The notes beneath the pieces were generated by a model that saw only the letters and a program-made list of their open reading frames with translations, searched no databases and was not told the DNA's origin. 61,254 nt of DNA, taken from the IMG/VR virus record IMGVR_UViG_3300025287_000001, one strand, 5' to 3'. Made by a program: the position numbers and the translations under genes. Below are positions 1 through 61,254 of the stretch, piece by piece (the first letter of the stretch is position 1; each line of letters begins with the position of its first letter). Source of the stretch: an uncultured virus (IMG/VR IMGVR_UViG_3300025287_000001) (taxonomy: Duplodnaviria; Heunggongvirae; Uroviricota; Caudoviricetes).

Positions 1-306
1 TGGAATAGCACATACACTGACCCAACATAGCTCTTCTTTAGGCAAAGAGTTGTGTTTCACTATTGCCGCAGGAACTATTTTCCTTATCTGCTCTGCTTGG
101 TTTTCATCCTCGGCTATAATCCATACCTGATCAACGCCAGACATGGAAAATGAATGAAGATGAAAATCAATAAGACTGCACATACTATTAACAGGATATG
201 CGGCATGAGGCATAAGGTGGTGATGCCATTCAAAATTGGTGTATGCTATAGCAAGTATTCCAATAGCGTATCCTGAGCTTCTTCTACTAGACTTTGCCCT
301 CCCCAA
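1..306 (-). CDS. Partial ORF (runs off the left edge); N-terminus resembles a degenerate sugar-nucleotidyltransferase (NTP_transferase) fold
   Basis: Not in the ORF track. Translated by hand from TTG at 306 (AAGGAG 7 nt upstream) and open to position 1: ...AIGILAIAY...PHAAYPVNSMCSLIDFHLHSFSMSGVDQVWIIAED. This parallels the KAIILAAG..PK.LLPV...LI...L..AG...IIV pattern but lacks G-x-G-T-R. Confidence 0.5.
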   Translation of the reverse strand, partial: MGRAKSSRRSSGYAIGILAIAYTNFEWHHHLMPHAAYPVNSMCSLIDFHLHSFSMSGVDQVWIIAEDENQAEQIRKIVPAAIVKHNSLPKEELCWVSVCAIP

Positions 307-863
307 ATCTCGACTCCTTCCGCAAACTTGATATTATCTTTATGCTCGAAGACTATCTTCTCGTGGGACAGTTTTATCCTCAAGCCTTTATTCTCTTCTC
401 TCAACGCGAGAGCAATATCTGTCTCTGAGAGCTTATCATCATCGCAGTAGACAAATATAAAGTCATTAACCACATCAAGCTTGCAGCCACATATCTCATC
501 CTTGGATGAGATAAACTGTACCGCATTAAATTTCCATGCGTAAAGATATCCCTTCTTGATGAAGTCGTAACTTAATGGATCTTTAAGGCATAAGCCATCT
601 GCAATGTAGACTTTCCTGAAATCAATAGTCTCTTTGTTGGTAATAATTCTTTTGTTCTCGACATCCAGCTTTATGTGATCGTATATCTTCACCCTGCCTT
701 CCGAGACCAAGCGCAGGTAAATCTCTGTCAGGTTCTTGGTCTCGGAAGGCTCGCTATCATCCTCGGAGAGTAATGGGTATAATATGCTCCTATCTTTGGT
801 GCAGATGATAGTCAGGCCTTTCTTGAAAGCACTCTCCACGGAAGATGGTGTAATACCGATCAC
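246..863 (-). CDS. Hypothetical protein, possibly a degenerate Rossmann (FAD/NAD-binding-like) N-terminus
   Basis: Track ORF 246..938. The likely start is GTG at 863 after AGGAG/GAGG, giving VIGITPSSVESAFKKG (beta-alpha unit without the GxGxxG glycines). Confidence 0.5.
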   Translation of the reverse strand: MIGITPSSVESAFKKGLTIICTKDRSILYPLLSEDDSEPSETKNLTEIYLRLVSEGRVKIYDHIKLDVENKRIITNKETIDFRKVYIADGLCLKDPLSYDFIKKGYLYAWKFNAVQFISSKDEICGCKLDVVNDFIFVYCDDDKLSETDIALALREENKGLRIKLSHEKIVFEHKDNIKFAEGVEIWGGQSLVEEAQDTLLEYLL

Positions 864-1344
864 ATACCTCTCTCTCCTCTTCGAGGCGAGCGGCCTTTCT
901 CTTGATTCTTCTGGCGCGCCTGATGATACTTCGTGCATATTCGTAGCCTCTTTCTTTATTTATTCCTGGCTTTTTACATCGATAGCCTCTGTTGTAACCG
1001 CAGAGAGCAACCGTATAGCTTTTGCCTCTCGCATAATCATAATACCAAAAAGACAGATGCTTTGCGCCTTCAAATATTGATTTCTCGGGATCTAATAGGT
1101 CCTTGCAAGTATAGCCGCTTATAGACCACTTTGGCACCACTTGTGTTAGGCCGCAAGCACCTTTGTGGCTTTTAGACCTAACCTTCCAAGTAGACTCCTC
1201 ATAGATAAGGGAGAGAAGGATCTCCTCTTCTACTTTATGTTCCCTGGCCGCCTCTACAACTGTATCAATATTAGCGCAAGCCTTGTCTGCGTTAGCGTAT
1301 CCAAGGCTTAGTATCGCAAGGCACAGCAGGTTGGAACTTATCAT
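790..1344 (-). CDS. Soluble lytic transglycosylase (SLT domain) with hydrophobic N-terminus
   Basis: IYEES (catalytic Glu), S.KGACGLTQV, DPEKSIFEGAKHL and ALCGYNRG match SLT motifs I-III. Confidence 0.9.
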   Translation of the reverse strand: MISSNLLCLAILSLGYANADKACANIDTVVEAAREHKVEEEILLSLIYEESTWKVRSKSHKGACGLTQVVPKWSISGYTCKDLLDPEKSIFEGAKHLSFWYYDYARGKSYTVALCGYNRGYRCKKPGINKERGYEYARSIIRRARRIKRKAARLEEEREVCDRYYTIFRGECFQERPDYHLHQR

Positions 1345-2201
1345 TCTTCCCTCTTGAGCTTAAGCAACAATTCTCTCTTTCTACTTTTGCGAAGAGAAGA
1401 GGACTCGAGATTATGGGCCAACTTCTCTTCGTCTATGCTCGCGACTAGAATATCCATTTCACTACCGGAGAACTTCTTGGAACGGACATAGTGCTCCACA
1501 TAAGCCTCGTAGGTCATGGGAAATTCTCTTTTAAAGAAGTGGGAGATAATTTGCGCCATCTCTCTAATCTCTTGTTGAGCATGACCGTCATCTCTTAACT
1601 TAAGGAAGTGCATCAGGTTCTTGACATCAATCTTCCAACATGCAGTTGCATAAAAGTTAGGTCCAAGAGTAAGCCTCGCAAGCTCTTTTGTTAGTGGAGG
1701 CACGCTCTTGTCTTCGAGATCTTCTCCTGTGGCGGGATCAATCCTGGCCATCCTGCAATACCTTTTCCATTGAAGCTCGGCTCCTTCTTCAAGCTGGTCT
1801 CTGTACGCCTTTGCCAAGTGAATTGGAAGTGCGTCTCCCGAACCTTGCTTGTTCCAGTTATCATTGGTGGCCATACGCCCGATAGGAGGCACATAATAAT
1901 CCCCAGAAGGGTTGTCATACCTGAATGATTGATGGTTTTGAGAGGCCGTCCTGTGCCTTACAAGCTGTGCCCTCACAAATAGAGGCATCTTGAACTGAAA
2001 CCACAGTTCACCAGCCTCTAAGGGAGAAGTATGGTCATGCCTTACCAGATAATCAATAAGGCCCCTGTTCTCTGCATCGGTCTTGATCTCATCCTGATTA
2101 TCGAATGAACACCTAGCGAATTTACAGATGAACTCGTCCCCTCCCCCACTCTCCAAAAATTGAACATAGCCTTTGTCTAGGTACTGTATCTTGTCTTTCA
2201 T
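1341..2201 (-). CDS. thyX: Flavin-dependent thymidylate synthase ThyX
   Basis: H.SPLE, ThyX motif RHRTASQNHQSFRY, ELARLTL and NLMHFLKLR...HAQQEIR. Confidence 0.95.
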   Translation of the reverse strand: MKDKIQYLDKGYVQFLESGGGDEFICKFARCSFDNQDEIKTDAENRGLIDYLVRHDHTSPLEAGELWFQFKMPLFVRAQLVRHRTASQNHQSFRYDNPSGDYYVPPIGRMATNDNWNKQGSGDALPIHLAKAYRDQLEEGAELQWKRYCRMARIDPATGEDLEDKSVPPLTKELARLTLGPNFYATACWKIDVKNLMHFLKLRDDGHAQQEIREMAQIISHFFKREFPMTYEAYVEHYVRSKKFSGSEMDILVASIDEEKLAHNLESSSLRKSRKRELLLKLKREE

Positions 2202-2440
2202 CGTTTATTACTTTTCTCGTCGGGCAGGAAGTAATTCCAGGCGTGATTTCTGATGCTCGAATCATGCATGCCGTGTAACACAGCGCTACATTGCGTGTAC
2301 TCGATAAACTCATCCATGTGAAGATCTTTAATCACTTGAAGCATTTCCTCGTGTTCATCTGCCTCCAAGTTACCAAATTTATGTCTGGAGAACTCCAACA
2401 TTACTTCCCTATAGCCAGGTAGGACTTTACTGTTCCTCAT
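2198..2440 (-). CDS. Hypothetical protein
   Basis: Tiles between its neighbours. Start MRNSK follows AGGA and the upstream stop. Confidence 0.6.
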   Translation of the reverse strand: MRNSKVLPGYREVMLEFSRHKFGNLEADEHEEMLQVIKDLHMDEFIEYTQCSAVLHGMHDSSIRNHAWNYFLPDEKSNKR

Positions 2441-2442
2441 CA

Positions 2443-2736
2443 CTATCCTTTTTTCTTCTTTAGCTTTGCAACTATCGCGCTTTTTGTCATGACGTAAATA
2501 TCTTCGCCAAGGAGGGCGCACCTTTTCTCTAATCCCTGCTCGACGATATAAAAAGTATCTTCATCCAAATAATCTTGATAAACAGCAAACTCTTCTTTCT
2601 TGCTGCCCATCTTAATGCCAAGACTGCTTGGCTCGGGGCGCTCCTTACTATTGAAAAGGTGGGCGTTTTCCCGTTTCCTCATGATGATATAGTTGCCTTC
2701 GCACGTCAAAACATAAGATCCAAGTTCTTCATACAT
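2443..2736 (-). CDS. Putative GroES/Cpn10-like co-chaperonin (divergent)
   Basis: 97 aa. N-terminal EGNYIIMR and C-terminal GEDIYVMTKSAIVAKL resemble GroES ..DRVIVK and GEEYLILRESDILAVI. Confidence 0.5.
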   Translation of the reverse strand: MYEELGSYVLTCEGNYIIMRKRENAHLFNSKERPEPSSLGIKMGSKKEEFAVYQDYLDEDTFYIVEQGLEKRCALLGEDIYVMTKSAIVAKLKKKKG

Positions 2737-2742
2737 TGTTTA

Positions 2743-3114
2743 TTATTCTCCCTGGTCTCCAAGCATCGCTTTCATGCCTTTCTCTGTATCACCGCCACCG
2801 ATCTCTTCACCGCCTTCGATAAACATATCAATAGCTTTAGGCAAATCTTCAATAGGCAAGTCAGACTGTAACAGAGTCAAGACTCGTTTGGCAAGTCGAA
2901 TCTGGTCAGAAGTCAACCAGCCATTTTCCTTATACACCTCTTGAAGCTCTTTTGCGTTCTGCTTCAAGGGTTCCATCTTGTCTTGAATAACAGCGAACCT
3001 CTGGATGAACTCGCGCATGTGCTTCTGCACTTCTTCATCGTCCTCCAGAGGTTTTCTCTCCTTTCTTACAAGCGCTGCGATTTCATCAAGTCTTTCTTTC
3101 TTATCTTCTTTCAT
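2743..3114 (-). CDS. GapR (DUF2312)/T4 DsbA-like dsDNA-binding protein
   Basis: MREFIQRFAVIQDKMEPLKQNAKELQEVYKENGW...IRLAKR follows the GapR pattern LR.FIERIERLEEEK..I..DIKDVY.EAK..G. Confidence 0.6.
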   Translation of the reverse strand: MKEDKKERLDEIAALVRKERKPLEDDEEVQKHMREFIQRFAVIQDKMEPLKQNAKELQEVYKENGWLTSDQIRLAKRVLTLLQSDLPIEDLPKAIDMFIEGGEEIGGGDTEKGMKAMLGDQGE

Positions 3115-3659
3115 TCTTTAGATTCCTCTTTGTTTCTAGCTACTGGCCTAATGCTCTTTCTATCTACGCTGCCCTTAACTTGTTTCCATAATTTATCTGC
3201 CATCTCTTTTCCGGCTTTTTTGGACTCGGAGCATGCAGGCGTTTCGTCAAGGATAAACGTATCTTTACCTATCTTGACTTTCTTCATTACTCTATCCATA
3301 AGTATTTTCGCCCTTTTAGAAGGCTTCTTTGTAAGAAAGCCTTTGCAGACCCCTAAGTGGTAAGGTGGATCTCTATTTTCCGAAGTAAACTGCTCCTTAG
3401 AGGGATCTACAATCTCGCCATCCCACTCCAGCCACCAATGTGTAATGCCCGTATCTTGCATCGCTACAAAAGGCTTCAGGCCCTTTTCTTTACCGCCCAA
3501 CAGGTGGTAAAGGGCTTCCGCAGTAATATAACAATGCCCGGCTGTCTTGTGCCTAGGGGGTTGTTTCTCTATAACCTTCTTCATTCGAGGACTTAACAAA
3601 TCCTTACTCAAGCAACGTTGAATTTTCTCGATATATTCATCAACTAAGTCTCTATCCAT
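3111..3659 (-). CDS. Papain/transglutaminase-like Cys-His-Asp fold protein
   Basis: GHCYITAEALYHLLGG ... THWWL ... IVDPSKEQF. Start probably MDRDL at 3659. Confidence 0.6.
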   Translation of the reverse strand: MDRDLVDEYIEKIQRCLSKDLLSPRMKKVIEKQPPRHKTAGHCYITAEALYHLLGGKEKGLKPFVAMQDTGITHWWLEWDGEIVDPSKEQFTSENRDPPYHLGVCKGFLTKKPSKRAKILMDRVMKKVKIGKDTFILDETPACSESKKAGKEMADKLWKQVKGSVDRKSIRPVARNKEESKE

Positions 3660-3660
3660 A

Positions 3661-3978
3661 TTATATCCTAAAAAGCCCAAAATCACTAATTTCCTGAAGG
3701 AACCCATGATACGAAATTAGCCTTTCCCTCATAAACATAGAACCGTGAGTTCTGCTGCTTATTATTTCATAGTTTTCTCTAGGGGTGTAATCATGCGTGA
3801 CTGTAGGATTCCCATCTTTACCAACACTTATATTGATAGAGATGGAAACGTTAGTAACTTTCTTTGTGGTTACGCCGAAGATAGAGGCATGTATCGAGCT
3901 ATATTTCCCATATTTTTCACGCTCAAACTCCATATCTTCTCTTAGAAGTCTGCACATATATGTAATATTATGTATCAC
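3661..3978 (-). CDS. Hypothetical protein
   Basis: Tiles with its neighbours (4-nt overlap with the upstream gene). Confidence 0.55.
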   Translation of the reverse strand: MIHNITYMCRLLREDMEFEREKYGKYSSIHASIFGVTTKKVTNVSISINISVGKDGNPTVTHDYTPRENYEIISSRTHGSMFMRERLISYHGFLQEISDFGLFRI

Positions 3979-4256
3979 GGGAAACCTAACACGTTTACTC
4001 TTCTTATCAAGCCAAGTTTTGGATTTATCGCCATCATGTTAGAGTCAACCACAGACTCCCTTGGAGAAATGCTTAATGCTAAATTATCTGGCAGGACTAG
4101 CTTCATGAAGTGCATTATCATTCTGCGCTTTTCGTAATCATGTAATTTGTTAATGGAGACTTCTTTAAGCATTAATTCATAAACTCTAGCGCAGATAAAG
4201 TTTTCATCTCTGTTGGGGACGAAGATCGTATCATGACATGAAAACGATGCAATCAT
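3975..4256 (-). CDS. Hypothetical protein
   Basis: ATG overlaps the nrdB stop (ATGA). Confidence 0.55.
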   Translation of the reverse strand: MIASFSCHDTIFVPNRDENFICARVYELMLKEVSINKLHDYEKRRMIMHFMKLVLPDNLALSISPRESVVDSNMMAINPKLGLIRRVNVLGFP

Positions 4257-5227
4257 TCTCTTCCTTTCGTTTCTGGGTATCCGCTCTCGAAACTGCCCAC
4301 CCAATTCTTCTTCGAGTAATCTACAATAATTCTTTCAAAGAAATTGCCATGGGAAGTCCCAGAAACAAGCTCGTCAATCCACGGCAAGGGATGTACCGGA
4401 ACCTCCCAGATAGTCTTGAACCCGAGTTGCTGAAGTCTGTAGTTCGCAACATACCTAATATATTGCTTTACCTCTTCCGCTGTCAAGCCTTTCATGTCGC
4501 CCATCTCGAAGGCCTTGTCAATAAAAGCATCCTCAAGCCTTACTAGCTCCTTTGCGCACTCGTAAATGCCTTTCTTGAACTCATCATTAACAATACGAGG
4601 GTGCTCATCCAAGAAGGCCCTGAATAACATTGCGTTGCCTTTGACGTGAATCGACTCATCTCTGATCGACCACATGACAATTTCACACATGCCCTTCATT
4701 TGCCCCTCTCTCTCAAAATTAAGGAGCATGGCGAAAGATGCGAACAGAGAGACTCCCTCCATCAAGGCTTGTTTCGCAAGGTAAGAAGCGAAATCTGTAT
4801 AGCTCCTGCCGATATCTTCTATCATGAACTCATGCTTTTCTTTCATCTCGGCATAGTCATTAAATTCATGATAAAAGTCCTCACCGAATCCAAGAGTATC
4901 GCTTAATAAAGCGTAGCCCCTCTGATGGGTGCCTTCCCTGTTGGCAAAAGACAAGATCATATTTCTTGCCTCGTTATTCTTTATTACGGGAAGGATCTTT
5001 TCAATATAGCCCTGGCCGACATTCACGTCGGATGTTGTAAAGAGGCGTAATGTATTCTTGATCAAATTCTTCGCAGATTCGCCAATCTCGCCCGTCTTCC
5101 AATCTTCCACATCGGATTGCATGGAAACTTCTTCTTCCGACCAGTGCGCCTTCTCGTGGTCTCTGGTAAGCTGCACAATATCAGCATATTCAGGTACATA
5201 TGTCTTCGAGTAATCTGTCAATCCCAT
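4253..5227 (-). CDS. nrdB: Ribonucleotide reductase class Ia beta subunit
   Basis: HW..EEV.M..D..DW, diiron ligands (SDVNV, EGTH, MEG, DESIH), radical Tyr in HQRGY and C-terminal NFFE...Y. Confidence 0.95.
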   Translation of the reverse strand: MGLTDYSKTYVPEYADIVQLTRDHEKAHWSEEEVSMQSDVEDWKTGEIGESAKNLIKNTLRLFTTSDVNVGQGYIEKILPVIKNNEARNMILSFANREGTHQRGYALLSDTLGFGEDFYHEFNDYAEMKEKHEFMIEDIGRSYTDFASYLAKQALMEGVSLFASFAMLLNFEREGQMKGMCEIVMWSIRDESIHVKGNAMLFRAFLDEHPRIVNDEFKKGIYECAKELVRLEDAFIDKAFEMGDMKGLTAEEVKQYIRYVANYRLQQLGFKTIWEVPVHPLPWIDELVSGTSHGNFFERIIVDYSKKNWVGSFESGYPETKGRE

Positions 5228-5237
5228 ATTCTATTTC

Positions 5238-5774
5238 TCACTTTATTTTGTATTTTGCTATTTCCAAAAAATCTGCTCCATGCTCAACATAATCAAGATT
5301 GTAAATATACTTGATTATACTATTCTCCGAAGTAAGTCTCTTTAAGCCTCGGTGAAGATCTTTCATCTTCATTTCTTTCTCGGTATACTCCTGAATCTTC
5401 TCGGAGCATGTCTTGGCTCTTTCGAGATCATCCCCTCCTAGCGCCTTGATGAGCATCTTTTCCCACCTTCTAGCGTGAGCCCTGTATTTTGTCGCCTCAC
5501 TGTTATAAGCATCAAGGATAAGTTGCTTGCACTCATTGACATACAGGCGAGAGTTTACTTTTTGCTCTTTATTTATATAAGCATACTCTTTATTGAGTCC
5601 ATCAAACTCATCATAGATAGTTTCTGTAAATAATCTAGCCTCTCCCACTTCCTTCAAGAGATTGTCACAAAAATCTTTTACAGTATCTCCCTTGATATAT
5701 TCAACTATTGGGACCTGCCTTCTCCAGGTTTTTCTTGCTGGGAGTTTTATCGTCCCTATTTTTACTTCAGACAT
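5238..5774 (-). CDS. Hypothetical protein
   Basis: 178-aa ORF abutting its neighbours. Confidence 0.65.
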   Translation of the reverse strand: MSEVKIGTIKLPARKTWRRQVPIVEYIKGDTVKDFCDNLLKEVGEARLFTETIYDEFDGLNKEYAYINKEQKVNSRLYVNECKQLILDAYNSEATKYRAHARRWEKMLIKALGGDDLERAKTCSEKIQEYTEKEMKMKDLHRGLKRLTSENSIIKYIYNLDYVEHGADFLEIAKYKIK

Positions 5775-6080
5775 TCAATCCTCTATCCTCACGCACAAGC
5801 CGTATACTTTACTTCTCGAAGTCCATCCGTTGATATGACCTTTATTATTCCCTATCTGGACCTGTCCATCCGGCCTTATTGCTTTAACCAAGTGTAAATA
5901 ATCTCTACCGCTAACTCTACAAAGCACAATGTCGCCAGCGGACAACTCGTGCTCCCCGAGAGGAGTTACTGTCACGAGTTGTCCGCTTTTAATCTTCGGC
6001 AACATAGAGTTTCCTCTAGGCCTAAAGCTAACTTGCTTTCCTTCTAATAGTTGTTTGATGTAATAGTGCGCCCAACTCAT
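5775..6080 (-). CDS. Stand-alone peptidase S24/S26-like domain protein
   Basis: GNSMLP (catalytic Ser box), GDIVL, YLHLV (His at the general-base position) and GNN..G..NG. Confidence 0.75.
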   Translation of the reverse strand: MSWAHYYIKQLLEGKQVSFRPRGNSMLPKIKSGQLVTVTPLGEHELSAGDIVLCRVSGRDYLHLVKAIRPDGQVQIGNNKGHINGWTSRSKVYGLCVRIED

Positions 6081-6796
6081 AACTCTCCGTTCTTTAGTAA
6101 TACTGACTTGATGAAGGAAGGCGTATAAGAAGCAGACCCTTCACGACGATTAAGAAGCCTTGCGATCTCAGAGAATGACTTACCATCATTACTCAGCATA
6201 ATGATCCTGTCATGAAGCTTCTCGGTCGAGGTAAGAGATGACACCACCGTCATCGGATTAGGGTCTTCGCTCCCTCTAGAGGAGTATGAAAATTCCTCGA
6301 TCATGATCTTCCCGATACTTTGCTCGATCTGTTCTAGCTCCTTATGGGAGATGTTGATTTGGGTCACAACCCTATCAAGTTCTTCATCCCCCAGGTATTC
6401 TGTAGCAACCTTATTGGCAAGTTCTCTTAGTTTTTGCTTTGTCTTTCGTCCTGCCTTGATTTTATCGAAGAGAATGGTGTTTGCAGTCTTGAGATACTCA
6501 AGTGTTTGTTCTTTACTTGTTGTTGTTTCTTGCTCGGTATCTTCTTCCAAGAAGACATTTCTTGTTGACTTCAAACGAATCATCCACTTTGTTCTACCGG
6601 AGACATTATCCGAAGGAAGAGCCTTTCTCACCTGAACAATAAACTCTGCTCCATCTTGTTCGTAAGTGTTTCCAGCAGTCCTCTTCCTGACGTAAGACAT
6701 GCCAGCAAGCCTAAATGTCCACTCTGTATACCAGTCTGTATAGCCTTTCTCTTGGAGGTCGCGAAGGATTGCTGTTTTGTTGATTGCTTTCGACAT
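6077..6796 (-). CDS. Hypothetical protein with C-terminal HTH-like motif
   Basis: GKSFSEIARLLNRRE...SFIKSVL at the C-terminus. It lies directly downstream of a sigma70-type promoter. Confidence 0.6.
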   Translation of the reverse strand: MSKAINKTAILRDLQEKGYTDWYTEWTFRLAGMSYVRKRTAGNTYEQDGAEFIVQVRKALPSDNVSGRTKWMIRLKSTRNVFLEEDTEQETTTSKEQTLEYLKTANTILFDKIKAGRKTKQKLRELANKVATEYLGDEELDRVVTQINISHKELEQIEQSIGKIMIEEFSYSSRGSEDPNPMTVVSSLTSTEKLHDRIIMLSNDGKSFSEIARLLNRREGSASYTPSFIKSVLLKNGEL

Positions 6797-6851
6797 TGTT
6801 TTCTCTCTTGTGTTTTGTTGTCATTCGTCGCGGCAACTCGCCGCAGAAGTG

Positions 6852-6881
6852 ATACTAGTCTGACTCGGGCGCGCCTGTCAA
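6852..6881 (-). promoter_or_regulatory. Sigma70-type (early) promoter
   Basis: On the minus strand: TTGACA, 18-nt spacer, TAGTAT, about 55 nt upstream of the 6796 ATG. A leader hairpin GCGGCG-AGT-TGCCGC follows (6830-6844). Confidence 0.65.
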
Positions 6882-7127
6882 CCAGGGATTTTCACATTTT
6901 TCCACCGCCCACTCGCGCGCCGCAAGCCACTCATCGGAGACCGGGCCGGTTTCGTTGAAGATGCCACTCGAATACCTGGAATCAACCAGAACCGGCCTGT
7001 ACCGGCCACACTTGGAACATTTTTGGATTACTACTTTTTCGAAATAGGGGTGCGACAGTTCTAGCCTCGAAACGAGCTTAAAACCGTGCACCCCTATTTT
7101 ACATAATAAATGTTTAAAGCTTATCAT
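6855..7127 (-). CDS. Small Zn-binding protein (DUF1660-like C..H...CxxC)
   Basis: LLCKIGVHGF ... CSKCG. Confidence 0.55.
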   Translation of the reverse strand: MISFKHLLCKIGVHGFKLVSRLELSHPYFEKVVIQKCSKCGRYRPVLVDSRYSSGIFNETGPVSDEWLAAREWAVEKCENPWLTGAPESD

Positions 7128-7903
7128 CACAGCCTCAAGATAAATGTTGCAGTATCCAAACTGTGCCTGTTCCTGAGCATGTCTATACAATGCCCTTTTA
7201 TATTCTTCGTGGCGGGATGCTGTATGTTAAAGTCCTCCCTTTTATGATGATGACCGAAGATGATTCTTTCTGGGGCCTTTTCCAATAAAACCTTATCCAG
7301 AAAATCTGCGGTCCTTGTTCTTCTAGGAGGACCGAAGGCCGGGTTGCATAATTGCTCATACAAACAGTTAGGGCCGTCATGAGAAACAATAACCTTAAGG
7401 CCTTTGTGCGTCACGGCACGGATTTGACCCATCTTTAGCTTTGTTATCTCTTCGCTTGGATACCACTTATAGATGAACTTAACACCAAGAGAATTATAGT
7501 ATTCTTCTTTCTTCTTCCTGAACTCTTGATCTATTGACCAAGCACCTCCAATGAAGAGAATACCATCTTCATAGTAACCATCAGGTACAAACTCCCACTC
7601 CGGCCACTCATCCGCTACATCCTGAGGCTGTGAAGCACCAAGAGGTAAAGAATCGTGATCCTCGTGATTTCCCCTAATAAAGTAAAACTTCTGTGAGGGA
7701 TCTCTTTTCAGGTTTGGCAACTTAGGTAACGTGCCTTCCGGGTAGAAGCCCATGTCTCCAAGCTGGATGATCTTTGATGGAAGAACTCCATATAGGTTAA
7801 GGCAATCATTTTGAATCTTGTTAACTGCGTCTACCAAAAGCCCGAAATCGCCGTGGCAGTCGCCTATAAATCCTACTAACATATTATCCTTCCTCTCTGT
7901 CAA
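7127..7903 (-). CDS. Calcineurin-like metallophosphoesterase
   Basis: GDCHG, GDMG, RGNHE, SHD and FGHHH motifs. Confidence 0.9.
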   Translation of the reverse strand: MTERKDNMLVGFIGDCHGDFGLLVDAVNKIQNDCLNLYGVLPSKIIQLGDMGFYPEGTLPKLPNLKRDPSQKFYFIRGNHEDHDSLPLGASQPQDVADEWPEWEFVPDGYYEDGILFIGGAWSIDQEFRKKKEEYYNSLGVKFIYKWYPSEEITKLKMGQIRAVTHKGLKVIVSHDGPNCLYEQLCNPAFGPPRRTRTADFLDKVLLEKAPERIIFGHHHKREDFNIQHPATKNIKGHCIDMLRNRHSLDTATFILRL

Positions 7904-8282
7904 CCAACTTATAGGGAACCTCTCTCAGTTCCAAGCGGTAGCCTGTTGTCGAAGTCTCCATGGACTTCCCAGGCTTGCCATGCCACTTCGTGGGAATACT
8001 ATGAAGACACATAACCTCATATACCTTTCCATCATTCTTGATGATTAAGTCTCCTCTACGAAGCTTCCTAGAGAAGTGATTATCGTCCATAACCTTGTCG
8101 ATAACCAAATCCCTTTCCATCCCTGCTAGGCCTTGCTCGATAGCCTCATTGAGGACAAGATCGAGATCAACTCTCGGATCGTTTTCCTCGTAGCAAGAGG
8201 CAAATTTATGGAACTGGTTCTTGAACTCTTCAGCATTCCTCAAGAGCCAGTCTCTAATGTTGAGTGTTATTTTTGTCTTCAC
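7884..8282 (-). CDS. Hypothetical protein (possible N-terminal ribbon-helix-helix)
   Basis: KTKITLNI strand followed by helices (...LNEAIEQGL). Weak match. Confidence 0.5.
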   Translation of the reverse strand: MKTKITLNIRDWLLRNAEEFKNQFHKFASCYEENDPRVDLDLVLNEAIEQGLAGMERDLVIDKVMDDNHFSRKLRRGDLIIKNDGKVYEVMCLHSIPTKWHGKPGKSMETSTTGYRLELREVPYKLVDREEG

Positions 8283-8291
8283 AGTGTTTCC

Positions 8292-9068
8292 TCAGGTTAG
8301 GAGGATTTTATTGATTATGGGGTCTATCTTCTTCGACATCTCGATAGATTTAACAAGCCTATCGTGTGTTTCTTCCCATTCCTTCGAAGTTCGCAAAACA
8401 TTTTCTTCACTAGGCACATAATCCATGATGCGCTGTATCATAGAAAATGTTTTGTGGAATCTGCCACTTTCAACATGAGCAGTAATAATCTCAAGATAAC
8501 CTTCAGCAAGCTCCCAGTCTGTATCGTAATCCTTGCAATACTCCAAGACGCATTCCTGGGCATATTGATGGGACTTGATGCTTCTGATATTTCTTGCTAG
8601 CGAATTGTTGTGCTTGCTATCATGAACAAACATCTTTTCATAAGCCACGGCAAGCCAGTCGATATACTTGACAATAGGGCTTAACTCCTTGGGAAGATCG
8701 AACCTGGGTGCAATCATCGTAGCGTACAGATGATCTTCTAGTTCCTTGAAGGCAGGGCACATTGCCTTCATCATGTAAGGCATATCTCCCATGTAGGCTT
8801 CAGTATCGTCATGGTGAAGCACTTCAAAGAGCGTTGACGGGTCAAGATTAAATACCTCCTTGCCGATAGCCACACAGAGCATCGCATGATGAGCTACGCT
8901 GATATTACTTGGGAAGTGCCCATTGTATCTTGTTAGCTTCGAGAGTGGGTAGGAGATGTCCTCAAGGACAACATTCTCAGGGGTTAAATCATCAGGCGTA
9001 AGCATCTTACCTGATCGTGTCTGCATCTGAAGTGCAACTTTGCTTCGTTCTTTCGCTTCTTCGGTCAT
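8292..9068 (-). CDS. HD-domain 5'-deoxynucleotidase-like hydrolase (YfbR/YfdR family)
   Basis: RYNGH...SVAHHA, LHHDDTEAYMGDMP..MK and VKYID motifs. Confidence 0.85.
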   Translation of the reverse strand: MTEEAKERSKVALQMQTRSGKMLTPDDLTPENVVLEDISYPLSKLTRYNGHFPSNISVAHHAMLCVAIGKEVFNLDPSTLFEVLHHDDTEAYMGDMPYMMKAMCPAFKELEDHLYATMIAPRFDLPKELSPIVKYIDWLAVAYEKMFVHDSKHNNSLARNIRSIKSHQYAQECVLEYCKDYDTDWELAEGYLEIITAHVESGRFHKTFSMIQRIMDYVPSEENVLRTSKEWEETHDRLVKSIEMSKKIDPIINKILLT

Positions 9069-9364
9069 TTGTTTTCCTTTGTCTTCGCGATTTCCAGCGC
9101 GATTCTATTGCATGAGCTTTGACACTCAGATAGAGCCCTTAACTCATTTTCTTCGAGATACAGATGCCCTCGAAACGGACATTCACTAATGCACTCTTCG
9201 TAAAATTTAGTCTCTGGTGGTTCTAAAAACCCAAATACTAGGCGCGCGGCGATAATTCCGAAGACAAATATAAGAACGAGACCCAATGGAGAGGTTATAT
9301 GATATATTGTATCAGAGAAAGCCTCGGCCCACTTGCTTTCATTTGTTTCTTTATCTTCAGACAT
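9065..9364 (-). CDS. Small membrane protein with twin Cx3C motifs
   Basis: TM helix followed by CISEC and CQSSC. Confidence 0.6.
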   Translation of the reverse strand: MSEDKETNESKWAEAFSDTIYHITSPLGLVLIFVFGIIAARLVFGFLEPPETKFYEECISECPFRGHLYLEENELRALSECQSSCNRIALEIAKTKENK

Positions 9365-9581
9365 AAGTTGGCCCTTCGTTATACTCGATGATTCCCTTGA
9401 AGTCACCGTTTAAGTCGTATAGTTTATAGTGAGACGCCTTGTAGGAGAATTTACACTTTTTATAAAGTAGCCTCTTCGGGCGTGATGCTCCCTTATTATT
9501 CTCGTAAAACGCGAAGGCATCAACGATATTGGTGTAATACCTTCTTCTAAAGCCGAATTTTATTTCATAGATGTTCTTCAA
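9357..9581 (-). CDS. Hypothetical protein
   Basis: Tiles with its neighbours. Confidence 0.5.
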   Translation of the reverse strand: MKNIYEIKFGFRRRYYTNIVDAFAFYENNKGASRPKRLLYKKCKFSYKASHYKLYDLNGDFKGIIEYNEGPTYV

Positions 9582-9922
9582 GTCTTATCGTCCTTCCTCC
9601 ACCCTACGATCATTGTAATTGGTTCTCCGTAAGGGGAGCCGTTAACCAAGAGCCAATCTTTTATACTCTTCTCTACCTTCTTGCAGAAGTCTTCATCAGT
9701 TATACAGGATTCGCTATAATCAAAAGTAACCACCCAATGTTCTAATGGCTTAACCCTTTCAAGATGTGGAGAAAAGAAGTGTTTCTTTAAAGTAAACGAA
9801 GGTTGGTCATCAACTTCGTTGCCGCACTCGAAATAAAATCCATCTCCCTGCATTTCTCGAACGAGATAAACAATATCATCAATGCCTACATTGGCTTCTA
9901 TGCTTTTTCTGTACCCGTCCAT
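9578..9922 (-). CDS. Hypothetical protein
   Basis: Tiles with its neighbours. Confidence 0.55.
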   Translation of the reverse strand: MDGYRKSIEANVGIDDIVYLVREMQGDGFYFECGNEVDDQPSFTLKKHFFSPHLERVKPLEHWVVTFDYSESCITDEDFCKKVEKSIKDWLLVNGSPYGEPITMIVGWRKDDKT

Positions 9923-9923
9923 A

Positions 9924-10235
9924 TTATAACTCGATCTCCAGGCCTTTATTGCATTCCTTGATACATGCTGTGCTATCAGCCTCAGTACCTTTTTCTCCCT
10001 GGAGGTGTTGTGTGCACCTTGTTATGCAATTATCGTAGCTACTCATTCTTTTTCTGTTCACATCACAAGATTGCGTCCCTGTAATTGTGAGAATAAAAAA
10101 TAAGCAAATAGCAAATGAAATAAAAATAACCTGAACAGCCGCGCTTCGCTCCTTTTCTCTCGTCTCTTCTATAGACTTTCTGTCAGAAGACGTAAGACCA
10201 TCCCAAGAGTAGCTCGGATCTCCTAGATCACTCAT
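9924..10235 (-). CDS. Small membrane protein with twin Cx3C motifs
   Basis: TM helix followed by CITRC and CIKEC. Confidence 0.6.
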   Translation of the reverse strand: MSDLGDPSYSWDGLTSSDRKSIEETREKERSAAVQVIFISFAICLFFILTITGTQSCDVNRKRMSSYDNCITRCTQHLQGEKGTEADSTACIKECNKGLEIEL

Positions 10236-10365
10236 TTAATTCCTTAAACTGTTGCCTAGCGGATTCTGCTTTGATGATGAAGTCAATGAAGGCATATATC
10301 AGCATAAATCCTGCGAGTGCCATCTCAGCCGCAAAGTAGTATAGCATGATTGTTTCGAACGTCAT
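10228..10365 (-). CDS. 45-aa single-TM protein (not in ORF track)
   Basis: Translated by hand: MTFETIMLYYFAAEMALAGFMLIYAFIDFIIKAESARQQFKELNE*. AAGGA lies upstream and the ORF fills the gap. Confidence 0.6.
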   Translation of the reverse strand: MTFETIMLYYFAAEMALAGFMLIYAFIDFIIKAESARQQFKELNE

Positions 10366-10392
10366 TATTTGTCCTTTTTGCTTGTGGGGTTT

Positions 10393-10656
10393 CTAATAAA
10401 ACGCAGGCGTTGGATTTATTCCTCTTTCACCTGGCTCCTTAAATTTGATCATTTGCCACGGGCTTTCATCAACTTCATCGTCAAGAATCATTCTCATAAT
10501 CTCGCAATGAATCTCGTTAACTTTTGGAGTTTTATCTTTCCCGTGTTTAGCCTTCATGGTTTTATAGACATTATTACAAACAAAAGGTTGCCTTACAAAA
10601 CCACTATGCTTCTTTAGTTCTTTATGAACTTCTTTCCTAATCGCTTTATTGCTCAT
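10393..10656 (-). CDS. Hypothetical protein
   Basis: TAATG coupling to the upstream gene. Confidence 0.55.
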   Translation of the reverse strand: MSNKAIRKEVHKELKKHSGFVRQPFVCNNVYKTMKAKHGKDKTPKVNEIHCEIMRMILDDEVDESPWQMIKFKEPGERGINPTPAFY

Positions 10657-11033
10657 TACTTACCCGTAAAGACTTCATAGAATCGAGCCTGAATATACTC
10701 TGGCTGCTTGGAAACCTCTCTCCTAAGCCTGTATGCCTCTTTGCCTGTTATCAACTCTGCCAAGTCTTGCGGGCACTCTACCTGATAGCCTGAATATTCA
10801 CAAATGTCCTTATCAATAGATACTCTCTGAAGCCTTGCCCTCTTCAAGTAGCCTTGTCCTAGAAGACTCATGGCAGATTCATGAATAATAGGCATACCTA
10901 CTTCCTTTGTCAGGTCATTGTGGCCTCTAGTTGAGTAGAAGATCCTCACAAGTTCTCTTGTACTGATTTCACCATAAAAAGAAACAATGCTAATGATGCT
11001 TTGGTTTATCGCTCTTTTTGTGTCTTCATTCAT
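10656..11033 (-). CDS. Hypothetical protein (possible winged helix)
   Basis: GEISTRELVRIF...LLGQGYLKR pattern. Confidence 0.55.
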   Translation of the reverse strand: MNEDTKRAINQSIISIVSFYGEISTRELVRIFYSTRGHNDLTKEVGMPIIHESAMSLLGQGYLKRARLQRVSIDKDICEYSGYQVECPQDLAELITGKEAYRLRREVSKQPEYIQARFYEVFTGK

Positions 11034-11292
11034 TATTATCCTCTGGCGTGGTGTATTCTGTTGTAGAACTCCAAAGATTTGGCCACATAACTGTCCTATC
11101 TGCCCTGATGTTCGATTTTACTTCCTCTGCGAGGGCATCGTGCCTCTTCTTCAGTCTTTTATTATCTTCGATCTCGACCTGAATCATCTTGTTACCAAGG
11201 TAAGCGCAGACCAAAGCAACGACAGTAAAGAACATGAAGAACGAAACGCCGACTGCGCCCAATGACAGAACCAGTGCTGTTGCAACATCCAT
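11026..11292 (-). CDS. Small membrane-anchored coiled-coil protein
   Basis: N-terminal hydrophobic segment followed by a charged helix. Confidence 0.55.
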   Translation of the reverse strand: MDVATALVLSLGAVGVSFFMFFTVVALVCAYLGNKMIQVEIEDNKRLKKRHDALAEEVKSNIRADRTVMWPNLWSSTTEYTTPEDNNE

Positions 11293-11293
11293 A

Positions 11294-11557
11294 CTATTCC
11301 TCTCTTATAAACTCTTGAGACCATGGTTCTTCGGAATCAGCGAGAAGACTCGCCACTTCCTTGAGATCCATAAGTGATTTGTGTGTTGCGCGATGGGGCA
11401 ATTCCCACCACTCTACAAACCTACCCCCCTCGACCGGAAAGTCAAGCCTGAGCCACATTTTTGTAGAGGCGGGGGCCGCCCTGGAGATCCCGTCTGGTGG
11501 GTCCTGAGGGCGGCCTGAGTGTAGTGAAATGGTGACGATCGGATCGTTCTCCTTCAT
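11294..11557 (-). CDS. Hypothetical protein
   Basis: Fills the gap directly after nrdA. Confidence 0.5.
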   Translation of the reverse strand: MKENDPIVTISLHSGRPQDPPDGISRAAPASTKMWLRLDFPVEGGRFVEWWELPHRATHKSLMDLKEVASLLADSEEPWSQEFIREE

Positions 11558-11560
11558 TCT

Positions 11561-13402
11561 TCAACCTTCGCATGAGATGCAAGCCACTCCTGCCAAATCA
11601 TCGTGCCAGTCTTTAATCTCTCGACGTTGAATACTCTTGACGACATCAGGAGTGACGTTGTTTTCTGTTCTATAGTAATAGAGGCTTTTGAGTTTTCTTC
11701 CTATCATGGCCTTAAGGTGTACACTGTTAATGTAGCCAGCGTCAGACATGGGAGGGAAGAATAGGTTAACTGATTGACCCTGGCAAACGTATTGCTGTCT
11801 ATCTTCTGCGTGTTGTACAGACCAGTGCTGATCAATCTCCCAGGCAGTCTTGAATATGTCTTTCTCTTCATCTGAGAAGAAATCAATATTCTGCACAGAT
11901 CCTTTATTCACTCTTATCTGCGCCCAAATCTCTTCTGCCTGTTCATCATCTTCAGCCTTATCTCTGATTAGCTTATCGAGATATTTGTTCTCGATGAAGT
12001 GTGTACCAACCCTTGTTCTATGATTAAAGGCATTGGACGAAATAGGCTCTGTTGCTGCGGTGCAGTTACAAATAGACGAACTGTTACTATTAGGTGCGAG
12101 CGCGATCAAGTGAGAGTTCCTAAGGCCTGTGCCCTGCATATCAGGAGCCTCGCCTAACTCTTCTGCGATCTTCATTGAGGCGGCCCTGGCTTCGCGCTGT
12201 ATGTAACCGAAAATCTTGTGATTCTCTTGTACCGCTGAGTTAAACCCGCCGGACTCCCATGGTATTCCCTTTTTCATCAAATAACCGTGGAACCCCATCG
12301 CCCCCAGGCCCAGAGAACGCTCCATCACTGCGGAATAATTGGCTTTTTTCAGCCTCTCTTCGCCCGTGTTCTCGATGAAGAAAGACAGGACGTTATCCAG
12401 AAACTTCACCAAGTCTTGAATCATGGCCGTCTTACTCCAGGCGTCAAACTCTTCCAAATTAACAGATGACAAGCAGCATACAGCCGTCCTCAAGGCATTT
12501 GTTGGTAAGAATATCTCTGTGCATAGGTTGCTTCCGAATACCCTTAGCCCCTTATCTTTCATAGTCTGAGGAAGATCTTTATTCGCGACATCAATAAAAC
12601 AAAGGAAAGGTTCTCCTCTCTCTATCCTTGCTTCGCATATAATCTCCCACAAGTCTCTTGCCCTTACTGTATCCCGAACCTCCTTCGAATGAGGGCAGAC
12701 AAGATCAAACATTTCATCATACTCAACCGCTTTTACGAAATCTTCTGTAATATTCACAGCAGTATGAAACAACTTCTGGTTTGAAGCTTTCCTCTTGGGG
12801 TCTCCACCAGTAGGGATGCGAAACTTGACGTGTTCGATGATGTCAGGGTGAGACACGTCCATATAGTATGCACATGCGCCTCTCCTTACCTTTCCTTGCC
12901 TGAAGTAACCTATACAAGAATCTATAACCTTCTCAAAAGGAATCGGCCCTGGTGCCTTATCGGAGATTGCCCTGATCTGATTATGGATGCCTACCCCGCC
13001 GCCTGATACGGTAAGGGATGCCATTTCACTAATAGCATCTTTCTGGCCATCCACTGTATCAGGGGCTACCATCAAGAAACAACTTATAGGAAGATTCTTT
13101 ACTGGTTCTGTATCCCACATATCACCTACCAACTCCCCTCTCGGAGCATTGCTTAAGACTGGGGAGGCGAACATGAACCAGAGCTTCGAAGAATAGTCGT
13201 AAATTCTCTGTGCTAATTCAAAGTCATGCTTACCAGAATCGTCCACGCAATAAGCAAGCGCTGCCCTCGCAAAGGCTTCTTGAGGGCTATCTTCATCATC
13301 CCTCATGTAATAGCCCTTTAGTAGCTTCATTCCTTGTTCTGTTAGTAGCGAATCTCTCGAGTAATCAATTTCAATTGGACCGTATTTTGTTTTTCCCTTC
13401 AC
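11561..13402 (-). CDS. nrdA: Ribonucleotide reductase class I alpha subunit (short, no ATP cone)
   Basis: FASPVL, PISCF, SNLCTEI (catalytic N-C-E), VCCL, LYYYR and C-terminal CISCEG. Confidence 0.95.
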   Translation of the reverse strand: MKGKTKYGPIEIDYSRDSLLTEQGMKLLKGYYMRDDEDSPQEAFARAALAYCVDDSGKHDFELAQRIYDYSSKLWFMFASPVLSNAPRGELVGDMWDTEPVKNLPISCFLMVAPDTVDGQKDAISEMASLTVSGGGVGIHNQIRAISDKAPGPIPFEKVIDSCIGYFRQGKVRRGACAYYMDVSHPDIIEHVKFRIPTGGDPKRKASNQKLFHTAVNITEDFVKAVEYDEMFDLVCPHSKEVRDTVRARDLWEIICEARIERGEPFLCFIDVANKDLPQTMKDKGLRVFGSNLCTEIFLPTNALRTAVCCLSSVNLEEFDAWSKTAMIQDLVKFLDNVLSFFIENTGEERLKKANYSAVMERSLGLGAMGFHGYLMKKGIPWESGGFNSAVQENHKIFGYIQREARAASMKIAEELGEAPDMQGTGLRNSHLIALAPNSNSSSICNCTAATEPISSNAFNHRTRVGTHFIENKYLDKLIRDKAEDDEQAEEIWAQIRVNKGSVQNIDFFSDEEKDIFKTAWEIDQHWSVQHAEDRQQYVCQGQSVNLFFPPMSDAGYINSVHLKAMIGRKLKSLYYYRTENNVTPDVVKSIQRREIKDWHDDLAGVACISCEG

Positions 13403-14751
13403 TTATTTTTCCTGTTTTCCATTTTTTTCAACATTTCTTTAGCCATGGAAGTCTTGACAGACTTGTCTTCTATATATTCCATATCCTTTACATTGATGGT
13501 TACAGAAGAAGTATCCATGTAAATTGGGTAAACAATACCGTCCGCGCCATTTCTATTCTTCGCGACAAGAATCCTTCCATCATTGAAATTTTTATCCTCT
13601 TGTGTCCTCGCAAGAGTAATGATGAGGTCAGCAACAAAGACCTTATTGAAAGCTTCAGAGATCTCTTCAGTGGTGACAACCTCTTTGTTCATGCCGCTTC
13701 TATTCGTCTGAGATGCAGTCCAGACGGCAGCGTTAAACTGTTGACCTATTCCTCTGAGTTCCTCATAGATCGTTTCAAGATCTGATCTCTTTGTTGCTGA
13801 ATGGACCACGGGTTTTAGCAAGTCACCATAATCTACAATAATAAGATCAGGGCGAAAATCTTCCTTTTGTTTAAGCTTCTCTAGATGCTGAATTATAGTA
13901 TTCGTAGAAGCATATCTAGTGGGGTACGACTGAATCTTGAGGCTTCCCTCGACTTTCTTGATCTCATCTCTGATTTTATCCTTGTGATCCATCAAATCAT
14001 TTAACTTGATCCCGGTGATGCAAGAATCATATCTTTGCGCAACAGCAGTAGGAAGAAGCTCCAGTGTGTAGTGCACAACATTCTTCCCGTTCTTGATGGC
14101 TTCTGCACCAAGGTGAACCAAGAACATGCTCTTACCAGCGCCAGAGGGCGCGATTACAACTCCTAATTCTCCTCTACCAAGGCCACCTTGTGTTATCCTG
14201 TTTATGATAGGCCATCCTGTTACAACAGGATTTCTAGATATTGCCTCGAATCTTACATCGAAATCAGCAATATAATCGTAAGCAGTTGTCTTCTCATCTC
14301 CGGCGTTAACAGCCTTGGAGATTGTGTTCATCAAGGCTTCATAATTCTCGCTCTCGATATGAGATAGGCCCTTCATGACAGCACCAACAACTTTCTGGTG
14401 CCTGCAAAATGCTATCGCAGTATCCTTTTCGTACTCTACATCTACATCTTCAGACCTCATTCTTTCTACTTTAGAAAGCAAGGCCATAATAGACGCTTTT
14501 GTGGTATCACTCTCTGAAGATGTCTCGTTTATAAGCACCGTTCTAAAGGTAGAAAGAGATGGGTGAGATCCGTAGTTGTTCTTGTAGTTCAAGAGATACA
14601 TGGCAAATTGCTTTGCTGGTTCTTGCGTGAAGAACTCCAATTCGAGCACTTCTGAGATTCTATCGCAAAAAACCCTATCTGTGGCCATGCCATAAATTAA
14701 GTTATTCTCAAACGTTCTATCGTACTTGGAGAAGTTTTTCTTATCTGTCAT
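13399..14751 (-). CDS. Replicative DnaB-like helicase (T4 gp41-like)
   Basis: APSGAGKS Walker A, TLE, IVDY, TASQTNR and KNRNG. Confidence 0.92.
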   Translation of the reverse strand: MTDKKNFSKYDRTFENNLIYGMATDRVFCDRISEVLELEFFTQEPAKQFAMYLLNYKNNYGSHPSLSTFRTVLINETSSESDTTKASIMALLSKVERMRSEDVDVEYEKDTAIAFCRHQKVVGAVMKGLSHIESENYEALMNTISKAVNAGDEKTTAYDYIADFDVRFEAISRNPVVTGWPIINRITQGGLGRGELGVVIAPSGAGKSMFLVHLGAEAIKNGKNVVHYTLELLPTAVAQRYDSCITGIKLNDLMDHKDKIRDEIKKVEGSLKIQSYPTRYASTNTIIQHLEKLKQKEDFRPDLIIVDYGDLLKPVVHSATKRSDLETIYEELRGIGQQFNAAVWTASQTNRSGMNKEVVTTEEISEAFNKVFVADLIITLARTQEDKNFNDGRILVAKNRNGADGIVYPIYMDTSSVTINVKDMEYIEDKSVKTSMAKEMLKKMENRKNK

Positions 14752-15722
14752 TTTAGCACTCTTGTACTGAATCTCTTTAGGAATCCTGATAATTCATATA
14801 AATCATCTACAATGCCATCTTTAAACCTCTCGGCATCAAAGAGCATCTTGTTGTAACTCTGTGAAAAGTTAGACAACTGATGTACGATCTTACCTTTTGT
14901 CTGAGGCGAGATAGATGGAGAGTATAGCTGCATTACTGCATAGTTATCGGCAATAATATCGCGACCTTCTAGAACCTTACCGTAGACTTTCTTTTTCGAT
15001 TTTGTCTCTTTGCATTCGGTAAAGATATCCTCTAGCAACATATCAGGATCTTTTATCTTCTCGAAACTCTTGGCGACCGTCTTCAAGCCTACTCTATTGA
15101 TGCCTGGGAGGTTGTCTGATGAGTCTCCCGCTATCGCACGTGCAGCAGCCAGATTTTGAGGATGGATGCCGTACTCTTCAATAACTTTGTCTCTATCGTA
15201 TATCGTATCATCTATAGGGCGATAAAGTTTTATTCTATCTGTGCACAACTGTAGAAAGTCTTTATCGTTAGAGACTATAAGAGCTTCTTCCTCGATGTTC
15301 TGAGCGACATAAGAAATGATATCATCTGCTTCTATCTTATCAAACATCAATTGAGGTATAGAAGTCTTATTGAGGTACTCGTGCAACCTAATCTGCTGCC
15401 AAAGTTTATTCTCCTCTTGCTCTCTATTCGACATCTCGGGGATGTTTGTGTTCATCTTCACTGGCTTCCTTCCCTTCTTGTAAGAAGAAACCCTGTTTCT
15501 GCGCTTCTGTGAGCCTCCTGCGCCGTCCCAGCAAATAATGCAATAATCTGGTTGGTGATCTCTAAAGAGCTTCTGTAGCGACCTCAGGAAGCCTCTCAGG
15601 CCACCTATCGGAGTGCCGTTAGGATTTTGTGATGGGTTGACCACAAATGCCCTCAAGTATAAGTTGAGGGCATCTATGATCATGATCTTACCTTGTTCAT
15701 TATCATGATTGGTTAACTTCAC
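14748..15722 (-). CDS. 5'-3' exonuclease / flap endonuclease (T4 RNase H / Pol I N-terminal type)
   Basis: IIDALN, WDG, YKKGR, EADD, SNDKDFLQ and GDSSDNLPGI..VGLKT. Confidence 0.93.
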   Translation of the reverse strand: MKLTNHDNEQGKIMIIDALNLYLRAFVVNPSQNPNGTPIGGLRGFLRSLQKLFRDHQPDYCIICWDGAGGSQKRRNRVSSYKKGRKPVKMNTNIPEMSNREQEENKLWQQIRLHEYLNKTSIPQLMFDKIEADDIISYVAQNIEEEALIVSNDKDFLQLCTDRIKLYRPIDDTIYDRDKVIEEYGIHPQNLAAARAIAGDSSDNLPGINRVGLKTVAKSFEKIKDPDMLLEDIFTECKETKSKKKVYGKVLEGRDIIADNYAVMQLYSPSISPQTKGKIVHQLSNFSQSYNKMLFDAERFKDGIVDDLYELSGFLKRFSTRVLK

Positions 15723-16822
15723 TTACTATCTGTCCCTTCGTCCTGGGTTAGCATTTTATGAGCTTTCTCATAACTGTAGTTTTTGATGTAAGAATCCTTG
15801 AGCATGTCTTTAGCAACCATTCTTACATCCTCCCTCTCTCTACAGAGTTTCTTCCAATCCGCCGTCCTGAATTTGAAATCAGGTTCGTCATAGAGAGGGA
15901 AAACTCGCCAAGAGCCTCGGGTTTCAATAATCCCTGCGTTCAAGAGCGCGAGGAACCAAGATTCTTCATCAAGGATACCAACTTCTTCATCGCCCCATGC
16001 GATTTGAAATTCACACCTTCTTCCTTCGGTGCCGAACCTTGACTTCTTTATCTCGGCTCTTACAGTAGATCCCATCTTTAAACCATCATCATCATATAAG
16101 AATGATTTTTTGGCAAAAGGCTTGGTAAGCCATACTCTCATGCTGTATGCATAAGCAAGAGACTTTCCGCCAGGGGTGATATATTGATCCTCCCACGGCC
16201 TAGCGCCTATGTTCGTCCTCAACTGATTGATTACCAAGAGAGTAGACTGGGAATTAGCCATCGGGATAACAAGCTTCTTCATAGCACCCGCGTTAATCCT
16301 CGCGGCAAGCGCGATAGACGAAGTTGGGTTAAAGTCATCTGCCTCTACTTGGTGGCCTGTGGCCGTATTAGCATAAGAATCCCACACAAAGAAATATTTA
16401 TTACCATCTTCAAGCAAGGTGTTGATTACAGTAAACACGAGTTCAATAGTCTCAGCTTGAACATAAATCATCTCTTTTGTGTTTACACCGAGATTCTTCA
16501 AGTGCTTATTAGAAAGAGACGATTCTGAGTCAAAGTACACACCCGTGTACCCCGCTTTCTGCGCCTCTCCCAGGGCGAGGGCTGCCAGGAAGGACTTTCC
16601 AGTACCTTCCAAGCCTGCTAGCTCGCAAATCTTGCCAATCGGCCAACCTCCTATGTCTTCCTTGTTCGTGTTGCAATCCAGAATGAAAGAACCAGACCTA
16701 ATCCATTCGTAAACCTCAGTTGGGCAATCCTCATCTTCGAGGTCCCATACTAACTTTTTACCGATCGTCTTGTTTAGTTTCTTTCTTAGTGCTTCTACGT
16801 TTACTTTACCTTTTTCTGTCAT
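15719..16822 (-). CDS. recA: RecA/UvsX recombinase
   Basis: GLEGTGKS Walker A, FDSE, VWDS, INQLR.NIG and TPGG. Confidence 0.92.
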   Translation of the reverse strand: MTEKGKVNVEALRKKLNKTIGKKLVWDLEDEDCPTEVYEWIRSGSFILDCNTNKEDIGGWPIGKICELAGLEGTGKSFLAALALGEAQKAGYTGVYFDSESSLSNKHLKNLGVNTKEMIYVQAETIELVFTVINTLLEDGNKYFFVWDSYANTATGHQVEADDFNPTSSIALAARINAGAMKKLVIPMANSQSTLLVINQLRTNIGARPWEDQYITPGGKSLAYAYSMRVWLTKPFAKKSFLYDDDGLKMGSTVRAEIKKSRFGTEGRRCEFQIAWGDEEVGILDEESWFLALLNAGIIETRGSWRVFPLYDEPDFKFRTADWKKLCREREDVRMVAKDMLKDSYIKNYSYEKAHKMLTQDEGTDSK

Positions 16823-16829
16823 CTATTCC

Positions 16830-17783
16830 TCAGAAAAACTTTGATTCACCGATTGCTTGGTCGAGAGCCGCAGCAGGATCTTCCTCGTCCTCTGCTTTTG
16901 CAGCATCTCTTACGTCATCTACTGTAAATTCGTCCTTATCTGCGAGGCTTTTCTCTTCCTCGGTAGATCCTGCTCCATATGAGACCTGCTCAGTAAAGGC
17001 ATCCTCACCTAACTTCTCAACCATCACTTCTTGGAGCGACTCTTCAATTGATTCGATAGAGTTAATGTACATGACTTCTTCTACGAAATCAGGGTAAGTG
17101 TTGTCTTCCAGCCACTGATCAATCTCTTCTTCTGTGGCATCGGGCAAGAGAGGGCTGTCATTTCTCGACGCAGTTACAGAGTAAGTGCAGGATAGCGACT
17201 GGTGCGGAATCCTTTTGTAGATAACATCTGTGCCGTTGTGAGGATCAGTGATATCACCATACTCTTCGTTAAGAAGAATATCTTGCACGATTGACTGATA
17301 TACTGTCTGAGAGAAATCCCAAATCTGAATGCCCTGGTCTTCCTGGCCTCTTACGATAACAGCAGCGTAGTACCTTGTTCGAGGGAAGAGACTCTTTGCA
17401 ATCTCTCGCATCTCTTCGATCTCCTTCTTCTTTGCTTCCAAGAGCTTTTCATCTCTCGGGGGAGCAATATCGAGAAGCTCTTCCTGCTCGTTAATCTGAT
17501 CCCACATCGCACCCCTCAGATCGCAGATAGGGCAACTACCCTCAGAGTGCGAGTTCGTATCATGACACCAGATACCCCAATACTTATCTGATAGCCTATG
17601 CTTACTAAAGTCCTTCAGTGGCATTCCATCTGGAGATGGTAAGATTCTGAGCTTTACCGTGCTGTGCATCGGCTTGGGGACGTTAACGAAACCAAACTTT
17701 CGTCGGCTTGATGATCCAGTGTTTGTGCTTGCTGCAAGTTGCTTTTTGAGTGCTTCTAAGTCAATTCCCATTTCTTTTCTCAC
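16830..17783 (-). CDS. Single-stranded DNA-binding protein (T4 gp32-like)
   Basis: LRILP, C..CPIC zinc site, RYYAAVIVR, YGDITDP..G.D and an acidic C-terminal tail. Confidence 0.85.
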   Translation of the reverse strand: MRKEMGIDLEALKKQLAASTNTGSSSRRKFGFVNVPKPMHSTVKLRILPSPDGMPLKDFSKHRLSDKYWGIWCHDTNSHSEGSCPICDLRGAMWDQINEQEELLDIAPPRDEKLLEAKKKEIEEMREIAKSLFPRTRYYAAVIVRGQEDQGIQIWDFSQTVYQSIVQDILLNEEYGDITDPHNGTDVIYKRIPHQSLSCTYSVTASRNDSPLLPDATEEEIDQWLEDNTYPDFVEEVMYINSIESIEESLQEVMVEKLGEDAFTEQVSYGAGSTEEEKSLADKDEFTVDDVRDAAKAEDEEDPAAALDQAIGESKFF

Positions 17784-18592
17784 TTTACTTTTTGTGGATT
17801 GTTACTACTCACCAAACACATAACGAGATCTTCATCATGAGGTGATAAATAAACTTTGTAACTGTTTGCTATTTGTTGTTTGTTGTTCTCTTTCGAGAAG
17901 GCTTTTATGTTACCCAGAACATCTTTGTTGTTCTTGAGCGTATTTTCGGAAAGATAGTAGTAAGAATTAATCTCTATCGCGTCGCCAAGATCATAAAACA
18001 TTCTTAGTGAAGTGCTGTCAAGTCTCTTTTGGGCAAATGTTCCGATTCTGGCCGTATTGTAACTTCCGCCGAATGACTCCGTGACTGTATCCTGGCCTGG
18101 GAGATAATGCAAGAGATAAAAATAGTATGCTACCATTCTCGCGACATTATTTTCGTAATCCATGAGCCCGGTATCTGGCAGGCAATTCTGCCATACTATT
18201 TCCGGGTCGTAAATGATCATTTTCGAAAACTTCCCAGATCTAGCGTATTCCTTCAGGACTCCAAAAGTCAACTGCTCGATTTGCTTAGACTTTGGAATCA
18301 TCCCATCGGGATTTCTCCTACAGTAAATCAGGTATAATTCGCTGTCAACCAGTTTCTCCGCCAATTTCAGGGTAACGCCAGAAATATCAGTACCGGCATT
18401 AACAAGAATAGTTATCTTATCGCCTTTTAATATTTCCTCGGGAACGTCCAAATCCAAGTCATTATATTCTTTATGAGAGTTCATGTGAGGTATAAAGGAC
18501 TTTGTATCGTGCATCTCCCATTTGTTGTTAGAGATGGTAACGAGGCTCTTCCCAAGTTTGTTCATCTTGGGTCCAAGCGGCAATATAATCAT
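17780..18592 (-). CDS. Degenerate tubulin/FtsZ-superfamily-like protein
   Basis: IILPLGPKMNKLG (cf. T1 IGVGGAGGN) and VNAGTDISG (cf. T4 GGGTGSG), with Rossmann-like strand/helix spacing. Confidence 0.5.
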   Translation of the reverse strand: MIILPLGPKMNKLGKSLVTISNNKWEMHDTKSFIPHMNSHKEYNDLDLDVPEEILKGDKITILVNAGTDISGVTLKLAEKLVDSELYLIYCRRNPDGMIPKSKQIEQLTFGVLKEYARSGKFSKMIIYDPEIVWQNCLPDTGLMDYENNVARMVAYYFYLLHYLPGQDTVTESFGGSYNTARIGTFAQKRLDSTSLRMFYDLGDAIEINSYYYLSENTLKNNKDVLGNIKAFSKENNKQQIANSYKVYLSPHDEDLVMCLVSSNNPQKVK

Positions 18593-19659
18593 TTCAATCC
18601 CTTCTTCTGCATTTCAAACATATTTTTGCCGTATGATACGTTAACAGGGAAATCTCCAAATATAGTTGATTTATAAGTTTTTATCATATCTGCAACAATG
18701 TCTATATCATTCTTTGAAAGATCCACAATAATGCTGTCATGAATAGTGCAGGATACAAAACTCTCTTTGTCCTTCAGTAAATCATGAACATTCATTGCCG
18801 ACCTCAACGCTATTTCTGAGCTTGTGCTCTGAACCAAGTGACTAACTCTCATGCCTTTCGAAGGCTTCAGCCTTCTTCCGAAAGGTGTAACAACTTCTTC
18901 GCCCTGTCCTGAGAAGTTGTTAGTTATGTCACGAGGGTAGTACTCTGCCTCTTGCCAATAAGGTGCCCTGGTGCCGTAAAGCCAAGACATGATTCCCTTT
19001 TTGGCCTGGTTTCTGGTCATGTCTTTGCCGAATACATTCTTTATATTCCAATCGTGAACATCTCCCCTAGGTTGCTCCTTACCGCTCAATCCCAAATATG
19101 TCCTTATATCGGCAGCGTTGAAATCAATCTCTAGGAAGAAATCGTTTCTTGGCAGTATATCAACTCTATCTTCTTTCCTTAGTGTCAATATAGGAAAGCT
19201 ATCCCTCGATGTCGTGAATCTTCCCGTTACCGTTCCATCAATTTTATAATGAATGTAGGGATAATCATTAATGAGGTTCCCGCCTAGTCTTAGCTTGTTT
19301 TTGGAAATATCATCAACGAAGTTGAACAACCTCTTATAATAAGTTGGGTCATGTCTTTCATTGTCTTTAGTGAGCTGCTCCTTGATAAACTTGCCCCTGA
19401 AAGCGAACACACGCTCCATAGAGGACTCGTGGAGCTTTTCAAGGTCTACCAAGTGCATTGGGATTTTGCAGGCCTTATACGCCTTTCTGTGGACTTCTAG
19501 GATATCCTCGATTTTAGGATGTTCTAATTTGTAATAATACTCTAGGCAGTTGCCTGAGCTTTTATCATGGAATGTAATGCCGTTAATGTTCTCTAGGTCT
19601 AATTCTATATCGTTGGTGTATATTCTTCCTTCGTATGAAAACCAATCTCTAACTGGCAT
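18589..19659 (-). CDS. Compact family-A DNA polymerase palm/fingers domain protein
   Basis: TVTGRFTT, motif A DFNAADIR, motif B RNQAKKGIMSWLYG, VQSTSSE and motif C IHDS. Only 356 aa. Confidence 0.85.
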   Translation of the reverse strand: MPVRDWFSYEGRIYTNDIELDLENINGITFHDKSSGNCLEYYYKLEHPKIEDILEVHRKAYKACKIPMHLVDLEKLHESSMERVFAFRGKFIKEQLTKDNERHDPTYYKRLFNFVDDISKNKLRLGGNLINDYPYIHYKIDGTVTGRFTTSRDSFPILTLRKEDRVDILPRNDFFLEIDFNAADIRTYLGLSGKEQPRGDVHDWNIKNVFGKDMTRNQAKKGIMSWLYGTRAPYWQEAEYYPRDITNNFSGQGEEVVTPFGRRLKPSKGMRVSHLVQSTSSEIALRSAMNVHDLLKDKESFVSCTIHDSIIVDLSKNDIDIVADMIKTYKSTIFGDFPVNVSYGKNMFEMQKKGLK

Positions 19660-19666
19660 ACTGTCC

Positions 19667-20782
19667 TCATAGGATTCTTTTCTCTAGGTAATCCAAAGCT
19701 GCGACAGGATTCCCCGAATTAGCAATTCTCATAGTAGACTCCAAGATCGCCTCAGGTTCCTCGCACAACCTCTCTCTTCTCTCCGACAGTCTTATCCTAG
19801 CTGTCAGTTCGAGCCATAGATTAGGAGGGAATTTCTCGTTTATCAAGTCAAAATCGGGAATTTTTCTCGAAACTCCATAACTTTTTGTACTCTCTGAGCA
19901 AATTTTGTACTTCGTGAAAGATGCCGATTCTGAGATGTAGTTAATATACGAGTTGATGCACATCCACTTTATATTCTGAGGTTCTGCATGATGAGGATAA
20001 TAGAAGAACTTTGCGTGAAACTCATCCAAACTAGAGACGCTGTACCTCTTTAGTAATTCTTTAGGGAAGGACGCATCAGCTTGAAACGCAACTGACATTG
20101 GTGCGTGCTTGTAGGCCTGAAATCCATACCTAGCCATAGCATCTTGGAAGATGTAATAATTTGGATTTTGAAGCATGTTTTTTGATTTGTAGAAATCATC
20201 ATCATTACTATAATCGTGAAAGCTCACGAACATAGAGCTTGCATGCACCCTCTTCGAAGATTTAAACGCATATTCTGTTTTCGTGACAGGCCTTCTTTTG
20301 GAATACAGAACCATAAAATCTGAAAACAAATCATAAAAGCTATCAAAATCTCTTATGAGTTTCTCTTCGTCTCTTGTCTTGATAAATGACTTAAAGCTTT
20401 CATACAGCTTCTCTATCTCAGAAGAATAACTCTGCTCTATTCTTTCATAGCCACTCTTTACGTCGAGAGAGGTAATCGCGTAAGGGGCACTTGAGGCTTT
20501 TCCTTTAACGATAACAGTGTTAAAGAATCTTATAGCTTGCTCTAAACAATCAGCCACGGGGGAGATTAGCGAGCATTCTCCAAACGCCTCTGGGAGTGTT
20601 CTTATCGTGGATTCCTTGGGCAATAAAGTGAAGCCGTTTTTGTCGAGTCCTATGCTCTCTAGATCATCTATAAGAGGATATGGCATATCCTGAAAAGCGT
20701 TATCTGAATATTTCTTCCTCTCTTTAAACAAATCCTTGCTTCCGAGAGAGTTATTTCCTCGGTACACCATAACCATCATCAA
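19667..20782 (-). CDS. Hypothetical protein (possible degenerate M15 peptidase-like fold) at the end of the baseplate module
   Basis: VADCLEQ...VKSGYE..EQ and ARYGF segments. Confidence 0.55.
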   Translation of the reverse strand: MMMVMVYRGNNSLGSKDLFKERKKYSDNAFQDMPYPLIDDLESIGLDKNGFTLLPKESTIRTLPEAFGECSLISPVADCLEQAIRFFNTVIVKGKASSAPYAITSLDVKSGYERIEQSYSSEIEKLYESFKSFIKTRDEEKLIRDFDSFYDLFSDFMVLYSKRRPVTKTEYAFKSSKRVHASSMFVSFHDYSNDDDFYKSKNMLQNPNYYIFQDAMARYGFQAYKHAPMSVAFQADASFPKELLKRYSVSSLDEFHAKFFYYPHHAEPQNIKWMCINSYINYISESASFTKYKICSESTKSYGVSRKIPDFDLINEKFPPNLWLELTARIRLSERRERLCEEPEAILESTMRIANSGNPVAALDYLEKRIL

Positions 20783-23228
20783 CCTCTATTTGATTAAGTT
20801 TTCTTCTAGACACCTTGTTCCCGTCTGACTGCCAGACGCCTTTTGCAGAGACCTCGTAATCGTTCCTCGTGAGTTCCCCAGATACATTAACGAGCATGTA
20901 ATAACCCCCCAGGCCAAGGGTCCTCGCAGTCTCTGACACTTCTTCTCTACTCCTAGAGCCAAGAGTATTCGGGTCTATGTAGATATATTGCCCAGGCTGA
21001 ACAAAAGGGTTTCCGTATAACTCAAGATTCGCGTCATACTTCTCTTGGAAATACGTGAAGATATCGGGGAATCTATCATCTTGCTCTGCTGCCCTCTGTA
21101 TTCTTGCCTCTCTCGCGTAAGGTTGATCACTTCTAGAAAAGTTAATATTTCTTACAAGACCCCTGTCCTCACCTATCCTGTAAGTGTAGATTCCTCTCTC
21201 TTCATCGTTTAACTGTCCCTTTGATCTGTCCCTGACGAGATTAGAGAACTCAGTTAAAGAGGCAAAGAGAAACACATAATTGAATGGCGTTATATCTGCT
21301 CGAAGTCTCTCAAGCTCTCCTATCGTGTTTATCGACCTAATGTTGTTTTCCTTCAAGTCTCTATCCGTAACCCTGGCTAGTCCATAGCTGGAGAGTCTCC
21401 CGTTGTTGGTGGACTTCCCAGTCAGCTTATCAATGCCATTGTCTGTACCTGATAAGATATTCATATTGACTCTTGCCTGAGTGTAAAACTTGGCACCTGT
21501 TGTTCGGGCGTTGAGCATTCTTCCTATGAGGTCTGTTATTACGTCTCTTATGAATATCTTTATAGGGTAGGTGGTTCTGTTGCTCTTGACTATCTTGTCT
21601 ACCAAGTAGACTACAAACATGTTCACAGATACAGGAATATCAGAAAGATTATAAGACGCCTCAATGAATCTATCCTCAATCCCTTTGGCGCTATCATCTT
21701 TTCTGAAGAACTGTATAGGCCCAACAACAGGCCTTACTTCACCTCCGTTAGTAATTGATAACTCTTCATCGAATAGTATATCAAATACAATATTGAGCAA
21801 GTCTCCAAAGAAGAAATAGCTTATTTTAATATCGTTCTTTGCCCCAAAGATAATCTCATCTGCTCCAAACCTATCATTTACTGCATCGCTAAAGTTTAGG
21901 ATGGAATCTACATCGTTACTATCTTGGTAAGTCTTTAGGTCTCCTGTTATTCTCTTTGAAAGTCGATCTCCCGAAAATGCCCTTTGAACCGACCCTATCT
22001 GATACAAATCTCTTATCGAAGAATTTGCCTGCTTCTTTATGATATCATCTTTTGCCTCATCATTAATGTTATCAGGCAATTGATACTTTCTTGATACAGA
22101 TAGCGTATACACTCGATTGTTATCAAGCATTTTTTGTATCAAGGCACCATGCAAAGCTCTTCTTCCTGCTGTTAGTTGTAATCTCTTCTCTTCCTTGACC
22201 TCTTCTAGGTCTTTTTCGGGATTCTTCCTTTTAATTCTTTTCTTTGTCTCCTCCGATCCATAGGAACTAATTGACTCTTCAAGGTTCGTAATCTTTTCGT
22301 TATATTTTGCCCTGAGGTCTTTTAGGTTTTGGGCTTTGTCTCTAGAGAGCATGAAAACATCGCTCTTGGGGTTTGTCAGTATCCCCTCTATGCACGCGCT
22401 ATATTCCAAGGTGATCTCAACGCTACCATCTTGCTCATACTTTATATCGTGGCCTATAAGGGTAAGATACATCCCTATAGAGTTATTCTTTACGGCGTTG
22501 ATAATAGTGTTCACCCCAAAATCAAACCCATTGCTAAAATTTCCTAACGGGTCTGAGTTAAGCTTGCTCGCTTCCTCTCTTAGTAAATCAAGTGATTCAT
22601 CTGTAGGCGTAGCATATCCTATGATCGCAAACATCTTAAATTCATTATTGCCAGGATCTTTTGGCCTCTTTACGGTTTGCAAAACCAAATCACTATATTG
22701 GTACTCTATCTCTTTGTCCGTGCCGCTTAACTTCTTTGTCCTTACTTTCGTGAAAGACTCGATAGATCTCATGCTTAGAACTAATTCAGCAGTAACATTG
22801 TTCTTGACTTGCGAATAATCAGTTGCGTTATAGTTGTAGGAAAACCTCTGAACATTGACAGCATCAATCGTCGTTGCCCTCCCTTCTAGTATATCCTCCA
22901 GACTTTTCTCAGAAACAGAATCATCAAACACCATCTCTACAGGCGTATCCCTGCCAGACCTTGGATCTTTCTTCATGACGAATAATCTTATCCTGGGGAC
23001 AAGTAGGGATAAAATGGAAGGTGGCAACTTCGTAAGCACCGCTGCCGAAGGATTCCCAGTTACCCTGGATATAAATTCATATGGCTTACTTGTCTCGACC
23101 TGAACGAAGTTAGAGTAGACAATCTCATCCTGTCCTGATGATTTTATAATCTCATCAATATAAGAGAGCAGTATAGACTGCTCTCTTTCTCTCACTTCTT
23201 CTGAGAATCTTTGTGCTTCAGTTGACAT
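20751..23228 (-). CDS. Baseplate hub / tail protein (gp27/gpD-like)
   Basis: Lies after the LysM-like gene. C-terminal LYGNPFVQPGQYIYI...GGYYMLVNVS hub signature. Confidence 0.65.
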   Translation of the reverse strand: MSTEAQRFSEEVREREQSILLSYIDEIIKSSGQDEIVYSNFVQVETSKPYEFISRVTGNPSAAVLTKLPPSILSLLVPRIRLFVMKKDPRSGRDTPVEMVFDDSVSEKSLEDILEGRATTIDAVNVQRFSYNYNATDYSQVKNNVTAELVLSMRSIESFTKVRTKKLSGTDKEIEYQYSDLVLQTVKRPKDPGNNEFKMFAIIGYATPTDESLDLLREEASKLNSDPLGNFSNGFDFGVNTIINAVKNNSIGMYLTLIGHDIKYEQDGSVEITLEYSACIEGILTNPKSDVFMLSRDKAQNLKDLRAKYNEKITNLEESISSYGSEETKKRIKRKNPEKDLEEVKEEKRLQLTAGRRALHGALIQKMLDNNRVYTLSVSRKYQLPDNINDEAKDDIIKKQANSSIRDLYQIGSVQRAFSGDRLSKRITGDLKTYQDSNDVDSILNFSDAVNDRFGADEIIFGAKNDIKISYFFFGDLLNIVFDILFDEELSITNGGEVRPVVGPIQFFRKDDSAKGIEDRFIEASYNLSDIPVSVNMFVVYLVDKIVKSNRTTYPIKIFIRDVITDLIGRMLNARTTGAKFYTQARVNMNILSGTDNGIDKLTGKSTNNGRLSSYGLARVTDRDLKENNIRSINTIGELERLRADITPFNYVFLFASLTEFSNLVRDRSKGQLNDEERGIYTYRIGEDRGLVRNINFSRSDQPYAREARIQRAAEQDDRFPDIFTYFQEKYDANLELYGNPFVQPGQYIYIDPNTLGSRSREEVSETARTLGLGGYYMLVNVSGELTRNDYEVSAKGVWQSDGNKVSRRKLNQIEVDDGYGVPRK

Positions 23229-23572
23229 TATCCGACATCCCTTAAGATATTAAGAACGCTGCTAAGAGGAAATGGGACGAGCACCTCTGTCCCTATGGCA
23301 ACGTGATGATCTGTTGGTAGCAAGTTATACCAAGCTATGACCCACCATAACTCAGGATCTCCGTATAGTCTAGCAGATATTTTCCAAAAGGCCTCTTCTC
23401 TGGACCAGATTACAGGAATCTCGTTAAACGATATATTATCCTCTGGTTGTATATGCTGCATACTGGGACTCTTATACTGCCTTACGAAGTTTATTCTTCT
23501 CTCTCGAAAGATGTTCTTGTACCTTTCGTCCTTGTTGATCGCTATAAGCCTATCTTCATATCTTGACGCCAT
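23228..23572 (-). CDS. LysM-like baseplate protein (gp53/gpX-like)
   Basis: FWKISARLYGDPELWWVIAWYN...IGTEVLVP. Confidence 0.8.
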   Translation of the reverse strand: MASRYEDRLIAINKDERYKNIFRERRINFVRQYKSPSMQHIQPEDNISFNEIPVIWSREEAFWKISARLYGDPELWWVIAWYNLLPTDHHVAIGTEVLVPFPLSSVLNILRDVG

Positions 23573-23574
23573 AC

Positions 23575-24456
23575 TCAGACCCCTGTTATATTTCTCGCAA
23601 TTTTATTATTACTTCTCTTGTTCACTTCTCTTTTTCTACTAGGCGCTGCTTCTTGTAGTTCCCTGAGGCGATCCTTCTGTCTTTGATTTAGCGTACCCCC
23701 CGTCGAGGCATCGCTAATGATAGTAAGGTCTGTGGCCTCCTCCGAGAAGCCATCCTGAGCATTGATCCTTCCTTCATCTGATATCAAGTCAGCGTCAACC
23801 CTTCTTTCGTTTTTGATATCGTAAGGGAAGCCCTGCCTCTTGAATCTTGTTTTATCGTGGCCAAGGGAGTGTTGATGGTTAACATCAAAGGTTAACGATA
23901 TAGTGAACTCCTTGAAGAATAAATGATCTTCAATCTCGAACATTCCCATATCAATATTAGGCTCTACATCAAAAGAAGTTATCATGCCAAGTAAGCCACC
24001 ATCTTTAGCAGTCTTCGCTCTTGGCCTGTTAGAATCCATGATTAGATTTGCAAACTTTAACTTCATAAGAGGAGAGGTAGATATCGTATTCGAGTTACCA
24101 ATAAACTCACCCAATGTCTTATCATACCCAGGGTAGAGAAATTGTATCAACCTATTTAGTCGATCCATATTAGCTATAGCGTCAACTTCAGACACAGACG
24201 GCACAACCCAGGAAATGTTCTCAGATCTGGAGGTTCCGCCATAATGTAGAACAGGGTCCATTCTGCCATATGATTTCTTCTTATCTACATCTATATCATA
24301 ATTTGGCTTGTAGTTCTTTAGCATTGCCTTAAAGGTAACGCTATCACCAGAAGGGAGGTGGAAGAAGTCTAGCACAAACCCAGTAGCATTTGCCATAAGA
24401 TCTGTTTCAGTAGATATCCCCCTATCAAATATAAACCTAAAGTCGTCTTCTTCCAT
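23575..24456 (-). CDS. Tail tube initiator / baseplate-tube protein (gp48/gp54-like)
   Basis: YGRMDPV..Y.GT.R..ISW, L...LYP.Y and PLMKLKFANLI; canonical position after the tape measure. Confidence 0.65.
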   Translation of the reverse strand: MEEDDFRFIFDRGISTETDLMANATGFVLDFFHLPSGDSVTFKAMLKNYKPNYDIDVDKKKSYGRMDPVLHYGGTSRSENISWVVPSVSEVDAIANMDRLNRLIQFLYPGYDKTLGEFIGNSNTISTSPLMKLKFANLIMDSNRPRAKTAKDGGLLGMITSFDVEPNIDMGMFEIEDHLFFKEFTISLTFDVNHQHSLGHDKTRFKRQGFPYDIKNERRVDADLISDEGRINAQDGFSEEATDLTIISDASTGGTLNQRQKDRLRELQEAAPSRKREVNKRSNNKIARNITGV

Positions 24457-24462
24457 CTCTCT

Positions 24463-25947
24463 TTATTCCTTCTCTTTGGTTGTTACGTTGTAAAATTTCT
24501 TATCGAACCTAGGGAACTCACCCTGGAGTAAGTAAGCGCCGAAAATTTCTTCAAGGATAGTGTTACCGGAAAAGCCCTTAATCCCTATGGAGAAATCTTC
24601 CATACCTCTCCAATTTGGCCAAAATGAAGAATCTTGCTTTTGTCTTATCTCAAGATGACGGAAAACATCATGAAACAATTGCTGGAACATTGATGACTTT
24701 TCCGCATCAGATATATCCTCTGGTGCTTGTTTTCCTAGTAATTTTGCAATATCACTAATCAGATATCTGGCCTCATCGGTAAAGTTCGAATTAGGGATAT
24801 AATCTTGCATTATTCTGTACCCGTGGCCTGGGTCCAACTCCAGTTCTTTCTTCGAATATATGATCATTGCCAAATATTGCATGATATTATCAAAGCCTAT
24901 TGAATCTGGATCATCTGCTCTCGAAGATTTGTATCCTTCCTTTGCCTTATCAAGTTCATCTATGACACCCTGCAAACTATTCACTGCCTTGATGAAGTAA
25001 GATAAATCATAATCTAGATCAGGATTATTGGGGTCTCCCATCTTTGCCTTTTGCACAAAGTTCTTTATCTCCATCTCCTTGTCCCTCCCTGAGAATGGAG
25101 ATAAGCGCTTCGATACATCAGATATAACTTGAAGTATTGTGCCAGTTCTCTTGTTGAGGCTCCCCAGAAACCCCCCAGACTTGCTTAACTTGGTTTTGAA
25201 ATTCTTTAAAAGGTTTGGCACCAAACTTAAATAATTCAGTTGTCTTCGCGTTAACTCTAGATCTGTGACCTCAGCATTATCGCCAAAATCAAAACGTATT
25301 ATATCTCTTAATTTATCAAAATGGCTCGGATTGATAACCGCCTTCAAGACTTCAAGATATTTGTCTCCTATAGTTCTTTTCATAATAGTAGAAGCAATGT
25401 GTGCTATGTCCTCTACTTCTATATCCAGTCCTTTTTCCTTCATTTGACTTATTCTGCTATAAAAAGCTTTATCTCTCCCTTCTAGCACTTCCACAATATC
25501 AACTTCATGAAGAAGCAGCGCCTTTAGTATATTCTCCTCTAAAGAGTCACTTATAATGCCATCTTCCACTGCACACATGGAGAAAGCTTTTGCGAACTCG
25601 ATAAACATTAAAACAACAGCCCTTCCATTGACATCAAGAGAATTATATTCCCCTATAAAGAAGGTCTTGTCGATCTGAAGACCTTCTTGCCTGCCTAAGA
25701 TGCCCAATAATTCCTCAGCAGTTATCTCTTCCGCCAGCCTGGGGTAGTTGCCTTCTCCAGATTCAACTCCAAACTCCCTTAACAAGTTTGGAGATATTAT
25801 AGAAGAGTCAACGTGAAACGTGCTCTGGGAAGGCATGATTATGGAGTCTTTTGAATCTATTCTAAAAATGGTCTCGAAAAACTCTTTGCAATCAACGTTT
25901 TCTGCGCTTATGCCCTCTAGTTCTTTGGCATATTGTCTTTTATTCAC
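24463..25947 (-). CDS. Hypothetical protein in tail module
   Basis: 494-aa ORF. GTG start with AGGAG. Confidence 0.65.
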   Translation of the reverse strand: MNKRQYAKELEGISAENVDCKEFFETIFRIDSKDSIIMPSQSTFHVDSSIISPNLLREFGVESGEGNYPRLAEEITAEELLGILGRQEGLQIDKTFFIGEYNSLDVNGRAVVLMFIEFAKAFSMCAVEDGIISDSLEENILKALLLHEVDIVEVLEGRDKAFYSRISQMKEKGLDIEVEDIAHIASTIMKRTIGDKYLEVLKAVINPSHFDKLRDIIRFDFGDNAEVTDLELTRRQLNYLSLVPNLLKNFKTKLSKSGGFLGSLNKRTGTILQVISDVSKRLSPFSGRDKEMEIKNFVQKAKMGDPNNPDLDYDLSYFIKAVNSLQGVIDELDKAKEGYKSSRADDPDSIGFDNIMQYLAMIIYSKKELELDPGHGYRIMQDYIPNSNFTDEARYLISDIAKLLGKQAPEDISDAEKSSMFQQLFHDVFRHLEIRQKQDSSFWPNWRGMEDFSIGIKGFSGNTILEEIFGAYLLQGEFPRFDKKFYNVTTKEKE

Positions 25948-25949
25948 TC

Positions 25950-28757
25950 TTAACTCCTATCGGGGTTATTTCTCTTATTTATATTATCCACCACGACCTC
26001 TGTCATCTTTTTCCCGTCAAGCTCAAGTCTTATTATCGTGGGCGCATCAGAGGACGAAGCGACTCTATCAAGGGTCGTGTTCTTTTCAAATCTAGAATAA
26101 AATTCTTTCCTCTCTCGCGTAGAAGCGGATGTCCTTGACCGCATCTCCGAGTTTACATTGTTTATCTTGTCAACTGTCTCTGTATTCTTTGTCTCCAAGT
26201 TTTCTTTGGACTTGGAAACTTCTTTAGAGATTGTATTATTACTCTCTATAGAATCATTTGCCGCCTTTATTATCTTATCTGCGCCCTTGTTGATGCTCAT
26301 TGCAAGCTCACTTTCCGGCATCAATTCAGATAGAGATTTCAAACCTCTAGCCACAGTCTTGATAAAGATCCAAAACATATTTTCTAGATTTGTCACAAAC
26401 GAAGAGAAATACTCTAATGCTTGATCGAATCCTCCTCCTGTAAATAGAGTAAAGAACCCCATAAGCAGGTTTGTTGACGCCGAAATGCCCTCAATGATCG
26501 CAGAGAATATCCCAACGACAGTATGAAGTGTACCCACCAAAGACTTTGCTATGACTTTTGCTGCTAGCGATATAATAGAAGTAAGAATATCAAGGGCCAC
26601 CCCCAAGACTCCTGACGACTCTCCTGTAATGCCAATAACATCTATCAGGGGGGAGAAAGCTTCTCGTAGTGTGTTTATAGCAGGCTCTAGGTCCTTGTAA
26701 ATATCATCTTTTACCTTATTAAACTCTTTGGATATTTCGTCAAAAACCATCGACAGGAATGACACTACTGTTATAAGTGCACCTAGCGGTGGCATTAGTA
26801 TGGATATAGCTATGCCAGCTTTCATCATCGCCTGCGCTACACTATCACCAGCTTTTCTAAAGTGATTAAAGAGCTTGGTTACGATCATTAGTGACACAGC
26901 CATTCCTGCTATTACACCAGCCACAGCGAGAGCAGGGGCAAGGATACCAGCAAACGCAAGAGCACCAACGGCACCAGCAATGGCAAGAGCGGGGATTAGC
27001 TTGCCATCGAAGCTGTTATTTATTTCCAAGACTGTATCGAGTATATCATTAAGCGTCTCTACAACAGGGGCTACGCTCACGGCGAAGGCTTGCCATAGTG
27101 CAGATAGCTTATCAGACAAGGTAACAGCAGATCTCGAAGCAGCCTCTATCTCTTCTGTGGACACCCCAAGAACATTCAGCGTTGCCTGATACTCTCCAAC
27201 TTCTTGCGAGAGAGTACCAAATAACTTATTAAGCTCGGATATATCTGTAATGCCAATAGCAGCACCGATATTCATCCTCTCGAACTTATTCATATTCTCA
27301 TATTCAAGGCCAGAAAGTCTCATGGCTTCTTGGATCATTTTTATCCTTTCGCCTTCTGTGGCGAGCATTGCCTCAGTGGCGTTTAGATAAGAGCCCCCTA
27401 GAGCCGCTGAGAGCCTCCCTGCGGCCTCTGCTGCCCCGTCAAAGGTGTCGAATTGGTCAACGATCCCGAGAAGCTCCTGCGTGGTCAGGGAGGTCGCCTT
27501 GGCGGCTGCCGCAACCTCTTCGAATACTTCGACTGCCTTTCTGCCGTAAGCGGCTAGTTTTGGTTGAGCATCTATGAATCCTTGTACCATTTTTTCCACT
27601 GGAAGTTCAAGAGACTTGGCCACCTTTACTAATCTAACAGAAACATTCTTCGCCTCTACAAACGACATCTGGAGTGATGATACGAGGTGGTCGAACATTC
27701 TAGCTGTGTCATCTGTACTGACCCCTAGATTCTCCATCGTCTTCGTGAAACCAATAATGTCTGTCTTATTTGCAATCTTGGAGAATGACGCAACCTGAGT
27801 ATAGAGAGAAATAAAGCCCTCTGCTGCATCTCGCACTGAGCCCCCCATAGACATCATATGGGTATTGCTTTGTTCTAGTACTCCTATCATTTCTCTGCTG
27901 TTACCTGTTAACCTTGCAACCATGGCAGAGGCTTCATCAAGCTCTGTTATCATTCTTGTAGTAGCAGCAATAAACGCTCCTGCAATAACAGCAGAAACGC
28001 CCATCAGTATAGCTTTATGATTAACGAGTATTTTATTTAATCTATCTACGCCGCTATTGAGGACCTTAACAGGGTTGCTCTGGATGGCCTTCATAAACTT
28101 GGCGGCACTCTTACCAGAGTCTAGCAGGCCATCCCCGGCAAAACCTATCTTGCTAAGAAAACCTGAAGTCGCATCCTCCAATCCTTCCATGGCCTCTTCG
28201 GCCAGTTCCATGCCTACAATAGAGGCCTTGGTCTCTGTGTTAAACTTATCAACTGCATCCTTTAGTTTAAGAAGCCTTTCTTCTTGTCCATCGAGGGCCT
28301 CATTTAAGGCTGAGATCTCAGATTCTTTCTCCTTGATGATCTCTAAAGTCTCTTCGTTGCCATCGTGACTGTCTTTTAGTGCCTGAACCTCTCTTTTCAG
28401 AAGTTCTATTCTATCCTTGGCATTGTTATCAATATTTTCATATTCTTTCTTGAGCTTTATGATAGCAGATAGTTCTTTTCTTGCCTTCGATATCTCTTTT
28501 TGCGTACTGTCAAATATACGCATGTAATCAGTAGCACCAGGGCTTTGCTGGTTATATAATTCTATCTCTTTGTTGATAGTAGAGATACTTTTCAGCATGG
28601 TCTCCAGGGATTCCGAGCTATTTTCAAAAGCATTGATAGTCTTGATATCGGAGAATGTCTTCCTTGTCTTACCTGATATCTTATAGAGCTTTTCCATGCC
28701 TTCAAGCATAGCCTCTATATCTTCTTTTGTAGCTGGTTTTTGGTTATCTTCTGCCAT
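25950..28757 (-). CDS. Tape measure protein
   Basis: 935 aa, Ala-rich and helical, with coiled coil and hydrophobic segments. Follows the tube and chaperone genes; C-terminal LELDGK. Confidence 0.85.
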   Translation of the reverse strand: MAEDNQKPATKEDIEAMLEGMEKLYKISGKTRKTFSDIKTINAFENSSESLETMLKSISTINKEIELYNQQSPGATDYMRIFDSTQKEISKARKELSAIIKLKKEYENIDNNAKDRIELLKREVQALKDSHDGNEETLEIIKEKESEISALNEALDGQEERLLKLKDAVDKFNTETKASIVGMELAEEAMEGLEDATSGFLSKIGFAGDGLLDSGKSAAKFMKAIQSNPVKVLNSGVDRLNKILVNHKAILMGVSAVIAGAFIAATTRMITELDEASAMVARLTGNSREMIGVLEQSNTHMMSMGGSVRDAAEGFISLYTQVASFSKIANKTDIIGFTKTMENLGVSTDDTARMFDHLVSSLQMSFVEAKNVSVRLVKVAKSLELPVEKMVQGFIDAQPKLAAYGRKAVEVFEEVAAAAKATSLTTQELLGIVDQFDTFDGAAEAAGRLSAALGGSYLNATEAMLATEGERIKMIQEAMRLSGLEYENMNKFERMNIGAAIGITDISELNKLFGTLSQEVGEYQATLNVLGVSTEEIEAASRSAVTLSDKLSALWQAFAVSVAPVVETLNDILDTVLEINNSFDGKLIPALAIAGAVGALAFAGILAPALAVAGVIAGMAVSLMIVTKLFNHFRKAGDSVAQAMMKAGIAISILMPPLGALITVVSFLSMVFDEISKEFNKVKDDIYKDLEPAINTLREAFSPLIDVIGITGESSGVLGVALDILTSIISLAAKVIAKSLVGTLHTVVGIFSAIIEGISASTNLLMGFFTLFTGGGFDQALEYFSSFVTNLENMFWIFIKTVARGLKSLSELMPESELAMSINKGADKIIKAANDSIESNNTISKEVSKSKENLETKNTETVDKINNVNSEMRSRTSASTRERKEFYSRFEKNTTLDRVASSSDAPTIIRLELDGKKMTEVVVDNINKRNNPDRS

Positions 28758-28770
28758 ATTAAAGTCTCAA

Positions 28771-28800
28771 GAAAAAAGGAGCCACTTTCATGGCTCCTTG
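28771..28800 (-). terminator. Rho-independent terminator
   Basis: Minus strand AAGGAGCCA-TGAAAG-TGGCTCCTT followed by TTTTC. Confidence 0.75.
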
Positions 28801-28801
28801 T

Positions 28802-28981
28802 TCAAATAGAATCTGGATCTACCTGCTTCCCGTTCATAGCTGCTATGTCGAGCTTCATTTCTTTTATGATCCTCTCGGCAAACCACTTTCGGAGAAGAAC
28901 AGGCAGATTATATGCCTCTATTAAAGAAAAGCCTCCTCTGTATATCAAGAAAAAGATTTCTTCGTAGCAAACCTTCTCCAT
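28802..28981 (-). CDS. Tail/baseplate assembly chaperone, second part (T4 gp51-like); not in ORF track
   Basis: Translated by hand: MEKVCYEEIFFLIYRGGFSLIEAYNLPVLLRKWFAERIIKE... It sits in the +1 frame relative to the upstream gene. Confidence 0.75.
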   Translation of the reverse strand: MEKVCYEEIFFLIYRGGFSLIEAYNLPVLLRKWFAERIIKEMKLDIAAMNGKQVDPDSI

Positions 28982-28991
28982 GTATATAGAA

Positions 28992-29900
28992 TCAAGGTCG
29001 AAAAAAGCTACTGTCTAGAGGCACCTCCATAACCCCTTCATAGTCACACTCTTCGCATTCGAAATCAAATGTCAAATCAATATCTCCACCAAGGCCATTA
29101 CTAATTTTTCTTAGCTCTGTAGTGTCTTTTGTAGGCATAACCTTGATTACCTCCCTTAGGTGGATCTTATCGGTTGCTACGATAAAGTTATCTCCTCCTT
29201 CTGGATCTGGGAATGCGATGGACTCGACAATCTTGACGAGTTGGTTGATGTAGGGCGTTTCCCTTCGCGCTTTCTTGTACTTGCTCGTCTTTCTTTTCTT
29301 CTTTGCTTTCTTTTCGGCATCAAGCTCCATCTTATCCCGAAGAGTCATTGGCCTTACCTTGATCTTCCACCCTGTGTTGCTAAGAGTAAAAGAGATAACA
29401 CCAGTTTTCTCGTCAATAGAGACGCCAGGGAACTCTTCTGTGTCTATGTGCCCAAAGTGAGTGTACTCGTACAGATCAAACTCATGCTTCTTTTTGTGGC
29501 CACAATCAACATTTGGGCACTTTACCGTTGGTTCATAACTGTTGCCGTATCCGAAAATCCTTGCGAACAAGAAAATAGCAGATACGTCTACCAGGGTAAG
29601 AGTCGAAGGATCAACATCATCCTTGATAACAGCCTTTAGGAACTCCAATTCTGTAGTGCCGAGCTTACTGTAGGTGTGGTTGGTAAGGATGTCTTCTTCG
29701 TTTGCCGTCAGGTGCTTTATTTCGATGGTTTCCTTTCCATGCAAAGGATGCCCTTCGGGATAAAGAAGACCTTTTGATGGCAATGCCACTTCCTCTGTCT
29801 TCTCAACAAATGGAAGTGGCATTGCCGCAGGAGCAACCGTATTACTCTTATGATTCTTTGGTATTCCTGCTTGTCTTAGCGCTTCTTGATTATTTCTCAC
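28992..29900 (-). CDS. Tail/baseplate hub assembly chaperone (T4 gp26-like)
   Basis: VALPSKG..YP, LTANEEDIL, ARIFGYG..Y, two Cys pairs (CPNVDC, CEEC) and terminal VPLD.SFF.P. Confidence 0.8.
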   Translation of the reverse strand: MRNNQEALRQAGIPKNHKSNTVAPAAMPLPFVEKTEEVALPSKGLLYPEGHPLHGKETIEIKHLTANEEDILTNHTYSKLGTTELEFLKAVIKDDVDPSTLTLVDVSAIFLFARIFGYGNSYEPTVKCPNVDCGHKKKHEFDLYEYTHFGHIDTEEFPGVSIDEKTGVISFTLSNTGWKIKVRPMTLRDKMELDAEKKAKKKRKTSKYKKARRETPYINQLVKIVESIAFPDPEGGDNFIVATDKIHLREVIKVMPTKDTTELRKISNGLGGDIDLTFDFECEECDYEGVMEVPLDSSFFRP

Positions 29901-29923
29901 TTAAACCTCTTTTGGTTGTTGTT

Positions 29924-30562
29924 TTATCGACTAAATGCGTCTGCGTTAGGATTCCAAACAATCTTGGAATCTCCAACAATAATGCCATTCTCGACAATAA
30001 CTGTCTCAGGCGAAGCCCAATCATATGTTATAGTCAGAGTCGTGTCAACCAAATCTTCAGAAGTATAATCCAGATCTCCGTTATCAACATTGGAAATCCA
30101 TGGATGATACAATCTCCATCTTTCGACGGGATTCTCATCAGGGTCCATCAAGATAAGCTCGAAATTCAAAAGAATATCTGTAGCTCTGGTCTTGGAGATA
30201 GTTCTTCCGTGAGGAACACCTTGACTGTCTTCATAGTGTCTCGAAGGGATGATATACCCAGACTGTCTGATCATTTCCGAGATTCGACCAGTTAAGTCAA
30301 GATCTATCGGATCAACCATAGTGATCGTGATATCATTCCAAGTGACCCTGCCAGGATACTTGTAGGTGTGGTTGATGTAAGCATGCTCTCCCTTACTGAT
30401 CTCGTAAGATGGTCTGGTCACATTCTTTACAACATATGCTGGTATAGAGTAAGGATTTCTCGAATTACTATCATCTATACCAAAGGCCACAATCCACTGG
30501 AATTTCCTCTTAGGTTCTGGTGGAAATCCTGGCTGGCTCCAAAAATTAGGCTTTGTAGGCAT
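29924..30562 (-). CDS. Tail tube protein (gp19-like)
   Basis: EPKRKFQW, RP.Y, YPGRVTWNDIT.T..DP, W.L...W, GDLDY and YDWA. Follows the sheath. Confidence 0.9.
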   Translation of the reverse strand: MPTKPNFWSQPGFPPEPKRKFQWIVAFGIDDSNSRNPYSIPAYVVKNVTRPSYEISKGEHAYINHTYKYPGRVTWNDITITMVDPIDLDLTGRISEMIRQSGYIIPSRHYEDSQGVPHGRTISKTRATDILLNFELILMDPDENPVERWRLYHPWISNVDNGDLDYTSEDLVDTTLTITYDWASPETVIVENGIIVGDSKIVWNPNADAFSR

Positions 30563-30576
30563 TTATTAGTCTCCTA

Positions 30577-33435
30577 TTATTCAAAATCTGAAGAGTTATT
30601 AGTAATCGCGAAATCAATCACCAAGAACTCGGTTGCTGTTACGGGTTTAACTAGTAACTTTGCATAAACAATGTTCCTATCAATTAAATCTTGAGTCGTA
30701 GTGGCATCATCGAGTTGAAGTTTGTACTGCTCGATACCAAACTTACTTTGAACATTGTTGAGTTCTTTCTCTGCCGGACCTCTGAACCTTTGCCACGTAA
30801 CATCGACGTTAGGATCAAAGAGAACGTTCCTGCCAAGCTCTCTCATCTTCGCCTTGAGGTAGTTAACCATTCTTCTAACGTTAATCCTAGTAAGGAGCGA
30901 ATCTTCCAAGAGAAGCGTCTTCTGCCCGTAGACAACAAAGCCGATAGAGGGGAATCTTGCAATAGGGTTAATGCTGTTCGTGTACAACTTATCCCTCTGT
31001 GGCTTATTCCACTTCCTTCTGATATTCACGACAGGAAGCCCTGCTGTGCCTTGCGACAACCCACCTCTGTTAAACCCTGCTGGAGCGAACCATGGTTGCG
31101 ATACTGCCTGTGAGTAGCTCATGACTCCTAGTGCTATAGTGCTAGGCGGAACATATAAGAGCCTCCCAGTTCTATTATCTCTAATCTGAACCCATGATGA
31201 GTAAACTGCCCCATGAGAACTGTTGATTGTCCTATCCTTGACCTCGTTAATCATCAAGTTAAGATCAGGCTCAACAGGGTAAGTGCTCGCAAGTCCCTCT
31301 GAGGCAGGTTGATAATCATTCTCTAGATCGAAGATAAACAATGCATCTCCTCTCTGCTCACAAATGTTAACGCCATACTCTGTTAGAGAACTATTTGTGA
31401 GCCCCGGAACTGTCATGATGTCTGTGTTCACAACATCTGTATCCCTGACGCTATCAATTGCTCTCTTGATGCTATTGTAAGCGTAATTATTAAGCTCAGT
31501 AGTACCATCAAGCATGGTGTTCCTGAAGGGATTGGTCTCTGTGATATCGAGACCATCAAAACCTCCTACAACAGGGACAGTGAACGAATTTTGACCAGCT
31601 TCAAGCAAGTCATAAGCATCGTTGCCGCTTGCAGTGTAGGAAGTACCGCCCGCTCTACTGCCAAGAGTCCACGTATATACGCCGTTAGATAACACCAAGT
31701 CATCTAGAGACACAATATAAGGAATTGAGGAGACATCAGTCGTAGGCTCTGTCGGGTCAATGCCTGCTGGTTTTGCGTGCACGATATCAGAATACGATGC
31801 GTCAAGAACATTCCTATTTGTCTCTCTAAAAGTAACGATACCCCAATAAGCATCTTCTGCTGATCTTAAGTTACCCTCCGAGGAGGTACTTCTGTGAACG
31901 TGCTTTGGCGGAACCAAATCATTAGCTGCGCCCTGCCCTGAATCGTAAACGCCGCCAGTGCTACCAACATCGTTGGCATATGCGATAACTTCTGTATCGT
32001 CATCAGGGGCAAGAACACTTGTGCCTGGAGCGTTCTCAATATAAGTTGCTGGGTGGTGATATCCAAACGGGAGCAATGCAGCGTCCAATTCTCCCCTGTC
32101 AAGAGAAGGAGAAACTTCAACCCTGATGTACTTTGACCTGTTAGGGTAGCTACCGACTTCTTCATACAACTTATCTGTCTCGTTCCAAGTAGTAGTCGTA
32201 TCCCCAATCTTAGCAGCAATATAGTCAGGCGAAGAAGGATCTAACTTAAGACCTGAGAAAACCTCAATCGTTCTAGGCACCTCATCACTATCAGAAACAC
32301 TTCTCACTTCCACAGTAAACGTACCATAATCATCCAAATTACTTCTTGGAGGTTGGACGTTCTTGATGGAAACTTTAAGGTTCTTGGACTCCCATGAGCC
32401 TGTTTCAAGACTGTGGATTCTAAAAAGCTCTTCCACAGGGTATTTGCCAGTAGTAGCATCACCAGTGAAGTCTGTGTTCGTGCCTACGTGTTGAGAGAGA
32501 ATCCAGGGAGTAACGCCTGCGGTCGCCTCCATTGTATGATCCTGCCCAGAGAGATCATCACTCAAGATAGGCAAGACAACAGCAGCTATTTCGCCAGTGC
32601 CAGCACCAGAAATATCAAGTTGATCATTTATGAATTGATCATATGTCTGACCTAACCAGTATCCAACGCCCGAATCACTTAGTTCTGTGTTCGTCTTGGT
32701 AGGGTTGGTGTTGGCAACCTTTCTAATGTAGTTTGCGCTTGTTCTATTAAAATTAATAGGTTTAGTCTCTACAACAGTACCTGAATCATCCCTTACCACG
32801 AGATTGAAGCCAGCATTGGCAGCATTAGAGGCAACATAAGCACCATCTGCAAGCGTAGCTGTCTGAGCAACCTCAGAGCCAGCACCAGCATCAAGGGCAA
32901 CGCCCTCAAGGGTCACAGAGCCACTTTCAACATAAAAGATAGCAGCAAGGTAAGAGCTTCCGCCGCCTTCTGCAATATATGTGTCTCCAGCGTTGTCGGA
33001 GGTTTCAGTTAGATAAACCCCGAAGGCACCACCGTTAGTGCCATCATTATCTACGGGAGTGTTGGCAGTAGTCCAACCAGCCTCAATAGTACCCCCGCCA
33101 GCAGTAGCATCAGGGTGGTTTGTTCCCAAGAGCCTCACGAAGGTAAGAGTATCGTTGTTAGCAAGCCAAGCCTTCGCAGCGTACATACCAAACGTAGCTT
33201 CGATAACATCACCAGATCTCCAGACATCCTGCGAGATGCCCGAAGAGTATGGTTGACCAAACATCTCTACTAATTCTTTACTATCTTTAACCGTAACAGG
33301 TCGCATTGCAGGACCTCTTTTTGCGGTCCCGACAACAACTGGGCCTGTGGGCCTGGGTCTACCTGCAAGTTCTGTATTATCCGTTTCATTAATGTAAACT
33401 CCTGGGGACTCCAGGGCGTTGTTCTCTACTGGCAT
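30577..33435 (-). CDS. Contractile tail sheath protein (gp18-like)
   Basis: SPGVYINE.D, VGTAKRGP, WFAPAGFNRG, LYTNSINPI, YGQKTL and RINVRR. Confidence 0.95.
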   Translation of the reverse strand: MPVENNALESPGVYINETDNTELAGRPRPTGPVVVGTAKRGPAMRPVTVKDSKELVEMFGQPYSSGISQDVWRSGDVIEATFGMYAAKAWLANNDTLTFVRLLGTNHPDATAGGGTIEAGWTTANTPVDNDGTNGGAFGVYLTETSDNAGDTYIAEGGGSSYLAAIFYVESGSVTLEGVALDAGAGSEVAQTATLADGAYVASNAANAGFNLVVRDDSGTVVETKPINFNRTSANYIRKVANTNPTKTNTELSDSGVGYWLGQTYDQFINDQLDISGAGTGEIAAVVLPILSDDLSGQDHTMEATAGVTPWILSQHVGTNTDFTGDATTGKYPVEELFRIHSLETGSWESKNLKVSIKNVQPPRSNLDDYGTFTVEVRSVSDSDEVPRTIEVFSGLKLDPSSPDYIAAKIGDTTTTWNETDKLYEEVGSYPNRSKYIRVEVSPSLDRGELDAALLPFGYHHPATYIENAPGTSVLAPDDDTEVIAYANDVGSTGGVYDSGQGAANDLVPPKHVHRSTSSEGNLRSAEDAYWGIVTFRETNRNVLDASYSDIVHAKPAGIDPTEPTTDVSSIPYIVSLDDLVLSNGVYTWTLGSRAGGTSYTASGNDAYDLLEAGQNSFTVPVVGGFDGLDITETNPFRNTMLDGTTELNNYAYNSIKRAIDSVRDTDVVNTDIMTVPGLTNSSLTEYGVNICEQRGDALFIFDLENDYQPASEGLASTYPVEPDLNLMINEVKDRTINSSHGAVYSSWVQIRDNRTGRLLYVPPSTIALGVMSYSQAVSQPWFAPAGFNRGGLSQGTAGLPVVNIRRKWNKPQRDKLYTNSINPIARFPSIGFVVYGQKTLLLEDSLLTRINVRRMVNYLKAKMRELGRNVLFDPNVDVTWQRFRGPAEKELNNVQSKFGIEQYKLQLDDATTTQDLIDRNIVYAKLLVKPVTATEFLVIDFAITNNSSDFE

Positions 33436-33461
33436 GTGTTATCCTCTGTTTTGTCTTTTTC

Positions 33462-33848
33462 TTATGCTAAAGACCAAAAATATGATCCTAGTAAATATCC
33501 TATTGCTCCAACAACGAGCATATAAAATCCGTATGCGACATTATATAGTGGTTTTAAATGTATTTTTTGTCTTATCTTGTAATCTAACAGTAATACCAAG
33601 GCGCACACAGGGATAAGCAGCAAGCTAATGAGCCCATTATGGCCCTTGAATATGCCAAAAAAGTGCCCATAAAGGAGGCTCCAGCCCAGAGGGGCTGCCG
33701 ATGTTACATAAGAGGATATTCTTAATTTCTCTGATATAGTGTCCCTCTTCTTCTTACTGAGAAGCGGCAATATATCATACGCGATTAATCCTATGATGCT
33801 AACCCATATAACTATATTTGTTATCTTTCCAAAATCATATTCAATCAT
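33462..33848 (-). CDS. Multi-pass membrane protein
   Basis: About 4 hydrophobic segments and a DTISE...GHF motif. Confidence 0.6.
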   Translation of the reverse strand: MIEYDFGKITNIVIWVSIIGLIAYDILPLLSKKKRDTISEKLRISSYVTSAAPLGWSLLYGHFFGIFKGHNGLISLLLIPVCALVLLLDYKIRQKIHLKPLYNVAYGFYMLVVGAIGYLLGSYFWSLA

Positions 33849-34228
33849 ACTTCAGGTCCTAGTATTCTAGTAAATCCAAATGATGCGAGCACATCAATAG
33901 GGCTTCCATTATCCACCAGGGGTGATCTAACAATAAAGACTCCACCAAGCAAATTATCGTCGCTATCATACCCCATGGCATTCTGATAATAAGCTGCATC
34001 AGGACAGCACTTGGCGAGAAGTGTTGGTATCTTGCTCGTTTCTCCTTCTCCAAAGAGGTTATACAAAACTTTGTACTCGACTCCTCCGTTATCGTAAATC
34101 GGAGCCTTATCCCAGACTCTTATGTCCCTAAGCTCTTCTGTTATATCAACGGTTTCCAAATTTGCTGCTGCTATCCTGAGGGTGTCACTTTTAATAACAA
34201 GCAAAACTGCGTACCGCCAATCTGTCAT
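33845..34228 (-). CDS. Hypothetical (probable virion) protein
   Basis: ATGA-coupled to its neighbours. Confidence 0.6.
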   Translation of the reverse strand: MTDWRYAVLLVIKSDTLRIAAANLETVDITEELRDIRVWDKAPIYDNGGVEYKVLYNLFGEGETSKIPTLLAKCCPDAAYYQNAMGYDSDDNLLGGVFIVRSPLVDNGSPIDVLASFGFTRILGPEV

Positions 34229-36057
34229 AGTCCTAAATCCTCAAATGTATACGAAGTCCACGCAGCAAGATCTGCTCTATCAGAAGAAGATAACACACCA
34301 TCTACAACAAACATCTGCGCCATCTGTTCAGGGTAGTACGAATCCAAAGTCCCGGCATCATCTCCGAAGATAACGCCAAGATCCAAACCAACATTTAAAG
34401 CAATGCCAGGGTTCTCCAGTCCTATCTGAACTCCATTCTCGTATATGGCCAAGAATGATGTTGTTGCCTGAGTTTCAAGAAGTAAATAATCCCCTCCTGC
34501 TGTTACGCCATCTGCCCTGACATCATCACCCCCAGACAGGAATCTCCAGTCAACTCCTGTAGACCTATGAAGCAAGTAAGCTCTGCTGGTTCCTAATATT
34601 GTTTGCCCATCCCATATGGCATACACTGCTGCTATATTTGGTTTTTGCAGGACTGCAATAATAGAATTATCGCTTGTTATGCTGTAACTATTCTCCATTC
34701 TGGAGGAGATGCCATCAAACTGGAGCACAGATATCCCTGTATTATCTGTCAGCACTGGCCTTGTTACAGAGCCGGTGGCCAATAGATCTTCATTTCCTAC
34801 TTTATCGGTAAGTCTTCCAATTGGGTCTCCGTTATCAGCCGGTACTGTTCCCCCTATATCCACAAACCTCGCATCTTCATCAGTAGGGTCATACCAGTTG
34901 GAAAGATTGTCTATCTCTAATGGCGTCCACTGTAATGAGTTCGAGAGCGATGGAGCACTAGTGCCTGCTGAGTTGGTGGCAGTAACTCTGCCCTCCAAGA
35001 CGGGGCCTATATCATCCTCTGTAAGCACGAAGGAGCCTGAAACACCGGAAGAGTAGGCAACAACACCATCTCTTAGCAGTTCATATAGATAAGAGTCTAC
35101 ATCTTCAGTCCAAACCCCGTCACTTAACGTTAAGGTGCCTCCAATAGTAAGATCTCCTGATAGAGTAGGGGCAGTATCAATTAGAGGCGTGGATATAAAA
35201 GCTTCATCAAACGGAAGAGTATCTGTATCTGTCAATAATTCTACATCGAACACAACCTGTCCTTTTGTCTGCCTCACGGACCTGAAAGGACTTTCTTGGT
35301 TTTGAGATTTTCCGTAGCTATAGCCCAAAACTCTTACAGATATATCTGTTTGGTAAAACTTATCCTTTGCGGTGAAATCATCTAAATCATCGTTGTGGTT
35401 AAAATCTGGGTCTATGAAGGCCTCGAATCTGTGGCCATTCTTTTCAACAACGAAATAATTCTGATTTCCTAACTCTCCCATTATAGTCTGCACTATAGTG
35501 TTCATCTGTTGTCTATAGTCTGTTCTTATCGAAACCGTATAAGAGACTTCAACGTAATAGACTTGCGGAATATACTTTACATCGTAAATTAATCTCGGAG
35601 ATTTCTCTCTCTTCACTTGAAACCTGACGCCAGAGTTAGGATATGAGTCTCTGTACGATTTCGTGAACTTCTGAGTAGTAGGACCGCTTAATCTTCTTGA
35701 AACGGCTATATGGCCTCTCTGCGCGCCAGAGAGAGAGGGCATGTTCGCCCAAAAAGTAGACTTCTTACTGATATCCTTCGAGAAACCTTCTCTTGTCACC
35801 GAAATAATAGGATAAATCAGACTTCCATCGCCATCTCTTATATCTTTATACTTTTCTGCTACGTATGCCCTTTCAAAAGTCGAAAATAGCACAGGAACCT
35901 TTTTATTACCCCTATTAGTAGAAACATTGATATTCAGATGGTCCCTGTAATACTCGAATAAAGCAGCATCTATAGTTTCAAGGCTGGATTCAAGAGATTT
36001 TTCCCAGTAAGGAAGCTCGTTTGTGTCTATGTTGTTATCTTCCATTAAAAGCACCAT
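34225..36057 (-). CDS. Tail terminator/sheath stabiliser (gp15-like) fused to Ig-like and LamG/concanavalin-like domains
   Basis: N-terminal KVPVLF..FER...YPIISV.R and V.Y.V.I.T....QMN. Then APTLSG....GGTLT.SDGVW (Ig-like) and WTPL...NWYD..D...LQFDG (LamG-like). Confidence 0.7.
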   Translation of the reverse strand: MVLLMEDNNIDTNELPYWEKSLESSLETIDAALFEYYRDHLNINVSTNRGNKKVPVLFSTFERAYVAEKYKDIRDGDGSLIYPIISVTREGFSKDISKKSTFWANMPSLSGAQRGHIAVSRRLSGPTTQKFTKSYRDSYPNSGVRFQVKREKSPRLIYDVKYIPQVYYVEVSYTVSIRTDYRQQMNTIVQTIMGELGNQNYFVVEKNGHRFEAFIDPDFNHNDDLDDFTAKDKFYQTDISVRVLGYSYGKSQNQESPFRSVRQTKGQVVFDVELLTDTDTLPFDEAFISTPLIDTAPTLSGDLTIGGTLTLSDGVWTEDVDSYLYELLRDGVVAYSSGVSGSFVLTEDDIGPVLEGRVTATNSAGTSAPSLSNSLQWTPLEIDNLSNWYDPTDEDARFVDIGGTVPADNGDPIGRLTDKVGNEDLLATGSVTRPVLTDNTGISVLQFDGISSRMENSYSITSDNSIIAVLQKPNIAAVYAIWDGQTILGTSRAYLLHRSTGVDWRFLSGGDDVRADGVTAGGDYLLLETQATTSFLAIYENGVQIGLENPGIALNVGLDLGVIFGDDAGTLDSYYPEQMAQMFVVDGVLSSSDRADLAAWTSYTFEDLGL

Positions 36058-36523
36058 CTCTTAACTTGGAGCAAGTAGCCCTTACTTCAAATCTGAACTC
36101 ATTTTGCCCGAAAAGCTCTCTTTCTTCTATTAATTCTGTTATCTCGAAGAAAGATTCTCCGTATCTAACAACATCACCCTCTTTTACAACCATATTTTGG
36201 TCTTCGTTAACTCTTCGTTTGTGAAAGTAGAGCAATAGCTTAGGCCTTCTATCTATACCAAACTTTCCTGTTGTCGATTCCTCATCAAACTCAGCCCTTA
36301 GTTTAACATGTACTGGCGGCTTATATGTCTTTACTATAGCTTCCCCATATAATTCATGATAATCAGAAGCCTTTACGTCCAGAGAGAAGTAAAAGACATC
36401 CTGTCCTATCACTCTTTCCACAATCTCATCGCTAATCTGCTTGGTAAAGTCTCTCTCTGGTTGGTTTAGGAACAGAGGAGGTGGTGGAGCATCCTGTTTT
36501 TCGTACTTTTCATCGTCTGCCAC
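36035..36523 (-). CDS. Neck / head-closure protein (gp14-like)
   Basis: PPPLF...ERDF.KQ, ELYGEA..K and EGDVV.YG; position after the gp13-like gene. Confidence 0.75.
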   Translation of the reverse strand: MADDEKYEKQDAPPPPLFLNQPERDFTKQISDEIVERVIGQDVFYFSLDVKASDYHELYGEAIVKTYKPPVHVKLRAEFDEESTTGKFGIDRRPKLLLYFHKRRVNEDQNMVVKEGDVVRYGESFFEITELIEERELFGQNEFRFEVRATCSKLRDGAFNGR

Positions 36524-36531
36524 TTATTACC

Positions 36532-37851
36532 TCACATTCTGTAGATCTTTAAAGGTATCTTTGACATAATTGTCTCTGCGTTCTCTACCTTCTTGGCATC
36601 TTCTTCGAGCAAATTGCCATATGAGAGTTGTTCGATCATATCCTTAAGGTCATCCTTTAGCGCCTCTTCCTCTTCTTTGCCTTGAGTTATAAGTTCAGGC
36701 CCGTTAAGAGTAATCGACTCTCCTGGGATGGGGATGGAAGTGAACTTTGATCTTATGAGACCGAGCATTATCTTGGTCCTGGCCAGGGCATACTTTCTTA
36801 TCCATTGCTTACCTACAGAGTTAATCGAATCATACGGTATATTCTCGAATGGTAAGTTGTTAAGTCCTGAAACTCCATTAAGCTCTGGTCTATTCACGTA
36901 AGTAGGGTTTCCGTCCTCATCAAATTCCAGTATCGGATCGAATGGACCTTCATCTATGATAAACTCAAAGTAAAACTTTCTAGGACTATACTCTTGAGGC
37001 GTAGGGAACAGCCTTAACTTGTTGTTTCTCACGAGATAGGAGAAGTTCGAAGTCCTTACTTCAAGAGCGTCCTGATAAGCAGCAGCCTGGAGCTTGTGTT
37101 CCCAGACAGGAACAACTTCGAATGTTGCACTATCTGCGTATTGACCATATCCATAATGAGATCCGTTGCTAGCTACTGATATTGCTCCAAAGTAAGCATA
37201 GAAGTTCCACGTAGACCTCCTTGTCTTCCAGAATACTTTTTTAATAATGATATTCTTATCTTCGACCAAGCCGTTAAACCTTGGATCATTCGATATAGCA
37301 GCTTCAAGATCATAATCCTGCTGTCCGTTAACCACATCAATATAGGACATGTGATATGTATAGTCCCCGCCTACACCAGCTTCTCCTGCTAGTCCTTCAC
37401 CTATCTGTCTAGCATAACCTATCTTAAACTTGGGATAGGCTTGGTTGGCTCCTCTCAGTTCTTCGTTTTCAGCATCGTCAAGCAACTGCCCATTTTCGTC
37501 AAACTGTCCTGTAGTAGACCCAAGGAAGTCAGACATAGTGTTTCTAGCATGCCCTAGAAGAATGTGGTATGAGTACTCAAGGACAGCTTCTTCGTATGCA
37601 GCATAAACCTGACATTCATCTAACTCTATATCAAGAACATCGCCACCAAGTTGCTTGTAGGTGTATGCAACTTGATCTGCTGCTCCTTTCTTGAAGCTAT
37701 CTTCCTGTTCTACAGTCCAATAAGAATGAGTATCGCAATTAATATAAGTCGCGAACGGCAAGCTTTCACATGTTACGTTATCTACATCTCCTCTTGCCGG
37801 GAGTATAGATTTTGATGATAATGATTCTGGTTCTAGTATAGGTAAAGCCAT
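36532..37851 (-). CDS. Neck / head-tail adaptor protein (gp13-like)
   Basis: LGG.VLDIEL, QWIRKYALA..K..LG.IRSKF..IP.PG..ITLNG. Confidence 0.85.
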   Translation of the reverse strand: MALPILEPESLSSKSILPARGDVDNVTCESLPFATYINCDTHSYWTVEQEDSFKKGAADQVAYTYKQLGGDVLDIELDECQVYAAYEEAVLEYSYHILLGHARNTMSDFLGSTTGQFDENGQLLDDAENEELRGANQAYPKFKIGYARQIGEGLAGEAGVGGDYTYHMSYIDVVNGQQDYDLEAAISNDPRFNGLVEDKNIIIKKVFWKTRRSTWNFYAYFGAISVASNGSHYGYGQYADSATFEVVPVWEHKLQAAAYQDALEVRTSNFSYLVRNNKLRLFPTPQEYSPRKFYFEFIIDEGPFDPILEFDEDGNPTYVNRPELNGVSGLNNLPFENIPYDSINSVGKQWIRKYALARTKIMLGLIRSKFTSIPIPGESITLNGPELITQGKEEEEALKDDLKDMIEQLSYGNLLEEDAKKVENAETIMSKIPLKIYRM

Positions 37852-37887
37852 TTTATCCTCCTGTTAGCAACTTAAATATTGATCCTC

Positions 37888-37924
37888 AAAGAAAACCCCC
37901 TCTCAGGAAATCCCAAGAGGGGGT
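37888..37924 (-). terminator. Rho-independent terminator after major capsid gene
   Basis: Minus strand ACCCCCTCT...AGAGGGGGT followed by TTTCTTT. Confidence 0.85.
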
Positions 37925-37949
37925 CAGGGTTGGTTAGTTATCTAACCTA

Positions 37950-39740
37950 TCAACCACCAAGATCAGTGACGATAACCAAGCCGTACAAGTCAGGTCTGAC
38001 CATGCGCTTACCATAGCGAGACATGACTGCCGTGCGTGGTGTAAAGTCATCTGGGTCTGGGATGGTCTGGAACTTGAGGAATGGCACATATGGGGCGTAC
38101 ACATACCCGGTGTCGAAATCACCTGTTCCTTTTCTACCAACCAAGATAACATTTCTTGGGAAATAAGAGTTGACGTAAACATCAAACTTCTTATTCAAGC
38201 TACCAACAACATCCATCCCTTTCTCAAGAGACCCACCCTTAGTTTGGTCATGGACCACGCTAGAGCGATATGCAGCAGTGTTCTCGAAAATGTTTGCAAC
38301 TTCAGGTCCGCAGACGAGGAAAGTTGCTCCACCGTTTCGAGTCTTTCTCATGATTGTTGCCGAAACCTCATTAACCGCGTGGGTAAGGGTCTCGTACCAT
38401 TCACTAACAGTACCTGTGAAGTCTGCACCAAGCAAAGCTTCGTTGGCGGACGATGAGATTGGAGCACCAGTGCTGTAATCAAGGAATTTACCAGGGCGTC
38501 TTGACCAGTAGACAACGCCAGCGGTTGCACCATGGATAAGATCGTTAAGGATTTCCTGATCAATCTCAAGAGTCATCTGATCTGCAAGGATGCCTGTAAG
38601 CTCTGCCTCAACATCAAGGTTGTGGTAAGCTGCCAAGTCCTGTTGCAGTTCAGGGGTCCACTTGGTCTTGAGCTTCTTGGTAGTAGTCTTGATATCAATT
38701 GAATCCAATCGAATATCAATCTCTGCCATGTTAGGATTACCTTCAAGGCCCCATGAAGAAGCACCAACCAATGACCCTAGAGCCGTTGAAGTTGTAAGGT
38801 TATCGTAGATCTTGAACGTTGCTGAAAGATCTTCAGCAGTTGTAGTACTGGTAGTACCAACGGTATCGCCCGAGGTGAGGGAAGCAGCACCCGAGTCGCT
38901 AGGGACGACGAAGACAAGCCTGAGATAATCATTCGCAGGGGTATCGTAATCTCTTACGATCTTGGTAAGCCTTCGAACTTGTCGAGGAGTACCAGTGCCT
39001 GCAAAGTCTGCAATCAAAGAAATGTCATCGAGCCTAAAACTCTGAAGAGCATCCTCAAAGACTTGATCAATATCGCCGCCGACGTTGCTCAAGAGCAAGT
39101 CGCAAACAACAGCATGAACATCCTCAAGGCCAAGCAAGTCAGCATCGTGACGGATTAGTTTAAGCTGTGCATCTGTAGGGGAGCCATCGAGGTCGATAGC
39201 ATCAGCAGCGAGGGTAAGGTCTGCATCTTCAAAAGTGGTAGATGCTCCAAGTGCATTGGAGTACGAATCATCTGCCAAGTTGTAGAAGCTGGTCTCATCA
39301 TTAGCACCAGGGCCAATGTCAACACCTCTACTGACTTCCGAAGCAACGACGCCGCCACCGTAAAGAGAAACTCCTGATTCATCAGGTCTTCCGGTTTGAG
39401 CATCGCCCTTGGTGAAATCAAGGAAGAAGATGAGCCCACTTGGTTGACTCAAAGACTGAACCGAAACAAGATCCTGAGCGATGACTTCGCCAAAGACTCT
39501 TCGGATAAGTGGAATAGCGATAGAAGCATACCCCTCGATAGCACCAACGGCCATAGAGTTAGCTTCTCTAAGAAGTGCAATTGTTTGGTTCTCAAGCAAC
39601 TGCGCGATATTGGCCTGATCTCTTCGATCGCTGATGCCATCAAGAAGGCCTGTGCCCTCCCAACGCTCAATAAGCATTTCTGCCTTCTCAGCGGCTGTCT
39701 CCAAGACAATGCCTTCTGATAATTTTTCTAATAGTGACAT
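37950..39740 (-). CDS. Major capsid protein (T4 gp23-like)
   Basis: W...GLL, LLENQ, PLIRRVF....A.DLVSVQ...PSGLIF, LK.KWT.EL.QDL.AYH..D.EAEL, EID.EI and YAPYVP...SRYG. Confidence 0.96.
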   Translation of the reverse strand: MSLLEKLSEGIVLETAAEKAEMLIERWEGTGLLDGISDRRDQANIAQLLENQTIALLREANSMAVGAIEGYASIAIPLIRRVFGEVIAQDLVSVQSLSQPSGLIFFLDFTKGDAQTGRPDESGVSLYGGGVVASEVSRGVDIGPGANDETSFYNLADDSYSNALGASTTFEDADLTLAADAIDLDGSPTDAQLKLIRHDADLLGLEDVHAVVCDLLLSNVGGDIDQVFEDALQSFRLDDISLIADFAGTGTPRQVRRLTKIVRDYDTPANDYLRLVFVVPSDSGAASLTSGDTVGTTSTTTAEDLSATFKIYDNLTTSTALGSLVGASSWGLEGNPNMAEIDIRLDSIDIKTTTKKLKTKWTPELQQDLAAYHNLDVEAELTGILADQMTLEIDQEILNDLIHGATAGVVYWSRRPGKFLDYSTGAPISSSANEALLGADFTGTVSEWYETLTHAVNEVSATIMRKTRNGGATFLVCGPEVANIFENTAAYRSSVVHDQTKGGSLEKGMDVVGSLNKKFDVYVNSYFPRNVILVGRKGTGDFDTGYVYAPYVPFLKFQTIPDPDDFTPRTAVMSRYGKRMVRPDLYGLVIVTDLGG

Positions 39741-39748
39741 TTTTTAAT

Positions 39749-40816
39749 TCACTCCTCTGTGATACCTGCGAGCTTTCTAAATCTATATTTTGTCTGGTTA
39801 GAAAACTGCGAATTATTTTGTTTCTTTTTTGGCGTTCTGTTCTCTTTTATCATTCTAATTGAAGACTTGTTCGTTTTCCCTTCCATTTCCTCGATAGATT
39901 CTTCCGATCCCATGATCGGCAATGAGGTTGAAATTGCTTCGTTCAGCGCCTCCAGTTTCTGATAATCAAGGCCTTTATTGTACGCTTCCATCATTTTCTT
40001 AATTTGAAGGCTATTCTTTGAACCGTCAGAAAGAAACTGTATCATAAGCTTGTCTCGATTAGATTTTTCCCGCATAGCCTTGTTGACTTCTTGCAGCTTA
40101 CTAATCACGGCCTCGCTTTTCTTCATGTATATAGTGGCTTGCTTGTGTTTTTCTTGTAATTGTTTATATTCTTTCTTTAAGTTAGACTTGTTTTCTATCA
40201 TCTCGTCTAGTCTATGATCTAACATCTCGTTAAGCTCCAAGACATCTTCATAGCGCTTTTTCATAGCAAGTCTTTCTTCATGTCGATTTAATTCTTCGAC
40301 ATTGTTGCCAATAACTCCATTGGAATCAGTAGGCTCCATATCATAATCAACTTTCGTCTCCTCTTTCACCTCTTCTTGCTCGTTAAAGAAGTTTTCCCTT
40401 CTATTCCTATCAACTTCTTCTTCAAGCTCCTCTGAGTCTTCCGATTCCTCGAGTTCGTTTTCTTCTTCGAGTTCCTCTTCGTCATCACTAAAGGCTTCTA
40501 GGAGTTCGCTTAAATCAAATTCGATCTCCAGTTCCTCATCAGCGCCCTGATCTTCATCAGTAACATATGATGCTGGGGCTTTGATGTCGTCGGCTACTTC
40601 TGCTGAGGCTTGTTGATCGCCTTCGAGGTCCATCTCCGGCTCATCACCAAACAGATCCTCTTCGGGCATCTCTTCTTGTTCTGAGAGGAGACGCATAATG
40701 CCTTCTTCTATTTTTTTGGAGTTCTCTTCCAAGATAGCTTTCTCTGAAGCCTTCCTTGCCGCTTCCTTTACTTTCTTGGCATCCAAGATAGATTCTCTTA
40801 GTAAATTACTATTCAT
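39749..40816 (-). CDS. Prohead core / scaffolding protein (gp22-like)
   Basis: Acidic coiled coil directly upstream of the MCP. LLRESI.DAK N-terminus and RFRKLAGI C-terminus. Confidence 0.75.
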   Translation of the reverse strand: MNSNLLRESILDAKKVKEAARKASEKAILEENSKKIEEGIMRLLSEQEEMPEEDLFGDEPEMDLEGDQQASAEVADDIKAPASYVTDEDQGADEELEIEFDLSELLEAFSDDEEELEEENELEESEDSEELEEEVDRNRRENFFNEQEEVKEETKVDYDMEPTDSNGVIGNNVEELNRHEERLAMKKRYEDVLELNEMLDHRLDEMIENKSNLKKEYKQLQEKHKQATIYMKKSEAVISKLQEVNKAMREKSNRDKLMIQFLSDGSKNSLQIKKMMEAYNKGLDYQKLEALNEAISTSLPIMGSEESIEEMEGKTNKSSIRMIKENRTPKKKQNNSQFSNQTKYRFRKLAGITEE

Positions 40817-40830
40817 ATTATCTCTCTCTA

Positions 40831-41364
40831 TTATTCAGAAGTGATGCCAGAAATCTGATCGAGTTCTTTATCAGGATCTTCTGCAACATTTTCCGGTGTA
40901 AATGTAGGATAAGGATCTCTTGATCCGTTTATCGCTCTAGGTATATTTGTAAGCTCTGCATAAACATCCGCTACTCCAGTAGCAGCAGTAGCCAGATCAT
41001 CTGCTGTTATATAGATATTGAAGCACTTACACTCAAAAGTCATCTCCTCTCCGGGGGCAATAACCCAATATGCCTTGGCGACCTTTACAGCGCTATTAGT
41101 GCCAGCATCAGGGTCAGGGATATTAAGAGAAGCAAATGAGACATACAGATCGGATGGCGTGCCTCCCTCATCTGCATTTCTTACTACAATCTTCTTTGCC
41201 ATTGACGGGAACTGAATAACATTCCCGGCAGATATATCATCGAAAAGGAGATCTGCGGTGAAATCATCCCCGGCTATCTCCTTTCCTGAAACTAGATACG
41301 GCCTCCCCGCTACTAAATAAGAAGAAGCATTATTGCTTCCTGATGATGGTCTTTGATTATGCAT
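40831..41364 (-). CDS. Putative virion (capsid decoration-like) protein, paralog A
   Basis: Beta-rich. Shares FP.MA..I...N and ASL.IPD.D..TNSAVKV.K.Y...APGE with the next gene. Confidence 0.6.
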   Translation of the reverse strand: MHNQRPSSGSNNASSYLVAGRPYLVSGKEIAGDDFTADLLFDDISAGNVIQFPSMAKKIVVRNADEGGTPSDLYVSFASLNIPDPDAGTNSAVKVAKAYWVIAPGEEMTFECKCFNIYITADDLATAATGVADVYAELTNIPRAINGSRDPYPTFTPENVAEDPDKELDQISGITSE

Positions 41365-41373
41365 TCTACTTCC

Positions 41374-41886
41374 TTATATTCCTTTGGTTATACCAAGAAC
41401 TTTGTTTATGCTTGGATCTTCGGTAAACTCTTCTATTGTGTAGTGGTGGTATATTCTGTTTGAAACACTTTCTCGTCTTTTTACGGAAGATACTTGAGCC
41501 ACAATATCTAAAGTGGCTTCCGATGTCATCGAGGAAGATGTAGACATATAGAGATTGAACACCTTTCCCTCTATTCTAACAGATTCACCAGGGGCAAGCT
41601 CGTAATAACACTTTCCTACTTTCACGGCGCTATTGGTATCTGTATCCTCATCTGGTATGTCCAGAGAGGCAAGATAAATTCTTGCTGTTCCCGCGCCAAT
41701 TCCAGAAGATGTATTGTGGATGAGGATATCCATTGCCATATGGGGAAACTCTATAATGCCCCCTTCAGGATCTTCTTCCTTAATATCTGATGACCAATCT
41801 ACTATCGGACAAGAAACCCCGCTAAGAAGGCAAGGCCTTGTTATCAGATTGGTCATCTCTATTTTTGTTAACTTCCCTCTAGACAT
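41374..41886 (-). CDS. Putative virion (capsid decoration-like) protein, paralog B
   Basis: Clear paralog of 40831..41364. Confidence 0.6.
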   Translation of the reverse strand: MSRGKLTKIEMTNLITRPCLLSGVSCPIVDWSSDIKEEDPEGGIIEFPHMAMDILIHNTSSGIGAGTARIYLASLDIPDEDTDTNSAVKVGKCYYELAPGESVRIEGKVFNLYMSTSSSMTSEATLDIVAQVSSVKRRESVSNRIYHHYTIEEFTEDPSINKVLGITKGI

Positions 41887-41892
41887 TATCTC

Positions 41893-42132
41893 TTAGCGAT
41901 TTCTCTTGCTCTCCTTACGCCTTCGTGCTTCGGCTTTCTTTCTCTTGTATCTCTTCGCAAGAGACTTCTTTCTGTGCCTTCTAGTCATTGAAGACTTTTC
42001 AGACAACTCCCTTACTAGATTCTCATCGTAATTAGGCCCATGATTCTTACATTTTGTAATAAATCTGGAGACCAGCTTCGCGCTTGACTCGCCTCTTCGC
42101 AAATCTACCTTTACGTTATATGGTTTACTCAT
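41893..42132 (-). CDS. rpsU: Phage-encoded ribosomal protein bS21 (divergent)
   Basis: 79 aa and highly basic. VKVDLRRGESSAKLVSRFITKCKNHG...LVREL...RHRKKSLAKRYKRKKA parallels V.V..NE....ALRRFK..C...G...E.R....YEKPS..RK. Confidence 0.7.
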   Translation of the reverse strand: MSKPYNVKVDLRRGESSAKLVSRFITKCKNHGPNYDENLVRELSEKSSMTRRHRKKSLAKRYKRKKAEARRRKESKRNR

Positions 42133-42548
42133 TTCAGCTTCTTCCAAGTATCTTTGAACATTTCTTGCATTGCTGTGACTGCTTTAGTATTCCTATCATC
42201 ATATGAAAAGTTTGCATCATTTGTGCTAGCAGTCCTAGTCTTCGGTTTATTAGTTTTAGGCTTTACGTGCCCCGGCATAGAGATAGCCATTTCGTTGCTC
42301 TGACTACGAGCCTCTCTTCTATATTGCTCTAACATCTTCTTTCCTATATCAGAACTAGAAGAAGATCCCCTGTTTTGGTTTGAAAGCTGCTCTTTCAGCA
42401 TCTTGTTTTCTCTAATAAGGTCTTCAACTTCTTTATCTGTATAAGATGAAGACTCCATCAAGGAACTAACGCCGATTTTGACTAACTCTTCTTTCACCAT
42501 CTCCTCTACCAGAGGCCTAAGTGCTTTTTGTATATCAGACTTCTTCAT
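42129..42548 (-). CDS. Hypothetical head-module protein
   Basis: MKKSDIQKALRPLVEEMVKEEL N-terminus and WKKL C-terminus. Confidence 0.65.
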   Translation of the reverse strand: MKKSDIQKALRPLVEEMVKEELVKIGVSSLMESSSYTDKEVEDLIRENKMLKEQLSNQNRGSSSSSDIGKKMLEQYRREARSQSNEMAISMPGHVKPKTNKPKTRTASTNDANFSYDDRNTKAVTAMQEMFKDTWKKLK

Positions 42549-42915
42549 TGCTCTCTCTTATGAGTTCTTTGTATTCAATCTTATCTACAAGCTTAAAACA
42601 ATACTCCAGAGATTCCTCCAGATATTTTTGCTCCAAATCAAGAAATCTATTTCTTCTGTAGTACAGATATTTTCCTACAGACTGCCTCAGCATGCTTGAC
42701 TTAATCTGGTTCAGGTGAGGCTTAATAGATTCTTCTAGCTTGTAATCATAATGATTCTTGGACTCGCTTAAGATGTTATCGTACTGTTTTACTAAGATGT
42801 TAGTAAATTCCAAGATAGGAGTAACACTCCATTTCGAGTCCGGTATATGAGACTCCATTAGCGTATTCATTACAGAATACTTTGCTACAAATTTTTCTAT
42901 TTTATCTCTCATCAT
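42535..42915 (-). CDS. Hypothetical head-module protein
   Basis: Tiles with its neighbours; contains several L-x-E motifs. Confidence 0.6.
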   Translation of the reverse strand: MMRDKIEKFVAKYSVMNTLMESHIPDSKWSVTPILEFTNILVKQYDNILSESKNHYDYKLEESIKPHLNQIKSSMLRQSVGKYLYYRRNRFLDLEQKYLEESLEYCFKLVDKIEYKELIRESNEEV

Positions 42916-43517
42916 ACACCTAAAATGTTGTTCATCTTCCTGTAGAGAATGTCTTCTTTCGAGAATATCTTGTTCATATCTACACTCTCAGAAAGCATAA
43001 AAGCGCCAGTTGTAGAAGGATCAGCTACGACATCAAAACATATAAGTTGATAATCACTCTCTACCATCGTAGAGCCGTTCCTTTTTGATGTCGAACCAAG
43101 GCCCCTGCTGGAGATTCCTACTGTTACTCCATCCTCCACTAAAGAGCTTAATATTTCACCCTTTGGAGTGCTCAATATCTGTATCTTACCCTTCATATCA
43201 TCACCCTCCCACCACATATCTTTCACGATATGCGATGCATTTTTGAGTGATACTTCATAGCTCTCAGGGTGATCCATCTCTCCAAGGGCTCTGTTTTCTT
43301 TTACAAGCTTCAGATAGTTCTGCATCTCTTTCTCAAGGATGCTCCTAGGGTAAATTCTATTGTTTCTGTTAGGCGCGTCTGCTCTTTGCATTGTACCTAC
43401 TAGAAATTTTACCTTACCCTCCTTGTGAAGTCGAACCTCTGCTTCGTTAAGATGCTTTATAACATCTCCAGAAGGTTTTAGTTCATAAAACTCTCTTAAA
43501 AGTTTGATCTCTGACAT
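42912..43517 (-). CDS. Prohead core protease (T4 gp21-like)
   Basis: N.NNRIYP, ALGEMDHP, SH, TPKG.I, GISSRGLGS and FDVVADPST..A. ATG at 43517 with GGAG. Confidence 0.95.
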   Translation of the reverse strand: MSEIKLLREFYELKPSGDVIKHLNEAEVRLHKEGKVKFLVGTMQRADAPNRNNRIYPRSILEKEMQNYLKLVKENRALGEMDHPESYEVSLKNASHIVKDMWWEGDDMKGKIQILSTPKGEILSSLVEDGVTVGISSRGLGSTSKRNGSTMVESDYQLICFDVVADPSTTGAFMLSESVDMNKIFSKEDILYRKMNNILGV

Positions 43518-43529
43518 AATATAACTCCG

Positions 43530-43548
43530 GCTCGGGCGCAACCCGAGC
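43530..43548 (-). other. GC-rich RNA hairpin upstream of the protease RBS
   Basis: GCTCGGG-TTGCG-CCCGAGC, a perfect 7-bp stem with no U-tract. Confidence 0.6.
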
Positions 43549-43551
43549 GAT

Positions 43552-43602
43552 CTAGCAGCCTTTTCTGCACCTTCTAACTGGTTGCAACATCCATCTTTTC
43601 AT
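43552..43602 (-). CDS. Candidate 16-aa micropeptide MKRWMLQPVRRCRKGC
   Basis: The ATG overlaps the upstream TGA (ATGA) and is preceded by AAGGAG. Ends at TAG. Confidence 0.5.
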   Translation of the reverse strand: MKRWMLQPVRRCRKGC

Positions 43603-43901
43603 TTCTTGTCTCCTTTTGAAATTTGTATTCCATCATCGTTCACTACGCAACTTAGCAAATACGAGCTAAGTGATGTTATACTACCATAGCAAACAATTGT
43701 AAATATATTTATTCCTATATCCCAAAAGTTATATAGATTAGCCAAAATAAACATCGAAAGGCCAACCCAGAATCCGACGCACATAGAGCAATGAAAAAAA
43801 TGATGTTTAGGACGTATTTTAGAAAATAATGCTGAATAGCACAAGATAAAAGTAACACCTGATGATCCCAGGATAAATGTTATTAGTTTAAAAATATCCA
43901 T
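43599..43901 (-). CDS. DUF1360-like membrane protein with CxxC
   Basis: Three TM segments and FFHCSMCVGFWVG. Start MDIFKL. Confidence 0.7.
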   Translation of the reverse strand: MDIFKLITFILGSSGVTFILCYSALFSKIRPKHHFFHCSMCVGFWVGLSMFILANLYNFWDIGINIFTIVCYGSITSLSSYLLSCVVNDDGIQISKGDKK

Positions 43902-44409
43902 ACATCCCTCTCCCCCACCAATACTCCATCCTCGCAGGCATGCTTCCCTTCTCTTCCTCGTGGGGTACGTCGCCAAGCTCTGTGGAGATTCTATCTTCCG
44001 GGTTAAGGAACATTCTCTCTAGCGAATCATCATATTCGTTTACTCTATCGTACTCTCCTTCTTCCAATTGTAGAAATTTATCAATGCAGTAAAGCGCAGC
44101 TTTGACGACATTTCTATCCCCAACAGGAGTAAGCAACGGACATTCCAAGGCACCATAAGATAAAGCTCCCTCTACCTTCGAATGATCAACTACCCCTGCC
44201 CTGGAGAGGAAATTCATTAGCTCTGATTGTATCTTGTACGAATCTGTATCTTCTCTGTCCTTCGGTAAGGTTACTATCTTCTTGCTCGCCTCTGAGACTA
44301 CTATATCGAATCTTGGATGGTTCGTAATCATAAGATCACCATTAATCATCTGAGATACATCTAGATCTAACTCAAGAGTCTTTGTGGGGCCTATGTTTAT
44401 CTTAATCAT
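43888..44409 (-). CDS. Hypothetical head-module protein
   Basis: STELGDVPH...KGS motif; located between portal and protease. Confidence 0.65.
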   Translation of the reverse strand: MIKINIGPTKTLELDLDVSQMINGDLMITNHPRFDIVVSEASKKIVTLPKDREDTDSYKIQSELMNFLSRAGVVDHSKVEGALSYGALECPLLTPVGDRNVVKAALYCIDKFLQLEEGEYDRVNEYDDSLERMFLNPEDRISTELGDVPHEEEKGSMPARMEYWWGRGMYGYF

Positions 44410-45203
44410 TTCATCTCCTTGATCAGGTCATACCCAGACATCAAAGTGATGAATGTCTCTTCGTTTATCTCCTCTGAAGGGAGGTTATCTATCTTCTCGA
44501 TAACCTTCTCAAGGGTACTCCTCATCTCCGGGTCTTTTGAAATCTCTTCAACATCAAAGCTTTCACTAAGAGTCTTGGATATAAATCTTGAGTGCTCTCT
44601 TACAAAATATCTTTGCTGACTCTCTTGATCCAAGGAAGAAACATAATGCTTAATAACTTCTTTCTGTTCGTCACTCAACGCCTTGCCGTATTTTTCATTG
44701 TATTTGTCTACAAATATCTTATATGAAATCTCATCTACATGCTCTACGAGATCTTCCTTGTTGTTATTAGCAACATACTGAACAATACTCTCTCGAAGGG
44801 CTTCTTTTTCTCCGGGCTTGTAGTTTGACTCGAAGTAGTTATGCAAGTTTGCAAGTATTCTGTAATCCTTTACGAAGCTATTAAAAACATCAGGATCTTT
44901 ATTGCTTATCTTGGATAAAAATGTAGTCTGCTCATTAAACATCTTCCTCTTATCTAGAGAATTGTAAATCTCTCTGCACTCCTCTAGAAAAGCCCTGGTT
45001 TCTTCTTCGCTGTCCGACTTGAAATCGAGGAAGTAATTGTAGACTTTCAGAAATTTATACGATTCGCTACTAGGGTTGAAGTGCTCCTTGAGAATCTTGG
45101 TTAACTCTCTCTTTGTCGAGTCATCCCTGTCGTCACCAGAACATGCCATACATACACTTTTCATTATGAAGGCAGGGTTTCTTTTCTTGTTGTACTTCTT
45201 CAT
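44406..45203 (-). CDS. Hypothetical head-module protein
   Basis: K.NKKRN.AF N-terminus and F..KYNEKY...LS.EQK; directly follows the portal. Confidence 0.7.
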   Translation of the reverse strand: MKKYNKKRNPAFIMKSVCMACSGDDRDDSTKRELTKILKEHFNPSSESYKFLKVYNYFLDFKSDSEEETRAFLEECREIYNSLDKRKMFNEQTTFLSKISNKDPDVFNSFVKDYRILANLHNYFESNYKPGEKEALRESIVQYVANNNKEDLVEHVDEISYKIFVDKYNEKYGKALSDEQKEVIKHYVSSLDQESQQRYFVREHSRFISKTLSESFDVEEISKDPEMRSTLEKVIEKIDNLPSEEINEETFITLMSGYDLIKEMK

Positions 45204-47038
45204 TCCTCTAGCTTCTCCTTCATCTTCTTGAGTGATTCTATTTCCTCAAAAATACCGTTTGAAATGTTATCCATACCAAAATCAAACGTTACCCCGCCTG
45301 CCTTGCCCTTATACGACCTGTTTCTCGCGCCCATGTTCCTCTTATCACCACCTCTGAATCTAGCAGGCCGATATAGTTTTCCTTTAGATTTCTCTGTAGT
45401 CGTAAACTGCTTCGATCTTCGACCAGGGGCGGTAAGGAGTATGTCCTCTTCTTCAGATCCTCCCTCAGAGTCCATATCGGGCTCAGGACCGCCCTCAAGC
45501 TCCGCCTCAAGCTCGTCTTCGGGTATTTCGTCCATGGCTCCCAGTTCGCTCCCGTCGCCTTCCATGGTGCCGTCTGTGGCCGCTGCTTCTAGCTGTGCGT
45601 CTATCTTGGCATCTCTTATCCTCTGCCTCTCTTCTCTGATAATCTCCTCAGAAGACATCTTGAAGATGTTCGTATAGGCCCAGTGCCTAGAGAACAACGT
45701 CTCCGAAGCGTTGGATGCAGCATCTATCTTCGTTCTCATGTATTCTAAATCTTGAAGTTCTGAGATTCTGGATGGGTTGGCGAGACTTAGCTTGAAGTTA
45801 ATAAGGTCTTTGCCTCTAAATCCTAACGTGTATAAATGAATACGCCCAATCTTCTCCAGTTCTGTGATAATTGATTTTTGTATTCTCTGAATCGTTCTTG
45901 CAAACCTGATATCTTTTTGGACAAGAGCGCCTTTTTCATCATTCCCGCCTTCATCAGTAGGCAACAAGTAAGACTGTGGGATCTTTAGAGACGCCACAAG
46001 CTTGTTTCTCATATACTGAACATCCTCAATATCACTTGTGTTTTGCCCTCCTGATAGTGTCTCAATTCGCGTGCCTGATTTTGAGCCCCTAACCGGGATA
46101 ATGAAATCATCTTCTGCTGCGAATGGATTATAGCGAAGATCAACTTGATCTGTATCTTGATTAATGATCTCGTTTCTCTTCATCTCATTCTTTATCTTCT
46201 CCATCTGCTGATCAACAGCCTCTTCGGGGATACCAACAACATCAACGTAGAAGACTCTTCTCTCTGGAGAGCGGACAACTCGGTAAGTCATCATCGCGTC
46301 TTCCACGAGAATAAGCTGCCTCCATGTTCTTCTGGCTCCATCCAAGACAGATGTTCCATATGGGGCATACTTGCTATTCCCGAGGATTCTAAAGTGAGCT
46401 ATCTGCCAACTCTCGAAGGTCAAGCCTCCTCTGTTCCACTGGAATTGAATATAATTCGTATTATCTTCGTCCTCTCCCTCAAGCCTTTCGACCTCTTCGC
46501 AAGGAAGCCCGATAACTTTTGTAACCCCATACTTGTCATCTATATCGAGGTATAGGAAAAAGTCCCCTTTTGCACAAGTAGACCTCACCCAGCTATACAA
46601 ATTATGATTAACGCCAAGTACATCATAGTACAAGGCGTTAAGTGTGTGGGTTATTTGCTCGTTTGGGCTATCAATCTCTAGCATCTTCTGTAGAGTATTA
46701 TGAGATGTAATTTCGTCTGCATAAATATCAAGAGCAGTTGAGCACTCGACCGTAAACTCCATTTGATCGAAATCAATATATCTATCCAGTCTGCTTTGGT
46801 TAAGCATATAATCTGAATAAAGTGCGTCAAATGGAGACTTCTGCCCTCTTTTATAAGGTTGCCCTGTAGCTGACTTGAAATCAGGGGCAAACTTATCGAC
46901 ATCCTGAGGATTTACAAACTTGGTCGGCCTTTGTGCTTGGTAGTTGTTTATAGGGCCAGAAAAAAGCCTAGTTAGCTTCCTATAGAGCGGAGAATTTTCA
47001 TTCCTCAGGTTAACATTTTGTCGTCTTCTTCTACTCAT
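45200..47038 (-). CDS. Portal protein (T4 gp20-like)
   Basis: ALDIYADE, PYG.SVL, EDAM..YRV.R.PERRVFY.DV, EDDF.IP.RG and DIRFARTI.RIQ. Confidence 0.95.
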   Translation of the reverse strand: MSRRRRQNVNLRNENSPLYRKLTRLFSGPINNYQAQRPTKFVNPQDVDKFAPDFKSATGQPYKRGQKSPFDALYSDYMLNQSRLDRYIDFDQMEFTVECSTALDIYADEITSHNTLQKMLEIDSPNEQITHTLNALYYDVLGVNHNLYSWVRSTCAKGDFFLYLDIDDKYGVTKVIGLPCEEVERLEGEDEDNTNYIQFQWNRGGLTFESWQIAHFRILGNSKYAPYGTSVLDGARRTWRQLILVEDAMMTYRVVRSPERRVFYVDVVGIPEEAVDQQMEKIKNEMKRNEIINQDTDQVDLRYNPFAAEDDFIIPVRGSKSGTRIETLSGGQNTSDIEDVQYMRNKLVASLKIPQSYLLPTDEGGNDEKGALVQKDIRFARTIQRIQKSIITELEKIGRIHLYTLGFRGKDLINFKLSLANPSRISELQDLEYMRTKIDAASNASETLFSRHWAYTNIFKMSSEEIIREERQRIRDAKIDAQLEAAATDGTMEGDGSELGAMDEIPEDELEAELEGGPEPDMDSEGGSEEEDILLTAPGRRSKQFTTTEKSKGKLYRPARFRGGDKRNMGARNRSYKGKAGGVTFDFGMDNISNGIFEEIESLKKMKEKLEE

Positions 47039-47049
47039 TATACTATCTT

Positions 47050-48645
47050 TTAAAATCTCCAGATAAAGCTTTTGCTCTTCTTGACAGTTTTGCTACTGTT
47101 TCTCTGATCAGACCTTATTCTCTTTCTCGCAAAGTCATTATCTGTACTTATCTTTTTCTGTACTCTTGATATCCCTGATATCATTGCATTAGTAAAGCCT
47201 TCTGTCAATCCTATTTCACCATAAACCTTCTCTCGTGCCCAAAGTGCAATAGCTGAGGCCATGATAAGATCATCATCTTTACCTTTTTCTGCCTGAGGCT
47301 TCTCATTCTTCCATACGAATGTCTTTAACTCAACTATACTTCTCCTAGAGTTGATAGTAAACTGCCCACTATTTATCTTCCTCTCTAGGTTTGCTATAAT
47401 CAATGGTCTTGAAGCAGATGTAGTAGAAAATCCCCCAATTACGTTATCCATAATCTCTGCTTCGTAGTTCGTAACATATTCTCCGTTTTTCTTCTGAAAG
47501 TAAAGGTTCTTGTAATTATTTTTTTGCAGTATCTTGGAAACTTGGTATCCATATGTATTATATTCGGGAACCACCAGAGCATTATTATACATCTCTCCTA
47601 CATCTGCTAGTAAAACGGCGAACAATTCAGGCTCTATTTGTCCTTTATATTCTGCAACCTGCTCAAGGGTATCTACATCTATGACTTGTATCGTAGAACT
47701 ATCTTCTCCATCTCCCCTTGCTACATCTGCTCCTATGATATACTCCCTATCCGGCTCAGGGTCCTTCCAAACCCAAAGATCTTCATTCCCTATGAACTTA
47801 TCATATGGTTGTCTCTTGGCCCTACTGAGGAGCTTGTCGAGGAGAATACCTTCTATAACGGTATTACCAGACAAATTAAAGTCGCACTCGTACTCCTGAG
47901 CAATTGCTCTTTGAGACATATTCTTGGTCTCTCTAGCAAACCATTTCTTATCTCTATCGGGGTGCCTATCCCACTTAAGTGTCGTTAATTCAAAGTTGTT
48001 CAGGCCTGCTTCGGCATCCATACACTGATCATAAAACCAGCCACTTGCCCCGTTTGGAGTAGAGAGAACGATACACTTACCGCCAGTGGCAATAGTAGGC
48101 CCGAGGCCCATCCACAATTCTTCCAGGCCATTAATGAATGCAGCCTCATCAATAACGAATAAGGAAGCACCCTCAGAACGTCCTGAATCAGAAGAGGTTG
48201 TGATCGCTTTGACTGAAGAGTTGTTAGCAAGCTCTATTGATCTCTTGTTCTTGGTTTTGTAGTATTCCCTTGCGCCGCTTGGCTTAATTCTCATCCAGTC
48301 AGGAAGGCCATCAAGAATAAACTTAACCTTCTTTAGTACGTTTACAGCAGTATCTAACTTTGTAGCAACAATGAAAACATTTTTATCCGAATGAAAGTTA
48401 ACCATCCAGGCAATGTAGCCAGCCACAATTGTAGAGATACCCATCTGCCTAGCTTTTAAGATAAGATTTAACTGATTCTCTTCAAACTTATCGAGAAGTT
48501 CGTCTTGGAACTTGTAAGTCTTGAAGGGTATCCTACCTTTAATTGGGTGCGAAATCCTCGCATAATTATGAAGAAAGTGCCTCATGTTTGACTTACACTT
48601 AAGGACCTCCTTCTTTATTATTTCTAATCTCTTGCGTGTTACCAT
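47050..48645 (-). CDS. Terminase large subunit (T4 gp17-like)
   Basis: KARQMGIST Walker A, IDEAAF Walker B, STPNG, nuclease DVARGDG.D and DDL.MA. Confidence 0.96.
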   Translation of the reverse strand: MVTRKRLEIIKKEVLKCKSNMRHFLHNYARISHPIKGRIPFKTYKFQDELLDKFEENQLNLILKARQMGISTIVAGYIAWMVNFHSDKNVFIVATKLDTAVNVLKKVKFILDGLPDWMRIKPSGAREYYKTKNKRSIELANNSSVKAITTSSDSGRSEGASLFVIDEAAFINGLEELWMGLGPTIATGGKCIVLSTPNGASGWFYDQCMDAEAGLNNFELTTLKWDRHPDRDKKWFARETKNMSQRAIAQEYECDFNLSGNTVIEGILLDKLLSRAKRQPYDKFIGNEDLWVWKDPEPDREYIIGADVARGDGEDSSTIQVIDVDTLEQVAEYKGQIEPELFAVLLADVGEMYNNALVVPEYNTYGYQVSKILQKNNYKNLYFQKKNGEYVTNYEAEIMDNVIGGFSTTSASRPLIIANLERKINSGQFTINSRRSIVELKTFVWKNEKPQAEKGKDDDLIMASAIALWAREKVYGEIGLTEGFTNAMISGISRVQKKISTDNDFARKRIRSDQRNSSKTVKKSKSFIWRF

Positions 48646-48648
48646 ATT

Positions 48649-49107
48649 TTATCCCATTAAAGAATCTAGGAATTTTTGCTTATAAGATTTCCCCTCATTA
48701 AGGCTATCTTGTTTCGATAATTGCTTTACTTTGAACACGCAAACTGACCTAACTTGAACCCTGTAAGTGCTAATAGGCTCGATTACAGTATCAGGCCCTC
48801 CAATCATATTCATAGTTATGTTTTTGCCCGTCATCTCTTTGTACTGCTTCTTTAGTAAATCAGACATTGTGTAACACATTCGCGTGTAATCCTGAATAGT
48901 TTCATCATCAGAAAAGATTTCTCTCTTGATCTCTTCTCCATGGCAAACCATCTTCATGACATCTCCGCCAATTGTAATATTGCAAGTAGCATAGTTGCCC
49001 AGGGGCACTTCTAAGTTACACTCCTCGTGCCGTACCTTTTCCATTGCATTTCTTAGATCAGAAATAACCTGTTCTATGCTGTTGCTCTTGATATCAAGTG
49101 ATCTCAT
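48649..49107 (-). CDS. Hypothetical protein
   Basis: LKKQYKEMTGK motif; upstream of the terminase. Confidence 0.65.
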   Translation of the reverse strand: MRSLDIKSNSIEQVISDLRNAMEKVRHEECNLEVPLGNYATCNITIGGDVMKMVCHGEEIKREIFSDDETIQDYTRMCYTMSDLLKKQYKEMTGKNITMNMIGGPDTVIEPISTYRVQVRSVCVFKVKQLSKQDSLNEGKSYKQKFLDSLMG

Positions 49108-49109
49108 TT

Positions 49110-51443
49110 TTATATCTCCTGCCTTATCGTTGGTTGTTCAACTTCCTCTGGTTCTTCCTGGGAGTTGGCTTGTAGCTCGTTTATGATATCTACAATTTGG
49201 TTGTCTGTTATCCTCTCGAACTCGTCAGGGTCATAGTTTTCGATCTCCATAAACTCTAAAACTCTTTCGAGTACCATATCCTCTATATCATTTCTTAGGG
49301 ATGGATTATCGAGATTTCCGAATATTCCCTGAGCAGCCCCAGAATCAAGCTTCATAGCTTTAACTAGTAAGGAGGATATCCTTTCTTTAATCTTTGAAGT
49401 CTTGAACTTATCCCTGAGGCCCACAAGGGCCTCAGTTCGTGCTGCGTCTTCTCCTCCGGCAGCCAGTTCGGCAGTTGCGTTGAAGGCCTTCAGCGCGTCT
49501 ACTCTAGGCGTCTTTGATTGTTCTTGCGGCTCTATAGACTGCAAAATTTCAGACACTGATTTATCCGAGATATAGACCCTATTCTCTTCTTCTTCTTTCG
49601 GAGCAGCCGCTATCTTTTCTGATATCTGCGACGAAAGATCCTCTTTGACGCCTTCATCTTCCAGTATCTTCTTTAATGCAGAAGCAGGCGCATTTGCTGC
49701 GCTACCAATCCTAAAGGGTACTGCGTACTTATATAACTGTAGTATGTAAGAAAATCCGCAATCATCCCCTCCATAATCCATAATCCTTCTATCTATCTGA
49801 CTAGGGGAATACATGAATGGACTATCCGACATTGACATTGCCGACCTAAGGTTCGCAATGATAGACCTTATCTCGAAATATGGAAGATTTGTGTTATTTC
49901 TATCTTCCGAGTAGAGATAAAGTATCTCTCTCAGGTAAATTCTGTTAATTCTTTTAGCATATGAAATTGCCTTCTGATATAACCTAGGGTTTTCATCCGC
50001 AATTGACATCAAGCTCTGAAAATCTTCTATGCTTCGTACATCATCATATCTTTCATCATTAACTATCTCAAGAACCTGAGAGATTGCCTGAACTCTTTGA
50101 TCATTCAGAGACACCGGGAGGACATCTTCCGAAGACTGCTCTTCCTGCTCTCGAAGCGGGCTTGTTATGTTCGCTCCGTTAACTCCTGTCTTCTTTGAGA
50201 TAATGGTAGTTATCTTATTATAATCACAAACAGAACTACCATTATCAATCGCAGATAATCTTTGGGCGTTTCTTCTAGGGTTTTCATCATCAGGCTCGGG
50301 AGCCATAGGGAGACCTATGCCATCAGACCTTTCCATGGCTTCCGGGGGTACTGCCCCCATTGTCTTGCCGCCATCCTCCCCGGAAGCCATACCTACAGGT
50401 GCAAATCCTACCTTACTCTTGCTCATGGTCTTCTTTGAACCTTTAGGTTTAAAGCCTCCGGTAAAAATATCTTCTCTGTAGATGTCTATTGGTTGTTCTT
50501 TGGGGTCAATTCCCTGCTTTATAGCCTCTACTGCTTGCTTGAAAGAATCAGCAACCTCATCACCATCATACTCTCTGATTCTAGTTTCTATTTTATCAAA
50601 GATATTTTGAATGATGATATTCTTTCTTTCGAGGTCCTTTACGTTCTTCTCCAAGAATGAAGACAACTTTTCGAACTGCTCCTTAAATCCAGGCCTATCT
50701 GTGAAATAAGAAGAAGCAATTTTCTCTCCTATCTTATCGCCTATAAAAGCTGCTCCATATTCGAGTATATCGCTCTTCTTGGACTTCAAGGCAGCAATCA
50801 TCTCTACCTTATTGCCCCTTAGCGAATCGTCCATACTTCTGACCAACTCCATCATTCTTCCGTTGATGTCGTCCCTAAAGGATTCGCTGGCTGAATAGAG
50901 ATCTTCTACTGTAAGGTTCTGAGATTTATCCATCGAGGCGAGCAAGTTTCTCGCGTACTTTACCACTATTCTTAGCATAGCAGCAGTAGGCGTAGCGGGA
51001 TTACGCTCTCTCTCTAGCTCCTCATTAAGGCTTATAGATACACATTCTGCCAGTGCCTCTATATCCTCAGCAGACATAGCCTTGTCTTTAATTCTCTTCA
51101 GGAACAAGACTCTTTTTGTTATCTTATCCTGATCAGGGTTCTCCATCCTAGAAAGCCTATCAATATCTTTCTTCGCCCTCTCTATCTTGTCCTCAAACTT
51201 GGCGCGAAGCTCAGAAGCCCTTCTCCTCAGTTCTTTCTTCTGTTCATAAGACAACTCTTCATCAGTAAGAGACTCTAGAGAAGCGAGAGTTATATCATCA
51301 TCTTCAAAATTAACACTGTTAAGGCCCAGAGTCTCATCTTCAGACTCTTCCATGTGCTTTAGTGCTTTTCCGATAGAGTTGTAGATCTTATCATCGTAAT
51401 CTATATCAGAATTTCTAGGATATTTTTCATCTATATCATTCAT
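49110..51443 (-). CDS. Large hypothetical protein (possible internal head protein)
   Basis: 777 aa, acidic and helical, with SLNEE and PLREQEE motifs. Confidence 0.6.
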   Translation of the reverse strand: MNDIDEKYPRNSDIDYDDKIYNSIGKALKHMEESEDETLGLNSVNFEDDDITLASLESLTDEELSYEQKKELRRRASELRAKFEDKIERAKKDIDRLSRMENPDQDKITKRVLFLKRIKDKAMSAEDIEALAECVSISLNEELERERNPATPTAAMLRIVVKYARNLLASMDKSQNLTVEDLYSASESFRDDINGRMMELVRSMDDSLRGNKVEMIAALKSKKSDILEYGAAFIGDKIGEKIASSYFTDRPGFKEQFEKLSSFLEKNVKDLERKNIIIQNIFDKIETRIREYDGDEVADSFKQAVEAIKQGIDPKEQPIDIYREDIFTGGFKPKGSKKTMSKSKVGFAPVGMASGEDGGKTMGAVPPEAMERSDGIGLPMAPEPDDENPRRNAQRLSAIDNGSSVCDYNKITTIISKKTGVNGANITSPLREQEEQSSEDVLPVSLNDQRVQAISQVLEIVNDERYDDVRSIEDFQSLMSIADENPRLYQKAISYAKRINRIYLREILYLYSEDRNNTNLPYFEIRSIIANLRSAMSMSDSPFMYSPSQIDRRIMDYGGDDCGFSYILQLYKYAVPFRIGSAANAPASALKKILEDEGVKEDLSSQISEKIAAAPKEEEENRVYISDKSVSEILQSIEPQEQSKTPRVDALKAFNATAELAAGGEDAARTEALVGLRDKFKTSKIKERISSLLVKAMKLDSGAAQGIFGNLDNPSLRNDIEDMVLERVLEFMEIENYDPDEFERITDNQIVDIINELQANSQEEPEEVEQPTIRQEI

Positions 51444-51768
51444 TTAAAACTTTCCCAGGCCTCCAGCCGTCTATCCAGCGCTTCTCTCTTTCATCAATAT
51501 ATTGGTAAAAACACTTCTCACATGCGCCAAACCTTATATAGTGCTTCATGTGCCTACCGAAGATGTATCTCCCGCAAACACAACAGTTCTTTTGCTTAGA
51601 TGTCTTTTTCTCTTTGCGCTCGATCGAATTAGGATTACTAGACAGGTATTCTTTTATCTCTTGACTTGTCTTCCCGTCAGCAAAGTATTTTCTAGCAACT
51701 TCTTTACCATAAGCCTTTGTCAGTTGTTTTTCTATAAGAAACTTTCTATCAGGGTTGTTGTTCTTCAT
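51436..51768 (-). CDS. Small zinc-finger protein
   Basis: CCVC...CEKC followed by REKRW..GWRP. Confidence 0.65.
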   Translation of the reverse strand: MKNNNPDRKFLIEKQLTKAYGKEVARKYFADGKTSQEIKEYLSSNPNSIERKEKKTSKQKNCCVCGRYIFGRHMKHYIRFGACEKCFYQYIDEREKRWIDGWRPGKVLNE

Positions 51769-51865
51769 CCTCGACTTCTTCCTTCTTCTTTTCTTTCTCG
51801 TTCTCTTTTATCGTCTTGATTAATCTAGCCATAAAAGCTTTAAAGGTGTCTCTAGAATCCCTCAT
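51749..51865 (-). CDS. 38-aa hypothetical protein (not in ORF track)
   Basis: Translated by hand: MRDSRDTFKAFMARLIKTIKENEKEKKKEEVEDEEQQP*. GAGG lies upstream and the ORF fills the gap. Confidence 0.45.
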   Translation of the reverse strand: MRDSRDTFKAFMARLIKTIKENEKEKKKEEVEDEEQQP

Positions 51866-51867
51866 CC

Positions 51868-52359
51868 TTACCTTGCCTCGCTATTAGAATTTATTGACTT
51901 CCCGCTCAAGTGAAAAATCACCAGTGAAGTTACAGAACCAGCAACAAAACCAAGGAATAGTCCTATCATAACTCTATTATGATTTTTCATATTCTCCTTT
52001 CTCTCTTCTGCTAGTTGTGCCCTAACTATACTGAGGCTCTGATCTCTTAGTTCAAGCCTCTCCTTGTATGTATCTTCGTGAAGTTTAAGTCGAAGTTCAT
52101 GGAAGTCATCTTTTGTCCTCAGTTTTAATTTGTATGACTCTTCGTCTATCAGTTTCTCCTTATTCAATATCTCATATTGAACCTGAATACTGGCCATCGC
52201 CTCCGGGGTCAAGAAGTATCCATTAGCCGGTGCTGGCTCTCCCTCCTCTATGTAGGCAACATCAAATTTGAAGGACTCTGGCGGCTTCTTGGCGTAGGTC
52301 GGTACAGAAATGGCGATGGTAAACAAGAATATTATAGTCTTAATAAACAATTTCTTCAT
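51868..52359 (-). CDS. Secreted coiled-coil protein with C-terminal TM (spanin-like candidate)
   Basis: Signal peptide MKKLF...TYA, then a coiled coil and a C-terminal hydrophobic helix. Confidence 0.55.
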   Translation of the reverse strand: MKKLFIKTIIFLFTIAISVPTYAKKPPESFKFDVAYIEEGEPAPANGYFLTPEAMASIQVQYEILNKEKLIDEESYKLKLRTKDDFHELRLKLHEDTYKERLELRDQSLSIVRAQLAEERKENMKNHNRVMIGLFLGFVAGSVTSLVIFHLSGKSINSNSEAR

Positions 52360-52772
52360 TTATGCCTCAACTTGAAGGTCTCGGAAAATTGCTTGAGGAA
52401 CTCATCAGGATCTCTTTTGGCCTTCTCTATTCTCTTTTCGAGTATCTTCTTGGCGTTCTCCCTAACCTCTTCTTTCTTACCTTCTGTATTCTTGTCTATA
52501 TCTCTGAGGACTTGATCCTCTATCTTTCTCATTTTAGCTTCTTTCTTGACCATATCCTCTATGGTTTTTACTTCTTCATCTCGAAGCTTATCTTTCTTTA
52601 CGGTGTCTTCTATCTTCCTATCCAAAAATTTAGAGTTCGACTTCCCGATAAGAAACAACACTATCGCTATAAGCAATATGACAAAGAAGTTTCCTATAAA
52701 AATAGCATACCTCTTGTTCTTCAGGAGAAAAAGCCTAATCTTTTCAAGTGTTAAGTTTGTATCTCTATCCAT
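52356..52772 (-). CDS. Type II membrane coiled-coil protein (i-spanin-like candidate)
   Basis: Single N-terminal TM followed by a long charged helix. Confidence 0.55.
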   Translation of the reverse strand: MDRDTNLTLEKIRLFLLKNKRYAIFIGNFFVILLIAIVLFLIGKSNSKFLDRKIEDTVKKDKLRDEEVKTIEDMVKKEAKMRKIEDQVLRDIDKNTEGKKEEVRENAKKILEKRIEKAKRDPDEFLKQFSETFKLRHK

Positions 52773-52782
52773 TTTGTTATCC

Positions 52783-53805
52783 TCACTCCAAAAACGCAAA
52801 GAAAGAATTTGGGTCTTCTATCCTTATGTTGTTGTCCAGCCACTCTCTTGCCTCTTCCTCGGTATCGAACATCTTGTCAAGTGCAGGACATACCTCCAGA
52901 ATAGGGCTATCATAGAATATAAAATAATAGACAGCAGCGAGGGACATTTCAAAGTTCTCTTCTATATCGAAAATACTTTCCACGCCAACACCGAACTCTT
53001 TCTCCACTCCAAGTTTCTTTATTATGTTCACAATAGACTTTTCTCTCAGTCTATCATCAAACTTGGGAGGGGATGTGCAGAACTCTTCTATTTTGGTGCC
53101 CAGGAAACTAGAAGGAGTCACTCGATATGAGTATCCCCCTCTCGCGAAGCCACTGATGAGGCTACACATTCTCTTGTAGATCTTCTTTCTCTCTTCATCA
53201 TCAGGAGTAAAAATTTGCTGCACCAAGCCATAATAGTATTGAAAAGCCTTCTCATAGCTTTCGTAGTTTTCTTGTAGCAAGGCAGAATAAAGATCTTCAT
53301 CAACATTAACATTAGAGAAAACCCAATCATCAAACTCTTGTTGATCATCGAAGGCAGTCTTCAGATACCTGCTCTGCTCATAGAAGTTACTGTCCTCCAT
53401 TGAGAGAAGATAGTAATTATAGATTAGCTTTTCCACCCGAGAAAGTATCTTGGTATATTCTTCTTTGTTGTATAATTCCTGCAAATTCATCTCTTTCGCC
53501 ATGCCGAGATTATCTAACGCAAATATCATACCCTGAAAAAACTTCTTCTCGTACTTTGTGCCTATAATACTGCTATAGTACATCTTTGTAGCCTTGTACC
53601 ACTTATAAGCAGGCGATAGTGGTGCACTTATCCTGTCAAGGCGCTCTCCCTTGGATTTCTTGGAGGCTATTAGCCTGGAGAGGGCCAGCAGGGCTCTTTG
53701 AAACCCCTCGTCGCTTTGATCTAGCAGGTGAGAGAATATGGCTTCAAATGCTTTTCCATATTCACCACTCTTTTCAGACTTGTTGTATAGATCTTCGTAA
53801 TCCAT
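52783..53805 (-). CDS. Hypothetical protein
   Basis: 340-aa Tyr/Phe-rich helical ORF. Confidence 0.65.
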   Translation of the reverse strand: MDYEDLYNKSEKSGEYGKAFEAIFSHLLDQSDEGFQRALLALSRLIASKKSKGERLDRISAPLSPAYKWYKATKMYYSSIIGTKYEKKFFQGMIFALDNLGMAKEMNLQELYNKEEYTKILSRVEKLIYNYYLLSMEDSNFYEQSRYLKTAFDDQQEFDDWVFSNVNVDEDLYSALLQENYESYEKAFQYYYGLVQQIFTPDDEERKKIYKRMCSLISGFARGGYSYRVTPSSFLGTKIEEFCTSPPKFDDRLREKSIVNIIKKLGVEKEFGVGVESIFDIEENFEMSLAAVYYFIFYDSPILEVCPALDKMFDTEEEAREWLDNNIRIEDPNSFFAFLE

Positions 53806-53808
53806 GCC

Positions 53809-54042
53809 TTACTCCTTCGGAGATTTATTGTTCCTGAGAGCTATTATGAAATCTCTAGCGCCCTCTGTGCCGATGTACATAATAGCTATATTAGTCCAAT
53901 TCTCTGAACTAATCAAGACTATCTCTGGATTTATAAGTCCAGCAAAGAATGCAATTGTTGCTACCACAAACACGAGAAGCTTCCTACTCAATAATTTGTG
54001 TAGGAAGCTGTCTACTTTAGCAGGTTGTTGTTGTTCGTTCAA
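53809..54042 (-). CDS. Putative holin
   Basis: 77 aa with two TM segments, LLSRKLLVFVVAT...W..IA.MYIG.EG and a charged C-terminus. Confidence 0.55.
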   Translation of the reverse strand: MNEQQQPAKVDSFLHKLLSRKLLVFVVATIAFFAGLINPEIVLISSENWTNIAIMYIGTEGARDFIIALRNNKSPKE

Positions 54043-54062
54043 ATGTTGTCTCCGTTAATGTT

Positions 54063-57000
54063 CTATATCCTTAATTTAGAGTATCCACCTTCTCTTTCGA
54101 TGTTAATTATATTCTTTACAGAATCCTTAGTGTCTTCTATGTGGCTTATTACAAACACTGTTTCAAACTCTTCGCCCAGGATATTAAATAGGTTATTAAA
54201 CGCACTAAGGTGTTTCTCGTCAAAATTAGTTGCTGGTTCATCCATGATAAAGAAGTTCGCTTTCGGCAAAGAACTAACTCTCATCAGTGCAAGGCGCAAG
54301 GAAATGGAAGATATACCGTTCTCTGCGCCACTGCCAGACTCTATGGGTCCCATGCCCGTATCCTTCTCCATAAGGACATCAAGCTTTCTATCGTCAAGAC
54401 CGAGAATAATGTTCAAATCATCTGACAATTCTTCAGTGATCTTGTTAACTTCCTTGTTGATCATTGGTATCATCTTATTAACAATAGAGAGCGAGATCCC
54501 GTTCGAGTGCATGCAGTTCTTGTACAAGTCCATGACCTGATACTTTCTGTTATATTTATCTCTCTTCTCTTCGTACTTCATTATCCTTACAGTTTCTTCC
54601 TCTTTAGATAAAATCTCAGAGTTAAGGCTTAAATACTCTTTATCCTTCTTGGCGAGTTCAGACTTCTTTTCTGACCATCTTTTCTTTGCTTTCTCGATAG
54701 AATCTTCCATCTTTTTCATCTTTTCGATGACTTCTTTATCTTTCTCTAAATCTTTGATTTTAAACTCAAGATCATCCAACTTGTCTTGCTTCTCTTCTCT
54801 GTCTTTCTCTAGATACTCGTATTCCTTGAGCATCTCAGATAGTTTACCTGAGACATCACGTAACGTTCCTTCCAGTTTGGCAATCTTTTCTAGCGTCTCT
54901 CTCAAAGACTTGCCATCGTACTTGTTTATCTCTGCCTCAATAGAGGAAAGGTCCTTTTCAGCAGACTCCAGCTTGGATTCGATATCACTAATTGAATCTT
55001 TTGCATCATTAGCCTTCTTCAAGAACTTACAAGAAGAATATTGACCCTTTCCACCACAAGGAACCTTGTTGATAATCGCTATTTCTTTATTCGACCTATC
55101 CAGATCTCTGGCGAACCTGTCCCTCTTGGCTTTCGCGCCTTCCCTTTCTAGTTTCTTCTTTTCTAACTCTTTCAAATCTTTTTGCATGTTCTCTTTATCG
55201 AACATTTTCAAGACTTTCTTGAAGCTCATCTCTCTTTCTGTGAATATATCAATCTGTTCTTTTAGGCTCTTTTGTTTTGCCTCTATTTCCTTAACTTTTT
55301 CAGTATATTCGTCCCTATCTTCATACAAGGTGTCCAAATTATCGAAATGCTTCCCGTTCTCAGAGTCGTATTCCCTCTTCAGAAGTTGCACATTCCCATA
55401 CAGCCTCTCCACCTCCGAGGACAAAGCTTCTTTCTCCTTCAGGGTGTTCTTCAGTCTCTCTCTAAGCGCTTGGATTTCTTTTCTTATGTCTACAGCTATG
55501 TGTTTCTTGGAATCCTTGTATTCTGTCCTCAGTAAAGCCCTGATATCCCTGCTATCCTCATTCACTAAGTTGTACTTTTCCTCAAAGAGCCCAAGGTCCA
55601 AGAATCTCGCCACAATCTTCTTGCGGTTTGTGGAGCCACCATCAATAAATGTGTCAGGAACCTTTTGAGACATATAAGATGTTAGCAAGAAATCTTCATG
55701 GGTGCCAAATATAGACCTTATGTAAGCTTCTGTTGACTTTTTACTGTCTTGATTTAGAGATATGGCGTCTTTGCCCTCGATATAAAAGTCGATAGACTCC
55801 CTCGCTGTACGCTTTTCTTCGTTCAGCTTCGTAAATTTCCTCTCGATAACGTAATTTTTCCCTTCAGCCTCTATAGAAACCTTTATGTAAGCCTCTTCTT
55901 CATTCCAGTTGATCATATCGAAAGTCTTCCTGATGTTCTTCGACATATTCCCGAAGATCGAATACATCAAAATCTCCATAGAAGAAGACTTACCCGTGTA
56001 ATTCTCCCCTAAGATGCCTGTAATTCCCTTTACGTTATCAAAATCTATAACATTGCCCTTACCGTAAGAAAGAATGTTATCCCACTCAAGCTTCTTAATC
56101 TTCCAGTGAAGGTTTCTGGCTACGTCATCAGAAGATTCGGTAATGATATACTCTTTGTTAAGCTCTACTACCTCATCAATTACCGATTTTTCGATATTAA
56201 GAGTCTCTAAGTAGTTCCTGATGAGATCAGCCTGGACTCCAGGGTCTCTCACGTCGCTAATTTTCACGTCTTCGGTAACATCTTTGTCGAAATTGTACTT
56301 GCCAACGCTCTTCGAAACGTATTTTACTTGTTTCGCCTTATATTTGGACTTTATTTCCCTCTTCTTCGCCATTCTGGCGTGGGAATTGAGGGGCACATAC
56401 GAAAAAACTCTTATCTTTGCATTCTCTGGTATGTCATCGCCAACTATATTGCCGTGAGAATCCAACTTTACAGTTATAAATGGACTAGGGTTAGGGAAAG
56501 GAATGTGCTCACACGTCCAATCATCCTTGCTGGAGATATCCCAAACCAAGTATCCCTTATCGTTTGTCTCTCCAAAGTTCTGCTGGACTGTTGAGCCGGG
56601 ATACATGTATCTACCGGCTGAGTCCATGCGCTGTGCTGTCTTGTGAATGTCTCCCAGGAAAGCAAAGTCAAACTTTTCCAGGTACTCAAGGTCTATATCC
56701 CCATTTGTGATAGTAAACCCGCTATCAACCTCGCAGCCATTGACAGAGCCATGGAAAAGGGCAATGTTTATCTTGCTTTCATCAGAAGGTTCAACCCAAC
56801 TCTTCTCTGCTTCGCCAAAAATGCTCATTACATTAAGAGTTATGTCGTCTGTGAGTCTATATTCGCAACTATCCTTTAGAAAGATAACATTTTTATCCTT
56901 CATAGATCTTATAATAGGGCTAACAGAGTCTTCTCTGCTCTTATTGTTGATCTGACCGTCATGATTGCCTAAAATAACAATAAGAGGTGCAATATCTGCG

Positions 57001-57203
57001 AGATTATTAAGAAACTCCGTTGCAAGTGACACATATTCAGGGCTAATCTTTGTTTTCGTGTGCGCTATATCCCCACAGTGGACAATATAATCTACATTCC
57101 TCTCTTTGATGTCCTTATACATCTTTTCGAAGATATATCTGTACTCATCGTGATATCTTAGGTTCCTGATGTGAGTATCTGCGATGTGAGCAAACCTTGT
57201 CAT
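54063..57203 (-). CDS. Fused SbcD(Mre11)-SbcC(Rad50) recombination nuclease/ATPase (gp47+gp46-like)
   Basis: N-terminal ADTH, GD, GNHD, HG and GDIH. Then Walker A GENYTGKSS, a long coiled coil, SGAE signature, FIMDEP Walker B and ISH. Confidence 0.92.
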   Translation of the reverse strand: MTRFAHIADTHIRNLRYHDEYRYIFEKMYKDIKERNVDYIVHCGDIAHTKTKISPEYVSLATEFLNNLADIAPLIVILGNHDGQINNKSREDSVSPIIRSMKDKNVIFLKDSCEYRLTDDITLNVMSIFGEAEKSWVEPSDESKINIALFHGSVNGCEVDSGFTITNGDIDLEYLEKFDFAFLGDIHKTAQRMDSAGRYMYPGSTVQQNFGETNDKGYLVWDISSKDDWTCEHIPFPNPSPFITVKLDSHGNIVGDDIPENAKIRVFSYVPLNSHARMAKKREIKSKYKAKQVKYVSKSVGKYNFDKDVTEDVKISDVRDPGVQADLIRNYLETLNIEKSVIDEVVELNKEYIITESSDDVARNLHWKIKKLEWDNILSYGKGNVIDFDNVKGITGILGENYTGKSSSMEILMYSIFGNMSKNIRKTFDMINWNEEEAYIKVSIEAEGKNYVIERKFTKLNEEKRTARESIDFYIEGKDAISLNQDSKKSTEAYIRSIFGTHEDFLLTSYMSQKVPDTFIDGGSTNRKKIVARFLDLGLFEEKYNLVNEDSRDIRALLRTEYKDSKKHIAVDIRKEIQALRERLKNTLKEKEALSSEVERLYGNVQLLKREYDSENGKHFDNLDTLYEDRDEYTEKVKEIEAKQKSLKEQIDIFTEREMSFKKVLKMFDKENMQKDLKELEKKKLEREGAKAKRDRFARDLDRSNKEIAIINKVPCGGKGQYSSCKFLKKANDAKDSISDIESKLESAEKDLSSIEAEINKYDGKSLRETLEKIAKLEGTLRDVSGKLSEMLKEYEYLEKDREEKQDKLDDLEFKIKDLEKDKEVIEKMKKMEDSIEKAKKRWSEKKSELAKKDKEYLSLNSEILSKEEETVRIMKYEEKRDKYNRKYQVMDLYKNCMHSNGISLSIVNKMIPMINKEVNKITEELSDDLNIILGLDDRKLDVLMEKDTGMGPIESGSGAENGISSISLRLALMRVSSLPKANFFIMDEPATNFDEKHLSAFNNLFNILGEEFETVFVISHIEDTKDSVKNIINIEREGGYSKLRI

Positions 57204-58141
57204 GAAATTTCCCTTATTTTCTCTAGTATAGACTGTTCTATGCTGTATTTCTTTACATTCTTTAGTATATCTGGCAATTCGCCGGACAAATAAAGCTCGT
57301 TGATGTCTTTCTCTGTATTGTTTTGTGCGATATAGACTTCTATAGAGTGACTTGATAGGAATTTTGCTATCTTAAACACCTTTCCTGCCCTCACATCTCC
57401 ATCCAGGGCCAGAATAACAGTTGTGTTGTTTTTTATAGCCTTCTCTAGGATCATACTATCCTTTTTAATAGAAGAACCAAGCAAAGGAATGGAATTTGGT
57501 ACGAAGAGGTGATCAAAAGCTCCCTCTACAAGCCACACAGGCTTGCTCCAATCAACAAAAATGCCATTAAACACTATATTGGGCCGACTTCTGGGTGCGA
57601 GATACTTATAATCGTTATCTTCGTGGTATGTTCTTGCCACAAAGTAGTTCAAGTTACCTTCTGAGTCAAAAGAGGGAAATATAATCCTTCCTGCGTACCT
57701 ACCTGAGTAACAAACGCCAAGTTTATACTTGATTATGTCTTCTGTAGTTATTCCTCGGCCTTCTAGGTATTTTCTTGCCTTCTTGTGACCATCTATTAAT
57801 ATAGGTTCGTACTCTTCCGGTAAAGATGTAGGATCATCTTCGGTTGTGGAGAGCATTTCCCTTACAGATTCGAGGGATATAATGTTATTATCATACTTCT
57901 CAAGTGGAAGTTCATTAATTCTATTCGAATTATTGGTTGCGAGAAGTAAATTTCTTAAACCTACGCCTTTGAAAGAGCATACCCAGCACTTCCATAACGA
58001 TTTTTGTACATTTACAGAGAAGTTCTTGTTGTGGTGGTTACACTTAGGGCAAAAGTAAAGCCTTTCTTCACCAGAAAGGCGCGGGGACCCAAATATCTCA
58101 TCTAATATCTTACTTGGACTCTTCTTTCTTTTCTGTCTCAA
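57200..58141 (-). CDS. DNA primase (Zn finger + TOPRIM)
   Basis: CPKC.H...CWVC, RIIFP, YF.AR, KY, VEGAFD, LDGD and KDINE. Confidence 0.9.
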   Translation of the reverse strand: MRQKRKKSPSKILDEIFGSPRLSGEERLYFCPKCNHHNKNFSVNVQKSLWKCWVCSFKGVGLRNLLLATNNSNRINELPLEKYDNNIISLESVREMLSTTEDDPTSLPEEYEPILIDGHKKARKYLEGRGITTEDIIKYKLGVCYSGRYAGRIIFPSFDSEGNLNYFVARTYHEDNDYKYLAPRSRPNIVFNGIFVDWSKPVWLVEGAFDHLFVPNSIPLLGSSIKKDSMILEKAIKNNTTVILALDGDVRAGKVFKIAKFLSSHSIEVYIAQNNTEKDINELYLSGELPDILKNVKKYSIEQSILEKIREIS

Positions 58142-58655
58142 GGCCTATCCATCCTATTGCTATAGAGTCAGCCATATCATAACACTTCTGGTGAGTGTTT
58201 CCGTATCTAGTGTATTCTATTGGGAAATCTGGGAACCTGTCAATTACAAACTCGAGCGTTTTCTCTTTCTTGTCCTCTTTCTTCTTGTACCCCACCAGCT
58301 TTTTGACCGCTGTAGGTGCAATTTCCACCGCTGTCAAGCCAAATTTCCTGTAAAGCTCGTATCTAGTCGCGAAATTGATAGAAGTCAGCTTGGCTATCGT
58401 AGAAGCGCTGCTCCTGCCGCGTGAAAACTTCTTGAGGGCGCTTTCAGAGAATATCCCAACAACATTTCCGTCAATATTAGAGACTTCCTCAAACAAAACA
58501 CGGCAAATCTCATCTATGATATCGTAATTTGTAGAAAATTTCTTCCTATTTCCTGTCCTGATGCATCCAACCAAGTGGCAATTACCATCCTCATCCAAAA
58601 ATGAGTATCCGGTACATGTAGAAGAGATATCGAGGCACAAATATAAATCTTTCAA
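58110..58655 (-). CDS. RuvC-like Holliday junction resolvase
   Basis: LDISSTCTGY, SES, P.AVKK.VG and DMADSIAIG. Confidence 0.85.
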   Translation of the reverse strand: MKDLYLCLDISSTCTGYSFLDEDGNCHLVGCIRTGNRKKFSTNYDIIDEICRVLFEEVSNIDGNVVGIFSESALKKFSRGRSSASTIAKLTSINFATRYELYRKFGLTAVEIAPTAVKKLVGYKKKEDKKEKTLEFVIDRFPDFPIEYTRYGNTHQKCYDMADSIAIGWIGLETEKKEESK

Positions 58656-59788
58656 AGGTCAACCTTTAGTTTTATTGAAAGATCTCGCAGTTCTTTTTTC
58701 TTTAAAGGTCTTGATAAGTTGGCAACCATCAAAAGCTCTTTCTTTTCGTTATAAACTCCAACTTTCGTGATGTAAGTTATCTTATCGAATGATGTTGTTT
58801 CCGAATCAAATGGTGTTTTATTGATATTCTTTATACTTCCGCTTCTCTCTTCTATAAAATCACTACCTATGACGACTTCTTTTCGAGTATCCTTGTCTAT
58901 AAAGGTAGGATTTGTAGAATTGTTCACCTCTCCTTTGGGCATATCCGCATACATGGTGAGAACTGGTATCTTTTCTATGCCTTGGAACACAAATCTATAA
59001 CTAGATTCTGTCTGATTGGATACTCCATCATCTTGATATCTTCCAAAATGTATCCAGTAAGGAGTTTCGGCAGCAGAATCAGAGTCATAGAAGTCTGTAA
59101 ACGTGCCAGATATAGCATTTGTTGAATCGTTTAGGTAAACAAAGCCAACTTCATACAAAACAAAGCCAACAATGTTACCATCTTGGTCGATCAACTCCCC
59201 TCTATTCCCTGTATCTTCGCAATATGCCATCAATTGACCAGAATCCCCGTAAAATTCAAGCCTGACGCTGCCTTTTCTAATAGAACTAGAGAACATCACC
59301 GCAGGTATCTCTATAAGCGCACTGTCTTCCGTCAGAGCGTCTGTAAAAGAAAACGAAGGGGTAAGCCTATCAATAGATCTGAAGTGGTTTCTGATCGCTC
59401 TCAAGCGGTTTCTGTCGTCACCAGTCCTAAAATAATTAAAAGAGATGCCAGATTCGAGTTCTGCACTATAAGTTATGTCCTCTCCTATCGCCGTAGAGAT
59501 CAATTCATCAGTGTCGATAAGCTTTGTTGTGTTGTGCAAGCCATTATTCACTCTGAAAAATTCTATAGGGGGAGAACTGGAGGGCGTGGTGAAATCCTTA
59601 TCGGGGTTCAACTCATACAAGTTTACCGTGCCGAGAGAATTGTGTCCTACAATAGGATCGAAAGAGCCTGTTATAGCTCTTCGACCATTAAGATACGAGT
59701 TCCCTCCGTAAATAATGTATTCGTGCTCAGGATATGTCTTCATGACGTTCCTGAGCACGTCTCCTGCGCCGAACCTATAATATGACAT
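58652..59788 (-). CDS. Baseplate/tail structural protein
   Basis: N.STNPTF...YITKVGVY....ELL.VANLSRPLKK. Paralog of the next gene. Confidence 0.7.
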   Translation of the reverse strand: MSYYRFGAGDVLRNVMKTYPEHEYIIYGGNSYLNGRRAITGSFDPIVGHNSLGTVNLYELNPDKDFTTPSSSPPIEFFRVNNGLHNTTKLIDTDELISTAIGEDITYSAELESGISFNYFRTGDDRNRLRAIRNHFRSIDRLTPSFSFTDALTEDSALIEIPAVMFSSSIRKGSVRLEFYGDSGQLMAYCEDTGNRGELIDQDGNIVGFVLYEVGFVYLNDSTNAISGTFTDFYDSDSAAETPYWIHFGRYQDDGVSNQTESSYRFVFQGIEKIPVLTMYADMPKGEVNNSTNPTFIDKDTRKEVVIGSDFIEERSGSIKNINKTPFDSETTSFDKITYITKVGVYNEKKELLMVANLSRPLKKKELRDLSIKLKVDL

Positions 59789-60912
59789 CAGTAATCCAGT
59801 CTAACTTTTAATATTTGCTCTATAGAGGGATCTTTCTTCAATGGCTCACTTAGTTTTGCGACTGCCAGCAGTTCATTATCCGAAGAATACAATCCTACAG
59901 TCGTAATATAAGACTTTGGCTCGTCAGATGAGACCCTCTTGACTCTTATCTTTGAGTTTGAAGTATAGGTAGGATTCGACGAGTAGTTAAATTCTGTGTT
60001 CCCAACTCTGCAAAAGAAGACTGTAGAGTTTAGTTCTGTTGTGTTGTTGAAAGAAATATCAGAAATCCTCTCTCGAATGGAGTCCGCAATGTTGTCTATC
60101 GTATAATCAACAAAACCTACAGAAATAGTATCCCCAGTTCCCTCATCTACGTGAGTAAGGACTGTATCCCCGCCATTGTTAAACGGCTCGAAGTTAGAAG
60201 TGCCGTCATATCCAGTCCCGGTAAGTAAGATATTGCTATCTAAGACTACTAAACCCGTCTGATAATATATCAAGCCAACAGGAACATTGTCCGCTTCTTC
60301 GAAATTAGTGTCTGTACTACTAACTCCGTACAAGATACCGTACTCTCCTGCCGGGGAGTTAGTTCTATAGTTGTCATTCGCGCCCGTATCCGTAATAACA
60401 ATCGTGTCTGTACCAGCCGCAGAGGCTGCCGTGATGTCTATCTCCATCGAGAAAGTTTCTTTTCTTATCTCGTCTTTAACCAAGAGTCTCGAAAACTTCA
60501 AAAAGATCGGAGTCTTTATCTTGTAGCCTCCAGACGAGAAGTCTCCATCTTGATCGAAGTCAAGAATGTTTCCATTCTCATCATAGCCAACGTGAGTTTG
60601 GGCAAGCTGAGAGTAGATATTCAACTTTTTTGACGATTGAACATTAATTGTGCCAAGCCCATGGTCAGAAGATAAACCCGCTGTTAGTGAAAACAACTTG
60701 TTGGCTGATGACTGAAGATATGGGTAATCATATACATCTTGGAACATACCGTGAGAGAACTTTTTAACATTCTCAGGGTCCGGCTCGGGTGAAGAACCGC
60801 CATCCACGTAGAAACCATACAGAATCTGCCCATCAATAGGTATAGATTCATAAAGATTGTTTCTTGTCTTGCCTATATCAGTGGCGGTTAATCGTTTATA
60901 TACTGAACTCAT
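59788..60912 (-). CDS. Baseplate/tail structural protein
   Basis: EFNYSSNPTY...YITTVGLY....ELLAVAKLSEPLKK...RLDY. Confidence 0.7.
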   Translation of the reverse strand: MSSVYKRLTATDIGKTRNNLYESIPIDGQILYGFYVDGGSSPEPDPENVKKFSHGMFQDVYDYPYLQSSANKLFSLTAGLSSDHGLGTINVQSSKKLNIYSQLAQTHVGYDENGNILDFDQDGDFSSGGYKIKTPIFLKFSRLLVKDEIRKETFSMEIDITAASAAGTDTIVITDTGANDNYRTNSPAGEYGILYGVSSTDTNFEEADNVPVGLIYYQTGLVVLDSNILLTGTGYDGTSNFEPFNNGGDTVLTHVDEGTGDTISVGFVDYTIDNIADSIRERISDISFNNTTELNSTVFFCRVGNTEFNYSSNPTYTSNSKIRVKRVSSDEPKSYITTVGLYSSDNELLAVAKLSEPLKKDPSIEQILKVRLDY

Positions 60913-60927
60913 GTATTATTACTCCTA

Positions 60928-61254
60928 TCAGGTTAATTTCACAAATCTTACAGGCAAATCAACCGAATAGCCAGTTGTATTTCCTTCAATTCTTATGTTT
61001 GAATCAATGTATTTGTAAGTATCCCCGCCTAGAGTAAAGGTTCCTCCAAGGAGATCAAACAAATAATCATTAGAATTGGTTTCAATAGAGGCTGCGATCT
61101 TAAAAGAGATCCTTGTTCCTCTCGGGCCTGATATAGATTGGCCTCCAGAACCTATATTTTGATTGGTAGAGACATACCCTGGGTCCGTAGACAAGCTAAA
61201 TGGGTAATTTGCGATGCCATCGTCGTCTATAAAGCTAATACTCGCAAGGCTACC
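60928..61254 (-). CDS. C-terminal part of a structural protein (starts beyond the right edge)
   Basis: Reading frame of track ORF 60928..61194 appears to continue to the edge. Ends G.TTG....LPV.F. Confidence 0.6.
   Translation of the reverse strand, partial: GSLASISFIDDDGIANYPFSLSTDPGYVSTNQNIGSGGQSISGPRGTRISFKIAASIETNSNDYLFDLLGGTFTLGGDTYKYIDSNIRIEGNTTGYSVDLPVRFVKLT

Follow-up and report, generated by a model that had tools for sequence, protein, structure and literature searches.

A predicted polymerase-only family A DNA polymerase of the divPolA1 type and its putative accessory role in a large aquatic phage

Our comparative analysis of a 61,254-nucleotide stretch of DNA from an uncultured virus (the window) indicates that the gene at 18589..19659 encodes a polymerase-only family A enzyme without a proofreading domain. 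Judged by its sequence relationships, this protein appears to be a divergent divPolA1 member of immuto-like aquatic myophages and thus of a kind that is already known. With a probability of about 0.55, we infer that it serves as an accessory polymerase without proofreading, in gap filling or recombination, and that a regular polymerase encoded elsewhere in the genome carries out bulk synthesis. The polymerase gene is the head of a conserved operon that continues with genes for an FtsZ-fold protein, a gp32 SSB, UvsX, a 5′-3′ flap nuclease and the DnaB helicase (Table 1). Its ATG follows the stop codon of the preceding gene by 7 nt, while its own stop overlaps the ATG of the next one.

Table 1. 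Positions of the polymerase gene, its motifs and other genes of the same phage within the window
Feature	Position	Strand	Basis or remarks
divPolA1-type family A DNA polymerase, polymerase domain only, 356 aa	18589..19659	-	open ORF and homology
TGR motif (T145 G146 R147)	19219..19227	-	invariant columns in family alignment A1; aligned to Taq TGR
Motif A DFNAADIR, residues 179-186	19102..19125	-	catalytic D179, Ala183, Asp184 at steric gate
Motif B RNQAKKGIMSWLYG, residues 216-229	18973..19014	-	R216, K220, Met224, Y228
Motif C IHDS, residues 306-309	18733..18744	-	H307, catalytic D308, Ser309
FtsZ/tubulin-fold gene, 270 aa	17780..18592	-	start overlaps polymerase stop (ATGA); structure prediction
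gp32-like ssDNA-binding protein	16830..17783	-	PF08804 E 1.6e-11; phrog_1192
UvsX/RecA-type recombinase	15719..16822	-	PF00154 E 1.2e-31; phrog_97 E 3.9e-52
5′-3′ exonuclease / flap endonuclease	14748..15722	-	PF02739 E 1.6e-34; PF01367 E 5.6e-9
DnaB-like replicative helicase	13399..14751	-	PF03796 E 3.3e-17; phrog_19 E 2.4e-70
Upstream 371-aa protein, weakly conserved here	19667..20782	-	without family match
DnaG-type primase, same phage	57200..58141	-	phrog_47 E 2e-39

An earlier note on this DNA, made from the sequence alone, had described a 356-aa family A polymerase domain lacking 3′-5′ exonuclease motifs, and this description held. The reading frame is open, no 3′-5′ exonuclease family matched the 356-aa protein in a Pfam search, and the structural alignment to Klenow starts only at Klenow residue 462, which pairs with model residue 39. 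The three motif strings quoted in that note (DFNAADIR, RNQAKKGIMSWLYG and IHDS) are likewise all present. Both Pfam and PHROG searches returned DNA polymerase matches for the gene, the sole Pfam match of the window protein alone being DNA_pol_A (PF00476), which covers residues 272-329 and, with 23.6 bits, falls short of the cut-off of 34.3. All 20 columns that are invariant in the family are kept, including TGR, D179, R216, K220, Y228 and Q277, and H307 and D308, which lie in near-invariant columns, are retained as well. Compared with the family consensus, the N-terminus lacks about 40 residues. An identical protein is encoded on 14 contigs, and the identical gene also occurs on the nearest record, an 18-kb fragment (G001); a megablast search of window positions 14000-24000 against the phage collection gave no match.

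The AF2 model of the polymerase (pLDDT 77.6, with 83-97 in palm and fingers and low confidence in the first 43 residues) predicts a Pol I palm, fingers and thumb fold. Foldseek matched it to DNA polymerases with a probability of 1.00. VIA Z scores of 21.8-23.8 over 273-331 aligned residues were obtained for Pol nu, the POL domain of M. smegmatis Pol1, Klentaq, Bst and Klenow, and the matches span the model from residue 1 or 39 to about 352. The best 50 structural rows consist of DNA polymerases throughout, and RNA polymerase is absent from these 50.

Human Pol nu and Pol theta are proofreading-deficient family A repair polymerases. Among the structural matches, Pol nu nominally ranks first (Z 23.8 and rmsd 2.8 over 296 residues), with Pol theta at Z 22.1-22.5; since the margin of Pol nu over Pol I is less than one Z unit, however, the match does not discriminate between them, and the inserts and vestigial exonuclease domain of the human enzymes are not evident in the 356-aa model. 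The bacterial Pol I enzymes (Klenow, Klentaq, Bst and M. smegmatis Pol1) score 21.8-23.6, with TGR and motifs A, B, 6 and C in register, and they too have a flap nuclease alongside, which in the window phage is a separate gene. In contrast to them, the window protein has neither an active nor a vestigial 3′-5′ exonuclease domain beyond a few N-terminal helices, its neighbours also lack such a domain, and about 31 residues that follow motif B in Taq are absent. Furthermore, it carries Ala for Ile709, Asp for Glu710, Met for Phe762 and Ser for Glu883.

Profile homology to the immuto protein, the same synteny and a genome size of about 185 kb support the assignment to divPolA1. Alignment of the family profile to the 441-aa small PolA of immuto with hhalign gave a probability of 98.1 (E 7e-14, 281 columns), and tblastn with the window protein matched no records other than the four of immuto (E 5e-4, 24.8% identity, 61% of the query). 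The genome length of about 185 kb is read from three copies of the identical gene, which lie 185,127 and 185,083 bases apart on one 630,638-bp contig. divPolA1 has been described as a divergent PolA of large aquatic phages in which the 3′-5′ exonuclease is lost or inactive, in a phage group with genomes of 155-190 kb (Yutin et al. 2024, PMC11348598). We found 37 homologs of the window protein; the family has 352 cluster representatives at E <= 1e-30, and its IMG/VR loci number at least 540. The earlier note had regarded a T4-like head and tail module paired with a family A enzyme as unusual, but this combination is the published norm for the group (PMC11348598). As in immuto, an exonuclease-less divergent PolA comes first and is followed by the SSB, recombinase, 5′-3′ exonuclease, DnaB and RNR genes (PMC11348598), the order from gp32 through UvsX, FEN and DnaB to RNR being identical. 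The two also differ: identity is just 23-25%, the immuto protein has 441 aa instead of 356, its gate residue is His and its motif C reads YDA where the window protein has Asp and HDS, and two short unrelated ORFs occupy the place of the FtsZ-fold gene seen in the window and in 76 other loci.

Among 92 related loci, tblastn detected gp32 in 73, UvsX in 56, FEN in 39 and DnaB in 28, counts that are limited by the ends of the loci. The separate 5′-3′ exonuclease pointed out in the earlier note was confirmed by its Pfam matches (Table 1). It lies three genes downstream of the polymerase in the conserved operon, which makes a Pol I-like division of labour between polymerase and flap nuclease plausible on the strength of gene order. 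The FtsZ-fold gene has no match in Pfam or PHROG, but its AF2 model (pLDDT 94.5) has FtsZ, TubZ and CetZ as top Foldseek matches (E 1.6e-9, TMq 0.65-0.68). In those 76 loci, a complete homologous ORF was found just 3′ of the polymerase gene, at a distance of no more than about 3 kb; the window copy has degenerate Gly-rich loops. A complex prediction for the polymerase and the FtsZ-fold protein (score 0.00, mark 0.32) has no bearing either way. On the other side of the polymerase, the 371-aa protein has tblastn matches in 14 of the 92 loci, again upstream of the polymerase. We considered it as a detached N-terminal or exonuclease domain and set this aside: it lacks a family match, and in relatives its homologs are encoded as genes of their own, 374-715 aa long.

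Family A genes without a 3′-5′ exonuclease domain are also known from the split T7-like PolA of S-SBP1-like phages and from CCPol (Czernecki et al. 2023, PMC10201439), and the window gene resembles them in this respect. In S-SBP1 the exonuclease domain is a neighbouring gene whose product is predicted to re-associate with the polymerase (PMC10201439). The window polymerase differs in that its neighbours are the 371-aa protein and the FtsZ-fold protein and in that no 3′-5′ exonuclease gene was found in four IMG/VR relatives with PF00929 or PF01612.

At the active site, the family profile allows a residue-by-residue comparison. Klentaq is its best Pol I structure match (E 2e-11), with the motifs in register: DFNAAELR of the family aligns to DYSQIELR, R..K...F...Y to RRAAKTINFGVLY and HDS to HDE. 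D179 corresponds to Taq D610 and H307-D308 to Taq H784-D785, while Ala183, Asp184, Met224, Tyr228 and Ser309 are the equivalents of Taq I614, E615, F667, Y671 and E786, positions which we take to be I709, E710, F762, Y766 and E883 in Klenow. This alignment agrees with the earlier reading of Asp at E710, Ala at I709 and Met at F762. According to residue counts from hmmalign among 186 family representatives, Ala at the I709 site (153/186) and Ser at the E883 site (135/186) are family-wide traits, and they point to an active site that is more spacious and less accurate. In line with this, a review states that substitutions of Taq I614 lower fidelity and that a change of E615 to Asp keeps activity, a statement on activity and not on sugar selectivity.

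The picture is different for the two remaining positions. The steric gate is Glu in all 86 of the nearest loci and in 156 of the 186 representatives. At the F762 site, Phe is present in 84 of the 86 nearest loci and Phe or Leu in every one of them; among the representatives, 155 have Phe and 169 have Phe, Leu or Tyr. Met occurs there in four representatives, three of which also have Asp at the gate, and the full combination of Ala-Asp at 709/710, Met at 762 and Ser at 883 is confined to the window protein and one other of the 186. Glu and Asp switch at the gate at least eight times on well-supported branches of the tree and do not cluster more than shuffled labels (120 of 500 shuffles were as low), an alternation that looks like near-neutral toggling. 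The window protein forms the longest end branch (1.59 versus a median of 0.79), and a neighbouring gene is the odd one out in its own family as well, which together point to general fast divergence. The gate Asp and the Met at the F762 position are not family-wide and are best assigned to the fast-evolving lineage of the window protein. The earlier note had taken the two residues as the mark of an rNTP-tolerant or RNA-polymerase-like class and had named homologs that mostly have Glu and Phe, Tyr or Leu at these sites as part of what would speak against it; the aligned homologs do have them, and the proposal is not supported.

It could still be argued that the window variant itself is a natural rNTP-tolerant or RNA-synthesising family A enzyme whose sugar pocket has opened in imitation of T7 RNA polymerase. 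The T7 motifs that had invited this comparison are indeed found on NC_001604, RSVTKRSVMTLAYG at 627-640 and IHDS at 810-813, and the window protein shares with them Met at the F762 equivalent, the Tyr-Gly that ends motif B and HDS in motif C. However, the gate-equivalent residue of T7 RNA polymerase is Gly542, five residues past motif A D537 (NC_001604; matched by counting from the catalytic Asp), while Asp184 of the window protein is a conservative replacement that keeps the carboxylate. T7 RNA polymerase is also longer, its 883 aa including N-terminal and promoter-recognition parts, whereas the window protein has 356 aa, of which just about 110 precede the palm. The exchange E615D may raise the use of rNTPs by Taq; among the papers listed in a literature search, none contained E615D. 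In engineered rNTP-accepting Taq variants, the steric-gate Glu and its neighbour are changed, which would favour rNTP use here, but the residue introduced at the gate is Gly and not Asp. That three of the four Met-762 representatives carry Asp at the gate fits an opened pocket, yet the predominance of Glu in the family and its repeated exchange with Asp, the signs of general fast divergence, the retained Tyr at the Y766 site and the purely DNA polymerase company among the best 50 structural rows all weigh against it. Moreover, the priming role that the earlier note had entertained is not needed, because the phage has a DnaG-type primase. Taken together, we regard rNTP tolerance or RNA synthesis as improbable. 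A more elaborate idea strikes us as a long shot: the Ala-Asp/Met/Ser enzyme would have relaxed sugar selectivity and use rNTPs or mixed pools for primer extension, for instance during dNTP scarcity early in infection, and divPolA1 and the translationally coupled FtsZ-fold protein would form an undescribed replication-organising pair. We give even less credence to a degenerating or non-catalytic homolog with a part in the structure or regulation of the replication complex; the longest branch of the family, the N-terminus shortened by about 40 residues and the sub-threshold Pfam score might hint at it, but the invariant catalytic and nucleotide-binding residues are all intact, palm and fingers are modelled with confidence and the identical protein recurs on 14 contigs.

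A more serious question is whether the window polymerase is the main phage replicase, working with the nearby DnaB, primase and gp32, with the regular DNAP left for repair or another task. The gene heads the sole conserved replication operon, and its family is abundant and conserved. The same conserved context has been read as evidence that divPolA1 is involved in replication, with the functionality of the regular DNAPs, which sit in variable, functionally mixed neighbourhoods, being called “less obvious” (PMC11348598). Against this stand the missing proofreading domain in a genome of about 185 kb, a thumb described as truncated (PMC11348598) and the failure of PF00929 and PF01612 to detect a separate DEDD exonuclease gene in the four IMG/VR relatives. 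RNase_T (PF00929) had no match in the records of five large relatives, where PF01612 matched just the large PolA of immuto; PolB (PF00136) likewise had no match in all five. A second polymerase is present in four of these five records, a DnaE-type Pol III alpha in three and a full-length PolA of 778 aa with a 3′-5′ exonuclease in immuto; the remaining record is 46% complete. In the 61-kb window, which is part of the genome of about 185 kb, no second polymerase was found. All 14 genomes studied in the paper that named divPolA1 have a regular DNAP, which belongs to family A, B or C (PMC11348598). That relatives retain it although its family is swapped among A, B and C suggests a function which divPolA1 cannot replace. 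The statement in the earlier note that the enzyme is probably not the replicase thus stands in the sense that it is unlikely to be the only polymerase, and we consider a role as main replicase rather doubtful.

In the accessory role that we prefer, the divPolA1-type enzyme would be a catalytically intact, DNA-templated polymerase that lacks proofreading and begins with a short helical segment. It could fill gaps and extend 3′ ends during Okazaki-fragment maturation together with the flap nuclease, and it might carry out recombination-dependent synthesis with UvsX and gp32. Bulk, proofread synthesis would be left to a separate regular polymerase encoded elsewhere in the genome.

Overall, the window bears on a puzzle: two DNA polymerases are maintained in hundreds of large aquatic phages, a reduced PolA without proofreading that heads a replication-recombination operon and a second enzyme that is swapped among families A, B and C. 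The window adds a very divergent member to the former, changed at the very positions that engineers alter, namely the steric gate with its neighbour and the site of ddNTP discrimination, and may therefore provide a convenient natural variant for tests of sugar selectivity. For annotation, we suggest labelling the gene as a divPolA1-type accessory DNA polymerase, and neither as the phage replicase nor as an RNA polymerase.

The 356-aa family A polymerase encoded in the window adds an unusually divergent new member to divPolA1, named from 14 immuto-like phages of 155-190 kb in a paper whose main text describes a truncated thumb, the absence of an active exonuclease, conserved replication genes downstream and, in all 14 genomes, an additional regular DNA polymerase of family A, B or C (Yutin et al. 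2024, PMC11348598). Its only matches in the phage collection were four records of Flavobacterium phage immuto (E 5e-4; 24.8% identity, covering 61% of the query). There the matching protein, 441 aa long and labelled 'DNA polymerase family A', precedes two short ORFs and then the genes for SSB, recombinase, 5'-3' exonuclease, DnaB and RNR, the same gene order as in the window. Moreover, hhalign joined the alignment of the window family (A1) to the immuto protein over 281 columns (probability 98.1, E 7e-14). The family comprises at least 540 IMG/VR loci, and cluster representatives numbered 352 at E <= 1e-30 and 7350 at E <= 1e-3, the weaker of the latter surely including other PolAs. The available part of the 2023 PolA reclassification gives split T7-like PolAs and CCPol as other exonuclease-less cases and does not describe this family (PMC10201439).

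The window is a strand-uniform stretch of a tailed phage, with 64 of 64 ORFs taken as likely genes on the minus strand; GC skew is negative across 1..61254. Virion genes (terminase, portal, protease, major head protein, sheath, tube, baseplate hub and tape measure) are accompanied by genes for a DnaG-type primase, RuvC, a fused SbcCD, ribonucleotide reductase and thymidylate synthase. The polymerase gene heads an operon with gp32, UvsX, flap nuclease and DnaB; its ATG lies 7 nt past the upstream stop, and its own stop codon shares the sequence ATGA with the start codon of the next gene.

Features of the window discussed in the text
Feature	Coordinates	Strand	Evidence or domains
Polymerase, 356 aa	18589..19659	-	Open reading frame
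FtsZ/tubulin-fold protein, 270 aa, translationally coupled to polymerase gene	17780..18592	-	Predicted structure, Foldseek
Fused SbcCD, Mre11/Rad50-type, single 1046-aa ORF	54063..57203	-	SbcD-like nuclease, residues 1-349; SbcC-like ATPase, 277-1044
101-aa ORF among small genes beside nucleotide-metabolism genes	5775..6080	-	Peptidase_S24 (LexA/UmuD-type), E 9.1e-6

Direct family scans of the polymerase were weak: Pfam DNA_pol_A matched residues 272-329 only, at 23.6 bits (cut-off 34.3), and PHROG 17 'DNA polymerase' matched at E 5.6e-10. Among 1211 candidates, 37 proteins of 290-406 aa matched it at E <= 1e-3, and all except a 290-aa fragment (P0002) were aligned as A1. This 36-row profile found 72 distinct PDB sequences at E <= 1, the best being Klentaq (2e-11), with TGR on TGR, DFNAAELR on DYSQIELR, HDS on HDE and the family R..K...F...Y on Klentaq RRAAKTINFGVLY. 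The alignment places Ala183 at I709, Asp184 at the steric gate E710, Met224 at F762, Tyr228 at Y766 and Ser309 at E883, Klenow numbers which we take to be the equivalents of the aligned Taq residues; the assignments made for 709, 710 and 762 in the earlier note were thus in register. An AlphaFold model built on the same rows (pLDDT 77.6; residues 1-43 below 50, palm and fingers 83-97) matched DNA polymerases only, both among the Foldseek matches listed, which included Bst, Klentaq, Pol nu and Klenow, and among the best 50 of 996 chains in VIA-align: Pol nu (Z 23.8, rmsd 2.8, 296 aligned), the M. smegmatis Pol1 POL domain (Z 23.6), Klentaq (Z 23.4) and Klenow (Z 21.9). Since model residues 39..351 align on Klenow 462..928, the 3'-5' exonuclease domain is absent; the earlier note had seen no recognisable motifs of it. 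The enzyme has an intact polymerase active site and no proofreading domain.

We counted active-site residues in 186 family proteins aligned to the family HMM, namely the 37 homologues and the best 150 cluster representatives, with P0001 counted once.

Residues at active-site positions across the family (n=186)
Site	Residues
I709	Ala 153
E710 (steric gate)	Glu 156, Asp 27, His 2, Gln 1
F762	Phe 155, Leu 10, Ile 7, Met 4, Tyr 4, Trp 3, Thr 2, gap 1
Y766	Tyr 179, Phe 6, gap 1
E883	Ser 135, Ala 17, Asn 8, Glu 7, Cys 6, Asp 1, gap 12

At the 86 nearest loci (79 IMG/VR and 7 metagenome, identical copies left out) the gate is Glu in all, the F762 site is Phe (84) or Leu (2), the E883 site is Ser in 72 and the I709 site Ala in 77. 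A FastTree was built from the 166 rows with 340 aa or more, after the 20 shorter rows and the trait columns had been taken out. On this tree the 27 Asp rows require 24 changes, of which starred branches force at least 8, and their clustering does not exceed that of shuffled labels (120 of 500 shuffles gave as low a number); Met at the F762 site requires 4 changes. Glu and Asp at the gate thus toggle repeatedly. No end branch is longer than that of the window protein (1.59; median 0.79). Together, counts and tree indicate that Ala709 and Ser883 are family traits, while Asp710 and Met762 belong to a fast-evolving lineage alone. The altered 710 and 762 residues, put forward earlier as the mark of a class, are not supported as such, because homologues mostly keep Glu (156/186) and Phe, Tyr or Leu (169/186; 86/86 nearest), a pattern that the note itself had listed as speaking against its reading. 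In the hhalign alignment, the immuto small PolA (locus L001, 1..1326) has His in the gate column (DFDGYHLR), and its motif C has YDA in place of HDS, so the active site is more variable still across the wider family.

Searches of five large records of relatives found a regular DNA polymerase in four: PolB occurred in none, whereas three (G002, G003 and G005; loci L092-L094) encode a DnaE-type Pol III alpha of 1140-1162 aa, which is separated from the small PolA by about 13-14 kb, and the record with neither DnaE nor a second PolA is 46% complete. Immuto encodes a second PolA of 778 aa with a 3'-5' exonuclease domain, and the 61,254-nt window holds no DnaE-type gene. These results agree with the main-text account of divPolA1 (PMC11348598). 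Furthermore, one 630,638-bp metagenome contig carries the polymerase gene three times with identical protein (L095-L097), spaced by 185,127 and 185,083 bases, which puts the genome of the window phage at about 185.1 kb and makes the contig a concatemer-like assembly about 3.4 such units long.

We therefore favour, with a probability of roughly 0.55, a role of divPolA1 in gap filling and 3'-end extension, which would serve Okazaki maturation together with the flap nuclease and recombination-dependent synthesis together with UvsX and gp32. The naming paper, in its main text, leans from gene context towards divPolA1 as the main replicase (PMC11348598). We consider this unlikely, since a presumably distributive, error-prone enzyme would be ill suited to replicating 185 kb on its own and relatives keep a regular polymerase although its family is swapped. 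The earlier note's view of a specialised rather than replicative enzyme is partly supported: by the missing exonuclease and the relatives' second polymerase, but not by Asp710 and Met762.

Tolerance of rNTPs, which that note raised as one option, is improbable. The T7 RNA polymerase strings it quoted are correct (NC_001604, RSVTKRSVMTLAYG at 627-640 and IHDS at 810-813), but T7 has Gly five residues after the motif A Asp, whereas the steric gate here is still a carboxylate, Asp. Engineered rNTP-accepting Taq variants carry Gly in the available part of the literature, and the phage encodes its own DnaG-type primase. According to the accessible part of a review, Taq E615 changed to Asp keeps activity and changes at I614 reduce fidelity. 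That the protein is a non-catalytic homolog is very improbable, as the invariant residues are intact.

The gene downstream of the polymerase has no family match in Pfam or PHROG. Its model (pLDDT 94.5) gave 49 listed Foldseek matches, all to FtsZ, TubZ or CetZ (best E 1.6e-9, TMq up to 0.68). In 76 loci the polymerase gene is followed, within about 3 kb, by a complete ORF homologous to it; no homologue was detectable in phage immuto. In an alignment of 40 rows (the window copy and 39 of the 76 loci, one row with a stop codon dropped), loop 1 reads GLGxAGC, its three Gly positions each being occupied by Gly in 38-39 of the 40 rows, and loop 2 is Gly-rich and GxGxISG-like. The window copy lacks two of the three Gly in loop 1 and one in loop 2, so that its predicted nucleotide-binding loops are degenerate; like the long branch of the polymerase, this marks the phage as a divergent outlier. 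The main text of PMC11348598 mentions neither tubulin nor FtsZ, and the papers listed by a literature search were all on PhuZ/TubZ-type systems.

Overall, the divPolA1 of this phage bears on the question of why such phages keep two polymerases, and it represents a natural active-site variant.

Follow-up and report, generated by a model that had tools for sequence, protein, structure and literature searches.

Behind the gene of a small membrane protein, in the head module of an uncultured phage related to T4, lie a gene of 16 codons and a GC-rich stem-loop, and both are conserved. Judged by the codon pattern in relatives, the micro-ORF evolves as a protein-coding gene that is real, widely conserved and unannotated, and the covariation in relatives indicates that the stem-loop evolves as an RNA structure. 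We read the membrane gene, the micro-gene and the stem-loop as a three-part cassette in which the peptide would be a partner of the membrane protein and the stem-loop would stand at the 3' end of the unit; as a whole, this reading has in our view about an even chance of being right. The original prediction had seen here a translational control element for head maturation, placed in front of the prohead protease. The micro-ORF and the hairpin stand as real conserved elements, whereas the proposed readthrough into the protease and the specificity for the protease do not.

Genomic setting of the cassette

The window, by which we mean the whole stretch of 61,254 nt that was analysed, carries all of its genes on the minus strand, and the micro-ORF and the hairpin are housed in a T4-type head module (table 1). 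The protease is a member of Peptidase_S77 (PF03420; E = 1.9e-30, 106.3 bits with a cut-off of 27) and matches the head maturation protease family phrog_207 at 2.2e-51; it is the downstream neighbour of the cassette and lies outside the cassette itself. The closest cultured phage is Flavobacterium phage immuto (protease 52%, capsid 41%), and therefore the lineage is uncultured and far from T4. The cassette is absent from immuto, and among the cultured phages of INPHARED neither the peptide region (blastn and tblastn) nor the membrane protein found a match. The carrier of the cassette is an uncultured marine T4-like ('Far-T4') phage, and the cassette is confined to one sub-clade.

Table 1. Features of the cassette and of the surrounding head module, with their positions in the window.
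Feature	Position	Strand	Evidence or remark
Portal gene	45200-47038	minus	Pfam Portal_T4, 3.1e-71
Two unnamed genes	between portal and membrane gene	minus	
Three-helix membrane protein gene, 100 aa, invariant CxxC	43599-43901	minus	ORF, alignments, phrog_781; TGA at 43599-43601
Shine-Dalgarno sequence AAGGAG of the micro-ORF	43610-43615	minus	7 nt 5' of the ATG, within the 3' end of the membrane gene
Micro-gene, 16 codons, MKRWMLQPVRRCRKGC	43552-43602	minus	coding signal in relatives; ATG at 43600-43602, TAG at 43552-43554
RNA stem-loop GCTCGGG / TTGCG / CCCGAGC	43530-43548	minus	covariation in relatives
Spacer with protease Shine-Dalgarno sequence GGAG (43525-43528)	43518-43529	minus	unpaired in the conserved structure
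Prohead protease gene, T4-type, 201 aa	42912-43517	minus	Peptidase_S77 and phrog_207; ATG at 43517
Six unnamed genes	between protease and capsid gene	minus	
gp23-type capsid gene	37950-39740	minus	
Canonical 14-bp terminator with T-tail, after the capsid gene	37894-37925		terminator scan

All three observations on which the original prediction was built are present in the window. The 16-codon ORF has a ribosome binding site, and its ATG overlaps the TGA of the CxxC membrane gene as ATGA; a perfect 7-bp hairpin begins 3 nt past its TAG and ends 1 nt before the GGAG of the protease; and the TGA of the membrane gene is in frame with the protease, with no further stop. Taken singly, the ORF, the hairpin and the frame could each be chance, and their significance comes from relatives only. 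Of short ORFs with a Shine-Dalgarno sequence (ATG, 10-40 codons, SD-like 4-mer), the coding strand of the window has 31 and the strand free of genes 24; there are 3 distinct perfect hairpins whose stem has 7 or more pairs, 5 or more of them GC, against about 1.1 in shuffled sequences; and the local fold energy at the hairpin is ordinary (z = -0.27; -21.6 kcal/mol for the 70-nt context). Scans for sigma-70 promoters and for terminators found nothing at the site of the micro-ORF and hairpin. The T4 late-promoter motif TATAAATA occurs twice in the window, where 3.4 occurrences are expected, and in neither case at the cassette. A metatranscriptome contig of 248 nt is identical to positions 43434-43681 and so reaches from the last part of the membrane gene across micro-ORF and hairpin into the start of the protease gene. 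It would fit a read-through transcript, but the hint is weak, because DNA carry-over is possible. In the 3.2-kb stretch compared with the RNA run, the parts without cover are uninformative. Elsewhere in the module, a resemblance of an 84-aa basic protein (41893-42147) to ribosomal protein S21 was dropped, Pfam giving no match at E ≤ 10.

The membrane protein upstream is characterized by the pattern R-P...F-x-C-x-x-C-x-x-F, which is invariant in both alignments of it (A1 and A3). It had been called 'DUF1360-like'. The description as a CxxC membrane protein holds, and the family name is at most a remote resemblance: DUF1360 (PF07098) is found in 8 of 40 relatives at E ≤ 0.01 (best 3.3e-4), and the protein of the window, which gave no match in a Pfam search even at E ≤ 10, falls short of the gathering score for membership. 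Matches to phrog_781, a family listed with function unknown, are present in 27 of the 40 relatives (best E = 4.2e-8), and a profile search of the PDB with alignment A3 found nothing. In the AF2 model of a natural fusion of the membrane protein with the peptide (P0100), helices are predicted at residues 2-19, 45-59 and 72-99 with a pLDDT of about 90, and the CxxC is placed at the junction of loop 1 and helix 2.

The micro-ORF as a coding gene

Two sets of relatives, whose counts, like all counts across relatives given here, are phylogenetically non-independent, show how closely the micro-ORF follows the membrane gene. Among 14 relatives collected by means of the protease (43-54% protease identity), the membrane gene is present in seven, and the micro-ORF lies behind it in six of these, the locus L007 being the exception; in all seven relatives that lack the membrane gene the micro-ORF is absent as well. 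When the membrane-protein alignment served as the seed of a scan, 556 of 600 candidate stretches were confirmed and 80 viral loci were kept, and the micro-ORF follows the membrane gene in 77 of these 80; the remaining three end at the edge of the contig, and two of these three show the first residues of the micro-ORF. An SD-like motif scoring at least 4 stands before the script-chosen start in 73 of 84 micro-ORF rows.

The core of the peptide is [KR]-W-x-L-[QR]-P-V-R-R-C-C-[KR]-G-S, and the peptide of the window is the minimal form, with the variant C-x-x-G-C, of a family of about 16-56 aa. In 40 unique cores of 14 codons, the summed entropies at codon positions 1, 2 and 3 are 8.62, 8.82 and 18.45, that is, third positions are about twice as variable as the first and second. 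The invariant Pro, Val and Gly are each encoded by all four of their codons (the regular expression that picked the cores demanded Pro, Cys and Gly and made no demand on synonymous variation). Pairwise codon differences in this frame are synonymous in 3877 cases and non-synonymous in 3263; for the two other frames the corresponding counts are 566:6364 and 799:6094. More divergent versions, found later, share the same core layout. The codon-level conservation that the original prediction had asked to be sought in relatives was found. We also considered, and rejected, a programmed frameshift that would lead from the frame of the membrane gene to that of the peptide: the micro-ORF has its own Shine-Dalgarno sequence and ATG, its spacing to the membrane-gene stop ranges from -113 to +82 nt, and the other two frames carry no coding signal.

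The two cysteines deserve particular attention. In 132 unique cores, taken from the loci and from database matches together, the pattern CC..G- is found 106 times and C-..GC 20 times; in six cores there is one Cys only, and the two arrangements never occur together. The peptide of the window is of the C-..GC type, with a Cys after the Gly in place of the second Cys of the CC pair. The second position is compensated, and therefore a second Cys is retained at one of two nearby places. This compensation, observed in related and therefore non-independent sequences, speaks for metal binding or a disulfide.

The family occurs in at least 120 viral contigs, some of the peptide-bearing contigs being about 187-210 kb long. 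A profile built from 36 peptides retrieved 68 clusters of 29-79 aa from 5.8 billion proteins, and 77 representatives at E ≤ 0.001 from 1.84 billion proteins. It had been foreseen that standard gene callers would miss the ORF, and this is mostly so: the database versions, all from marine metagenomes, are at least 29 aa long and carry neither a Pfam domain nor a name beyond 'hypothetical protein'. For the 34-aa form the ESM Atlas offered no usable neighbour, and a profile search of the PDB with the peptide alignment A2 gave only 10-residue matches in the variable N-terminal part (E 0.04-1.8), which we read as chance. The motif QPVRRCC was not found in the literature; in the part of the literature on DUF1360 in phages that was accessible nothing related appears, and the accessible parts of that on small proteins with ribosome profiling and on pelagimyophages contain nothing relevant. 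No name and no Pfam, Rfam or literature entry was found for the peptide family and its hairpin.

The stem-loop as a conserved RNA structure

In the window, the hairpin consists of seven GC-rich pairs, or eight with a U-G closing pair, around the loop UUGCG; it is followed by a C, the GGAG, 7 nt and the protease ATG. Within the 61 kb of the window its motif is found a single time, and apart from the gap that it occupies there is no sizeable intergenic space from the portal gene to the capsid gene. An alignment anchored on the Gly codon of the peptide (A4) accommodates 52 of 64 unique segments free of gaps; left out were eight segments with another hairpin geometry (L002, L004, L046, L051, L058, L078, L083 and L093) and four with no hairpin (L022, L027, L060 and L086). 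The stem keeps a fixed register, its first paired base lying 12-14 nt from where the Gly codon begins. Across the 52 sequences, 91.5% of the cells in stem columns 13-19 and 25-31 can pair, against 33-62% when the partner is slid, and compensatory changes are present in five of the seven stem pairs (25 cells), so that the covariation proposed as a check was indeed found. None of 500 shuffles reached the covariation score of the stem. RNAalifold, applied to 22 diverse loci, returned the hairpin as the sole consensus helix and no conserved pairing of the downstream Shine-Dalgarno sequence or AUG. The first and last bases of the loop (U20 and G24 of A4) show conservation above 90%, which extends to segments with a stop codon ahead of the hairpin. 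Rfam gave no match to the hairpin of five loci at E ≤ 1, and within 43300-43800 two sub-threshold chance matches, both away from the hairpin.

The element had been described as standing in front of the protease. No such hairpin precedes the protease gene in eight relatives without the cassette, nor in L007, and therefore the hairpin travels with the micro-gene and not with the protease; moreover, genes other than the protease follow the cassette in roughly a third of loci. Both observations speak against an element specific to the front of the protease. The hairpin is less constant than the peptide: among the matches listed, 55 of 77 peptide-seeded loci have a strong hairpin and 22 have no strong one, which also counts against the hairpin as a fixed part of the cassette. 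In loci without a strong hairpin the micro-ORF ends a few nucleotides before the next ATG. Sorted by where the ORF ends, 67 unique segments comprise 38 in which it continues through the hairpin, 19 with a stop 0-5 nt short of the hairpin and 4 whose stop falls on or within the called stem; in the remaining 6 the hairpin is absent or weak.

As in an attenuator, then, an ORF ends at or within a hairpin. The GC-rich stem-loop of an intrinsic terminator is present as well, and the U run 3' of the stem is lacking in the window. In the 9-nt stretch that begins with the last two bases of the stem, the window has 2 T; of 52 relatives, 9 reach 5 T or more in this stretch and 10 have four or more T in a row. 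The terminator consensus scan misses the hairpin, yet it finds the 14-bp terminator after the capsid gene. Because the U-tract is lacking in the window and at least 5 T occur in only 9 of the 52 relatives, a terminator role is not established.

Linkage and natural fusions of the two genes

A reverse scan with a degenerate DNA pattern for the peptide alone, for which a rough count of information content predicts only a few matches by chance, yielded at least 120 stretches. Among the matches listed, the membrane gene lies directly upstream of the peptide in 72 of 76 unique loci with at least 300 nt of upstream sequence; of the other four among these matches, a single gene is inserted between the two in three, and no membrane gene is in view in the fourth. 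Separation is seen in both directions, since L135 has the peptide with no membrane gene within 900 nt and L007 has the membrane gene with no peptide. In L023, L133, L163 and L169 a gene is inserted between the membrane gene and the micro-ORF, and the micro-ORF stays beside the hairpin and the next head gene.

Natural fusions are found on both sides. In P0099 and P0100, which are clean fusions, the peptide is joined to the C-terminus of the membrane protein; in P0096 and P0128 it is so joined after a frame change. In-frame fusions of the peptide to downstream genes outnumber these; the partner is the protease in P0086-88, P0093 and P0106, a protein beginning MKITK... in about a dozen cases (e.g. 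P0069, P0072 and P0103), and a DUF5658 membrane protein in P0090 and P0116. In the viral loci none of 84 micro-ORFs is fused downstream. Judging from these fused sequences, the peptide tolerates extension at either end. Adjacency to a gene together with fusion to it in some genomes, which one expects of a small protein and its partner, is thus found here.

A proposed partner of the membrane protein

Three options had been offered for the micro-ORF: coupling by a leader peptide, a Cys-bearing partner of the CxxC protein, and readthrough. The second fits best, considering the near-obligate adjacency, the two-Cys compensation and the fusions. Natural fusions of the pair make it most likely that the peptide acts together with the membrane protein, as its partner or detached tail. 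The first part of the cassette would be the three-helix protein, with its invariant CxxC where the first loop is predicted to meet helix 2; the second a separately initiated micro-gene for a putative, very basic peptide with Trp, Pro and two Cys; the third a GC stem-loop that lies at a fixed distance from the Gly codon. The peptide may act in trans, like a tail that can be detached from the membrane protein, and its two Cys could complete a four-Cys metal or redox site at the CxxC. The number of helices is odd (three), and therefore loop 1 with the CxxC and the C-terminus should lie on the same side of the membrane; with this geometry, a C-terminal or free peptide could reach the CxxC of the model. 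The stem-loop would mark the 3' end of the two-gene unit, either as a leaky terminator or as a hairpin for RNA stability. Ribosomes that finish or continue the micro-ORF would have to unwind the 5' arm of the stem, and therefore translation probably affects hairpin formation.

Several observations count against the peptide as a partner. The AF2 model of the fused form leaves the peptide tail at a pLDDT of about 50 and is uninformative there, the two genes are separable (L023, L133, L163, L169, L007 and L135), downstream-gene fusions are commoner than those with the membrane protein, and a lone Cys is found in six of the 132 cores.

Among known systems, AcrZ-AcrB, KdpF-KdpABC, CydX-CydAB and MgtS/MgtR resemble the cassette in that a gene of fewer than 50 codons lies beside that of a membrane partner. 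Like the micro-ORF, small proteins of this type are overlooked by gene callers, and the cassette shows in addition occasional natural fusions with the partner. They differ in being single hydrophobic helices, whereas the phage peptide is soluble and strongly basic with two Cys, and its partner is putative. Phage morons, in which an extra gene with its own terminator sits between structural genes, are likewise comparable to a cassette that lies between head genes and ends in a stem-loop; unlike in morons, no promoter was identified. By position, the cassette also recalls the membrane-bound initiation of the T4 prohead assisted by gp40, its membrane protein gene lying near the portal, scaffold and protease genes. 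We infer a role in head assembly from position alone.

A bolder form of the partner proposal, quite unlikely in its entirety, combines the Cys pair and the CxxC into an intermolecular four-Cys centre at one face of the host membrane. There it would serve a phage membrane platform for prohead initiation or for restraint of the protease, ribosomes entering the stem-loop would set the amount of transcript continuing into the protease and scaffold genes, and the gene pair would have undergone repeated fission and fusion.

Alternative explanations

The alternative that survives best is that the micro-ORF is a cis-acting leader or upstream ORF, whose translation, perhaps with pausing by the nascent peptide, would control the stem-loop, the output being transcriptional read-through of the pyrBI/pyrE type or translational coupling into the next head gene. 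We consider it unlikely, and it accounts for a good deal. The 12-14 nt between Gly codon and stem would place the stem roughly at the front of a ribosome that has the Gly codon in its P site; in 57 of 61 hairpin-bearing segments the ORF runs through the hairpin or ends 0-5 nt before it, the other four ending at or inside the stem. Terminator-like T-tracts follow 9-10 of 52 hairpins, and the hairpins of L002, L051 and L093 are terminator-like with T-rich tails. Where the hairpin is missing, the stop lies a few nucleotides before the next ATG, as in TGActATG, and the Lys-Gly codons AAAGGA stand at the expected Shine-Dalgarno position; where a gene has been inserted, it is in some cases the downstream gene that keeps the micro-ORF beside it (L023, L163 and L169). 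On the other hand, simple coupling needs neither a conserved peptide nor a compensated Cys pair, the peptide persists without any hairpin, and it has natural fusions to the membrane protein. The gene to be controlled varies as well, being the protease in 36 unique arrangements and another gene in about 19 (membrane-seeded set), and its Shine-Dalgarno sequence and AUG are not hidden by conserved pairing. Lowered expression downstream would also oppose head stoichiometry, considering that the scaffold and capsid genes lie downstream. Finally, control by a leader is compatible with a peptide that acts in trans; the two readings are not exclusive, and it is possible that a cis leader role coexists with a partner role.

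The known leaders show the same division. In Escherichia coli pyrBI the leader ORF runs through the attenuator hairpin, as the micro-ORF does in some loci, and at pyrE the upstream rph ORF ends just before the hairpin, as the micro-ORF does too; the likeness lies in ribosome position, which in the cassette too would decide whether the hairpin forms. The cassette differs from both in its mostly absent U-tract, strongly conserved peptide, varying downstream gene and lack of an evident nucleotide-sensing logic. The arrest peptides SecM-secA, MifM-yidC2 and VemP share with it a conserved Trp/Pro motif, a fixed distance to a hairpin and a gene downstream. Unlike these systems, the cassette has the downstream Shine-Dalgarno sequence and AUG outside the hairpin and not sequestered by it, has no arrest-relieving signal or membrane segment, and keeps its peptide where there is no hairpin.

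A peptide that binds the hairpin of its own mRNA, for autoregulation or antitermination, is suggested by lambda N and boxB, where a short Arg-rich peptide with Trp meets a hairpin of 5-7 bp with a 5-nt loop. The phage peptide is very basic, has a conserved Trp and is encoded beside a short GC stem, and the conservation of the first and last loop bases above 90% persists where a stop precedes the hairpin, so that it is not due to coding. We nevertheless hold this explanation to be distinctly improbable. The peptide is retained after the hairpin is lost (6 of 67 segments, weak hairpins included; 22 of 77 loci without a strong one, among the matches listed), L002, L046, L078 and L083 combine the same peptide core with quite different long hairpins, unlike in lambda there is one hairpin copy in the 61-kb window, and the need for two Cys is left unexplained.

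It is highly improbable that the ORF is a chance ORF within an element conserved as RNA or DNA only. Short ORFs with a Shine-Dalgarno sequence are common on both strands of the window, as counted above, but the codon-position pattern and the synonymous excess are specific to the frame of the micro-ORF, the Cys compensation acts at the protein level, and the conservation spans loci whose proteases are only 43-54% identical.

Readthrough of the membrane-gene TGA into a membrane-tethered protease is hardly credible: in the window this TGA is in frame with the protease ATG 84 nt (28 codons) downstream, with 27 sense codons between, but where the protease lies directly downstream (36 unique arrangements), the two frames agree in 14 cases (39%, with 33% expected by chance), the path is free of stops in 5, the copy of the window included, the most common form ends the membrane frame with two successive TAG codons, and no readthrough context is conserved, so that the in-frame path looks like chance.

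What the cassette means

Small proteins are systematically missed in phage genomes, and a family of roughly 16-56 aa adds a case. Codon, protein and RNA evidence agree, and therefore this family can be annotated with confidence. The hairpin is a compact natural case in which the translation of a tiny ORF meets intercistronic RNA structure. The CxxC membrane protein and the two-Cys peptide, for their part, provide a concrete and testable pair in the head module of an abundant lineage of uncultured phages.

Membrane ORFs and the micropeptide

In the commonest sub-clade the micro-ORF is overlapped over 74 nt, in a different frame, by the still-open membrane ORF, whose TAG stop arises from the Gly-Ser codons of the micro-ORF (GG TAG T). 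Because no coding signal was found in the frame overlapping the micro-ORF, this extension looks like passive overprinting. In two database proteins, P0090 and P0116, a DUF5658-type membrane protein is joined in frame to a micropeptide of the C-x-x-G-C form; the DUF5658-type protein is a second membrane partner of the micropeptide, located downstream and unrelated to the first.

Hairpins and terminators

Besides the stem-loop directly before the prohead protease gene, the whole window contains only two GC-rich hairpins with a perfect stem of 7 bp or more (28777-28798 and 49414-49435), the latter within a 777-aa ORF (49110-51443), and both are unlike this stem-loop in sequence. A canonical intrinsic terminator follows the major capsid gene; ordinary terminators are presumably read by the host polymerase. 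In the viral relative L066, an SD-bearing 34-codon ORF (1584-1685) lies directly 3' of the hairpin; its product is MKKILHKLVNIFNTKHCCCCCGCCSCSNCTGECK, the last 18 residues of which include 12 Cys.

Neighbouring head-module proteins

For the basic 84-aa ORF of the head module (41893-42147) there was no Pfam match at E <= 10. Many different cassette-adjacent proteins, which are otherwise unrelated in sequence, have in common an N-terminal motif resembling MKITKxQLKQIIKEE(L/I).

Coordinates of features in the window and in viral relatives (L-numbers)
Feature	Position	Strand	Details
Terminator	window 37894-37925	(-)	strong canonical intrinsic; 14-bp stem and T-tail; directly 3' of major capsid gene
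84-aa ORF	window 41893-42147	(-)	head module; extremely basic tail (...RRHRKKSLAKRYKRKKAEARRRKESKRNR)
Motif-bearing protein, 139 aa	window 42129-42548	(-)	N-terminus MKKSDIQKALRPLVEEMVKEEL
Further motif bearers	L023 1497-2165; L045 1588-2283; L080 1587-2336; L021 1497-1569		and others
Membrane ORF/micro-ORF overlap	L063 1198-1536 with 1466-1567		same layout in about 30 further loci

I/L-x-E sites are cleaved by prohead proteases of the T4 type. The MKITK-type N-terminus looks like a common targeting sequence or pro-peptide with a terminal I/L-x-E site, and the proteins that bear it may be internal head proteins.
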